Source: Selaginella moellendorffii (taxonomy: Eukaryota; Plantae; Lycopodiophyta). Taken from it: a stretch of 64,000 nt of DNA. Below are positions 1 through 64,000 of this stretch, in pieces. The position numbers and the translations under genes are program-made. The DNA is taken from assembly GCF_000143415.4 (NCBI RefSeq), contig NW_003314278.1, positions 900,682 through 964,681 on the forward strand. The letters run 5' to 3'. Position 1 is the stretch's first letter; each line of letters starts with the position of its first letter. A model generated the notes under the pieces. It searched no databases and was not told the origin of the DNA. It worked only from the letters and a program-made list of their open reading frames with translations.

Positions 1-1728
1 AGACTTAGCTATCTCATGCGAACATGTCACCAACTCCAAAGCATTAATCAATGGAGTATCACTATTGTCTGTCCCGACAATCTCTTTTATAATGCCACCA
101 ACTTCGATACACAGAACATTACGCTCCCAATCGATCCCTGGATTTCTATCATAAAACCATTCCTTCCAAGGAATAACGTCTATGCGACCAAGATCCATAA
201 CCTGGAACGAAGGATGGTCGAGAATCCCCTGAACCGTCAAAGGAACACTCAGAGCCCATTCACCGTAAACACAAGTGCTATGTCCATCTGCCAGAACCAC
301 CTCGTAGATTACTAAACTCTTTTCCATAGGCAAATCAAGTTTCTTCACCACCTTGGAGCTCAAAAAGTTGTGTGTAGCACCTGGATCGAAAAGAATACTA
401 ACAGCATGTCCTTGAATGTCCCCCTTGGCCTTCACATGTTGATTGCGCATAGAACCATTAATCTCTACAGAGTTGATACAAACTCGAGACTTAGATTCTT
501 GAACTTTTGCCACAGGGTGTGGAAGAACCACCACAACAGATGCCTGAGCTGTATCCACAATGGATTCCACCACATTCACCTTAGCATTCTTTGATCCCTT
601 CACAAGAGGACAATCCTTGCCATGATGTCCAACCTTGTGACAATGAAAACAATTGCCTTCCATCTTGTCCTTCTCTCGTTGGTCTAACTGATGTCTTTTT
701 GCCTCATTGCCATCTCCACTCTTCGAGCTACGACGAAACAACGGCTGTTTCTTCCCTGAAGATGAAGTATTGGTGGGTTGGTCATCACGTTGACCACCCC
801 AAAGACCATCCTTTTGACCAGCATTGACCAAGTTAACCAATAGTTTGGGCAAAATGATTTGAGCCTTAGTGATAGCATCAGTCAATGTTGCTGGAAAATC
901 CTTCTTGACCTTCTACTGCACATCCACCAAGCTCAATCCTTTGATGAAACATTGCACCTTTAGCAGCTCATTATAGGTGCCTGTGAGATCACAAGGCAAA
1001 GATCACAGAACTTGCGGGCATACGCATCCAAAGACAAAGTCCCTTGCCAGATCTCTAACAACTGATTCACAAGATCAACCTCTTCAAACTTCTTGACAAA
1101 CGAAGCGCGGAAAACCTTTGTCAAATCAGTCCAAGAAGTCGGCTTCGGATTAGCTTTAATGTAGTTCTTCCACCACGAAGAAGCATGGCCCGTAAGCTTC
1201 GTCACAAAGAACTCTATCTTCACCTTATCCTCACAAGGATTGTGAGACCAACAACTTTCCCACAATTCCAACCAAGATTCAACCTCTTGACTATCATAAA
1301 CATTCGGTGATGATTTCCATTCCATGATACCATAATCCTTGGCATGCTTGACATACCAATGGTAATCACAGACATGAGATTGATTCAGCCCTTGAGGGTC
1401 CATGCGAAGCAAGAAATCCTTAATGAGATTGACAGAATCCTTAACCTCCTTTATGTCACTCTAAACCACAGAAATCTAGCGTCCTTGCTGCACAACAATA
1501 TCATCAAGAGTTTCTTCCACATCGTCATGGCTATCATCACTAACGCCATACTCCTCATCAAGATCAATCTCTTGCTCACCCGCCATCCCCAAAAGAATGT
1601 GCTACTCCAATACCAATAAAACAAACAAGAGAACGAACCCTAGGCCAACCTCCCAACCCTTAAGGCATTACAGCCTTAAATCCCACAGGCCATAGAATAT
1701 TCTTGGAATATTTCTATGGTTCGTGTCA
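1..1728 (-). mobile_element. Ty3/gypsy LTR retrotransposon, 5' part (eroded short LTR, degenerate PBS, disrupted gag-protease); continues off the window start
   Basis: Gag ORF 960-1412 (KLTGHASSWW). CCHC knuckle CFHCHKVGHHGKDC at ~610-655. Protease motif ILFDPGATHNF at ~365-405. Degenerate PBS (tggtattggag on -) at ~1605-1615. LTR ~1617-1728 ends TGTCA and matches the LTR at 61961-62096. It is inserted into the LTR of the next element. Confidence 0.9.
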
Positions 1729-1988
1729 CATGGTGTGGAGCTTGGGATTAGACCCGAGCCAAATGTAGAACAAGGACAGACATGCAAGCAAGAGCTAGAC
1801 TATGCCTCAAGTTGGTCAACCATATCCAACCTACCCATATACATTTGGAACCCCCCCCCCCCCCTTGAGGAACACATGCTTTGGGCTTTCACCCTAAGCC
1901 TCCCTTAGTATCAGGAGTTAGTCTTTGGGACAAGCTCGAAACTTACTAAATATAGAACGGCACTAGATTGCTCATTTGGACATGGGAC

Positions 1989-3264
1989 AATGCAACATAT
2001 AGGTACATTTCTCCACATCCCCTTAGGGGGTAATACAAAATTTGAGAGCGCACTCTCAGGGTACCTAGCGAAACTAGCGAAACCATGAGCACGAACACCC
2101 GGTGCTGCTCTTAGGTCATCTGCCTCCCAGGTGCCTCCACCACGAAACTTGAGGCCACCTGCTCCACTCCACGAGCATGAATGCCTGGCACTGCTCTTGG
2201 GCCGTTCGCCTCCTATACACTCTGCGTAACTTGAAGCCACCTACTACGCTCCATGCCCTACAAGACTTGTCTGGAGCACTCCACTACCAACATGCTTCTG
2301 GGCCCAAAACAGTGTCCAGTCGCGACACAGCTCCAACTTGTAGCTCCAAGCGAGGTGTGAACATCCTCCAGCTCAAGGCTGGAGTGTGCTACCTTGCCTC
2401 CCATACGAGACAAGTGCGCTAGCTCATCTTCAACTGAGTCCTAGCCCTGCAGTAGGGACTGAGGAAAGGGTGCGAACCTCCTCCAAAGGGAGCGAACTCC
2501 AAAGCAGGCGTTGGAGAACAAATATATGGATCCCCTACGCGTATCACACCGCATCAGCCCCATTAGCTGCTGGCCCAACTCGTGGCAGCAATCCCTGCCA
2601 CTGGTTCCAAAAATCCTCCCTTCCTGATCACCTTGAAGCAAGACACCATGCATGGTTGTCCACAAAGAATCCAGAAAGCTGGGAACTTTTTCAAGTCCTA
2701 GCTGCTCAAAGTCACCCCTAAAGTGACTTCCAGCTCCCTTAATCCTTGACCACTCGTCTTCATCATGCATCAAGGCAAGCAAGATCACATAGATCTTGGC
2801 AAAAAACTCCATTTCTGGAACTTTTGCAACTGTCCATCCACCGTCGAGATGCCTTAAGAGCCTCCTAGGATGGCAGTAACTCACCACCGCCACCCCTAGA
2901 AGTCCTAGCCACCAAGGAACCCTAGCCCTAGAACAGGGTGAACCCTAACCCTAGCTGCCAGGAACCCTAACCCTAGCAGCTGCCCAAGAACCCTAATTCC
3001 AGAGCATGAGCTAGGGTCATCCAGATTTCCCAGATCCTAGATCTGAATGAATCGCCACTCCCTAGATGCCAACTGTGAAGTCGAATCAAGAAGAAGAACG
3101 AAAACCAAGTTGTGAGAGCGAAAAAAGAAAAAATGAGCTCGTCCTTTGCCATGGCCACTCCGGCAAAGCTACTGGAACGCTGTTGTTGCTGGCGATGTCC
3201 CTCTTCCTTGTCTTGATCACTCCCACAGCCTGATTTCCCCCTAGAACCAAAAGCCCCAAATTTT
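1989..3264. other. 1.28-kb GC-rich insertion in the 3' LTR, flanked by a 17-bp direct repeat
   Basis: tcatttggacatgggac occurs at 1972-1988 and 3265-3281. The sister LTR has a single copy (~8737-8752) and no insert. aaccctag/aaccctaa motifs cluster at ~2918-2996. Confidence 0.7.
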
Positions 3265-6200
3265 TCATTTGGACATGGGACGAACACCATTGTGTTCAGG
3301 CCAATCTCTACATTTCGTAGATGTGCCAAATGCTCATCTGGTCAAGTGCACACGTGAAGACCAGTTTCTCAACTAGCTTAGGAGGAGAATGATAACTAGC
3401 CCAGCAATACCAACCTACCATCATGGCAGTAAGGAAAGACTGTCCGTAAGGATTGGCCGACAGGTAACTTTCGATACCTGAAGTCACATTCGCAACACTC
3501 TCCCCCCTAAGGAAGATCAACGTCCTCGTTGATGCATACTCGAGTCTAGAATACCGCTAAGGAAACAACTCCAGAAAAAGTTCACGGTACTCACACTATG
3601 TGAGAAATGCACCAACTTAAATGAGTTAGGAGGCAACCTCTTTGTCTAACGTGGATGCGCTACCAGCTCAGACACCTTCCGGCCATCGCTGACAAGGAAA
3701 TGACCAACAGAGTTAGCCACTCTTGCTACTCTAGGAGTCACCCAGCTTACAAAAGTGTGACATGCCCCTGCCTGTAGGAATATAGAGAGAGAAGTGAAAG
3801 GCCTCAACCCTCTTGAGCAAAGAAACCAAACCCGTCGTTAAGGTTTAAATAGACTACTGTAAACAGGCAATTAAAGTTGTTTACACGGTCACGCCCTTTT
3901 AACAGAATAAAGAACATCGACAGAGAGGCAGGTTATGTGACCAGTCAACAGTAGCTACCCTATGACTAAAGATTTCACCATGCACATGAAGTGCCAAAGT
4001 CAGTCTGCCCATTACTGGCCCAAACTCAAAGATTAATAGATGGACAATATCAAAGTCATAAACAATGATATTTTAGAGACTTAATTATCAGTGAATAAAT
4101 CTTAGATTAGAACACAAAAGTATTCCAAGTAAGTTATCATCCGATAAACTAGTATTATAGTATAAGAACCACCAAGATCACAATAGTTGGAAACATAGGA
4201 GTTACCAACCAACAAAATTCAATAGCCAGTGTATCACCAAGAAAACTCAATGATAAAACTTAACTACTGAAGATTGCAAACAGTATACCAAACAACTTAC
4301 CAAAGACAACCTAAAGAACACATAGTATCATTGACTGACAAGCACAATGCTCGCGAATATATCACCCATAGGAAATAACATCCAAATCTATCAAAACTAA
4401 CTCGAGCAACAATCAACAGAATAGAATGAATGCGGTAAGACCAACAAACACTCATTCATGCCAACTATCATACCAGCTAATCTGAATAGATTCCGGTTAA
4501 CAATACCAAGAAACCAGAGTTGCTTAAGCAAGCGTTAGCAACATCCTACTAATGTCTCAAACCCAAGAGACCAATCCGGAGCAAACCATAAAGAACATGT
4601 GGTATTGCGAAAAGCCAAAAGCCATCAAAGAGAACAATTAACTATCATGAAAGATCATCAATCATCCTATCAATGAAGAAATGTATAATCATTGTCAAAG
4701 AAGAAATCCACCATCCCAAAGAATAGCGAATCATTCGATATCAACAACAATTAAGCAACCTTTTGATAAGGATAATCAACTTTCCTAGATGATAGTCAAT
4801 CATGACCAATGATTGCTAGATGCAAAAGTCAACTTCAGCATCGAAGCTAATGAGCCAAAAATGCCTTCCCCAACAACTTCTAATAAATGGAACAATTAGC
4901 ATAAAAACTCAAAGAACCAAAAGCTTGAAGAAGCATATAGCCAAGTCTTGCCTAACAATGAACATAAATCCATCTATAGCAAGATGTAACTCACGTCATA
5001 ACAAACACAAAAAAGAATCATCAACGATCGATATATCCAAATTCAAATCCAATAAGAACTCAAACATTCCAATATCGATCACTAACTCTTCCCCTTGTAG
5101 AGCTAGCATAGTCCATGACTAAATCACTTTTCAAGGAAAAACTCAAAGTTCAACCCCTATTAAACAATCTCGTCCAAAACACAACTAACTCAACTTGCCA
5201 CTTAATTCATTTGAACGTCAACATAATTGCTAACTAGCAAATGCACAAATGCCAATAACACAAAGCCATAGCCAAATCATCAACACTATGTTTATTGAGA
5301 CTAATAAAACTCAATATCAATCCCACAAAGCCACATCTCATCTCACTTAAATCTCAACAACAACAATGTCAATAACAAGGCATCACTTCAATGCCATCAA
5401 CACCATAACAAAACTAGAAGAAAGCAAGAGTGAATCACCACTCAAGGCTCTCTAACAACCAAGCCAAACAAAGTCAAAGATACCTTAGTTAGTATCTGAG
5501 ACTAGTTCTTCAACAATACTCAATTTTAGATAACATATCATCAAGGAGTGAATTATCACACCCAAAACTCAATGAAATCCAACACTACGAATTAAATACA
5601 ACCAAATGATATCAACAAAGGTAGAGTCGACATGCTAACATGGAAAACTCATGTAAGACTAACAACACGATCCTCTGCAACACCATCCGGTGAAACAAAC
5701 CCATCACTGATAAATCTTCATCGAGTGAAGCAAGTGTTAACAGTTCTCAACTAAGTTTACAAGTAATCATTAGTTGGCAACTAACAATCACTCTTCAACT
5801 TGCCTTCACAAGACCCAACACTAAACTCACGTCATCAAGTCATATACCTGTCCAACATAAACGTAATACCTCAGATACGAAATAAAGATTCATGGACAAG
5901 CATGAACTAAATGACCACTCGATTCCAACTTAACTACGATAAACTCACCGACACGTTTAGCCAATAGCTCTGAGCATGCTTTGAAGAGGCTAACTATGCA
6001 TGATCAACACTCAGCCGAAACTAAAGTGAAGACTATGAGATGAACTCATGTTGGTACACAACCTCCTCATAAACAAAGCCACAGTATGGGTACTAACACC
6101 TCAACCTTAAACAACTAAGTTGGACATCTCCATCCTCAGCCAAGGCGCAGGGCTGCCAAGACAAAGTCAAGATCAGTGAGAGCTCACTACTCTCATAGAG

Positions 6201-7295
6201 TCTATCAAAATGCAAGGTGCAACCTACCACCAAGTATAATGCTGTAAAAGAAAAGCACAAGGGTCACCTTTCTTAGAAACGCACAATAGCCACTTTTCTA
6301 CACCAACTTCAGACTCTATCCAACCCAATTGCCTTAGCCCCAAAAGTCAGCATCCCTTTCGGGTTGCATCATACAAACTACTTACTAAGATCTAAGCCAA
6401 CCGAAGTCAATTCCAACTCTTTCACTAATTTGTATTGGCTTACGAAAACAGAATGATTTCTAGCAAAGTGATCAACAGATCAGCCATTGGAAAAATCTAA
6501 GAAAATTTGTGAAAAATTTCCATCCTAGAGAAAGAATGGCTCTCAGTCTAGGAGTACAAATTTTCAAGACTCAACCAACTTCCTCCTACTAACAACTTCA
6601 CATATGTTCACTTCAACACAAATTCTCATGACCCATAGTATGCTTAAACTTTGAACATTTTTTTGCCCATACTTCCAACATCCAACACTGACATCTGCCA
6701 AAATGCAAAGTGATCATCCAAAGCTTGATCACGAAGACCATATCTTTGGATATCCACATTGCACTAACACTCTTTTTCAACAAACTTCAAGATCCAATGT
6801 GAAGCCCAAACACTAACAAGAAAAATGACATGAAAAATCAAGGTTTAAGGAAAGTTCCTCATCACTTGAAAAACAATGTCACTTCCACTAACACAAGTGC
6901 TAGTGATGTCAATGCCTCAACTACACCCTTTTTCCATTCAATAATCTACTCCAAGTGTTAACGGAACAATTAACAATTTATAGCAAATGAATGTTACAAC
7001 CCTTTTCCAACACTTTAATGGGCAAACTCAAGGAAACAAGGTGCCAACTTAAGCTTAGCATAATAGACCACAATCAAGAATCCAGTCAAAGCTACTACAA
7101 TGCTACTTCGTACAAGTAAACTAGCCTCACCATCAACCACTTTGGGGTTGATCATCATTTACCCAAGCAACTTCGTAAACACATTACTCATTATCACATA
7201 GATATGATATAAGTATTACAATGACTTGATCATCAATTGAGCAACACCACGAGCAACACCCATGTCATTACTTCAAAGGTTTATGTGAGCATCAA

Positions 7296-7395
7296 NNNNN
7301 NNNNNNNNNNNNNNNNNNNNNNNNNNNNNNNNNNNNNNNNNNNNNNNNNNNNNNNNNNNNNNNNNNNNNNNNNNNNNNNNNNNNNNNNNNNNNNN
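7296..7395. other. Assembly gap (100 N)
   Basis: Run of N. Confidence 1.
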
Positions 7396-8060
7396 CATGA
7401 GCAATGAGTCACACCTCATTGCAAATCATTTCTGCAAGAGAGAAGATGATTTACATGCTTGATCCTTCGTCCTCAATGACTCTCTTATCGGTCTCATTTT
7501 TGACTAAACCTCAAGCTTGCATTCGCACTGCCTTCAGTCCAACCCAAGAAAAAGTTTATGAGAGAGCATGGCAATGACTACCTGAACCAATAGACATTTC
7601 CCTATAGTCTTAATTAATCCACTTATAATCATGCCTAAGAAGGATCCACTAGTGCCATGTTAAACAGCTACGGACCAGCTTATTTGCCACTCATAGCAAA
7701 CTCATGGAAGGTTTACTTTCACCTATGGTACATGGAACAACTCATGGAACCACCGATAGGCTATCATTAATCTTGCCAACTCAAGGTATAACCTTGAGCT
7801 GCTAATATGCTTCACTCACAACCCCAAGCATAAACTCGTGTAAAATGGTACACCTCAAATCCATCCTATGAGCCCAAGAGCAAGCTCACATCATAAGGTA
7901 CAAAAGGGTAACCAAATCTATACCCAAGGAACAATTGCGAAGCCTTTGCACCCAAACGTGTACCCACTCAGATCACCATTTTCATCTCTGTGTATGCAAC
8001 GAGACTAGTTGCCCAATCTCATTGGATAATACTCGCCGAGACTTATCCTCTGATACCAAA

Positions 8061-9207
8061 TGTAGCACATATGGTTTTGACCCTTTATCCTATGGTGATT
8101 TACCATAGAATAACACCATGAAGCGGAACCTAAACCCTCTTTATGCCACGTGACATGTGCCATGTGTCATATGCCACATGTCCAAAGGACAATGGTGCGG
8201 AACCTGAGGTTCAGGGCCTTGGGCCACTAAACGAAGGAACAGTGCCAAACTCCCAAACGTGGAGCCAAGGAGCATTAGCACTGGAGCACGAAACAACTCT
8301 CGAGCATATAACCCAAGGAGCGAAGGGACAGGAGCCCGGAGCGACTTGGAACAGTCCTAGAGTAACCAGCATCCCAATGCCAGGACTAGCACGCAAAATG
8401 GAGCCAAACGGAATTTGGCGCTATTTCGGCATACCGGTGGCCTAACGCAAGAACATGGGTACTCCACTAGCTAGCATGGTGTGGAGCTCGGGCTTACACC
8501 TGAGCCGGACGTAGAACAAGGACAGGCATGTAAGCACGAGCTAGACTATGCCTTAAGTTGGTCGGCCATGCCCAACCTACCTACTATCCCTACTATACAT
8601 TTGGAACCCCCCCCCCCCTTGAGGAACACATGCTTTGGGCTTTCACCCCAATTCACCCCAAGCCTCCTTTAGTATCAGGAGTTAGTATCTGGGACAAGTT
8701 CGAAACTTACTAAATATGGAATGGCGCTAAATTGCTTATTTGGACACGGGACATACACCATTGTGTTCAAGCTAATCTCTACATTCCGTAAATGTGCCAA
8801 ATGAGCAAATCTGGATACTTTCCATAAATAGCATTTGGGACCAAAGTGAGACTAACACAAAAGGCATGATAGCGAGGGCGTTTGGCAAACACGGTAAGCT
8901 ATCATCTAGTGAATATTGAGGGACCAATCTCAATATTGTGGGGGTTCCCAACACTAGCAAGTGCAAGTTAACAAATAAGTTTCTCTAACCAAGTCAAGTA
9001 TGCTTGACTAAATAGACACTTAAGAATTCCTTCCTTATGCTCATCTGGTCAAGTGCACACATGAAAACCAGTTTCTCAACTAGCTTAGGCGGAGATTGAT
9101 AACGGGTCCAGCAATACTAACCTCCTGCCATCGTGGCAGTAAGGAAAGAGTGTCCGTAAGGACTGGCCGACAAATAACTTTCGATACCCGAAGTCACATT
9201 TGTAACA
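8061..9207 (-). repeat. 5' LTR of the family B element (~1.15 kb)
   Basis: TGTAG...TAACA termini and adjacent PBS. Homologous segments at 1729-3497, 11625-12161 and ~21650-21883. Confidence 0.85.
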
Positions 9208-10440
9208 ATAGTGCTGTGAAATGTGTTGTTATAACAGATTTCTGCTGTATCCAAATGCTCAACCCAGTCATGTTGGTCCGCCACAACATAGTACCGTAGA
9301 TAATCCTCAACTTGAGCATTCACGCGTTCGGTCTGCCCATCAGTCTCAGGATGATAAGCCGTACTAAACTTCAACTTGGTACCAAATAGCTGGAACAATG
9401 TGCCCCAAAACTTCCCTGTAAATCTCGAATCTCTATCCAAGATCATCCAAGACCACGAACCCGAACTACTTCATTAAAAAAGAGCTTTGCTGCCTTTTTC
9501 GCATTCACTGTTCCCATAGTTGGAATGAAGTGTGCAATCTTCGACAACCGATCCACAACCACCATCAAAGTATCATAACCCTTAGACTTCAGCAAGCAAA
9601 TGACGAAATTAAGTGTCACACTCTGAAATGGCCATGCTAGTGCTGGAATGCACTACAACTTTCCAGCCTGCTTCTCGGTTCTACACTTACATTGCTGGCA
9701 TATAAAACCAGAAAAATCCCTTTTTCAATGAAGCTAGAGTCTTTCGCTTTCCACCATGTCCCGCTGCCAGAACATCATGATATTCCCGTAGAAACAACTG
9801 TTGCAGATCCTTAGAGGGGAGATAAAATCTTTCTTGCTTAAAGAATATAAGCCCATCTCGAACTGAGAAATGAACCTTGTATTGGTGCGGCTAGCAACTT
9901 TTGCTACTTCACTACCAGGGTCCTGCTTCGACAACTCTGCGCGGCATAAGATTGTCTTTACCAATAGATCACTTCCATATGAAGCCCGAACGTCCTCCAA
10001 CCAGTCCCAATTGATTGCTGATATTGCCCGAAATTGAGCCTGATGACTCAATGCATCTAGAACAATATTGTCTTTACCAGATTTATATATGATTTCAATA
10101 TCATATCTAGCAAGCTTCTTTTGCCAACGAGCCTGCTTTGGAGTAAGTTTAGGCTGTGTAGCAAAGTAGCTTAGTGTGTTACTATCTATATAAACCTTTG
10201 TATATCCATCCAAGTAGTGTCTCTAGTGTTCCAGGGCCAACACTATAGCAAACATCTCTTTCTCATGTGTTGGCCATCTTCGTTGAGTTTCATCCAATTT
10301 CTTGGAATAGAAAGCAATGGGACAACCATGTCACCTTAGCATAACACCAATTGCTTTGTCACAATCTTGCTGCAACATGGCACCAATAGCATAGCCAGAT
10401 GCATCACAATGCACTTCAAAGGGTTTATCAAGATCCAGGA
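9208..10440 (-). pseudogene. Ty3/gypsy pol fragment (RNase H and integrase), disrupted
   Basis: Integrase core DRDSRFTGKFW...STAYHPETDGQTERVN. RNase H CDASGYAIGAML and KQARW motifs. Stops and frameshifts are present. The integrase is cut by the family B LTR at 9207. Confidence 0.9.
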
Positions 10441-10795
10441 TCCTTTCGTATGATCATCTATGTCTGCCACTATGAAATAGTTTTCCATATTGTAGACCCA
10501 ATCTTCCAAAACCTGATAGTCCCACATGCCCCTAAAATTGGGTGATTTTGGAGGCTTGAACTTTGAAACTTGTGCAACCGGGGGGCGATTGCAGAACTTC
10601 AACATCCTCAGAACTTGAAGAGGAGTCTAGTTGCTTAGGTTTAGCTGATTTAGCTGCCTCAACTTCTTTTTTCCTTTTCTTGTTCTCCTTCTTCAATTTG
10701 TGAACTTCCCTTCGCAAATTCTCGATCTCGACTTCCTGAGCCATACACTACAGTGTCGTAGCATCTGGCTCTTCCTCTTCTAACTCAACCTCAGC

Positions 10796-11382
10796 TGTAA
10801 GCTCCTGAATTTGGACTTCTCGGGAGGTCACCCAGCCCAAGTACTATTCAAACCCAAGGACGCTTAACCCCAAGTATCCTAAGACCCTAACTGATTGGAA
10901 AAGAGGGTGCACTTTTGTTCATGGGCCCTTTCCCTCTATATTTGAACCCCATAAATCGTCTCTTGAGTCGTTCCCTTTGGTTGCTTACAATCCACCACGC
11001 TTCTTTACAAGTTCATACCTTCGTGAACGGAAGCTGAGAGCCACAACTCTCCTGAGAGCCCCACTCTCTTGACACCCTACCCCTCGGGTCAAGCCCAGCG
11101 GGAGCAAACTAGACCAACCAGATGTCAATAAATATGTGGTGTGATTCCCCTAGCTAACCAATAGAGTCGGACCCAAGACCCCGCTCTGATACCAAATGTA
11201 AACTCCTAAATTTGGACTTTCCGGGAGGTCACTCAGCCTAGTACTATTCAAAACCAAAGATGCTTAACCCCAAGTATCCCAAGACCCTTAACTGATTGGA
11301 AAAGGGGGTGCACTTTTGTTCATGGGCCCTTTCCTTCTATATTTGAACCCCATGGATCATCTATTCCCTTTGGTTGCTTACA
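10796..11382 (-). mobile_element. Complete Cassandra-like TRIM (587 bp) with 5S rRNA-derived LTRs
   Basis: LTRs 10796-10989 and 11197-11382 (TGTAA...TTACA). 5-bp TSD TCAGC at 10791-10795 and 11383-11387. PBS TGGTATCAGAGC at 11183-11194 on -. Purine-rich gaagcgtggtggat precedes the 3' LTR. The 207-bp internal region is non-coding. Confidence 0.92.
10813..10869 (-). promoter_or_regulatory. 5S rRNA-derived Pol III internal control region (A box/IE/C box) in the LTR; second copy at ~11214-11268
   Basis: The - strand reads GGTTAAGCGTCCTTGGGTTTGAATAGTACTTGGGCTGGGTGACCTCCCGAGAAGTCC. By hand alignment this is about 80% identical to the recalled plant 5S 3' half AGTTAAGCGTGCTTGGGCGAGAGTAGTACTAGGATGGGTGACCTCCTGGGAAGTCC. 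Confidence 0.88.
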
Positions 11383-11717
11383 TCAGCCTCTTTTGCAGCA
11401 TCTCTAGCAGGATTTCTTCCTCTTGATTTGCCCGTCTAGAGGTTTCAGCATCATCAGCACGGTTCCTTTTCACCATCCCGCTAGCTGCATGCATGCCTCT
11501 ATCAGTAACTGAACATGCATACAATGTTCTTACCGAATGGTGCAATCCAATTAATCCTACATAGGTCATTTCGAATCTACTAAAAAAGTCTCTGCGTATA
11601 CAACTTGAGTTAGAAGTTGGATTGACTTACTAAATATGGAATGTCTCTAGATTGCAAATTTGGACACAAGACAAACACCATTGTGTTCAAGCCAATCTCT
11701 ACATTCTATAGATATGC

Positions 11718-11817
11718 NNNNNNNNNNNNNNNNNNNNNNNNNNNNNNNNNNNNNNNNNNNNNNNNNNNNNNNNNNNNNNNNNNNNNNNNNNNNNNNNNNN
11801 NNNNNNNNNNNNNNNNN
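11718..11817. other. Assembly gap (100 N)
   Basis: Run of N. Confidence 1.
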
Positions 11818-12162
11818 TGATAGTGAGTGGTGATGGTAGTATATCAGGCCATCCAACATGTAAATGTACAGCGACGGACTAATCTTACTACATGAGGGTA
11901 TCTTGACTCCCAACCCCCGCAAGACAATGACACAAGTTTCTCAAACCAAGCCGAGTATACTTAACAAAAAACATATAGAGTTCCTACATTATGTTTATCC
12001 AATTTAAGTACAAGGTCATTGACCAATTTCTCAACTAGCTCAAGTGGGAATGATAAAAGGAACCAAGTGTACCGATTTTCTGCTATCATGGCAGTAAGGA
12101 AAGAGTGTCCATAAGGATTGGCTGACAAGTATCTTTCAATACCCAAAGTCACATTTGTGATA

Positions 12163-12285
12163 TTAAGTGTCCTTGGGTTTGAATAATAGTGCGCTGGATG
12201 ACCTCCTAGGATGTCCAAATTTAAGAGCTTATAATAGACTATGGGCTCAGTGACCTCCCGGGATGTCCAAATTCAAGAGCTTACA
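12163..12285 (+). repeat. Two tandem partial Cassandra-like LTR ends (5S-like part)
   Basis: ttaagtgtccttgggtttgaataatagt...tgacctcctaggatgtccaaatttaagagcttata is followed by tgacctcccgggatgtccaaattcaagagcttaca. Both match the reverse complement of the 10796 LTR start. Confidence 0.8.
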
Positions 12286-13205
12286 ATACTTTAGTCTAGA
12301 ACACTGTCAAAGAAACAACTTTAGAAAAGTTCATGGTATTCACACTTTGTGAGAAATGCACCAATTTAAATGAGTTAGGGTAATCTCTCTATTTAACACA
12401 AATGCACTACAACTTAGACACCTTTGGGCCACACCAACTTAAATGAGTTAAGGTAACCTTTCCATTTAACACAAATGCACTACAACTCAAACACCTTATA
12501 ACTGTCACTGACACGGAAATGACTATCAAAGTTAGCCATCCTTGCTATTTTGGATGTCACCCAGCTTACAAAAGAGTGATATGCCCCTACTTACATGTGA
12601 TATAGAGAGAGAAGTCAATGACCCCAACACTCATGAGCAAAGAAACCAAACCTGTTGATAAGGTTTAGATAGACTATTATAAATAGATAGTTATACTTAT
12701 TTATATGGTCACACTCTTTTAAGGAAATAAAGAACATCAAGAGAGATGTAGGTGATGTGACCAGTCGACAATAGCTACCCCCATTACTAGAAATTTCACC
12801 ATGCACATAAAGTGTCAAAGCCAATCTACTTATACTAACTTAAACCCAAAGATCAAGAGATGGACAATATCAAAGTCAGACAATGATCTTAGAGACTTAA
12901 TTATCAGTGAATAAATCTTAGACTAGAACATAAAAGTAGTCTAAGGAAGTTATCATCTAATAAACCAGTATTAGAGTACAGGGACCACCAAGATCATAAG
13001 AATAGGAAAACATAGGATTCACTATCTAACAAAATTTAATAGCAAGGGTACTATCAAGAACACTCAATAATAATACTTAACTATCAAAGATTATAGACAG
13101 TATGCCAAACAACTTACAAAAGAAAACTAAAAGAACATAAAATATCATTGACAAATATTACAGGTCACAAATGAGAAACCTTATTCCTTTTAGCTTCTAA
13201 ATTAT

Positions 13206-13386
13206 TGTAAGAAACTAAAGAGATTGAATTGAAAGAAGATTTATAGAGGTTTAAATATAGAGGGGAAGGGCCCATAAATAAGAGTACATCCCCTTTTTTA
13301 ATTAGTCAAAAAATTTAGGATACTTGGAATTTGAATAATACTAAGTTCAGTAACTGTTTTGGGAAGTTTAAATTTATGAGCTTACA
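13206..13386 (+). mobile_element. Decayed Cassandra-like solo LTR with TSD ATTAT
   Basis: TGTAA...TTACA termini. ATTAT at 13201-13205 and 13387-13391. Aligns to the reverse complement of 10796-10989. Confidence 0.8.
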
Positions 13387-13495
13387 ATTATCTCACTTGA
13401 CAAACTAAGTGATCAACTTGTGATCATATATAGACTACACTATACTTAGCATCATAGGCTTTCCCTTCTAAAATTAACACCTTCAACTAGAAACT

Positions 13496-13681
13496 AAAAA
13501 CTCTTCAATTTAGACTTCTCAAGAGGTCACCCAGCTTAGTACCTAAGGACAATTAACCCTAAATATCCCCAAGACTCTTAACCAATTGGAAAAAATAGTG
13601 CACTTTTGTTCATAATCCTTTTCCTTTTATATTTGAATCCTTACCGATTGTCTCTTAAATCATTCTTTTTTATTGCTTATA
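13496..13681 (-). repeat. Degenerate Cassandra-like LTR
   Basis: gacttctcaagaggtcacccagc...gtgcacttttgttcat...tatatttgaa...ttgcttata aligns to 10796-10989. Confidence 0.75.
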
Positions 13682-15536
13682 AAAACCTCATTTCTCTAAC
13701 TTAACAACCCAATTGACTTAACATGGTTTAAGATACTATATAGATAGATTACATACACTCACATATTGAGTGTATCTGAGTGTAGATAAAGTCATACAAA
13801 TAAAGTCACCAGAGATAAAGATTTTATAAATATTGTATCAAATTATTAAATCTAGACTAGATCTGATATAAATCAGACAATATAGACCAAAATGAATGGT
13901 ACTAAGACTAGGTTAGACTAATAATTTATTCTGTAAGTGTCTCCAAGGGACTAAACAAGAACTGAGAGTGCATTTCATAGTAAAAGTAGGTGAAACTCCT
14001 GAGCAGGCACTACTCATGGGCCATCCACCTCCTGGGTGATTCTACTAGAAAATTAAAGCCACCAATATGAGACTCATATTAGGGTAGTGAAAAGCTCTCC
14101 AATGTGCCTCTAGTGCCAACTTAGTGTTTTTAATGAAAAACTCCATTGCATAGTAAAAAGCAAGGTGTGAACCTCCTCTAGCTCCAACTAGAGTGTTCTA
14201 TCTTGAGACCCTCTACGACCTCCTCCTAAACTAGTGTGGATTTCCTCTGCATGCAACACTAACTATCTTCCTTCCTCAATTGGTCCAACTTATGACAGAA
14301 ATCCCTTCCGCCAAATCCAAATATCATCCACTCTCATTTCCCCTGAATCCCAATCAAAACCAAGCACCTCACATGGTCTTTGACAATACCAAAGCTAGAG
14401 ATTTGTTTTCAGGAAGTCCTCATATTTCCACAAGCTCCCCAATACTCCCTAGTTGCCACTGAAGAACCCTAGCACACTAGGGCAAGGCCAATCTTGAATC
14501 TTTGCTGGGGCCTTGTTTCCCTCATGCCGCCTAAAAGCTACTCAAATCCACTCTGTTATCTTGGAAAAACTCAACTTAACCCTAATCTCGACCAAAATGT
14601 AATGTGGGGAGTGAAAGCAGGGCATTGCAGAGCTTGGGTGATGAGGAAGGGAGAGTGGAGGCAGTGACTGAGTGTGGAGCCACAAGTAGCACCGGTGGCC
14701 ACAGCTTCAAGCTCCTCTTCTTTCTCTCTTCTCTTGCTTTAGCAATTTGAGGTTTTTGATCCTAATTGAATTTCTTTGATTTCTGACCACAGTTGGCACT
14801 GGGAGTGCCCTAGAATGGATTGGAGTGGGAATTACGCTGCTTGCTTTACTGGTCCTAGCACCATCACCTGCTTGCACTAGTGCCATCACCTAGCTGCAAG
14901 CACAGTCACCCGTTATTGAGGGAGAGTGTGTCACCAAGAGTAAGTGCCAAGGGAGAAAGAGAGAGCATTGAGGGATGTTCACCATACAGATGCCCCAAGG
15001 GTCTCCACAATGGCAAAAATAAGGGTTGGTCACATGCTAAGGGCATAAAGGCATAAATCTTAATAGGTAGGCCAAATGGGAAGTGGAAAGCTTCAGACAT
15101 GTGTGAGTGCAAGGGTGAGCCTTGGCGACAACCGCCAAGACACCCCTCAATCAAGTTGGGTGCTCAACAGTATGTTGAGTTAAAGCTAGTCTCTAGTCTG
15201 GCTAGCAAGTGGAGTGGTTCCTTGTTCCGGCTTGATCTGTCGATCATTCCCTGGAAGAATCCTGGCATGTGAAAAAAAAAAAAATGAGATCTCTCTTTAT
15301 GAGAGAATATGGAGTGTTTGCTAGATCCACCCCTCATGTTGCACCTCTACTCCCCATCACCCACAACTCCCTTCTTGGCGTGCCCTTGGCCTATGGCCGA
15401 TCCCCTGCCACGTCATCATCCCACTTCAAATGGTCCTACGGATTAGTTTGGGCTGCTACATCGGGCGTCCAACGCAAAACAGAATAAAAAACATCAGTAT
15501 GACTTTCATTACATAACAACGCTTACAGTTAATCAG

Positions 15537-18500
15537 ATGACGCCACTGTTTCTCTGGTGGCTGTGGGTTGTCTTCCGGGGCACTGCCAATGCTCAGCCTG
15601 GAAGAGATTGCTTGGCGCTTTGTCCTCAGAATAATATTTCGTGCACTCTAAACTGCGCACAATGCGATTTCCCTTGTTGCAGCCTTACATGCAATTCTAT
15701 TCGCACTGGCGACACATGTAATGGCACCTGCTTTGGAACAACTTTGAATGTTTCATCGTGTTGCATAAGATCAGGATCTATAACCCTAGTTGCCCCACCG
15801 CCACCGCCAACGGTATCATGTACGTAGTTTTGAACAGGAAATAGCTCATAGTTTTATAAGCAGCTGTTGCAGGACCAGGAAATTGTTCAGTCGTCAACAT
15901 TTCAGCGGGAAATCAAACACTGATCGAAGGAGTACCTTTTATGTTCAATGTCAGTGCCGTGACTTGTAATCTGCAAGTTTGTGGAACATGTGGAGCATTC
16001 ACCGGGCAAGCTAACTTCTTTGATGTCAAAATTTCGGACTTTTCCAGTACATCTACTACATCCTGTAATGTGAGCGCTGGTTCAGGAGGATATTATTTTG
16101 TAACATGTTTGGCTCAAAGTTCTGCTGCTGATAATGCAGTAAAGTACTTGCTGACCGTGAGCATTCTCTCATATGGAACATGGGTTCCAATTTCCACACG
16201 TTTTCTCAAAATAATTTCGGGTACATATCTATTCTATACAATCGTTTCGTTGATATTTACTTTATGTTCTCAGGCCCTGTACATGTTCCTTCCTGTTTCG
16301 CCTGGTGGTTTAATGATACAAATTCTTTCGTTGCCGGATCAGCAGCAACACTTTATATTATGCAGAAGGATGCATTTAACAACTCTGTGAGCAACAAGAC
16401 AGGACGTGCCTTTGGCTATAAATTTGTATTCAGTGTTATCTATGATGTGCCTTCTAATACAACAGCATATAAAGAAACTTTCAATGTAAGTTATGACTTG
16501 GATGAGGGAGTGCAAAAGGTCGTATTCTATCCAAAACTATCTGGCACTTTTTACTTACAAATCGGAAACAACTCACAAGTTGTACAAAAATCCCCGCTTA
16601 GGTATGATGTAACAGCTGGTAAGGCACTTCTTGAAATCATGAATCTGTAGAACTTTTTTTCACTTCATTCACGTTCGCAGGTCCTTTATCTGTAATAGAC
16701 TCTTTTGCAAAATGGCCAAGTGGGATAAATACATTTGAAGCTGGAAGTTTAGCTTCTGTTATGATAATGCTTGTGGATACATACGGAAACAGCGTTGTCA
16801 ATGCCAATTTTTCACTAAGCCCTTACTTTCTTGATAGTGGGACATTTTCCCGGATAAATTTTAACTTCACATACCCAACATCTGGTTATTGGTCGGCTGG
16901 ATTTACACCTATAGAAGCGGGACAGTATTTGGTACGGGTTGGAAGTGGAACCGTCGAATTGCCAAGCTCTCCTCTCACATTTTCCGTCGTCTCAGGTTAT
17001 TAATTCACTTTTCTTCTCATAGCTGACTTGATCGACGAATTATACAGGTCCTGTGTCAGTACGAGATTGTGTTGGTTCCTGGTTAAATTATAATTCAGTT
17101 TTTCAAACTGGAGGGCTGGCAACATTTCTAGTTTTACAAATGGATGCTTATGGGAACAACGTTAGTTTAGCCACCGGAAGCATTGACGTTTACGAATTTA
17201 TTTCTTTTGTTCAAAATATGGCTGATGGAAAAGTGATGCCACAAACAGTCATACAGCTGCAACCTCCAGAAATTGGCTCCGCATATAGGACATTTACACA
17301 TTCACCTAACATGACCGGACAATTTAACCTTTTCATTGGCAACCTAACAGACAACATCACTGGATCTCCCTTCACCTTCCAAGTAATTCCAGGTTGAGTC
17401 TTTTGTCCTTTTTATTCTTATTTATTCTTGCGTTTTGGTTGCACCAGGTCCTCTATACGTTCCGCGTTGCCGTGCAAGCTGGTTAATTGGAAACCAACTT
17501 GTTGCAGGAAAGAATGCTTCACTTAAAATTAGCAAAGTAGACCGATACAATGAAAGCATTTATGATGATTATGGCTTTGCTGTAAAGTTTATTAGCTCTG
17601 ACATAGACCTTCCAGATTTTAATGTCCATGTAGAAAAATTTCCTGGCACAAACTATCAGATCGTATCCTTCGTGCCTACTTTAGCTGGTAAATTTTCGAT
17701 AGCTATCGGCAGTGGAACAGAAAACATTGCTAACTCGCCATTGACATTCAATGTAAATGCAAGTGAGTCCCCTTGATGTTATCAAGTTCCGTTCTTACCT
17801 TTTATGTCTTGTTTAGGCTTTCCGTCGATCCCATCATGTGTAGGAGGCTGGTCCAATAATATTAACTCATTTTATGCTGGGGATAATGCTATTTTTGATA
17901 TATATGTCAAAGATATTTTCAACAACACAGTCAATAATGTAAATGGAGGTTACAATTCAAGCTTTTTGCTTTCAGCAACTGTGACATGGAATTTAAGCCG
18001 TGCACAGGATATTGTACAGCTTAATATAACTACGATTGATATTCCTCAAAGTGGGCGCCAACTTGTAAAGTTTACACCAACCATTTCAGGATCGTTCTTC
18101 CTTCACATTTGGAGATTTAACGAATCAATATCCATGTCCCCGTTTACATTTTCTGTATCATCCGGTAAGGATGCTATGTCGTTAATTTGAGTAAAAACCG
18201 TGTTGACGTTTTGCAGGTGTCATCTCTCCTAGCAACTGTACAGCGATATGGCCTGATGGCCGTAACACATTTCATGCTGGACAAAAATCCGTTCTAGCTA
18301 TTCAGTTGGTGGACAAATTCAAAAACAATGTCAGTACCACAAACGGAAGATCTGAGATAGCTGCCTTTGACGTTCAGGTGGTGGGTGTTGCTGATATTCA
18401 AGATTGGAACATGAGTATGATGGCATCGCTAAACTATTCAGGATATCAACTGATAGTTTTCTATCCTACAATTGTGGGTACTTTTTATATGCAGATCGGA

Positions 18501-20532
18501 ACAAAAAAGCTTAACATTTCTGGTTCACCTTTCCCATTTACAGTCAAATCAGGTATCTCTAACTGCAATTCAATGGCTGAGACACATATGTTTTCAGGCC
18601 CTCTATCAATACCCGCGAGCACCGGTGAACGGCCATCGGGTTCACAGTATTTTTCTCAGAATGCGACTGTGAGCTTTTTGATAACTCCACGGGACAAGTT
18701 TGGAAATCCTCTTTTGGCCAGTAGTGTTGATCCGCTTAGTTTTTCGGCCGCGCTTTACAACCCTGACCTTACACTTATTCCAATATTCGACCTGACTGTG
18801 TCACCATACAGTTCCAATGTTTTGATAATGAACTTCTCTATATACACAATTGGAAAACTTATTCTTCAAGTTGGCAACGAGACAGATGATATCATGGGTT
18901 CTCCATTTGTTTTATTTGGTGCAACAGGTTTTATTTTCCTTTTTGTCTCTATATGCCTCTCTGATGTGTTAACAGATAGCGTATCTCCTTCGAGATCCAT
19001 AATGGAAGGTGATGGTCTGAAGAACTCAACAGCTGGGATACCATCTACATTTCTCATCCAGCTTCGAGACGTGGCAGGTAATCCAGCAACAGCAAATGTG
19101 ATAGACTTGGACTTTCAAATGAAGATGCAAGGAGTAGCTTTTCCAGTTGGAGCAAACATCACGGCAATACCTAAAACAACTGGAATTTTTCAAGTGACGT
19201 ATACTGCCACCGTCATAGGAAACTATCTACTTTTGGTGAGCTGGAAAGGAGCACTGCTAGGCGCTGGAGCTGTCAACAAGAGTGTTTTACCAAGTGCGTT
19301 CCTTCTCAAACCTGGATCAATAGCTTACGCTCTGTCATACTACAGCTGGAATATACGGACCATGGTGCACAGCTAAAGGCGCTGGCATTTCGGGAGGTGT
19401 TGTTGGAAGAATGTTTTCTTTCCAAGTAACTGTAATGGATTTTTACAACAACACAGACACAGCAAATCGTAGTGCCATTTCTGTTACATTTTTTCCTACT
19501 GCAAGGGAGACCATGACAATAACGAGCATTGGTATTGGAAAGTTCAACGTGACGTACAATATTACGAAGGCAAATACATACAGTATGACTGTTTTGGCAG
19601 GTACCATAGTTCCAACTGAACAAGTCAATGGTAGCCCATTTAAAGTTGTCATTCAGTCAGGTAATCCTTGTCAAGTGGAATGCCTCGTATTTGATTTTTG
19701 CTATTTTGTATACAGGATCCCTTTCACTTCCACAGTGCTCGTGTTATTGGCCTCAGGGTATAAATTACACATCATCTGGACAAAAATCTGCGATTCAAGT
19801 CTATCAAAGGGATAGATTTGGTAATCAGGTTTTGTCTATACAAAACAATGTTACCGCCAGTCATTTTAACGTCACCGTCTTTAACAGTACTGACATGAGT
19901 GGGCCCCTTATACCAATCCCGGACTTCGGATACAGAATATATACTGCCACGCCATCAGACTGGTATGAGATGAGGTTTACCATCATACCGATGGGCACTT
20001 ATTCTTTGGACTGTTATGCTGGTGTGAATCATTATAAGGGACCGTTTATATTTTCTATAATCCAAGGTAACGATTTTATTTTGTTTTAAATTTGTGCCGA
20101 CGTCATTATTTTAGAGCCCCCTAATGCTACACTTTCCATTTTTGATGGATCGGGATTACAAAATACAAGGGTCGGGAGTGTGTCTTCAATTAGCATCACA
20201 CTCATTGACAACTACGGGATGCCTGTTGTGGGAAACTTTCAAGGATACAATACAACCTTTCTGCTTGTGACTGTATCATTGGTTGGATCTAGTGTAGTGC
20301 AACAAGGACAAGTAGTTGAAAACACAACAAATCGCGGACAATTTCTAGTGACATATGCAGCTTCTGTGCCTGGAGATTATGCAGTTCGTATAACCTGGAA
20401 GAACGTGCTTTTGGCACTTTATAACATAACAGTTTCTCCTGCAGGTCTAAGGACTAACACTATATATTTTTTAACAAGCTCTAACAAGATCCTTTTAATT
20501 TTGCAGTACCAATGTTTTTGAGATTTTTGTGA
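15537..20532 (+). CDS. GEX2-like: GEX2-like secreted protein: signal peptide, 12-Cys domain, poly-Pro linker and 12 filamin/Ig-like repeats (~1438 aa as modelled; 3' end uncertain)
   Basis: Exons 15537-15819, 15861-16220, 16274-16618, 16681-16995, 17048-17392, 17448-17762, 17817-18164, 18217-18552, 18598-18927, 18976-19293, 19346-19660, 19716-20066, 20115-20444, 20507-20532, with GT-AG introns of 41-62 nt. Recurrent motifs C..SW....F.AG, D.(Y/F)GN and GSPF.F.V..G resemble GEX2/filamin repeats. Many N-x-S/T sites. Confidence 0.8.
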
Positions 20533-20759
20533 ATATGTGTCGTGTATAGAGAAAACGAGCTCCTCATAGAGGTAACATTCCTATGGCTTATTTCATAGAG
20601 GTAACATTCCTAGTTCTTTATTCTGGACATTGACAAAATGCATATTCCAATTTAGTGGATTGAATGTTCACAGATTCAGGATTATGTTTGAAGGCCTTCT
20701 GAGATTTTGGAGGATCGTACGTCACACTTTAGGACCATTGTAGCGGATTTTAAATAAAA

Positions 20760-21650
20760 CTAATGATGTCCATTGTAGAGGACGTTATATGCATTTCAAT
20801 ATTGAATATAACAAGCTTCTTTTGCCAATAAGCCTGCATTGGCATAAACTTTGGCTGCATTAGAAAGTATCTCAATGTGTTATTATTTATATAGACCTTA
20901 GTATGTCCACCCAGATAGTTTCTTCAGTGTTCCAATGCTAATACTATAGCAAATATCTCTTTCTCATGCATAGGCCATTTACATTAGGTCTCATCCAATT
21001 TTTTTGAGCAAAACACAACACCTTAATGTAACATCAATTGTATTGTCACAATCTTGCTACAACACAACATATATAGCATAGCTAGATGTATCACAATACA
21101 CTTCAAAGGGTTTTATCAACATCTAAGATCCTAAGAATAGGAACCATAGTCAAGATGTCCTTCAATCGTATAAAAGTACATTGAAAAGCTAGTGTCCAAT
21201 AAAATGGTATACTACCTTTCATTAATTCAGTCAATGGAAGAGTAATACTTACAAAATTATGAATAAATTTGCAATAATATCCTACCAAACCGAGAAAGAA
21301 ATGAACATCTAATATAGTGGCACCGCTTCTACTTTTTTGGATCTACCCTGATTACACTACCATCATTTATATGCCTAAAGAAATTCATACACAATTGACC
21401 AAAAGTGCATTTACTCTTCTTAGCATATAGTTTGTTTTTTTGCAACTTTTGAAACATTAACTTTTTAAGTGTTTTAAATGGTCCTCCACCATTTCACTGA
21501 AGACTAAAATATTGTCAATATATAAAATAATAAGTATGTCTAAATAATCTCTAAATATTCTATCCATTATCATATTGAATATAGTTGAGCTCAAATGGCA
21601 TAATTAGGAACTTAAAGGATCCATAATAAATTTTAAAGCTACTATTAAAC
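20760..21650 (-). pseudogene. Decayed Ty3/gypsy RT-RNase H remnant
   Basis: YIDNILVFS (YxDD-like) at ~21497-21523. FLGLVGYYCKFI and CDTSSYA motifs. Homologous to 10080-10440. Confidence 0.8.
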
Positions 21651-21883
21651 TAAGATAATTTCTTCAACTAGGCCAAGTATGTTTGACTAATAACATTTAG
21701 GAATTCCATCCTTATGTTTATTGAATCAAATGCATATGTAATAACCAGTTTCTTAACTAGCTTGGGTGGAAACCACAAAGGGACCAACAGTACTAATCGC
21801 CTACCATTATGGTAATAAGAAGAGAGTGTTTATAAGGGCTAGTGAACACAAATCTTTCAATATCTGAAGTGACATTTATGACA
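21650..21883 (-). repeat. Terminal fragment of a family B LTR
   Basis: Aligns to 8985-9207 and ends tctgaagtgacatttatgaca. Confidence 0.7.
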
Positions 21884-21990
21884 TCTGCTTGCTAATTATC
21901 TTCCAAGACCACTATTAATTTAGGGGGCTTTCGCACCCACCATTAACTTTGTAAATTTAATGGTAATTTGTTCACACCATTACATTATTA

Positions 21991-24900
21991 CTAGCAAGGA
22001 ATCCAGCTCTGCTGGCCTGACCAAAATAAGTCTTTGAAAACACTTTACTGGGATAGAAAAGTTATAGCTAATAGTGCAACATAAAATAAATTAGTGTATA
22101 TTGTATACTTCTAGGATTTATCATGAGCATTTATAAAATCTATAAGAGTAATAATAATCACAAAGCCTTTTATAAGAGAAATCAAGTTTACAAATAATTA
22201 ATTTTCTTTTAATTTGTAATTATTTAAAAATAAATGAAAATAAGATTAGCAGGGATTCCAGCAGAAAATAAAATCAAGGATCCCAGCTCTGATGGGAAGT
22301 AGATATAAAATTCTGTAAATGTAAATTAGTTTTCTGATTTAAAAATATACTTTAATGATTCTGTAAATTAATATTTGTTCATTTTTGAGGTTCTAATAAT
22401 ATTTCCTGAACTTGTGTTACTTAAGTGGTTAATAGATTTAACATTTTTAGATTGTCATAGCTTATGACAAGTTTTGATTGAAGCCAAGTAGGCATTGCAG
22501 CTTTGAAGCCTTGGAGGACTTGTACCTTTTATGGAGCACAATCGGTCTGTGCCATACTGCCAACAGAAAGGCTTCTTAGTGTAGAAAATATTTTTAACAG
22601 TTAGAGAAAAACATGAATGACAACAGTGTAGCCATGTCCTGCCCCACCGAGGACATGACCGCATGGCAAGTGCTCGACCTCAAGCACGAATTTTGACATA
22701 TCCATTCATGCTCTTGCCATTTGAAACAGGTCCTTTAGCCCAACATTCATGCTCCTAGCTGCATTCCTAGCTTTCTTACTGCTTAGATTCATGGTATCCA
22801 ATGATACCATTCAGAGGTAGCCATGAGGTGCTGGTTTTTATCCTCTCAATGCTCAACATTGTTTTCTTTGGGGAAGAAGTATGTGGTCATGGCAGCTCCC
22901 AGGATCAAAGAGTATCTCAAGGTTGAGTAATGGTAGAAAGTTCTAATCAAGTTTTACTGCTCATTCAATCTGGAAGCCTGCTACGCATCAGGAAAAGGAT
23001 TGGAAATCTAGGAAACACTATCTACTCCTAGATAGGTCTCTGCTGGAACCAGCAATGCTATAGGTTGGGTCCAGAAAAATGCTGTTATGTCATCCCTCAT
23101 AAAATATTATCAATAAAAAAAACTCATAAAATACATAAAAGGATCCATATTATAATTTATAATAATGAAGTTGTTATATATATGACTTTTAAAATCTCAT
23201 AAAAGGATCAATACTTTGATGAGAGAAAAATGCTGTTATCTCAAGTATAAGCCAGCTATGTTTTTTTTGAGAAACCTATTCAACTCCCAAGTGTCTTCAA
23301 GTTCTTCCGTAATCTTCAGTACCTCCTGTTCAGTCTTAGATTTTTCTGCCTCATCAAAGCCCACAGTCTTCTCTTAGTAGCAGATTTCTTCTTTTCCTTC
23401 CCAATTCAAGCTGTAGCAACTGCATCTTGGGTGTATTGTCATCACTTTTGTATTTTGCTGTTTCAAGAAAGCTTGTTTATTAACACTAACTGCAGGCTTT
23501 CCATCTGCTCACATAACTCATTTGCTTCCTGCATTAAACAATATTAGCACCTCCATGTCCTGGCCAGCAATCTTCAGGTGGGTTGACATATTCTTGTCAT
23601 CATAAACACACCCGATCTGCATTCTTGACGGCAGCTCTAAGCGTTCACTGGATTCTATACCACAGGCCTTTCTCTACTTATATTGCCAAAAGAGTTCAAT
23701 TGAAGATTATCAGGAGAGTTTGTTTTGACATTGCAGACACAGGTACTGGATGGTTTTTTGAAAACTCTTAGAAGCTACTTAGATTTGCTATGTGCGGATG
23801 TACACACTCACATGATCACAAAAGGTCTATCTAAAGATGAGCACAAGAGTCACAATTTTCAAAAAATTAAAAAGTTTTTATCTTAGTAAGTTGTTTGCTA
23901 ATACTCAACTCTTCTTGGTATATACTAAGGCTGTTCTACTGATCTTTTGATAAGTGTACACTGGTAGGCATCTAATGTTTTATTTTTTTCTTGATTCCAT
24001 TACACTTTTATCCAGCTGAGGGAGTGTATCTTCATTTATAAGAGAAATGTTTGAAACAAGAAAAAGAGAGCCACTCAATAGTAAGTTAATAGTTTTACAA
24101 AATGGAGAAAAAGAAGAAAAAATTCACCCAGATTGCCAGGGTTCAACCGTTAATGGCAATGAAGATGAACCTTGAAAGCTGCTAGAAGATGGCAGAGATC
24201 ACTAGGCATATCTCTGCAGTAACAATTCTCACATCAGCAAAGGAAGAGAAAAACTTTCTCAAAGCAAGAAAACAAAAAAAAAAACGAGTGTAGACATTAA
24301 ACATTTCTTCTCTTACCTACATTATCATAGAGCTTAAACAATGGAACTGCCAGCAATTTGAGATTCTTTGAAACAGTTCTTTGAAACAGGACTGGAAAAA
24401 ATAAAAAGTTTGAAAACCATGGAAACCATGGAAAGTTTGAAAAAAAAAAAGCCCTCCAGGACAGTTTGAACAGTTCTTTGAAATAGTTTGAGGAGAACCA
24501 TGCAGAACTTCTTACACTCCCGACACAAGAAATAATAAAATAAATGAGAAGATTATACAAAAGAGTTATGAGAAATGAAGAACAAAGATTGATACCTTTG
24601 GTTTGGTGATGTGAGGAGGGCAGTAAAGATATGGCAGCGTCTCAAAGTTTGGTCTCTACCAAATTGCCACAAACTCTTCAAACTGGTAGAAATGCCTGTC
24701 TCAGGCTGGATTGAAGCTGCCATTGGATGCTCATGAGCTTCCTCTTCAATCCTTCCACCTCTAGTTAGCAGATTTATCAAAGTTAGCAGAGATTATGATG
24801 AAAGAAAACTTCTTTACTGTTTTTCTCCAAACTTGAGTCTTCCTTCGGGAAGCTTGAAAAAACGTAATTCCGCTGCTTGTGGGCGATGGCAGACCCTACA

Positions 24901-25667
24901 AGATCTTTTTCCCTGTCCTTCGTGAGATCTTCATCCCTGTCCCTCGCACCAACCTGCTCACTGACACTGGCTTTGCCACTACGTACATGTGAGAAATACC
25001 TGGTGGAGAATTCTCATGCAACCTTGAGATCTTCTCGCTGGTGATGCTGCTGCTGCTGCTGTGATTCCGACTTACAAATTAGCTCTACCATTGGGACTTC
25101 TAGACAGTCAAGGGCAGGAGACACTTTATAAATAATGTAGTATTACAACACAAATACAATTGAGTCTGGCACCAATTCACTTAATTTGTCCAGATATGGC
25201 CATGGCCACTATTCTTTGTTTGTCTTTCTTAGTTCTCTTTTTCTCTGCGAGTTGGTGAAGTTGGATTGGATCCTACCTAGTGTGTCACAATAACTGATAC
25301 ACGTCCATAGGTGTGACGATGCTCCTTGTCTCCAGACTAATTGGATTTGTAGAGCACCGTGCCCCTGTAGAGAAACGCATGGTCATTAACCTGCTCTAGA
25401 TCACCGCCACCATAGTGAAGCTCACCTTGCCACTGGGTTGAGCAGAAGTGATAGAGCAAACTAGTGACCTCATCAATCTCTGCTGCTCGTGGGTGAAGGT
25501 CGACCCTGCAAGATCTTCGTCACTGTCCCTTGTGATATCTTCGTCCCTGTCCCTCGCACTGACCTTCACACCTGGCCACTACGTACATGTGACTGATCCC
25601 AAACTACTGGTGGATGGCCTTAAGATCTTCTTGCTGGTGATGCTGCTGCTGTGATTCCAACTCCAAA

Positions 25668-25720
<53 letters not shown>

Positions 25721-26592
25721 GCCACTGCTGTCGTTTATCAGATACCGATATGTAGTGGTGCTCAAATTTTGTATCCTGGATCCACATGAGAATGATGTGA
25801 TAGCAAAGAGCAAGACTTACCTATAGCATTAAGTCGACTCTACTATTAGGACTTCTAGATAGCCTTTCTGTCACCATACTACCATAAAAAACTGTGACAA
25901 AACCATACCCCAACCGAAGAATTTCCTCTAGCTTTGACAACAAAACTTACAAAGAACTATGATTACCTGTATCCCAAGATATTCATTGACTTTCTCCAAA
26001 AAGAATAGATATCAGAGGTTCCACTCTGTAATCAGGACGAAAGGATAAATGTAAACACTGGTCACACAGAAGTATATTGATACCTATAGGTGAGAGGATC
26101 ATATGGGTGAAATATGTTCATCATTTGCCTGCATGCTGGCTTTTTTTCTTCAATGCCTTCATCTTCCCAGTACTCATCACCTGTTCTTATGCAAACACAT
26201 TCAAACGACATTGCAAAGACCGTAAATCATATACATGCCGTTCTAAAGTATACATTATGGAGACTCAGAAACAGTGGTGATTCAACTGTGAAAAATGTGA
26301 GAACGAAACTTATCAATAGTGAAGAATCAAGGAGCTCGCTCTCCTTGTTTCGTTCCCAATGCTGCACAGTGACACAAGAGAGAGTCAAACATGAAACCTT
26401 CAGATATGAACAGCCATAACATAAATACATAAGCGCTCCTGGAAAAATGCATTGAAAAAAATTGGTTTACCCTAAAAAAAAAACGTTCCACCCTCAACTG
26501 TTTTTTCCCACGTGTCTTCATCTCCACCATTAAGCTCGTAAAGAATCTCGATTGAATATGTCGCCCTTGCTCTTTTAAATATAGAAGGATGA
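21991..26592 (-). mobile_element. Non-autonomous Helitron with captured gene-like fragments
   Basis: On the - strand it starts TCATCCTTCTATATTTAAAAG and ends with hairpin CCAGC-AGA-GCTGG then TTCCTTGCTAG, inserted between A and T. Its first ~165 bp match 52992-53158. A PPR-like piece (LINLLTRGGRIEEEAH) lies at ~24650-24780. Confidence 0.8.
24881..25865. repeat. Diverged direct duplication (~24881-25110 vs ~25490-25865) with a (CT)n microsatellite at 25672-25717
   Basis: Shared blocks gaccctrcaagatctt, tccctgtccctcgcac, gccactacgtacatgtga, gctggtgatgctgctgctg and ggacttctaga. Confidence 0.8.
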
Positions 26593-29199
26593 TATTAAAT
26601 TTGTAAACTTTAATTTAACTATTAAATTTAATGGTAACTTGTTCACACCAGAAATTAACATTAAAATAAGCTAATGTTTCCATTAGCATTTCTTATGCAT
26701 TTTTCGCTAAAATCCTAATCTTACTCCCTTATTTAAACGTGCTATTGGCATATGGCATCCGGCGTCTTTTATTCCATTTTTAGAATATTATTTATGAATA
26801 TGCTTATAATCTAATGGTTCAAATTCAAAAACTTCAAATAGACGGCATAGATCAAGTGCCAAAGGGGTGGCAACGCTTCAATGTGATTTTAATGACGTTC
26901 CAAATCAAGGAAATTTTTAGGGCAGATTGTGAGCTGCAAGCTCTGTCTGTCTCTCTCTCTCTCTCTCTGTCTGTGTCACAACTTGGCTGCGGGACTCTCC
27001 TTCCATGCTATAAGTTGGTATATGGAAGGTAAGCTTTTCTGGATTCCACTTCAGCCTCCATTGTTTGTTCTTGTAGATGCAAGAATTGGCTGCGATGTCT
27101 TCAAATTCCAATGCCCTGGATTGAGCTGGCCATTGCGTACTATTCTTCTGTCAAAAGGAACATCCTAGAGAGGCGAGAACTGGCTGGTTTGCATGTGGTC
27201 AACAAGTTCAGCGCTCCATACCAGAGCACTGACGAGCATCCTGCAGAACCTTTTTATTTGCCAAGGACAGTAAGTTGCATATGCCAAGATTGAAAAGAGC
27301 CAGGTGATACGTTCACCATCAGCAGCTGATCAGGTTTAGGAGGTAAGTAACTCTCCTCAAGTGTGTTTGACAGGCTGTTTGTTTCCTTGGTCGTTTCAAT
27401 AAAAAAAGAAAGTGGACTATTGCGGGAAGAGGCTCTCCTTGGGTTCCATGAGAAAGCTCTGGAAATTAGCAGGTAACTCCTCAGGTTTTGTGTTCTTTCG
27501 GGTGATCTGATCTTGTGTCATGCCACTCAGGCCAGGAAGCACCCGGCACTGGCCAATGCAGTGGGTCAGCAATTAGAATTTATCTGCTTGACCCAGGGGG
27601 AAGGACTGGTAATTTTATTACATTGTTTATTTGTTCTTGCCTTGGTGAAAAGCTTAGTTTCAGTTGCTCAATCCTTGACGTGATTCCATCTGAATAGCAT
27701 ACCAATTTTCTTATGTGCCAGAACGTAGCTGGTTCAAACTGTTCTCAGCTGTGGTGAGTTGCTGATTCAATCTTTCAAAGTAACAGTAAAACCAAATGAT
27801 GAACAGAATGTGGTAGAAGTTGCAAAATCCTTCAATCTCTTTAGGCGAGAGCTGGACGGAAATTGGGCTTGCTGGCCTTGGTGGCAGTGAAACCTTGGCG
27901 GCACCAATGATAAAACTACTGGACGAGGCCTTTTGTTGTCCTCCTCTTGTGAGTATGCCAGGCCAGCAAGGGAACGCTTGGATTCACTTGCAAACACAAG
28001 TACAGAACTCCAACATTCGTTCTTGCTTCCTCTTGGTATTGCTCTCATGTTTTCCATTGCTTTCACTTATGCTCTTTTTTATTAGTGTGGCTTTATAATG
28101 GAGACGGTCCTTCTCAGTCTGAATAACACCAATGATATTTGTCATTCATGAAGAAAGTAGCATTTATTTCGACAAACATCGTTACTTTTGAGCTGAGTCC
28201 CAGTCCGAGTGAAGATGGCAGCGATGATCCAGCAGCAATTCTATAATGCAAGCAGCCTGATCGAGGTGGGACCTCTAGGATTGATGTTGTCATGTACACT
28301 TTTGCTATGTCATCGAGCTCACCAGATATATGTGCCTTTACATTCTCAACTCCTTTCATTTGCTCACTTTGTGTATGTTTCAGAGAGAAAGATGACAAGT
28401 CATGTTTTTCTCGATCAAATGAGTGAGGTAAGAGAGGTCTCTTCCCTTTTGTGCCATTGTAAACTACACATCCAGTCTTGTGATTATTTTTACAAACTGC
28501 TGTGGCATTCAAGCTAATGGCTCACAATCAATACAACTATTCTTTATATTGTTATTGACTCTGATATCTTTGTGGCACTTTTCTTTCTCATTGATGTGGA
28601 TCACTTACTGATGTTTGATGTTTCTGTAGGAGAAAAGATGGATCGGAAAATGAAGATGTAAAAATGTGAAAATGAAGTAATCTCAGCACATAATAGTAAG
28701 GATTGCAGGTTTAATCAACCTTAAACTCATGACACTGTGTCCAGGTAATTTATGGTAAAGTAGAATATGTCGAATTCTAGAAAAAGTAGTTGTTCTTATT
28801 TCCAATGAATGAGCTTTTGGAGGTGCTTGTGTGTTTTACAGCCTGGTTTTCCTATTGCAGGTCTCCCTTCTTATTCCCAGGAGTGGCAGAAAGGCTGGGA
28901 TTTATTTATTTTGGTTCTTTTGATTGGAAACTACTGAGATTCAGTGTTGAGCTCTAATAATGAAAGGCAGAGAATTTATGGTTGCCATATTCTTGCAGTG
29001 GGGATACAATCCTGAAATTTTGTGTTTACAGTTTTGGAGCCGATCAAAATATCCAGTATTTGCTTGAAATTTCCCAACGAGGAGTGCACTGCGAATACAG
29101 CAGTGGTGCTCTCGAGTTATCGTCACTGGAGCCACTAATATGAACGTGACTGGCTGCTCAATTAATCAGACACCATAGTTGAGTGCCAACGCTGTACCA

Positions 29200-30240
29200 T
29201 TATGGGGTTCTTCCTCCTCTATCACTGGAAAGCAACATGGCAGTGACTGTTTGCCGACATTCTCGAGATTTTTACACAAGTGGTACTATGAGCCGGTGCT
29301 AAAGCCGGGACAGCCTCCACTTCCACCGGGTCCGCTTGGATGGCCCGTCTTTATCAACATGGCTGCTTTTCTCAGAGCCTTCAAGTCTGGGTTACCATAC
29401 TCTTTCATGGGTCACTTCTTGGTTTCAGGTATAATCGAGTGGGTTTTACAAGGCATTTCTGTTCTAGCAGCCCACCGTCCTGGTTGCCACACCAGAGGCA
29501 TGCAAATTCGTGCTCTCCAAAGACAGCTTTGAGACAGGATGGCCAAAGAGCGCTGTTGTGCTCATTGGACGAAATCTGTTTGCGAGATTAACTGAAGCGA
29601 GCTACTTGAAGCTCCAGAAGCTTACTGAGTCACTGTGAACAATCCCAAAGCTCTTAAGCAGTACGTGCCCCTACAACAGCATGCCTTGCAAGGTGGTCTA
29701 CGGAGCATAAGATTGTTCTTCTTACCGAGATGAGAAGGGTAAGTGATGTTTACTTCCTCTCTGTCTTATTTTCTCGTTGATACTGGTTTTTTCTGATATG
29801 ACAGTTCACGTATCTAACTGTCCTCTACATTTTATATAGGAAAGACTCCAGTCTCGATGTGGATGAGATTTTCTCCTTGTACTACATTGTCAACCAAGGC
29901 ATTCAGGCTTTCCCCATCAACTTCCCCAACACTACCTACAACAAAGCCTTGAAGGTAAAAGCCATATGCATTGTCTTACATAGTTTTGTGATGTTTTCCC
30001 ATTCTCAGGCCAGGTGAAAGGTCATCAAGCTTATCCAGGACCTGATCAACCAGCGAAGAGCTTCTAGAAAGACACAGGAAACAAGCATTCTTTTGTTGCT
30101 CATGGATGAGCTGGATGACAAAGGAGAGTCTCTGGAAGCGCTGAAATCATAGACATGCTCAACATGTACATAAACGCTGGTCACAACTCGATGGCTGATG
30201 GTTTCCTAAAGCAAAATCCTGATGTGCTCGAGAAAGTGAA
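29200..30240 (+). pseudogene. CYP88: CYP88-family (ent-kaurenoic acid oxidase-like) P450 fragment, frameshifted and truncated before the heme motif
   Basis: WYYEP...LPPGPLGWPVFINMAAFLRAFKSG, RYNRVG, PTVLVATPEACKFVL, FPNTTYNKALK and IDMLNMYINAGHNS (I-helix). Introns are retained. Multiple frameshifts and stops. Confidence 0.85.
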
Positions 30241-32781
30241 GATAAACATTTACAATTTCATACAAACTTTCCTTCATACAATCTTTCTTCTTTAGGCCAC
30301 ATCCAGACTATTCTGTAAAAGTTTCAAACTTCTGTAAGTATAAAAAGATAAAAGTATTCTAGTGAATTGTACCTCATACAAGATGATATCCTATGTATTC
30401 TCATGCCTCTATTATTCTAATTCATCCCTGTCACTTCTGTATTTGGAAGGAAATGCTATTTATGAAAACTCTGCATTTATGTTTACCCTTTGCTCCAATG
30501 GACCTAACGAAGACATGTTCAAGACAGATGCAAACTGGCAGGTATTCTTAAAGAACCATAGAACTGCACATCATCTCTTTAAGGGAAATTTATGAGGTGC
30601 TTGTAAGGCTCTAAAGTGTTAACCTCCTCTGGATGGCATCTGAGGAATGTCTAGGGAATGAGAAACTGTAAGCTGTAGCATGATATTTTCTTGCTCTAAT
30701 AAGTAGTTAAATAGAAGCTGCCTGTTGTAGCCTTTGTGGCTTTGCTTGACTACAAACCAATGCTTACAAGGTCAGAATGACACAAGCAGATATTCATAAA
30801 GATGTATTGTATTTTGCTATTTAGAGAAATCTTTGTATATATTCCAAACATACAATTCTTAAGAACATCTCAAAAATATCATTAATTTTGTAGAAAACTC
30901 TTCTTTTGAAGACTTAAGAAAATTAATCTCACTTATAAAAATCCTCGACAAATATCAAACTTAAAATTAATGTAAATCAAAGCTATATATGTGAATTGTA
31001 AGTTTTTTTAAGAAATTCATTTAGGAAATACCTTAAAGTATATATTATATGTTAATAATTATATTATGTTATACTTTAAAAATTAAAAAATGTCATTATA
31101 TTATTCTTGTATATTGTAATATGTTAGATCTAAGTTTATTTATTTATTTTTATGTTCTTTATAATGAACATATCAACAATAAAACTTAGAGAATGAAGAA
31201 TTTAAAACTTTATTCACAAATGATAATGTTGAAACAACAATACATATTATTTTAAAATAAAATTAAATTAAAATTATACTTCAATTTTAATATATTTTGA
31301 GAATATTATTATATTATATTAAATATAGTATTAAAAATAAAAAAATATGATTATATAAATATGAATGTGCTAGATGTAAGTTTCTAATAAATTTTTTAAT
31401 ATTTCTTATAATCTAAGTTTGTTTATAATAATGTTCTCCTTTAGATAATTGCTGAATATTAAGCATTTTTGAATAATCTAATAGTAATTTTTATATTTAA
31501 ATTTTTTAGCTATTTAGCTATATATGATTTTAAATCCTTCAGTAATAGACAATCTTGCAGAATTTTTCTTAAACTTTCAAAGTTCCTTAGAAATTTTGAA
31601 ATTAAAACTTCTAGCATGATATTACCTAAATATAATCCTTAGAAATTTTGAAATTATAACTTCTAGCATGATATTACCTAAATATAATCCTAATGAACTA
31701 TAGTTTATAATTTTCAACTTTATGGGTTACAATCTAGATATTTAATTTTAGAGTTGCTCTACTAATTTTTAACCTAAATCACTTTTCATGAGAATTTCGT
31801 ATAGACCAGTCTTTTAAATATTTAAAATTTTATTTCTATTAAATTTCTTTCTTCTTATTCTAAGTTTTTCTTTCTCAAATATTTTTTTTCTTCATCATTT
31901 AACTTTTGTAGTAGTTATCTTATATATTATAACTTACAAAATGTGTTACATACTCTTGATCTATTAGTAACTTATATTCTGGTTAGAAAGGTTTTACACA
32001 TGTATTAATATTTTTTAAATAATATCTAATATAAGTATTTAATAAAATAGATTTTCTATCTTTACAGGCTGAGTTGTATTTTTCTCACAAATGTGACATA
32101 TAATTTTACTCTATTTCGAGACCATTAACGTTTTTTTATAAAATACTTAATTTACCATTTGAACTAATACGATGTTTTCCCTATGCTTAGGTATGATTGA
32201 TATAATACAAAATTGAAACAAAACATAAAGCTCATGTAAAGTTTTAAGATAAATCTATACTAATGCTTTATAATAAAATTATGCATTCATGTCGCATTAA
32301 TAACATGGTATCTAATATGGTATAAGCTATCTCATACATATTGAAAGATCAAATCCATTTCTTGATTATATCCCAGTTACATGAAGATTTAAAATAAAAT
32401 AAAACAATTGTTATTAGCTGAAAGAATAATATAAAATTATAAATTATAACATTATACTAATGAGTTTGATAAAAATTATATTATATTAAAAATATTCATA
32501 AGAACATTTGAAAAGAAAGAAGAGATATTTAAGAGTACATAAAAAACTTTATTTATACTAAATCATTAAACAAATCAAACTAAAATCAAATAGTCATATC
32601 TGAAAATAAATATTTAAAAAATAAAAAATAATTATGATTTTAGGTGAATTGTCAGTGAGAGTAAATTCAAAGAATAAAAAATAATATTTTGTTATCTTCT
32701 GCATAACATTATTTAGCTTTATTTAATATTTCTAATAAATTTTTTACAAGTGATTTAAAAGTTAAATTAATCAGCTTTAAA

Positions 32782-32881
32782 NNNNNNNNNNNNNNNNNNN
32801 NNNNNNNNNNNNNNNNNNNNNNNNNNNNNNNNNNNNNNNNNNNNNNNNNNNNNNNNNNNNNNNNNNNNNNNNNNNNNNNNN
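32782..32881. other. Assembly gap (100 N) in a very AT-rich stretch
   Basis: Run of N. Confidence 1.
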
Positions 32882-34199
32882 ATTAAGCTACATGCTTAAA
32901 ATAATTTAATTTATGGATAGATGTAATTATGGTTTTAATGTTTCATGAAAATAAATTAGTCACTTTTAATAAAAGAACATATATGAAACACAAACCCAAA
33001 ATATGAATAAAAATGAATAACATATGTTTCAAATTATAAGCTTGGATGGATCATTAGTAAGTTGTAGTAAAAATTATATTCTCTTTTGAAGAAGTCTCAT
33101 TCTTGAAGTGTATTCTTGATGTTCCTACTATTTGACCTTGGAAATAAAAGAAATCCACAAGAAAGTCCCATAGGATTTACTAGGCTAACATATTTGCATG
33201 ATAGGGTTTTCAAAAAGTTATCTAACTTTAGGCATCTAGGAAGTCATATCACTAACTTGAGTGATGGGTAAATAAGAAATCAAAACTCAAATACTTACAG
33301 TTTTTTTTTTATTTTCTCAAGGATATTTTTCTCATATGAAGTTCCCTTACTTTACTTTAATCTAGCCCCTATTTCAAAATATATATTCTTGGTAACAGTT
33401 TTTCAATTTGCCTTTACTTGCTGGAATTAAGCTTAATATTTGATAAACTAATTTGGAAAGGTATTCTTTTTTACTAAAGTGAACCTATGATAGAGGGTAA
33501 ACATATCTCACAAGTGTGTTGCTAAAATGATGTATTAATTGGAAGAAGGAATCATTGGCACAAGAGGGCATTCTTTTAGATTTGCAACTATAAGGAGTAA
33601 AAGGGTGTAGTTGATGGGACAAATGTTCCTTCTTAGAGAGGAATGAAACAAATATTCAGTAACAAATAATGACTTCCTAATGCACTATGTGCTCATCACA
33701 TTTTATCTTATAACAACAGGTGTTTTATATAAGTTCAAGTACCAACTTAGCATAGTTGCTAGCACTTTTTGAAGTCAAAGGAATCCCTCCCTTTTCTAAT
33801 AGCATTTAAAAAAACAGAATGACAAATGATAGCTGTAGCAATGAAACTCACAACTTCATGGACAATTCAAAAATATGGTATAGGGGATTGTCTTGATATA
33901 TAAAACTTAGTCAACACAGTTTCCCATGATAAATTATTTCAATAGCTACGACAAATTAACACACCATTAGTTGTCATTGAATAAATATATGTCATTATTC
34001 TTGTATACTATCAAGGAGTTAAATAGATTGAATGCACTATTTGCATTAAATAAGGATGTCCACTGTGTTTAGCTTACACATGAATGCCCTTGAGAGTTTA
34101 ATGTGGCATTAAAACTTTTTGGAGATCCATATAACTAACCATTTCATTCTCACAATAAAATCTATGGAAGGTAGTCTGCATTGTAGTTAGATCTATTAG

Positions 34200-35600
34200 G
34201 GTCAAAATTTTCTGTGAACCTGTCATTCCTTTTGATCATCAAGGTATGCAGCACACAGCAAGACATGATGTTGTTCACAAGGATGCCTAGATGTCCTCTA
34301 AATCCCTTCTAACCAAGAAATTTCTATTGCCTCTTTAAAATTCCAAAAGATTGCTTGACAACAATCCTCATAGAAGAATGAAGAAAGTTGTATTGCTCTT
34401 TGCCATGAAATTTGTTTGGATATAAGACCAAAACCAGTAAAACACACTTTTATCCTCTGTCAGCAATGATATACAATGGAATGTCCCCAAACGCTGTGTG
34501 GTATACTGGACCACATAAACACTTCTTCTCTATCTATGCCTTCTTCAAACCACTAGAATTCCAAACTTGTCTATCTGGAGCACTACCTACTATCCCTATT
34601 GTTATGTAAGGGAATGAAGTCTTACTGTCTATCACAACTTGAACTACCATTGAGTAGTACTTTTTTGCCTTAGCATACCAATCTATTGCATCCTCTGAAC
34701 CTAGGAGCTTGATTGCCATATGAGTGCAATCCATTGCACCACAACAACTTGGGAATCCATACAATCTCTGAAATCATGCTATATCTTCATTTATTCCCTC
34801 CTCATCTGCCAATGGATCATTAGTCCTTCATGCTCAAGCAATGAATACCTGAATCAACATAAACAAGCTTGAGTGCATGAAGCCACTCTAAATGCATCAC
34901 CAATTATTTGCCATATATCCCTGAATGCCAAGCGTTTCAAAGCAATAGCTACTTGCTTTGAAATAGCTAAGTGCTACTTTGGTATTTCTACCAAATCTAG
35001 AAGAGGCCTCCTAGCCAATTTTGGAGCAAGCTCGTCACAAAGAAAAGTGAATGTAGATATTAAAAAACTTCTCTAAATCTTTGTGGATTTATATGGAGAA
35101 CCTAAAGCTCTGTTTGATACCACCAGTGGAGACTTCTTGGCTTGATGTAATCCACACTGATCAATGCCCTAGGAGCTCCTTTTTAGTTATCACTTTTTCA
35201 ATAAATGAAGTTGCAGTAGGACATGGCATAGAAAGCACTATAGCAATCGCTTCCTCCACCATTTGAATGAACAAAAGCTTTCTTGAAACTGGAATTAAGA
35301 TCATGTCCTCCTCCAGAAAGAACAACTCTACCAAATTTAAGTACCTCATCACAATCTCTACAGCATGGGAAATGATTGCCAAGGAAGAATTGCCAAGCTA
35401 TGGCATGCTATGCACTCAATTTAGGGTAAAAAAAAATGGCACCCTAATCCATTATGATGTGGAAAAAAAGAAGCTAATGTGTAGCCTTATGTGGCATATA
35501 AAAAAGAGGGTTACATGTAATGTAACCATTAAAAAAAAAGGAGGGGAAAGTTGTGGGGTGAGGAGAAATTTCCAGGTGGGTGGAGCATGGAACCCCACCC
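34200..35600 (-). mobile_element. PIF/Harbinger DDE transposase (HARBI1/DDE_Tnp_4-like) remnant with one TIR end
   Basis: GAMDCTHMAI, YSMVVQVVID, GSAPDRQVW, NFLHSSMRIVVKQSFGIL and CCVLH motifs, with stops. TIR ...GGTGGAGCATGGAACCCCACCC|TAA ends at 35600 and is the same family as 52836-58126. Confidence 0.85.
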
Positions 35601-36244
35601 TAAGGGAACTACTCCTTATTCACATGGGCATAAATTAAAAATGCCTTGAGATGGAAAATGCTTAGTAGTCTATTGCTTAACCCCAATGAGCTTATAGAAG
35701 TGATGAACCTGATCTAGAATGACCAAATAATATACCAAATTGAGGAATATGATTAAGCCACCTCTTCATGTGTTGAATAATTCTTTTAAGCTTTGAGTCC
35801 AAGCTTGTATTATTCTATTCCAGTAAACCATTTAAGAAATAGTGTTTGGTTGCAATCACTAAGTAAAAACTAAATAAACCAAGTGCTTGTTATATATTGA
35901 ACTTAAGCAAGTTTTAATAAATTGTTCTCTTTTTAGAATTAACATCTAACTATCCCAGCGGAGCTGGGTTCCCTGCTAGTGCTACACTTTTGTAGCATTA
36001 GGATTAAAATATTCACGAATATTCTATAGGGCTTTCACTTGCTTTCATTTTGGCGTGGTGTGCGGTGCGCGGTGTTGTTGGCTATGAGTACTGGTGATGC
36101 CCATGGAGCAGCGAGGCATGGTGTTGGCAAGCGTACCACGGCAGAAACGAGGTAAGAGATCAATCCTAGGCATTTCTAGGCATTTCTAGCACATTTTAGA
36201 GCATTTTACTTCTAGCCAAGCATGCTATGGATGACTAGAGCAGG

Positions 36245-36600
36245 TTTTCACGGTGTTGGTGTTGGAGGTCTTGGCTTAGGTTCTCACGGTGTTGGTGTTA
36301 GAAGTCTTGGCTTAGGTGCTGGTGGAACTCTTAGCCCAGATTCTCACTGTGTTGCTGCTGGAAGTTTTGGACCAAGTGCTGGTGGAAGTCTTGGTGCAGA
36401 TTCTCATGATGTTGCTGTTGGAGATCTTGGACCAGGTGCTGGTGGAACTCTTCTTCCTAGAGCAAGTGCAAGCTCTCACTGTCTTGCTGTTGGTGGAAGT
36501 GGAAGCAGTGGTAGTGAATCAGGTGTAGGAACTCTTGTTCCTAGTTTTGGAGCTACTACAAGTTCTCATGGTGTTGCTACTAGTGTTCCTGGTGGAGGTA
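36245..36600. repeat. Degenerate minisatellite (~33 and ~54 bp units)
   Basis: Repeated tctca(c/t)-g-tgttg(g/c)tgttgg...ttgg units give a Gly-rich ORF on + and a Pro-rich frame with periodic TGA on -. Confidence 0.7.
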
Positions 36601-39108
36601 TCATGAGTTTTGGTGGTCCAAGTGTTCGTGATCGACAATCCAATTGGTTTTCTTAAATAGATTCATATGATATTGCTAGAGCAAGAGGGAAATAGCTAGC
36701 ACTGGATATTTTGAGAAGATTAGATTGAGCAGTAGCATCGCAACATTGGATCACTAGCAGCAGCATCGCATAACTGCGATGAAGGATCTTCACTGGGAAA
36801 TTTCGAGCCAGCATTGGATATTTCAGGGCATAAATAGTTAAATCCAAAGAAGCGCCACCTTTAAATGGCATGTTGTAAAAGGTATAACTTATAATAGCTG
36901 GTGTGAACATAGCATCATTAAATTAGCTAATTTAATGGGAGTGTGAACCAGTTAACATTATCCAAAGTTTTTATCACCCAAAATGACTAATAACTACTAA
37001 TGCTATTATTAACTAATATTGGTGTGAAAAGAATAACATTAAAGTTTTAAATTAGGCTAAAATCCTCTGATGTAAAAGGCATAAATTAATGGTGGGTGCA
37101 ATAACCCCCTTAGACTCATAACTATTATCAAAACTTGTCTCTATGTTTCCCTTCACTTAACCTTTTAGACCACTATTAACTTGAACTAACAACCTTCATC
37201 CTTGTCCAACACTGCATATAGGAGGTCAAACTCACCTTGTTCATTCTTCACATCCTCTTTATCCCCTTTTTGAAAGAAAAAAAGTTTTAAAACCCTAGTT
37301 TTGTTTGGACTCACTATACTTACTTTACTCTGCCATCAACAAATGTCATTGGCTTTGATAAAGTAAGAAGGGGATAGCGAAACTCATAGCCAAAGGACAT
37401 CATTGTAGAAAAGGATTGGTTCAGGCTACTAAGTATCTACTTAGTTGAAAGCATTTTTTATCGAGTTTGTGGGACAAAAGCGTGACTGCCAATCTTTGAT
37501 AGCATACACCGGTCCAGAAACTTTTTCATGGGGTCATGCATCCATTCCAATTTCCTGCTGCTTATTAAAAAGACCTGGCATAGCTGCAGTGATAGTGTAA
37601 ATAAGATCCTACGTATTCCAACCACTAAAGTTGCCCCATGTTTTAATTTTCAAAAGGTAGTTAGTTCGCAGTATCTAGCAATCGCACTCAGAGCGGTGTT
37701 ACAGGACCCAGGAGGATTCCTTATTACATTAGCTTCTGAGCACATTTGGGGCCCGGTATTCATCCGGGTCGACTGGGGAGCATCCCGACCCTGATTCCGG
37801 GCATGGGATCCTCCAGGAGGAGCCCTCGCCATATAAGTGGCTTAAAAATAAAATTTCTTGTTCCTTTGCAATGCGCCAGATCCACACAGCATTATGTAAT
37901 GTGTAGCTTGGTGGGTTTAATGTAGATCAGAAAATCCCAGCTAGCGCACATGTCTGGATCATTGTCCTCCAGACCAACGTGATAAAGCTGGAATCTCGCG
38001 TTTTACATTATGTTCTGAGCTATGCTCCACAGGTTGCTGGAGGCAACGGGCTGGTGCTTGGAAGCCCATATATAGCACCGAAACGAACTCAAAATTTATA
38101 TAACGTTTTTAATTGTTGATCGCTGTCTAGGCAGGATGCTCACACTTGGAAACAGTAGCATTTGAACATTCATGTGACTGTCACCTGGGAAGTCTAGCAT
38201 TTCCAACACACAAGAAAATCAAATTTCTAGCAGCACATTGATAGCTTTTAACATCCATAAGCCGCTAGCATCTTCCCCGTGGTCAACATCAATCGTTCTT
38301 AGCTCGCTTGATCTTTTGAAGTATTTTCTTTAGTGATTGAACCGAAAATATACCCATATCAATTTTCTGCCTAAACATGCATCTTACCGATTAAGTGTTG
38401 AGCAATTTGGAACGGTTTCTTATAGTCGTTGGATACCAAGAACACCATCAGGTAGCAGCATATCAAAACAGAGTGCCAATTCGTCATACACCAGACTTCC
38501 ATGACCACTGTCCTGCTGTATTAATCAATCAAGACCTTTGTGAGATCTGGGTTAGCGCACACATTGGCACTGTAGCGCTACTTCTGTATCATCAGTCCTG
38601 CTACGGGAACAAACCCAGTAGATCTGCTTAACCTACAATGGCCCACATTGCAGTCGGAGCTCAATGGAGCAACCCTGGCTGCCTTACCTATTTAAAGTAT
38701 GAGGTAGTGTGTTCCACCCTCAATGCCTCTAATCATCCGCTTTATTTGATTAAACTCGGTAAGAGCTCCAGCTATACTATCCTGAGGGAAACTTCACAGG
38801 GTACCAGCTATTCTATGGTTTAATAAATGGCCCCTATACCAGCAAGTTCACCATCCTTTGGACCCAGAGCTTCAGCAATCTTGCTTATCCCACTGCACAG
38901 GCCCGACTGAGCAGCTCGAAAGGAGCTCTCCTTTGAGCCCAGCAGGACTGGTAAAATACCTTGACCGAGACCATGCATCTATGATTACTTGTCTTAAGAA
39001 TCAACTCCGCTGTAGCTTTAGCTAAGGAGGCAATATATACAACCGTGTTGGAGCTGATTTCTCTAAAGAAAAGATTGACATGCAAAATATGAATTGAGAT
39101 ATCCAAAC

Positions 39109-41072
39109 TTATTTCCCAAACAATCTTGGAGAATCATCGAAGCCTGTTTTCTTCATTGTCACTATCTCTTCAAATAAGATTGTTAAACTCGATTTTGCCA
39201 GCTCTCTAGAATGCAGACCATGGCATACAACCTGCTAAAACATAGGAATTGTGAATGCATTCTCGTTTAAATACTCTTTCAAACCTTTGGCATGATTCCG
39301 ATTATTGCTGCCGCTTCAAGAATATACAAAACCAGGTCCTCTGGCTCTACTCCTTTGCACTGCGGTGCTTAGTGAAAAACATAAAACACAAGTAAGCTGA
39401 AGTCACATTACTTACCTTGTTAGTTAGTTGTGCAAGTCTTGCACATGGTGAAGCAAAGCAATCGTCAAGGTCAAATAAGTCTATTTCTGGTAACTTTGGT
39501 TCCTTCAAAACTGGGGAAAACACAGCGGGCTGAAGAGGTGGTAATGGAGTCTCAAACTAAAAAAAGCCACTCTCAATTTCGTAAAATGAAAAAGCCACTC
39601 ATACCTGAGGTGCGATCAGTGTCAAAGGAGCATGCTTAACTCCAAGAGATCTATACAAATTACCCGTTTCAGGTATTAAGTCTGTGTGGTACTTAAAAAG
39701 ACTGTTGTCAAGAAGCTGCGTAAAGTCTTTGGGTATATCATCGGCCTCCTGAAAAGACTTCAACATGAAATTCCTTCAAGAGAAACCTTACTTGTAAGCA
39801 ACAACGTAGTCGGTTAGCTAAAGCTTCTGTGTTTGGGATTTGTTCAAGTTCTCTAGCATCCGGTTCCTCAATGTTCACTTTTTCCAGCTGAAGTAAGACA
39901 GTTAATGACCTTTGCGGATAATGTTGTACCTCAAGAGACTTTTCTTTATAAAGCCAAAGAAAGACAAAATCTGAGAGCGTAGCGTTATCTTCCTTGTCTA
40001 GCCAGACATCCTCAAACATTGCTACGCTTCCAGTCACAGCTACTCGTCCTTTGCCTTTAGTTCCTTGCCATAATGCTCCTGGAATATTCAATTGAAATAG
40101 GGAAAACTAGACTTCTTGAAGAGTACCAATGGAGCACTGCACTGGTTGAGACATAAACCCAGAAGAAAGTATGGTTGTTGCCGGTTTTTGAACGCTTAAT
40201 GTAGTGCCATATGGGTATAGAAATCGAAGTTCATTTCTTGAATTATCATATTCAATATCGTCAGGCTCCCAAAACCTGCTTATTATCCTATTATTATTAT
40301 TGAACGAAGAAAAAAGTTCACACCTTGGATCTGAATTGTATTCTCGCCCGCAAAAACTTCTACCTGAAAACTATAACGAAAAAATGTTTAATAAAATACT
40401 TGAATGACGAGTATTAGCTAATACTTCGTTCAGTTCTTCACATATGATACCATCTGTCACAATAACTTCTTTGGGATGAAAATACTTATCCTGAATGGTC
40501 TGGACCTGGAAAACATACAGGTCCATTGTGTCATTTAAATAAATTCAAGTCCTCACCACTCCATCGGAATTGATTGTAATCCCGTATTCTTGCGTCAAAT
40601 CGTTTAGATTCGTATTTTGGGCGATATCACCACCTTCTTTGCTTAGAAAAATCACTGAACCACCACTGCTTACATAGGATCGCAAGTTGTCTATCTGGTT
40701 TGATTTCATGGTTTATCTCTGTCTATTAGGACATAGATTTTACCTCCGCCGTGCTGAATTTTTCCCTTGGGCATCCAAATATAATGATAGAAGCTTCTTG
40801 CAGATTTTCCAAAGAAAGCAAGTTTTTGTATCTGACAGGAAAACAATGTGACATATGGAGGGAGGTGGGAGGGAATGAATCACATTGACACTTTAAACTT
40901 GCTTCGAAGCCTTCTGGCAAGCTGCTTGAAACCTTGTGAAGGTGTATGAGACTCTAGCAAGCAGAAATTAACCCCAAGGAGTGCACACAATTAGCTTACC
41001 GTGCTTAGAGCAATCAAATAGAAGTAAGGGGAGTGACACAGGAACACTATTGTGAGCAGCAATGTCTGCCAT
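39109..41072 (-). CDS. IFT52: Intraflagellar transport protein 52 (IFT-B), multi-exon
   Basis: LLFDCSKH, SQGFKQLARRLRSKF, IIFGCPREKFSTAE, EGGDIAQNTNLN, KYFHPKEVIVTDGI, FLYPYGTTLSVQKPA, GSVAMFEDVWLDKEDN, LRCCLQE, PAVFSPVLKEPKLPEIDLFDLDDCFAS and RLAQLTNKC. Short GT-AG introns. Confidence 0.93.
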
Positions 41073-41370
41073 TGCCCTTAAAACCTAATTAGTAAAATAC
41101 GCTTAACGGTGTTGACCGAGATTAATATTTTCTCGCAAATGGGGAGCAACACACGAATCCAGTCACCTTAAAGGTTCTGTTTGGTGGAATGGCTAACAAA
41201 ATAGTGGGGAGGAGAGAGCAGGTGGCAGTACGTTGCTTGGGGCAGGGGATTGTGCAATCCAACATCACCTGGATCGAAAGCTGGGGGCATATTCATTGTA
41301 CGTTAAGTGCTCAAACAACACAAAATAAAAACCCCACAAGTATAATGGTTTCTTGCTTGTTATGGTTATA

Positions 41371-44300
41371 TCAGCTTCCAGCGCGCAATTCGTCTAGGAT
41401 TGTAGACAGCTTGTTCACCTGGATTCCGACTGATGTTAGGTATTTCGTCAGTCACAGGCATGGACTTGCCTTAGACGTTGACAGGGCCTTCATCCTCTCC
41501 AGCTCTTTAAGATCATTCTCAAGATGGGAAACCTTGCAAAAAGATTCCGTCAGCTCCTCGTCTTTCAGCTTTAAAGCTGTAGCAATATTTCTCTCTCTTA
41601 TCTGCAAATCTTAATTAAGCAAAGGACAAGTGAAAACTCTCGGGTACCTCAAGTTCAAAGTTCACCCCTTTTATATGTTCCATCTCAGCCAGGACATGCA
41701 CTAGTTTTTCTTCTACTTCTTTCTTTTCCTAGACAGATTACCAAAATAAGATGTGTAAAATTCTGTTTAGGCACCCACGTTGGTTGTTGAATGAAACTTC
41801 TCATTGGCTTGATCTCTTTCTAACGCGATTGACTTTTCTCGGTTTTCATATAGGGATTTAACCCGATTTATCTCCTCCTTCACGTATCTGAATTACAAGT
41901 TTAACGGGTTTCAAGAAATAGCAGATACCTTAGCATCTCGTCCTTTTCACTTAGTTTATTCTTGAGGATGGAGTAGTCATGTTCCAACGTTAGAAAGGAT
42001 TTCTTTTGCAATCTTATTTCTTCTTCAAGCTCATTTATAACCATATCTTGTGCCGATACTTCTTTCCTTAATGCTCGACCCTAGGCAGAAGCATATTTAA
42101 GAAAAAAGATTTAACAGCATAATCCACCTGCTCAACTTCATCTCGGAATCTGGTGCTCCACTCATTTTCAAGTAGATCCACCGAAGACTTCACCTCCTTT
42201 AAAGCGTTTTTTGTGTGAGATAGTTCGAGCTTCAATTCCTTGATGCTATCATTTTGACAATCAAGCATTTTTGTTTTGATTCGAACCGCATCAGTACTTG
42301 TTTCAAGTTGTTCTGAAATGGAACTGAGCCGTGTACTGAGCTTTCCTTTTTCCTCCTTGAGAGACTGAACAAGATTGCGTAGAGACTGTTCTTGACTTTG
42401 TCGTTCTTTGTCTCCAGCCTTTGAGGCTTCTATACATTTGTTTAGCATGTCATCTGACATGGCTGCCTGCTTTCTCAAGGAGACTGCTTCCGCTCTAAGT
42501 GTTTCTATTTCCTGGCAGATCAAGAAATTACGAATTCGGCATATGTAATATGCATACCTCAGTGGATGCTGCAATTTCAGCTTGTGTGGACTGCAGCTTC
42601 AGCTTCTGTGCACGCAATAAAAGTCAGCAAGTACATTTTGCTGTTTCCTCGAACCTGTGAGTGCACAACAACAGTAAGCTCTGCTAGAAGCGCTTCAGCA
42701 TCTTGCTCCTAAACACAAAGGAAGCGTTAGCTCAAAATCAAAGCTGACAAACGCACCTTTTGGATAACAGTTTTTAACGCATCTCGCAAATCTGCATTTT
42801 CTCGGGAAAGCTCCATGCGTATCTTCTCCGTGCGTTCTACACTTGTTTTTCTTTCTGTTTGCAGTTCATGAATTTGTGAGGGAGGAAGAGTGAGTAACGA
42901 CACACCTTCATTAGCTAGTTCCAGTTCTCTTTCAGTAGATTGAATGTTACATCGTAAGTACTCAAGTTCTTTCTTCCACTTTGTCGTAATTCGTAGCTGC
43001 TCAGCTTCTTTTTCCTTTTCAATAGCAGATGCTAACTCTTCATCATGCATTCTAGAGCAACTCAACAAGAACAACGTTAAAATATACTACGTGAATTCTT
43101 ACAGGCTCAAGCGCGTGATCTCCTCTTTCCATTCACTCCGTTCTTTTGCCAGTAAATTCGAGAGTCTTTTAACCTCCTCGTGAGCTAGAGCTTCTTTGCT
43201 TTTGAACGAATCCTAATCTAAAAGCTGACAAAACTGTAAAAGAAAAGATACCAAATTTAGTACCAGCTCGTTACTGCAAAGTTTCAGTTTTGCTTGCTCC
43301 TCCTCTAAAGATTTTCTTAGGCGTGACATTGCATCCTGTATATGTTTCTTTTCGGCAGTGACGTCTGTTAAGGTGCTCTCTGCATTCTAAAAGAAAAGAC
43401 AATAGAATGACACAAGCAACTGTTGGAGCTTACCTTGTGCAAGTAGGTAGCTACATCGAGTGACTCTTTTAGAGCTTTATTTTCCGATTGGTGGGTGAGT
43501 AGTTCTGCTTTGGACCTTTCAGAATCATAAAGGAGCTCCTGTATACGTTGGGCAGTATGCGATCCATCGTCCTTTCCTTGGAAATCTAAGCTTCGTAACG
43601 CGGAACCCACATGTTTTTACCTTAGGTCTTTCCTGAGGCATGAAGAAACATTCCTTCGCAGGACCTGGTGAGTGTTCCCTTTCTTTACCTCCATGGTTCG
43701 GTGAATGTACCATTTTTGGATGTTTTCTTTTGAAAAGGTCCTTCTCGACATTTGTAACCTCGGTTTGAACCTCACTAATCTGTTGGAAAGCGCATCATAG
43801 TCAGTTCCTCATTAAAAATGTAGTTGTACCTCCTTACGCATTTTTGGTGGTTCTAATGCATGGTCGACATCCTGCAAGGTCAAATAGTTCAGGAACATAA
43901 AGCAGTGACACAGGAACCCGTACTGTGCCTTTCTTGCGGCCTTTATTTGAGGTGCTCTTCATAGTGTCCAGTACTTCCATTAAACGAGCTTCAATATTTT
44001 CTAGCCGACTCTCGTGGTCATCTTTCCAGGGAATGGACTCTGTTGGCAATAAATCGTCATTTACCTGAAAAATCTTGCTCTCATCTCCTTTCTTTCCCAC
44101 AGGGTTCCCATCTAAATATTGTAGGTGTGGAATAGCCGCAGCCAGTGTTGCATGGTAGCATTTTTCCTGACAGACGGGATTTGTATATTTTCCATGTGAA
44201 AAGAAAAGCTCCTTGAGATGAGTACATCCAGCAAGTTGCCATAATTCAGCAGGCGATTTTACAAAATTGTCTCTTAAGTCTAAATACGTGAGCCTGCACC

Positions 44301-44783
44301 AATATTCCAGTTAGCAGCAAAACAAAGAACCTCTTACCTGGCCGATATGCCACTTAATTTTGAAATACGGTTGTGTGACAGAACAAGCTTGCTCAGCGAA
44401 ATGAGGGATTCCAGGCCTGCTATTTGCTTTACTCGGTTGCACGAGAGATTGAGAACTCTAAGGCTTTTTAAAGTTGATAAGCCTTCGATGCTCTCAAGAA
44501 AATTGGAGGACAAATTAAGTTCCTTGAGCAACAAGAGTCCTTCCAGTCCTTCAATTTTGTTGATATGGTTGTTGTGTAAGCTCAGGAACTGTAGATTCTT
44601 GAAACTCGACAGGCCCACTATGGAAGTAATAGAGTGCAGCCCTGCCCCGTAGATAAAAATTTCCCTAATCTCCAAATCTGTACTATTGGACAATATGCGA
44701 TGCTGCAAAGATAAAATTAAAATACCTGTCTTGCGAGGGTTTTGAGCTCGTACATCATAGAGCCGTGGTGCATTGTTTTCCAT
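41371..44783 (-). CDS. LRRCC1-like: Leucine-rich repeat plus long coiled-coil protein, LRRCC1/VFL1-like (basal body); start uncertain
   Basis: SDS22-type LRRs (LSLHNNHINKIEGL, LNLSSNFLESIEGL, LNLSCNRVKQIAGL). LRR cap NPVCQEKCYHATLAAAIPHLQYLDG. Many heptad-rich exons follow, down to VNKLSTILDELRAGS* (last intron probably GC-AG). Confidence 0.75.
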
Positions 44784-45275
44784 TACTGGCACGCTGCACT
44801 TAGGGATCTGCAGCAGAGTATGGTTTTTTGTTTTTACGTTTAGAAAATGCCAAGAAAATAGATGCAATAATGAAAAGAAACTTCATCATAGGTGAAAGAA
44901 TCTGATCCAAGCGTGATGCTAAGGGCATTTTCAGTGCCTAGACGTAATCCATGCAAGAATTCAAGCATCACCTCGCCATCCTAAAAGGCGAAGTCTGAAT
45001 ATCTCCTTCTTTTTTCATCTGGAGGCCAAATGGCTCTGTGATTCTTAATTATTTTATTCACAATATTATGAAATCAAATAAATCTCTCCAGGCAATCAGC
45101 CTCTTATTTTCTATTAGTGCTGATAAAATGGCTGATGCAACAAGCCATGAGAAGGCCAGCCCTTCCCCAAGAGTAACCACCGCCATAAAAGTATCCAACC
45201 CTATTTGGACACGTGTTCTGAGAGGCCCCATTATCCTGTCCTGTGGTTCTGTATCTCCTATCTAGGATAGCCTCT

Positions 45276-46228
45276 ATGGTAATGTACTAACCCTGCACTT
45301 GTTGCTGAGCAAGGATCTACTTTGTGCAGGGATTAGTGTCATTGCTCAAGAGGATTTTCAAGCAGAAGGCCTGCTCGGTACTAAATTTGCATTCTCAATG
45401 TGTCTGGTGATCAAAAGCTTGAGTGTAAAGGAAGCGCGAATTCTTGTTCTTGGACTAGATAATGCGGGAAAGACAACAATATTGAGGAAACTCACAAATG
45501 AGTCTATTTATGATGTTGTTCCTACACAGGTAAATCTTGAACACTTTCACTTTAACGCTACAAGGACAATAGTGATGCAGGGTTTTAATATTAACTCCTT
45601 GTTGCGTGGAAAATTTAAGCTTAATGTATGGGATGTCGGTGGTAAGGATATTCATTCAGCATTCATAGTTTGACGCTGTTTTAATAAAGGTGAGCTTGCA
45701 AGCAGAAGCTATTGGAGGAACTATTGTGACCAAATTGACGGATTGGTTCTTGCACAGCAATCCAGGGTTCTTCTTAACTGCATTTACTTGCAGGTATATG
45801 TCATTGACTGTGAGGACAGAGAGAGACTGGAGGAAAGTGGTATGCAAGCTTGTTCAATACCATAATCTTGATATGTGACTAAAAATCTAGGTGAGGAGCT
45901 GATCAATTTCTTAGACGACGTCAAGGACAGAAAATTTCCAGTTCTTGTATTTGCCAATAAGCAAGATTCAGAGTTAGCAATTGCCGAGGATGAGGTAGTT
46001 CGTATTCCGTTTCTACACAGGGTTTGATCTTGTAAGCACAGATTACGGACGCATTAAATTTACATTATATTCGTCACCACGCTTGGCAAGTACATGGTTG
46101 TTCTGGTAAATAGCTTTCTCTGCCTATTGTGGGCAAAAGGTTTTATTTGTCCACTGGCAGCTCTGACTGGTGGGGGTTTACGAGAAGGTATGAACTGGCT
46201 AATGGAACAGCTTCAAAATGGCACCTGA
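45276..46228 (+). CDS. ARL3: ARF-like small GTPase ARL3 (ciliary), multi-exon
   Basis: ATG-only first coding exon (45276-45278), then GLVSLLKR, RILVLGLDNAGKTT, PTQGFNI, FKLNVWDVGG, YWRNY, YVID, PVLVFANKQD, LNLHYIR and CSALTGGGLREGMNWL. Confidence 0.88.
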
Positions 46229-46301
46229 CAAACTTTTAAAGTTAGTTTGGTGAGACCTTTCCTATACCATGACTTCTAATGTTCTGCAACAGATGTAAAC
46301 C

Positions 46302-47085
46302 ATGTTTGCAAGGCTTTGGCACTGGAGATGGGAGATTGATTTAGCCATTTCAATTTTTTTCCTAGCAAATATATCTACCGTCCTGCTTATTGAAACTCAA
46401 GCTTTGCTACCAACTTGGATATTTCCAAAGCTGCTCCAAGCACTGCTTAAATGGCATGTTCATGCAAATGGTGATTTTCTCTTAAGAAGGTCCCCGCCTT
46501 TCTATTTAGGTATTATTTCTGGAAATATTTTTATTCGAGTACCTCTTATGTTACTGAATGCATATGCATTTTATTATGGTATGCTTAAGGCGGTATTTAG
46601 AAAGATTGTAAAACATGCATGCTACAGGGAAAGCATGGGGAGATGCAACCGCTATCCTTTATGGAGTTCATACGACTAGCACATTGGTAGGATTCTGGAT
46701 CTCTGAGGATGCTTCTTACAGCTAGCATTCGTTTGAACAGATTCCACTGATATTTGAAATTTACTTTGCGAGAGTTTCTAAAAGACAGAGATTACTACTA
46801 GTATATTTACCTCAAGTTTTAGTCTCTGTTTACGTTCTAGTACGGGGTCTGATTGGCACAACTGACTTCGAATATGTTCCTGCAAAGAACTCAAGTGCTG
46901 CCAATATGTTCCTAAGTTTCTTTTACAGAATCCCTTTATTAAAATCATTAATATTTGGAAGCAAAGCACATACTCCAGCGCATCCTGCTATTGAAAATGC
47001 ATCGACCATTTCTAATAGCTGGCGGAGACGTAAAAGAAGAATGGGACCGAAAGTGGAGCATCCAGATCTAAAAAGATGGTTCTAA
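46302..47085 (+). CDS. TMEM97/EXPERA-domain membrane protein (3' end uncertain)
   Basis: IDLAISIFF...LIETQALLP..FPKLL..LLKWH...GDFLL..SPPFY, AWGDATAILYGVHTTST and LLVYLPQVLV. Four hydrophobic segments and short introns. Confidence 0.7.
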
Positions 47086-47699
47086 CCGAACGCACGAACA
47101 GGGTGCAATAAAAACGCCCCCCTACCTCAAGGGAGCTAGAATGAAGACAAGGTAAGAAAGTATTTCTATTGACCAACAAATAAGTTTGCGTAACTGTCCT
47201 TAGGAGTCAGTTCCGAAAATCAAAATCAAAGTCCAGGTCAAGGTCAAGATCTAAGTTGCACAAAAGCTCGTCGAATAGAATACCGCTGAGACAGTTTATT
47301 GACAATGCAACTATTGTACTAGGTCGCTGAAACCTCTTATTATTGAATTTGTTTTTTAAAAAAGGGTGGGTTCTCCTTACTGATGGTAGCATATGTGTCC
47401 GATGATCTCTGCATGCTCTATGGTTGAGCATTCGGACATTAATCCTCGTCCTTTAAATCTCGTGTCCCAGAGACAAACATAGAAAGGAATCCAGGGCCAC
47501 TGGAAAAAGAACATATAACCATACAATCAAGATCCATGCCTTAGAAATTGCATGGGATCATAGCTAATATTGTAAAAAAAAAATTAAAAAAAACCAGGAG
47601 CAAGAAGAAGCTGGCGGCATAGAAGGCTGTCAGTAATCTAGAAAAAAAGTTACCTAGGAGCTAAAAGCATTAAAGTCACCTCTTCATTTTTCTTTTGCA

Positions 47700-48200
47700 C
47701 CATATATATTTTGCTGGACAGTCTGGGACTTTTCTCTGTTGCTCCTGAAGAAGGATCATTGGTGCTGAGAGAAACTTGTACGAGTAAGTTGAGTAGGACA
47801 AACCTGTAGAGTGGTTTTGCTGTATAGAATCTATAGCTTTTCCCTGGATATCCCAACAGTGGAGGGGTCTGAATCGTTTGTGAATTCCTTGCCGTCCCAA
47901 CTATTTGGCAAGCGACTGCCTAGTTTTAGATCAGTCCTTGTAGGTTCTAAGCTTGCAAAAAAAAGACTTGATTATAAGCTCCAAAGATCACCTCCACTGC
48001 ATGTTATGTTGGTGAATAAAGTATATTACTGCTGTAGATTTGCATACCTAATACATACTTGCATGGAATTCCTGTGAGGAAAAAATATGAAAGTTTTGAG
48101 AAGCTAAATTTGTAGTTTCCAAGCATTCATCATGTTTCCAGCATGTGTAAGCATTCATGTCTGGTCCTATGAAAGCCACGGTTTTCAAGGCTGAGTTCTT
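47700..48200 (-). pseudogene. Fragments of a GH3 beta-xylosidase (BXL-like)
   Basis: GYPGKSYRFY, GLSYSTYSYKF and LKTVAFIGPDMN motifs occur in broken frames. Confidence 0.65.
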
Positions 48201-50953
48201 TCTCAGGTATTTAAAAGAGTTAAGCATCTCGACTCGACTATGTTGTCGCTGCCACACTGACAGGCATCTGGTGGCTCCCAGTCGCATGTCATTCTTTTTT
48301 AGATGCAGAAGGCAGAAGAGTTCTGGAGAACAGTGTAGCTTGTATTTGGTGATGGGATATGAGCACAAGGTGAGTGAATGCATGTTTTAAAACGAGAACT
48401 GGAAATATTTAGGCTGTCTCTATGCCTTTACATTTCTGGTGATAGATAATGCCTTTGCTTTTACATAAGAGCGTAAAAAAAAGAAAGTATTTGGTGCAGA
48501 GGAATTCAACAACACTTGGAAATAGCTCATTTGCATTTTTTGAGTTCTGGCTAAGGTCAAAGGAGAGTAGGAGAACAGTCCGTGGTGTAGTGGCTAAAGT
48601 TCATTATTGTCTTTTGCTTGAATTTTATATATCGAGACAGCAGCTTTCAGACATAGTGCTTTATGTGGATTGGCCATCAACCATGAATCCATATTTGGGC
48701 AAGCAGAAGATCCATAGTGTGTGGAGGATGGCAACTCTTTCTCCGAGGACGAGATGAGGACGTGCTCGTTGCTTCATCACAAGTATATTAGCCACTATTA
48801 GGAGCCCTCTATAGGGTAGCAGACATTTTATCAGGCAGTCTGAGGAGTGTAAGATGGAAGAGGGGTGCAAGAAATCCTGGAAGTGGAAGAAGAATATGAG
48901 GATGAGGATGGTAGTTTTCTTGCAGGTCTCAAACTTAAATGTGGAACTTTTCTGGGCAGCACACGACCAGAACTACTCAGATTGTTCGATGGCGATCCAT
49001 AAAGGCAGCCATATCCACCGTTTGGAGCCACAGATATCTGCTGTGACAATCACCAGCAACTTTTGACGTTCTAACACTGGGGAATTGTCCTAAAAGAAAT
49101 TGTCTCACTACCTTGAAAATCACCTTCATCTCAATGGCTTCCTATTGTTAACAAGATAGGCCCATGGCCGTATCTTGTATAAAGTCTAAAATCTTGAAAA
49201 CTTTGTTTATAGATATCTGTTTGGAGACAAACAATGACTACTATGCCTGGGAGATGCACACGCTTGGTGTTAGCACTCAAACCAGTTTTAGTCTCGGACA
49301 ACTGAGACCCAAGTAAGTCCCATTTAACTGAGTATATTATTTGCCGATGCTCCAAATATCTAGAAAATACTTAGAAAATCAGAGAAAGTCTGAAACTTAC
49401 TTGCACAATACCTTCAGACCAAAAGTCAAGAAGTTTTTCTGTGAAAGGATCCAGGTGATAAAAAAAAATGAAGAAAAGCACAGACTCAGTGTTCAGGCTG
49501 AGCTCATGCGATCAATGAGCATGGTAACTAAAATTTAGTGTTAAAAGATTAGCCTCGAGAAGGGGGAAACCAATGCATGATCAATGCTTACATTTAGCAT
49601 TATAGGATTTTATATAGAACCCTACATATCACAAACACAAAAGAAAGACAATTTCTGCCAAAAATACCTTTACCTTAATCAGTCCATCTCTTTACAGAAT
49701 TGTGAGATCTCTAAAGTTAGCAATGGAAAATGTCCCGTTCTCTTCTTAAGATGAAAAATTTCAAGTAGCTTCCATTTAGGCTTAAAATCCTGCTTGAATG
49801 TATACAAATAAACCTGTGCAAAAGTTTTCAGGTTTGCAACAAATCATTAAGATGAAGAAATAAAAAATTTAGAAGACATTTTCCTAATCAACATGTCCCT
49901 TCTCACCCAATGAGAACATCAACTTCAGTGATCTACCTCTGGACCACTGGAATCACAAGCCTTAGCTCTTTTCTGGCTTCTTTCTCTCCATGATTCTTGG
50001 AGCCCTAGTAAGAAACCTATATGTGATTGCCTTTGCATGTACAAATGGGAAACATGTTGTTCAAGAGAGGCCCTTATATATGAGAAATCATTGAAAATTA
50101 GTTCAATCATCCGTTTGTGCATGTTCTATAAATCCTTACAGTTGTCACTGCTTGAGTTGCAAGTCCAGCTGGCAGAAATTTGTTCTTAACCACCTTCACC
50201 ACACTGTCAAGCTCCATGCTCTAAAATCTATGAATCTGTATCCCAACAACTTGGAAACTAATGAACAAGAGAGATTTACAAAAAACACCTTCCCATTTCG
50301 AAGCTGGTTCTGGTTTATTGAAGGCTATGATGACTACTCTCCAGAAACTAGCCATTGTTGGGATGATCAAGCTGAAATGTAGGAGAATTTCAATGTGACC
50401 ACCAAGATACATTAGAGTGATAACCAAATTGATAATTAATGATATTAGAAAAGAATCTGATCATGCTAGTCACACTAAACCCTAAACTGGCTGGAAACCC
50501 CATAAAAGTGAAACATATTTTAATTCTAGAAGTACTTATTTTGCCCCAACTTTCACCTACTTATAGAAAGGTTAGTTTGATCTAGCAATTGAGACATAAA
50601 TTATCCTGTAAGATGTATAACCTTGGACATGGCTTCATGACAAATCAAATAGAAATTACACACTAATTCATAAAGATATGTTTTCAGTTTGTTATGTTCA
50701 CCCAATCCATGAACACTCAAGATCATACTGCTCTCTTAAGGAACACTTCAAGAACACTTTTGAACAACAGTTGGGAAGGGGTGAGGCCTATCCATATTGC
50801 CAACCTCTTCCTTTTATCTTGATAGCAAATATTCTACACAAGATTGCAAATCCTCCTTGCCTTTTGTCTCCTAGCAAAGATTCTACACATCCAAAGTTAT
50901 ACTACCTTGCAACCACCCAAGATGCAACACCTATTTTATCCTTACCAAAATCC

Positions 50954-52688
50954 TGTAAGCGACTAATTTTTCCATTCTACTTTAGTCACTTAACTACACT
51001 TCCGACCACTTGGAGGAGTCTCATTCACAACCTCCATAAGTCCAATCCAGGACTTGGGACTTGGTAGCCCCGAGAATGGCATCCATGCCACTCCACATTT
51101 GCACTTGGTCCAAGTGCTCCACGTGTCCGATCCCATGACCGACACTCAAAGGTACCACCGACATGGCAGCTTGTTACGCTAAGGCCATGCCCAATCACCT
51201 TTGCCACACTGGTAGTCCAATACCACTTGCATCACAGTCTTGGCTCTCCAAGACTAGGCAAACCATCTGTGAGTGGTCATCTCAGATCCACTCCTTAGCA
51301 TCCTTAGGATGCCCACTGACAAGGGGAATAGCTTTCCCCAATATCCCTTTGTCAGTCTCCACTAAGTCCCTTTCTGCCCTTGGCCGTGTTTGCCAACACT
51401 GCCACTAGATCGAGGCCCACAGGCCCGACCACTAAGTCCCACGGTCCTCTGGGACTTCCTCACCACACGACTGTGTCCTTGGTCACTACCCTAGAGGATT
51501 GCTCCTCTTCCTTTCCACAGTCTGGGCCTTTGGGACAACATTTCGGAACACCGTGGCCTTATGCGAGCCACCTGGGTACTCTCCCCACCTTCCACCCTTG
51601 GGTGCTCTAGCCATGGGCTTAAAGCGAGGTTCCGTTGAGCCACGCCTGGTATCCAAGTAGGTAGTGCCACCCACACTTGGACTGGGAGCATCGGCCAGTC
51701 GATCTCCCGGGGGAACTAGAGCCGGCTCTTGAACACTTCACCAAGCTACCCTGCTTGTCAGTCCGTGTTCACTCTAGTCTTGGACTTCCCAGTGGTCAGC
51801 TCATCACCCAACACTAGGTCTGGCCTTCCTGGGCCCAACTGGCCTTTCCTGGGCCAAACTGGCCTTTCCTGGCCAAACTGGCTCCACTGGGCTCCAACCC
51901 CTACACTCTCCCTACTATACTTTTGGAACCCCCCGCAGCCCCCCCCCCCCCCCCCTGGGGGACGATCGCTTTGGGCTTTCACCCAACTGCCTGTATTAGT
52001 ATTCGGACTCGGACTCGGGCTCGAACTCGGACTCGGACTCGGTCTCGGTCCCGGTTTCGGGCTCGGACTCGGTCTCGGTCTCGGCTTCGGCCTCGGTCTC
52101 GGTCTCGGTCTCGGGTCCATCTCGGACTCCATCTTGGACTCCATCTCGGGTCCATCTCGGACTCCATATCGGACTCCACTTCGGGTCCATCTCGGACTCC
52201 ATATCGGACTCCACCTCGGGTCCATCTCGGACTCCATATCGGACTCCATCTTGGACTCCACTTCGGACTCCACTTCGGACTCCACCTCGGGTCCATCTCG
52301 GACTCCATATCGGACTCCACTTCGGGTCCATCTCGGACTCCATATCGGACTCCATCTCGGACTCCACTTTGGACTCCATATCGGACTCCATATCAGACTC
52401 CACTTCGGGTCCATCTCGGACTCCAACTCGGGTCTGCCTCGGACTCCATCTCGGACACTTCCACGTGTCATGTGTTGGTCCTTTCTGGGTCCCTTTTTAG
52501 AGCCTCACTTATGGCTCACTTTGTGCTCATTCCTCGAGCACCTTGTTGGGAGTTCCACTCTCGCTCTCGACCTTTCAAGTCGGAGCTTTTAGTCCAAACG
52601 TGTTACGCTCATTTGGCTTTCACTTCGGCCACTACCACGTGGCGCCCCTCCGGCTTCACTTTGGGGCCTAGGGATTTTGTGTCTCACA
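50954..52688. mobile_element. Solo LTR (1735 bp) with TSD AATCC, related to the family B LTR
   Basis: TG...CA ends. AATCC at 50949-50953 and 52689-52693. The block cctactatac-tttggaacccc...gctttgggctttcaccc is shared with 8589-8648. Confidence 0.85.
52004..52456. repeat. Tandem array inside the solo LTR: 6-bp (ctcgg[a/t/g]) units grading into 12-bp (cggactccatct-like) units
   Basis: Directly visible periodicity. It produces low-complexity ORFs in most frames. Confidence 0.95.
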
Positions 52689-52991
52689 AATCCCATATGT
52701 CCCTAAACCCTAACAATTCAAATTGGATCAGTTTTTACTAAACTAACTAAGCTAATGCTAAAACACCTATCAGCTTACATGTAGATCAAAGCCCTAATCA
52801 ACCATTTGTGGAAGTTCAAATTCCACTCTAACTAAAGGTAGGGTTCCATGCTCCACCCACCTGGAAATTTCTCCCCCACTCGTAGAACAACTCCCCCCTC
52901 CCCCCCCCCTCCCCCCCCTTTTTTAATGGTACATGTAACCTTCTTTTCTATAGCATAATGGACCACCATTGAGAATCTAGTCAAAGCTACT

Positions 52992-55900
52992 TCATCCTTC
53001 TATATCTAAAAGAGCAAGAGTGACATATTCAATCGAGATTCTTTTCAAGCTTAATGGTGGAGATGAAAACACATGGCAAAAAAACAGTTGAGGGTGAAAC
53101 ATTTTTTTTTTTTAGGGTAAACCAGTTTTTTTCAATGCATTTTTCCAGGAGAGCTTATCACCACAGTGCACACCATGAGGTTCGCTGCATGATTGCATTG
53201 GTCCTTACGTTATATACCTTGTGCTCATGAATCTTTCCTTTACTGTTCAGTTTGTACTCAAAGATGCCGTCAAAGAGACCTCTGACTTCCCACGGCACTT
53301 GTGGAATCATGAACAGACCATCTGATCACAATAGTGTGCTGTCCAAAGGCTGCCAGGTGCTCAAGATTTCCACCCAGATCGACTTGAAAAGCATTCTACC
53401 ATTCAGCCAGAGCACCTGTATAATACACTTGTAAGTCTGTGAAAGCAGTTTACTGGATCTCTGAAAGAGATGTCCTCTCTGCACCAAACAAGATAAGCCA
53501 CTCTACGTTTACTTCATTCTCCTGTATATCTGATAGCTCAGATCTCCATGGAACAGAACAGGCAGCCTCCCTGAAAGTCTTGATGGCATAGCCTACATTG
53601 ACATGGTAATCCAGACTTCCTTCCTTGCTCTTTGCTACTAACAGATCCTCTACTTTGCTATTCAGTTTGGTCGAGAGTTGCAATAATGCACTTGAAGAGG
53701 TTGCTTGAATCTATCTCTGCTGCTATATGCCAAGCTCAGCACTACCTCTAACGGAAGCAGCTCACTATACACCATTTTGTCAAGTTCGCTGCAAACTGAA
53801 TATTGTCTTCCTCAGTCAAGCTGATTTCTTCCAGTTCTTCATGCCAAACAATGGTATGGCACTCTTAAGTTTGAGGTAAAAAGCTTTCCCATATTGTTTG
53901 TAGCCAAACTGAATGCATTTTCATGTGCAATGGCTCAGTGACAACAAGCTGGATCCCATTCTAGAGTCACTGGCCAAGCTACCTTGGGTGACTTGCACAG
54001 GCTTAACCCCAGCGAGTTCATCTATCCACTGGCAAGTTCTCAGTGTTGAGAATAGCGAGCCAAGTGGCAGTGACTGAAGAGGTGAGTTTTCTATTTTTGA
54101 TGCTTTTAGCTCCCCGGAAAACATCTGTATTCTCTTTTCTTCTTCTCTAGATTACTGACAACCTTGCTTGGAATGTATTACAGTCATACACATTGGAGAT
54201 TAAGTTTCTTGAAGCTTTCTGATGCTTCAAACAAAAGGCAAGCACTGCCACCGTCAAGCATACATGACAATTGGCTTCAAGAAGATGATGGGTAGGTTTA
54301 TGAGTTTTGCAGTTGTCAATTTTGCAACTGTTCTTGGCTCTTCTGTATCTGCCAAGTGAGTATTTCCGAGCTATGACTCGATTTCTGATGTTGAAGCATG
54401 TGAAGCTTTTATGCAGTTTTGGCCAGAGTCTAGAACAATGCACTGGATCTTTGCACAGAAACACGGGGAACATTCGAAATAACCCAGCACTTGAGGTGAT
54501 ATGCTCATTACCGTTTGTAATTTGTTTATCTCGAGGCATCTTCTTTTAGGCACTTCGAGCATTGACTTACACGGGAACTTTCATTGGTGGGGGCAACGAT
54601 TCTAGCAAAGAAGGCTCTATCTGTTTTCAGACCTCTTGAAAGATGAAAATGAAGGCTCAGCATTAACAAGAAGTGACTATATCGCTTTTAAGGTTACAAA
54701 GGTCCATCTTGCAGGAACATCATTGGTTGTATCCTGGAATGAAGGCTACGTTGGAAGCAGCAATGGGGTACATGCTCTAAAATTTATCCTGCAGCTTTTG
54801 CAAGTCTATTTCGACATTGCATTGCAAGATATGAGTGATTGTAAGTTCCAAACCTTTGCATTTAATCAGCTGCTCTTTGTATGTTTAGCACTACTCTGCA
54901 CTCTTTTACCTATGGTCTTCTTCAGAATCAATGCCATGTTTCCGGATAAGGCATTTTCAATTGAGGTAAGCAAGATTAGTTTACTCATAAGCTGACTCAT
55001 GTCTTAAATCAGGTCCAACAAACGTGTTGTCAGTTTGTGCACACTTTCTTCAAGAAATCTCCTCAATTCATTGCTCTTTTGAAGGTAAGCCTTTCTTATC
55101 TATTTGAAGTTGTTATCCCAAAAGAAGTAAAAACATTGCAGAAGGTCATCACCAGTCAACCTCAAACAAGTGACAGTAAAGTAAGATGGATTTCACAATG
55201 TTTGAGTGTTAAACTTCTATTACATTTACTAGACTGAGCTTCCTTTGCAACTATGCTGAGTGGTTGGAGACCAGGGGGTGGTGGTACTTGTTTCAAGGAT
55301 GGTGTAAGAGAGCTCTTTGAAACTCTGGAGTTGGTTCTCTACAAAAACCTCTTCTTATGGTAATCGAAGTTTCTCACTATTTATGTTGTGTTTAATCTTC
55401 ACAAACATCCAGGCATAAAACTTCTGCCATCCCGGCCCAGTCCCAGCTGCTATTTTTTGTCATAACCGCCATAGCAAAGCTTGCAACGTGCCATTGAGAG
55501 CTCTTGCCTAGAGCTCGAGTCCTAAGGTTTTCTTTTTTTTATTTGTCTTCCCTAAGGAACTTCCTTGAGTTTAAGTTGCTGTTCTTGATGAAGGTGGCAC
55601 AATCACATCAACTACTCAAAAAGACTGTCTAGAGAAGAATTGAAGATCACCATTGCTGCCTACGACTGAGTCCCTGGAGTGGAGAAGCTGGTGACGAATG
55701 CAAAGATGGACCTTTCCTTGCAGCTTATACAGCATGAGAAGCCCAAGAGCTTGCTACATTACTACAAGGCCATGGAGCTGTCCACAAAGTTCGATTTCAC
55801 ATGTCCAAGAAGATTTGGCCCCCCGTCGATCACAACATGGTCAGATGCTATCAGCATTTTGGACAAATATTCACAGGTTATACTTCCCACGAAAGGATCA

Positions 55901-57105
55901 ACTACAAGGAAATAAGTTCAAGAAAAACAAAGAGAAAACTCACAAGGATCTGGCTCACCCAGCAATGCACAAATCGAAACAAAACTTTAGAAATTGTAAG
56001 AGCTGGACTTTAATTCTCCTTAAGAGTTTTCAAGAAGATCTGTCCACTAGGATGAATGTTGCAGTTATAGATTCACGTTTTAAACACCACCTACATTTTC
56101 CAACGAGAGATAAGATCTTTGAATTGTTCCTCCTTGAGAGGCTATAATGGATAATTGCTGGGGAGGCTAATGTTGACCTTATAAAGGGATCCTATGAGAT
56201 CAAAAAGAATTTCTTCAAAAGTTGAGAATTGAGCTAAGAAATTCCATACATGCAAGTAAACCCAGAAGAAAAAGAATGGTCAAGATGGCTTGTGAGCCAA
56301 GGAAATGGCAATCTCCCTAACCAAGGTTTAACCAAGTTTACATTGCCGAGTTCACACCCCATTGATCAAAGAAGTATATGTATGAATTTATATATGATAA
56401 ATGTATCTGTAGTTGATTCCCCAGATAAATCCCTGCACCATGACCTAGTGATCATACAAAGATAGAAGCTGGCCAACTGTATATGGCTTTAGAGTTGGTA
56501 GCAGCATGCTCAAGGCTGGATGGTTTCTAGTGAATTCTTGCAGACTTTCACTTAACATGCTAGGTAACAGTAGAGCAGCAAGGAAAGAACATTCAGGAAC
56601 TTACTTTGTGAGGAGTCAAATAATCTGGAACACCTTCCGCTCGAAGTTCCTCGAGGATCTGAAGAAAGAAACATTTAGACCATGAAAGAATACAAGAGAT
56701 TCCTTACTGACCCTGCCATCTTGCAAGTTATGCATAAAAGATTTTGATTAGAATCCTTTCTATAATTTTAAATTTCTGTAATAACTTCCTATACAGTGAT
56801 AATAATTGCAACAATATGGGATATGAGAGACCATCTGCTTATACTACTTTTGTTACCAATAAAAGAAAGGGTATATACAAAGACAATGTTCCATTGTCAT
56901 AAAAAGTATTTGTGGATATTGATGATCTCCAAGGTATAACTATCAATCTCTACACTAAAATGACATTATGAATTTCAGACAAACAATTTGAAAAATATAC
57001 ATCATCACTATTGGATGATGAAAACAAACAACTAATTCTTTAGGATTCATGTCACCTATGTAACAGATGTCCTATCTATTCCAGTGGAGCTAGATTCCTT
57101 GCTAG
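52992..57105 (+). mobile_element. Helitron with captured fragments and helicase remnants
   Basis: 5' TCATCCTTCTATATCTAAAAG is the same as the 26592 end. 3' ccagtggagctagattccttgCTAG|T. PIF1-helicase-like pieces EKEWSRWLVSQGNG (~56270-56310) and GQLYMALE (~56471-56495). Confidence 0.8.
53215..53683 (-). pseudogene. Captured DUF2358 (SnoaL-like) gene fragment
   Basis: DYHVNVGYAIKTFRE, WVEILSTWQP and PQVPWEVRGLFDGIFEYKLNSKGKIHEHKV, with frameshifts. Confidence 0.75.
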
Positions 57106-60100
57106 TATGCCATATATGCCATATAGTGGTACACACCATCTCTTCTTTTTTCCACATCATAATGGATAGGGCGCCATTTTGGTTTACCCTAAATTGAGCA
57201 CATAGCATAACAATTCTTCCTTTGCTAAACAAAAGAGTAAAACCAAAGAGAAAATAAAAAGTACCTAGATCATGGCTACATTTGGCATAGATCCAATGCT
57301 AGCACTAAAAAAGAGCCTTCTCCTTTCTATTGATTAAGTAAGTAAGCAAGTAAAATTCTAGAACTATAAAATTTTATACTTATATGAGTTTGAGCTATTA
57401 GTAAACTAGAATAGGAGCCAAATTGCGACTATGGATGAGGTGAGGGTGAGTGATTCTTCATTTCTTGCAAACTTCCTTCTCAAATCACTACAAAAATCCC
57501 TCTAAAGCCCTCCAAGAACTCACATATTCACACGATAGCAAAATTAGGGTAGGTGAAATTTTTAGATGATGTGGCAATTTAATCGTGTGACATTATTTTA
57601 TTTATGTATTTTACCAGTTTCAGACTTCAAGAGAAATTTATAGGGGGGGGGGGGAGACTGGGTTACCCCCTTCCCCTCATTTTGGATGCCATATCACTAA
57701 GGGGGGCATGGAACCCAAGGTTTAATTTCTTCCCCGTAAAAAATTTCCTCCTAGGGTGGAGCATGGAACCCTGCCTATGCGTCCCCAGGAGAAGTTTTTC
57801 AAGGGGGGAAACTTTTAACCTCTTATTCCATACACCCCATTAGTGACATGGCAGTGGAATTGGGGGAAAAGGGGGAACTAGATGTCCCCCAAAAAATTTC
57901 TTTCGATGCCTGGAACCTAGTAGAACAAGTCAATAAAATAGTGCCATGTATACAAATAGTAATCAATACTTAGAAAAGACAAAATTAATTTATCTAAGTT
58001 AGCAAAAACTATATTAATGATGTAGCATTTTTAAGGGTGGGTTACATATAACCTTAAAATTTTAGAAGGGGGGAGTTTTTTTTTTCTGGGGTGGAGAAAT
58101 TTCTAGGTGGGGGACAAACCCTACCTTAATAACCATGGAATCTTTCATCTTAGATGTAATTTTCCCTTGTGTGATTGCTGCTTCTCTGGATTCTCTTATC
58201 TTCCTAAGTAGCTTTAGTGCCATTTAGCTCTTCCTCAATCCTCACTCACTACTTGGTTCTTTCATATTCTTTATGGTCACTCAGGCTCCCTACTTGTGAA
58301 TCTAGCTTCTCTCAGATTCCTCAAGCTGTTCAATTTTGTTGGACACATAGATTCCATCTCATCTTGCATTTTGGGAATCTCCACATTTAGGAAACTATCT
58401 CCCTACAACCAATTCATCATCTGGCCTCCTAATGACTCAAGATCACCATGTCTACCACTTTCTTGGCTTCCCTTAAGCCCCAATATTCTACTTCTAAAGT
58501 ACATATTTTCTTTCTCTAGCTCTAGGAACTTCATGATCCTTTTGTTACTCCTAAGCTCCACAATCATTGGATCCTTCAATCCATGTAACTCCAGAGCATC
58601 TAGCCCTCCACAATACCAAGGAAGAAATCCTAAAGACCTCTTTAAGCTCATTGCTCTTGTTCCTCTTTTTTAGAGACCTCTTGCTCTTACCTTTTGTTAT
58701 ACTATAGGGAATGGTCCCTTACATCTTTTCCTACACCTTTGCCCATGCCATGATGGAATCCACCTCACCTACTGTGATTCCTTACTTCTTCACCACTGTG
58801 TTTCTCTACCCTCATTTTCACGAAGGCATTGCATACTTGTAGGCCTCCATCTAGTTTCTTTGTTCTCTCCATCTCCATCTCTTTTTAAAGGAAAAACCTG
58901 GTAAAAAGGTTAAAAAAATTAGTGATAGACAACATAATAGCATACTATGCTGCCCTACCACCATGCAACATGCAATGGCAATTGCATCCTATATCTCCAC
59001 CTGTTCCTCCCTCTATATCTGTTGCAATCATACACCCTTGTTAATGCCATCTGTTTTCTGTCGTAAGAAATTTCCATCCCTTTTGATCCCTAAAGCTCAA
59101 CTCCACTATCTGTGTGAATATATGACCCCTAGAGAGTGTTCTCTATTTTCTCCCTCAGTGGTGTTCTTAGCCTCTTCACAAAATACTCATGCATTCACTA
59201 TAGATGATCCTAACTGAATTGAAAGATTATACATAACCTTCTTATTGCTTCAGCTTCTTTCTGCACCCTAACAGATAATTTGTGTAGATGTCTCCTCCTC
59301 TAAAAAAAAGCATTAAATGTTCTCATTCTACTCCTTTGAAATGGCATCTTGCATGCTCTTCTTTCACAACCTCCTCTTGCAAGTGCAGCTCACACTTCCT
59401 TTTCCTCTATAGGGATTTCTAGTTCTAGAAAACAAACTACAAAGCATTGTACGTACATTGCCTTGGTCACTAATGCTTGAATTCCTCTCTCCAAAGGATC
59501 TTCACCTCTCAACCACCCTTATGGCTGCTTGAGGCCTGTTCTCAGTTCTGGGACTTGGAATGATCCCAGCCAATTCTTCCTAAAGCTAATGCTGACTTTG
59601 CCATAAGGCACTCCAAATGCCTCACTTTGGTACATTACAAGATCACGTACTGTGACACCATTGTTGTGCAGTATACTAACAAATTCATAATCTGAAATTC
59701 TCCAGTCCAATACTACTTGAATGATTGTGGCTGTGTTGAAAATCTGCATTCTTAGCAGGATCCAGAATCAAATGCCCCTTTGCGTTTGGCTGAAGATAGA
59801 TTGAATTGACATTCAATCCAGGGGAGAGGCAAGGATTGTAAACAGCCAGTTCTGATGATGGGGTAGATGGCAAGAACCTAGACCTTACTTAAAATTATGG
59901 AACACAAGATTGTATCATGCACTTCGCAAACAAGTCCTCTTGAGAGCTTGCAACAAATAACTCCTCGTGTTTAGCCTTTTTGAGCTGAGAGTGAATTCTC
60001 TGGCTCCTATCCAGCAAAATGATCTTCTCTTTCACACAGGTGTGGACTCAAACGGTTTTGATGTAGTTGTGGACACAGATGGCTTGACAGTAGAGGAGAT

Positions 60101-60339
60101 CCGATTAAGATTTCAACTATGGACTCTGGCACTATGGACACAGTTGGCTCAAAGGTAGAGGCGACATTGTGCAAATCAGATGGTTGGCATATGGTCACGT
60201 GGGATCTCCTGACTCGAAGGCAATATGGCTTGAATCATACCTTCACAATACATTTTCTGGAAATACTCAGGAACAAGAGCCTCCAAGATCACATCACTTC
60301 AAAATATATATTCTCGAGCATATACAGTCTGAAAAACCA

Positions 60340-60680
60340 AAACTTACTGGATCTCTTGGGGCAGGTTTTTGATCCCAAATTTTCTGGAAGTAAATATGGA
60401 AGCAAGCGTTCATGTTATGATCACACAACTCTTGTTCTGCTGTTTACTTCCAAGTCTCACAGTTTCTAGATGCGGGAACATTTTGGCAGAAGCCAAGGCC
60501 ACACTTTGTAAACAGCAAAACTTTATAGACTGCAAGTTCTGGGGACTAGAAGATGCCATGGTTCTCTAATTGAACCCTGATCATACATATGGAAAGTTGT
60601 GAGAAAGGTTGTATGGGATGTGTGAGACCATCTTGGACGCTCGCAAGGTGTTTGAACTGGTGAAGAACTACAGCTTATTT
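60340..60680 (+). pseudogene. Probable PLS-class PPR gene fragment
   Basis: LYGMCETILDARKVFE and SRCGNILAEA resemble the MYxKCG...DARKVF PPR motif. Frames are broken. Confidence 0.45.
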
Positions 60681-61960
60681 TCTTAGACAGCTTAAAAAGA
60701 GCTTATCATTAAAGTCTAAAATTTTCTGTGGGGAATTAATAGACTGTGGTTCTTCCTCCACACCAAAATAATTGATCCCAAGCCTTCTTAATCGACTGGC
60801 CTGCAAGCAGTAGTATGAGGATTATCAAGAGTGTTACACAATGGCTCCTCCAGTCCTTTGTCCTCCATTGGTTGGTTTAGTGTGTAAGAGGAAAAGTTGG
60901 GCAAGTGCATTGCAATTGTACACTGCAGCAACTCTTAGAAAACCAAAAACAAACAAAAATTAAAGTTTGATCAATTGTTTGATATGTGGTTTATGTACTA
61001 GTTTAGATATTGGAAGTTGTTAGTTATCCTTCGTGGAAGAGCTCTACTATTAAACACTCTTTCAAAATGCCACACTACTATTATTCCTACAGTCTCTTAG
61101 CCATTCAAAAGAAGACTTTGCCACCTTGGTTGCCTTGGTTCGAGAATTGGAGTTGTGACAAAAAAGAAAAAGAAAAAAAACTTGCAAGAGTTAGTGAATT
61201 CTGAGAGAGGGAGATCTTACCAAGCTGCTAAAAGACTCACTAGTATGAACTTTGGCTGATCAGAGGAGTTAGAAATAAGGGAGTTTTAAAAAAAGAAATG
61301 GAAAATTTACCAGGCTGCTGGATGCTCCCACACTCGCTATTAAAAAGAGCTGGCATGGCACTAAGCTAGAGGAGAGAGGTCACTGCTGCCCTAGAGAGGA
61401 GAGATGCCACCATAGAGACCCTAGAGTAGAGTTGAAGAAAATGCGGAAGACAAAGGGCTCGGAATATCTTCTACCTTGAAACTGTATCCACATAAAAGAA
61501 TTTTCAAACATGCACACTCCAGCTACCTGCTGTTTTCTTGTTGGTTTATCAAGTATTGTTTATAAACCTGGCTAGAGCACATGTGACCAAAAGCATTGGA
61601 GGTGATTGCATACCTTCTATGCAGCTTAGATTGCTACTTGTGTTTTGATAGATCACAAAAATTCTGTGATGGCTTGCCTTCCACTCCTGTTAACATTTAA
61701 AACTCAATTGGTATGTCAGATGGTAGTATTAAGTGTTAAGTCGTCAAACAAAAGTGTTACTTGTGACGAGTTTATGCTGTAATATTTTGTTTTCTTAAAG
61801 TGAAGAAAGTGTGGAAATTAGAGAGACCAAATGAATTTGTTTTTGGACAATAGAACCTTGAAACCCCCGAGAGGATACGGAGTTATTGTTCACCAGCTAA
61901 AAGTGTTGAGTAAGGCTTTTTCTGCATGTACTTGCATTCTTGCCCCTACCTACAAAATAG

Positions 61961-64000
61961 TGACAAAAAAACAAAGACAATAACTGAAACAAACAAGAGA
62001 GTGAACCCTAAGCCAACCTCCCAACCCTTAAGGCATTACGGCCTTAAATCCCACAGGCCATAGAATATTCTTAGAGTATTCCTATAGTTTATGTCATTCT
62101 CCCCTCCCTTATGACCCAGCCACATATGACAGCCTCAAGAAGCTAAATGAACCTCACATGAAGGGATTCCAATGCAATACAGCCATGGAAAAAATATGTG
62201 TAAACAACAACACCAACATCGTGACAAACAGCCACGAAAGAAAGAAAGCAATATGGCTTTCTCGCATGACAATACAGTCATGGAAACAAGAGAATGAGAA
62301 TAGAACAAACAGCTGAAATTATATAGCAATATGGCTATAGAAATCAATTCTCCCCTTCCTCAGGAATGTCATCCAAGTCATAACCAAAACTCGGAAACAC
62401 TTTCTTCATGACATCCTCAATTTCCCATATAGTTTCGTCCATGGAATAACTATTCCACTGAACTAACAATGCCCTAGTTGTCTTTCGGCATGTTTTCACC
62501 AATCTTTGAGCAAGAATATTGGTTGGACCAACCTTCTCTGCATCAATCTCTGGGACCTGGATGATGGATTAATCCAGACATCACCAAAGTGCAAACACGC
62601 TTTAAGCTTGCTCATATGGAATGTTGGATGAATCTTCGAACTAGTTGGCAAGTCAAAGTGTATGCAAGATCCCTCACACACTGTAAAATTGTCTAAGGCC
62701 CACAATATTGTGGAGACAACTTAGCACTACCACCTCCTTTTAGAGACCATTGTGCATTCGACAACTTAAGGAAAAATTTGTCACCAACTTTGTACTCTTG
62801 ATAATGACAATGTTCATCAGCCAATCTTTTGTCTCGCTCTTGAGCTTGCCTCATGTTCAACTTTGCCAACTCAAGTTTGTCTTGCATATCCTCCAAAAAA
62901 TCACAAGCACGAAGTACCTGAACCAAAGCCAAATTCAAACTCACAGGAGACTTAGGCTCATAACATACATCACCATAAAGGGAGACATGCCAATAGCCAA
63001 TTGATGAGCAAACTGAAGCAAAGGCAAGTATTTCTCTCATACTTCCTGTCACGTCAAGTTTCCCACAAAAAACCTCAACATATCTTCTAATAGTTGATTC
63101 ATGCGCTCTATCTACCCATCTAATTGTGGATGTTCACCACTGCTCATACTCAACTTAGTCTCTAGCTTCTCAAAGACTATTTGCCAAAACTTGGACGTGT
63201 ACTTGGGATCCCAATCACTCACAATGTCACCCGATAAACCATAGAGATTGAATAACTGGTCTACAAACAATTGAGCAAGTTCAAAAGCTTTTATCATCGT
63301 CTTCATAGGGAAGAAGTGAGCCATCGAGATGCTATCCCATTGATAAAGTGATAAAGTCCATCGAGATGCTATCCCATTTATTATAGAGGCTAGTGAGCTT
63401 CTAATGATCAACTTTGACTGCTTGGCAAGTCAAACAACCACGTATGTATTTCTCAACATCTAACTTCATCCCAGGCCAAAAGAAATGCCTCTTCACCAAC
63501 ATATACGTTCTCAATACCCCCACATACCCAGCACTTGGCACATCATGACACTCAACCAAAATCTGTTTAATGAGTTTGTCAACACAAGGAACCACTACAT
63601 GTCCCTTCTTCATTAGGATTCCATCTCGTATCGCAAATGATGCAAACTTGTCACCCTTCAAATATGTAGAGGTGTCCCTCAACAAAACCTTTGCGTGAAT
63701 ATTAATGATAAAGGAGTCGAAGTTAGCAAACTCCTTAAGATCATCTAAGAGATCACTAGATAGCTTCATGGACAAGATAGAATTTACCATTCTGGATAAT
63801 GTATCAACCATCTTATTGTCACTTCCATACTTCTACTGGTTCTTAATAGACATTTCCTATAGGAACTCTTGCCAATGAGCAAGACAGCCTTAAATGTCCT
63901 TTAGATTACTAAAATACTGGAGAGATTGATGATCTGAATCCACATAGAAGTCCGATCCATACAGATAATGTCGCCATTCTTTCACAGCAGCAATCACAAC
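61961..64000 (-). mobile_element. Chromodomain-bearing Ty3/gypsy element, 3' part (RNase H end, integrase, chromodomain, PPT, 136-bp 3' LTR)
   Basis: Integrase zinc finger (ECHDVP...CLTCQ), core VSDWDPKYTSKFW...HPQLDG, GPY-like KLSPQYCGP and IHPTFHMSKLK, chromodomain LVQWNSYSMDETIWE at ~62420-62470. PPT 62097-62110. LTR 61961-62096 with TGACA...TGTCA ends. Confidence 0.92.

What the first reader, a model, noticed from the sequence alone, without database searches (positions are those of the whole stretch)
39109..46228. Tight cluster of three unrelated ciliary genes (IFT52, LRRCC1/VFL1-like, ARL3), near a GEX2-like gene
Seen: the LRRCC1-like stop is ~300 bp upstream of the IFT52 ATG. LRRCC1-like and ARL3 are head-to-head, ~500 bp apart. 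GEX2-like is separated from them mostly by TE insertions. Known: in land plants cilia occur only on sperm, and these genes act in IFT, basal bodies and ciliary cargo release. Inference: four of the five intact genes in the window are plausibly sperm-related and non-homologous. This suggests a co-regulated male-gamete gene neighbourhood embedded in TE-rich chromatin.
Basis: partly seen in the sequence, partly recalled or inferred. Interest (0 to 1): 0.75.

Follow-up and report, generated by a model that had tools for sequence, protein, structure and literature searches.

The report
Sperm-cilium gene trio in spikemoss
In the spikemoss Selaginella moellendorffii, three unrelated genes of the kind that build sperm flagella (IFT52, an LRRCC1/VFL1-like basal-body gene, ARL3) lie side by side in 7 kb, with a gamete-adhesion gene (GEX2-like) 19 kb away; the grouping is real and fairly unlikely by chance, but nothing here shows shared control.

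Summary
The window is Selaginella moellendorffii: the ARL3-like gene (45276-46228, +, 9 exons) encodes exactly the NCBI protein 'ARF-like GTPase [S. moellendorffii]'. IFT52 (39109-41072, -) matches the three IFT52-specific Pfam families in order and is intact. Between them lies an intact LRR + long coiled-coil gene (41371-44783, -). A GEX2-like gene lies 18.6 kb away.

Three claims stay unproven:
- LRRCC1/VFL1 orthology. The architecture fits, but no named relative could be reached.
- Co-regulation. I found no DUO1 sites and no shared promoter words, and an unrelated TMEM97-like gene starts only 73 bp after ARL3.
- The spacer being 'mostly TE'. It holds one Harbinger transposase remnant and two repeat fragments.

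Under random gene order, a run of three ciliary genes appears in 0.7-22% of genomes, depending on the assumed number of ciliary genes.

The scan met this gene set before on another piece of the same genome (s1-374889), perhaps the other haplotype. It also noted other flagellar-gene clusters there.

Side note: this ARL3 has Glu in place of the catalytic Gln.

Verdict: a real co-expression-type neighbourhood of moderate interest.

The parts
15861..20521 (+). GEX2-like gene (many Ig/filamin modules). Outlying member of the neighbourhood, convergent with IFT52.
Evidence: Pfam Ig_GEX2_N in ORFs 16180-16650, 17053-17397, 17435-17776, 17804-18190, 18306-19376 and 19628-20089 (E 4e-07 to 2e-25), plus Filamin hits.
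20600..39050 (.). Gene-free, degenerate, repeat-bearing spacer between GEX2-like and IFT52. It includes an AT-rich stretch at 30-34 kb.
   Evidence: 86 stop-free segments were scanned against Pfam and only DDE_Tnp_4 was significant. Fragments at 20793-21018 and 21743-21886 recur in the TE-rich left flank. GC is 0.24-0.27 at 30-34 kb.
34537..34773 (-). Remnant of a PIF/Harbinger-type DDE transposase
   Evidence: Pfam DDE_Tnp_4, E 3.9e-10
39109..41072 (-). IFT52 gene (intraflagellar transport complex B core subunit), intact
   Evidence: Collinear Pfam hits: IFT52_GIFT profile positions 32-66, 60-111, 109-139, 150-193 and 192-236; IFT52_central 8-58; Itf52_C 1-16 and 17-36. A stop-free GT-AG chain exists with introns of 43-56 nt.
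41073..41370 (.). 298-bp spacer between the LRR-gene stop codon and the IFT52 start codon. It must hold the 3' end of one gene and the promoter and 5' UTR of the next.
   Evidence: Coordinates. No DUO1-type site and no words shared with the other promoter beyond chance.
41371..44783 (-). LRR + linker + long coiled-coil gene with LRRCC1/Vfl1p-like architecture (orthology unproven), intact
   Evidence: Pfam LRR_4/LRR_8/LRR_9 on exon 1, and a further LRR plus cap on the next exon. A stop-free 13-exon chain of at most 913 aa exists. The C-terminal ~580 residues are 49% E/K/Q/R/L with few P/G. The environmental fragment P0272 is collinear over both LRR exons.
44784..45275 (.). 492-bp divergent (head-to-head) intergenic region between the LRR gene and ARL3; a candidate bidirectional promoter
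   Evidence: ATG positions. No RRCSGTT or AACCG sites.
45276..46228 (+). ARL3-type Arf-like GTPase gene: 9 exons, introns 47-55 nt, with Glu in place of the catalytic Gln (DVGGE)
   Evidence: The exon chain translates exactly to P0001, 'ARF-like GTPase [Selaginella moellendorffii]'. PDB phmmer scores: ARL3 chains 187-199 bits, ARL2 162-174, ARF1 about 149.
46302..46676 (+). First exon of a TMEM97 / sigma-2-receptor-like gene. It is a non-ciliary neighbour that marks the right edge of the trio.
   Evidence: phmmer hit to PDB 7m93 'Sigma intracellular receptor 2', E 3.8e-08, residues 14-99 against 18-103. Its ATG lies 73 bp after the ARL3 stop.

Best explanation
This is a real, compact, probably lineage-specific neighbourhood of sperm-cilium genes in Selaginella moellendorffii.

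Three intact genes occupy 7.1 kb (39109-46228):
- IFT52, the core of IFT complex B, needed to build the axoneme.
- An LRR + coiled-coil protein with the architecture of the basal-body protein LRRCC1/Vfl1p.
- An ARL3-type GTPase, which in other organisms releases lipidated cargo and supports BBSome traffic at the cilium.

A GEX2-like gamete-adhesion gene sits 18.6 kb away, across degenerate repeat DNA.

In this plant cilia exist only on sperm, so the trio is very probably transcribed in the same cells, the spermatogenous cells. I read the locus as a co-expression neighbourhood. Genes with the same narrow expression have come to lie together and stayed there. The LRR gene and ARL3 diverge from one intergenic region of at most 492 bp, and IFT52 starts 298 bp behind the LRR gene. 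I do not read it as an operon-like unit with a dedicated common control element, nor as an ancient syntenic block.

Shown: gene identities (IFT52, ARL3, GEX2-like), intactness, order, strands and spacing.
Inferred: sperm-limited co-expression, use of a shared divergent promoter, LRRCC1 orthology, and any benefit of adjacency.
For: - Organism and ARL3: the exon chain equals NCBI protein P0001. P0001 scores higher against ARL3 than ARL2 or ARF1 in PDB, by about 25 and 50 bits.
- ARL3 presence correlates with cilia across eukaryotes (PMC9250359, abstract seen).
- IFT52: three IFT52-specific Pfam families hit in collinear order, and the reading frame is open.
- LRR gene: an N-terminal SDS22-type LRR block plus cap, a linker, and a roughly 580-residue coiled-coil-like tail. 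This matches the LRR, disordered region and long coiled coil described for LRRCC1, the Vfl1p orthologue (PMC8983040).
- The LRR gene is not one of the axonemal LRR proteins with solved structures. The best is DRC3 at 62 bits on the repeats only, and the cap piece has no PDB hit.
- GEX2-like: repeated Ig_GEX2_N domains.
- Chance: P(at least one triplet) is 0.0065-0.22, and P(4 of 5) is 0.0002-0.02.
- Earlier scan notes, unchecked here, report the same gene set on another piece of this genome and three further flagellar-gene clusters.
Against: - There is no sequence evidence of common regulation. DUO1-type sites are absent from both trio promoters, and the promoters share no words above shuffled expectation.
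- Close spacing also holds for the unrelated TMEM97-like gene, 73 bp from ARL3. Compactness is therefore a property of the gene island, not of the ciliary genes.
- LRRCC1 orthology is unproven.
- The chance estimate depends on an assumed number of ciliary genes, and it ignores that the scan looks at very many windows.
- No expression data could be consulted.
Confidence: 0.55

Rival explanations
1. Chance adjacency. The three genes simply happen to be neighbours in one of the compact gene islands of a small genome, and the grouping has no regulatory or selective meaning.
For: - With 500 ciliary genes, a triplet arises in 22% of random gene orders.
- The finding was picked post hoc from a very large scan.
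- The non-ciliary TMEM97-like gene is packed even closer, at 73 bp.
- No shared motifs were found.
- The arrangement is reported absent from four bryophytes (unchecked).
Against: - With 150-300 ciliary genes the probability is 0.7-5%. Counting GEX2, four of five falls to 0.02-2%.
- Earlier notes list three other flagellar-gene clusters in the same genome. If they are independent, three or more triplets have P <= 0.003 even at K = 500.
Confidence: 0.28
2. An actively selected regulon. The neighbourhood is a chromatin domain, bounded by transposon-rich DNA, that is opened as a unit during spermatogenesis. Adjacency is maintained by selection because it ensures coordinated expression.
For: - TE-derived DNA lies on both sides: Ty3 gag and RNase H at 1-10 kb, and integrase and chromo domains near 63 kb.
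- The LRR gene and ARL3 are arranged divergently.
- Several similar clusters are noted in this genome (unchecked).
Against: - No shared cis-element was found.
- An unrelated housekeeping-type gene sits inside the same island.
Spacing therefore appears unconstrained.
- There is no conservation in bryophytes.
Confidence: 0.15
3. The middle gene is not an LRRCC1/Vfl1p orthologue. It is another LRR + coiled-coil protein, possibly unrelated to cilia, so only two ciliary genes flank an unrelated gene.
For: - No named LRRCC1 or Vfl1p sequence was recovered by any search.
- The language-model atlas ranks generic LRR fragments, PPP1R7 and DNAAF1 clusters above an LRRCC1-like cluster.
- SDS22-type LRR + coiled coil is a common architecture.
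Against: - The architecture and proportions match the published description of LRRCC1.
- No PDB LRR family (DRC3, LRRC23, LC1, LRGUK, PPP1R7) matches the cap region.
- From memory only, and therefore a lead rather than a test: the cap ('GKYTNPVC') and a coiled-coil stretch ('DAVRIKTKMLDCQNDSIKELK') resemble human LRRCC1.
Confidence: 0.25

Closest known systems
Co-expressed gene neighbourhoods of eukaryotes, such as testis-specific gene clusters in Drosophila (own knowledge, not checked here)
   Same: Non-homologous genes with the same narrow, male-germline expression lie next to each other more often than chance predicts, with no polycistronic transcript.
   Different: Here co-expression is only inferred from function. 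The organism is a lycophyte, the genes all serve one organelle, and the cluster has only three genes plus one outlier.
Uni linkage group of Chlamydomonas reinhardtii
   Same: It is a genomic concentration of genes that affect the basal body and flagellar apparatus (PMC2120091, abstract seen).
   Different: That is a chromosome-scale genetic linkage, not a 7-kb physical trio. I did not check whether IFT52, VFL1 or ARL3 lie on it.
Plant metabolic ('operon-like') gene clusters such as the avenacin and thalianol clusters (own knowledge)
   Same: Non-homologous genes of one process are adjacent, lineage-specific and often embedded in TE-rich or chromatin-marked regions.
   Different: Those clusters encode successive enzymes of one pathway, and their co-regulation and chromatin signatures are documented. 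Here the products are structural and trafficking parts of a cilium, and regulation is untested.
Bidirectional (divergent) promoter gene pairs
   Same: The LRR gene and ARL3 start 492 bp apart on opposite strands.
   Different: Promoter sharing has not been demonstrated. Such pairs are common in compact genomes regardless of function.

Membership tests
IFT52 (IFT-B core subunit) | N-terminal GIFT domain | tested here: met
   Pfam IFT52_GIFT on five successive exon pieces covering profile positions 32-236 in order, best E 6.9e-14
IFT52 (IFT-B core subunit) | IFT52 central domain followed by the C-terminal domain | tested here: met
   IFT52_central E 3.9e-17. Itf52_C is split over two exons (profile positions 1-16 and 17-36, E about 0.004-0.005 each). 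Each piece is below the gathering score, but the two are collinear.
IFT52 (IFT-B core subunit) | Intact open reading frame | tested here: met
   A stop-free GT-AG chain runs from ATG 41072 to the stop at 39109
ARL3 (Arf-like GTPase 3) | Arf-family G domain, closer to ARL3 than to ARL2 or ARF paralogues | tested here: met
   Pfam Arf. PDB phmmer scores: human, mouse and Chlamydomonas ARL3 187-199 bits, ARL2 162-174, ARF1 about 149. The named best hits of the word search are ARL3.
ARL3 (Arf-like GTPase 3) | Catalytic Gln of the DxGGQ switch II motif (typical of the family, but not what defines orthology) | tested here: not met
   The sequence reads DVGGE (Glu72), both in the annotated protein and in the only in-frame GT-AG splice. 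91% of 35 full-length relatives have Gln and none has Glu. I file the gene as an atypical ARL3 orthologue, not a canonical enzyme.
ARL3 (Arf-like GTPase 3) | Presence restricted to ciliated lineages | not tested
   Literature only: ARL3, ARL6, ARL13 and ARL16 correlate with cilia (PMC9250359)
LRRCC1 / Vfl1p | N-terminal leucine-rich repeat domain, a disordered linker, and a long C-terminal coiled coil | tested here: met
   LRR_4/LRR_8/LRR_9 on exon 1 and a further LRR plus cap on exon 2. The tail is 49% E/K/Q/R/L with few P/G. Architecture as described in PMC8983040.
LRRCC1 / Vfl1p | Closest sequence relatives are LRRCC1/Vfl1p rather than other LRR families (orthology) | tested here: inconclusive
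   The representative search was swamped by multi-repeat prokaryotic LRR proteins, none of which matches the later exons. The word search sees only short proteins and returned unnamed fragments. The atlas was not discriminating. The full-length spliced protein was not searched.
LRRCC1 / Vfl1p | Localisation at specific triplets in the distal centriole lumen | not testable with these tools
   Needs microscopy in spermatids
DRC3 and other axonemal LRR proteins (rival assignment) | Strong similarity over the LRR block, the cap and beyond | tested here: not met
   DRC3 scores only 59-62 bits on the repeats. LRRC23, LC1 and LRGUK score lower. The cap-plus-linker piece has no PDB hit at E <= 0.01.
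GEX2 | GEX2-type Ig-like domains with filamin repeats | tested here: met
   Ig_GEX2_N in seven ORFs, six at E 6e-15 to 2e-25 and one at 4e-07; Filamin E 2.6e-12
Co-regulated gene cluster | Three or more adjacent non-homologous genes of one process, in excess of chance | tested here: inconclusive
   Adjacency is shown. The chance probability is 0.0065-0.22, depending on the assumed ciliary gene number. A genome-wide test was not possible.
Co-regulated gene cluster | Shared cis-regulatory elements | tested here: not met
   No RRCSGTT or AACCG sites in the trio promoters, and shared 8-10-mers at or below shuffled expectation. This is a weak test.
Co-regulated gene cluster | Co-expression and conserved synteny | not testable with these tools
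The metagenome scan gave three contigs of about 1-1.5 kb with no flanking genes. No expression data were available.

The most novel reading that the evidence does not exclude
Selaginella moellendorffii keeps its sperm-flagellum genes in several compact islands flanked by transposons. Each island works as a chromatin-level regulon that is opened only in spermatogenous cells. This locus would be one such unit, with a divergent promoter driving the basal-body gene and a GAP-insensitive (Glu72) ARL3.
Probability: 0.15. Interest if true: 0.7.

Novelty: new member of a known kind. Interest (0 to 1): 0.4.

Why it matters
Land plants with swimming sperm must switch on a few hundred cilium genes in one short-lived cell type, and how they do so is poorly known. 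If such genes are grouped physically in Selaginella, the compact promoters here (298 bp and 492 bp) are small, testable candidates for sperm-specific control regions. The genome would also offer a natural test of whether gene order helps tissue-specific expression in plants. If the grouping is accidental, the locus still gives clean gene models for IFT52, an LRRCC1-like gene and an unusual ARL3.

Tried and rejected
- Big representative search with the LRR exon. The top 150 were long multi-repeat, prokaryote-style LRR proteins. None matched the later exons by tblastn, and their sequences confirmed this. It was useless for orthology.
- Word search with the LRR exon, run twice. My first E-value cut was too strict. 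Only 17 short, mostly unnamed fragments came back, and none was named LRRCC1.
- Protein atlas on the LRR exon and on a coiled-coil exon. The neighbours were generic LRR or generic coiled-coil clusters.
- PDB searches of the cap piece and the coiled-coil piece. Nothing meaningful came back.
- Literature search for VFL1 or LRRCC1 in Selaginella or bryophytes, and for printed sequence motifs. Nothing was found, and the supplement of PMC5850483 is not held.
The metagenome scan with ARL3 gave three contigs of about 1-1.5 kb.
- DUO1-type MYB sites and shared k-mers in the promoters. None were found.
- I first suspected frameshifts in ARL3. I rejected this once introns of 47-55 nt were allowed, because the model then equals the NCBI protein.
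- I considered DRC3 as the identity of the LRR gene and rejected it on PDB scores.
Full report
**Organism and gene models**

A word search with the largest ARL3-like ORF returned P0001 as its top hit. P0001 is 'ARF-like GTPase [Selaginella moellendorffii]', 182 aa. Its sequence is identical to the protein I had spliced by hand from the window. A script that threads P0001 through the DNA finds one exact chain of 9 exons: 45276-45278, 45330-45377, 45431-45529, 45581-45641, 45690-45745, 45794-45839, 45891-45994, 46042-46105 and 46161-46228. All its introns are GT-AG and 47-55 nt long. The window is therefore S. moellendorffii, and its introns are very short. That explains why the gene first looked frameshifted to me.

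**IFT52**

On the minus strand, successive exon pieces hit the three IFT52-specific Pfam families in order:
- IFT52_GIFT, profile positions 32-66, 60-111, 109-139, 150-193 and 192-236.
- IFT52_central, positions 8-58 (E 3.9e-17).
- Itf52_C, positions 1-16 and 17-36.

The ATG is at 41072-41070 and the stop at 39111-39109. A stop-free GT-AG chain links them, with introns of 43-56 nt. The identity is secure.

**ARL3**

P0001 scores 187-199 bits against human, mouse and Chlamydomonas ARL3 chains in PDB. It scores 162-174 bits against ARL2 and about 149 against ARF1. The named relatives in the word search are ARL3. Published profiling shows that ARL3 presence tracks cilia across eukaryotes (PMC9250359).

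One oddity: switch II reads DVGGE, where the family has DxGGQ. The Glu is in the annotated protein, and it follows from the only in-frame canonical splice. Among 35 full-length relatives, 91% have Gln at this position and none has Glu. P0001 departs from the consensus at 9 of 68 columns that are at least 90% conserved, against a median of 1 for the set. It is an ARL3 orthologue by sequence, but probably not a normal GAP-responsive enzyme.

**The LRR + coiled-coil gene**

The ATG is at 44783 and the stop at 41373-41371.
- Exon 1 carries five SDS22-type repeats (Pfam LRR_4 E 1.3e-18, plus LRR_8 and LRR_9).
- The next exon adds one more repeat and a cap around 'GKYTNPVC'.
- The remainder is rich in E/K/Q/R/L (49%) and poor in P/G over about 580 residues.
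- A stop-free chain of 13 exons with introns of 41-90 nt exists, giving at most 913 aa. The method favours coding sequence, so the true protein is probably shorter.

This is the layout published for LRRCC1, the human orthologue of Chlamydomonas Vfl1p: an LRR domain, disordered regions, and a long C-terminal coiled coil (PMC8983040).

I could not prove orthology:
None of them matches the later exons.
- The word search cannot see proteins longer than 1.75 times an exon. It returned only short, unnamed fragments.
- One fragment, P0272, is collinear with both LRR exons: 57% identity over 56 residues, then 31% over 62 residues including the cap. A related family therefore exists in environmental eukaryotes, but it carries no name.
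- The atlas was not discriminating.

PDB gives a useful negative. DRC3, LRRC23, LC1, LRGUK and PPP1R7 match only the generic repeats, and the cap piece matches nothing. The gene is therefore not one of those families.

From memory, the cap and one coiled-coil stretch resemble human LRRCC1. That is a lead, not a test. I put orthology at about 0.75.

**Joined models**

I chained exons only inside scripts. The purpose was to test for an open frame, count residues and measure composition. No joined IFT52 or LRR-gene protein was printed or sent to any search or fold tool. The full-length search that would settle LRRCC1 orthology was therefore left out.

**Layout**

The order along the window is as follows.
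- GEX2-like gene (+), about 15.9-20.5 kb, with repeated Ig_GEX2_N and Filamin domains.
- An 18.6-kb spacer.
- IFT52 (-).
- A 298-bp spacer.
- The LRR gene (-).
- A 492-bp head-to-head region.
- ARL3 (+).
- A 73-bp spacer.
- A TMEM97 / sigma-2-receptor-like ORF (+), E 3.8e-08 to PDB 7m93.

The trio spans 7,120 bp.

In the 18.6-kb spacer, 86 stop-free segments gave only a Harbinger-type DDE_Tnp_4 remnant at 34537-34773. Two fragments, 20793-21018 and 21743-21886, recur in the retrotransposon-rich left flank. 'Mostly TE insertions' is thus plausible but only partly documented.

Both outer flanks carry Ty3-type remnants: gag and RNase H on the left, and integrase, SH3_Tf2-1 and chromo domains on the right.

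**More than chance?**

I assumed 22,285 genes, of which 150, 300 or 500 are ciliary. A run of three then appears somewhere in 0.65%, 5% or 22% of random gene orders. A window of five genes with four sperm-related ones appears in 0.02%, 0.26% or 2%. This is suggestive, not decisive, because the locus was picked post hoc from a very large scan.

The scan's own notes are unchecked by me. They report the same four genes within 13.5 kb on another piece of this genome (s1-374889). Given the two-haplotype assembly of this species, that piece may be the other haplotype, which is my inference. The notes also report three further flagellar or basal-body gene clusters (s1-402700, s1-346866, s1-408347). 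If those are independent, three or more triplets have P <= 0.003 even with 500 ciliary genes. That points to a genome-wide tendency rather than a single accident.

**Co-regulation**

Cilia occur only on sperm in land plants. Co-expression of IFT52, ARL3 and a basal-body gene is therefore likely on functional grounds.

The sequence offers no sign of a shared control element:
- The 492-bp and 298-bp regions contain no RRCSGTT or AACCG (DUO1-type) sites. The window-wide background is 0.23 and 0.47 sites per kb.
- They share no 9- or 10-mers, and their count of shared 8-mers is at shuffled expectation.

The unrelated TMEM97-like gene is packed even more tightly than the ciliary genes. The short spacers therefore reflect a compact gene island, not a special arrangement.

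**Verdict**

The locus is best described as a lineage-specific co-expression neighbourhood of sperm-cilium genes, a new example of a known kind of genome organisation. LRRCC1 orthology and any causal role of adjacency are still open. I found no paper describing flagellar-gene clustering in a land plant. [quoted passage not shown]

Noticed in passing
window:45641-45700 (ARL3 exons 4/5; residue 72 of P0001): Selaginella ARL3 has Glu in place of the catalytic switch II Gln (DVGGE instead of DxGGQ). It also departs from the consensus at 9 of 68 highly conserved columns, including K55N, L131S and R152H. It may be a GAP-insensitive or otherwise altered GTPase.
   Followed up: partly
window:46302-46676 (+): A TMEM97 / sigma-2-receptor-like gene starts only 73 bp after the ARL3 stop codon (PDB 7m93, E 3.8e-08). 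Pfam found nothing on this exon.
   Followed up: partly
window:39109-46228: Across the three genes, introns are 41-90 nt and mostly 44-56 nt, all GT-AG. Some stay in frame and stop-free, so ORF-based reading over- or under-calls exons.
   Followed up: yes
window:44337-44783 (-): The LRR exon had no hit above 49% identity among the best 150 representatives of the 1.84-billion-protein library, and no 100% hit in the word search. The gene may be unannotated or mis-modelled in public Selaginella annotations. This is not certain, because a single-stretch hit could have ranked below the list.
   Followed up: no
window:52051-52466: A dense array of overlapping direct repeats with 12-nt and 23-nt spacing. 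Long ORFs run on both strands across it (51720-52738), and only a weak KRTAP-like Pfam hit was found.
   Followed up: no
window:30000-34000: A very AT-rich stretch (GC 0.24-0.27) inside the GEX2-IFT52 spacer. It has a 52-bp tandem repeat at 31584-31691 and lies next to the Harbinger transposase remnant.
   Followed up: no
window:36222-36656 (+): A 144-aa ORF made of 36-nt and 60-nt tandem repeats (36242-36452) that encode a Gly/Ser/Val-rich peptide. It has no Pfam match.
   Followed up: no
window:46700-64000 (segment not resolved; not among the ten segments of 47.2-50.4 kb rescanned): One stop-free segment gives a weak DUF2358 Pfam hit (E 1.4e-04). This is possibly a sixth, non-ciliary gene to the right of the island.
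   Followed up: partly
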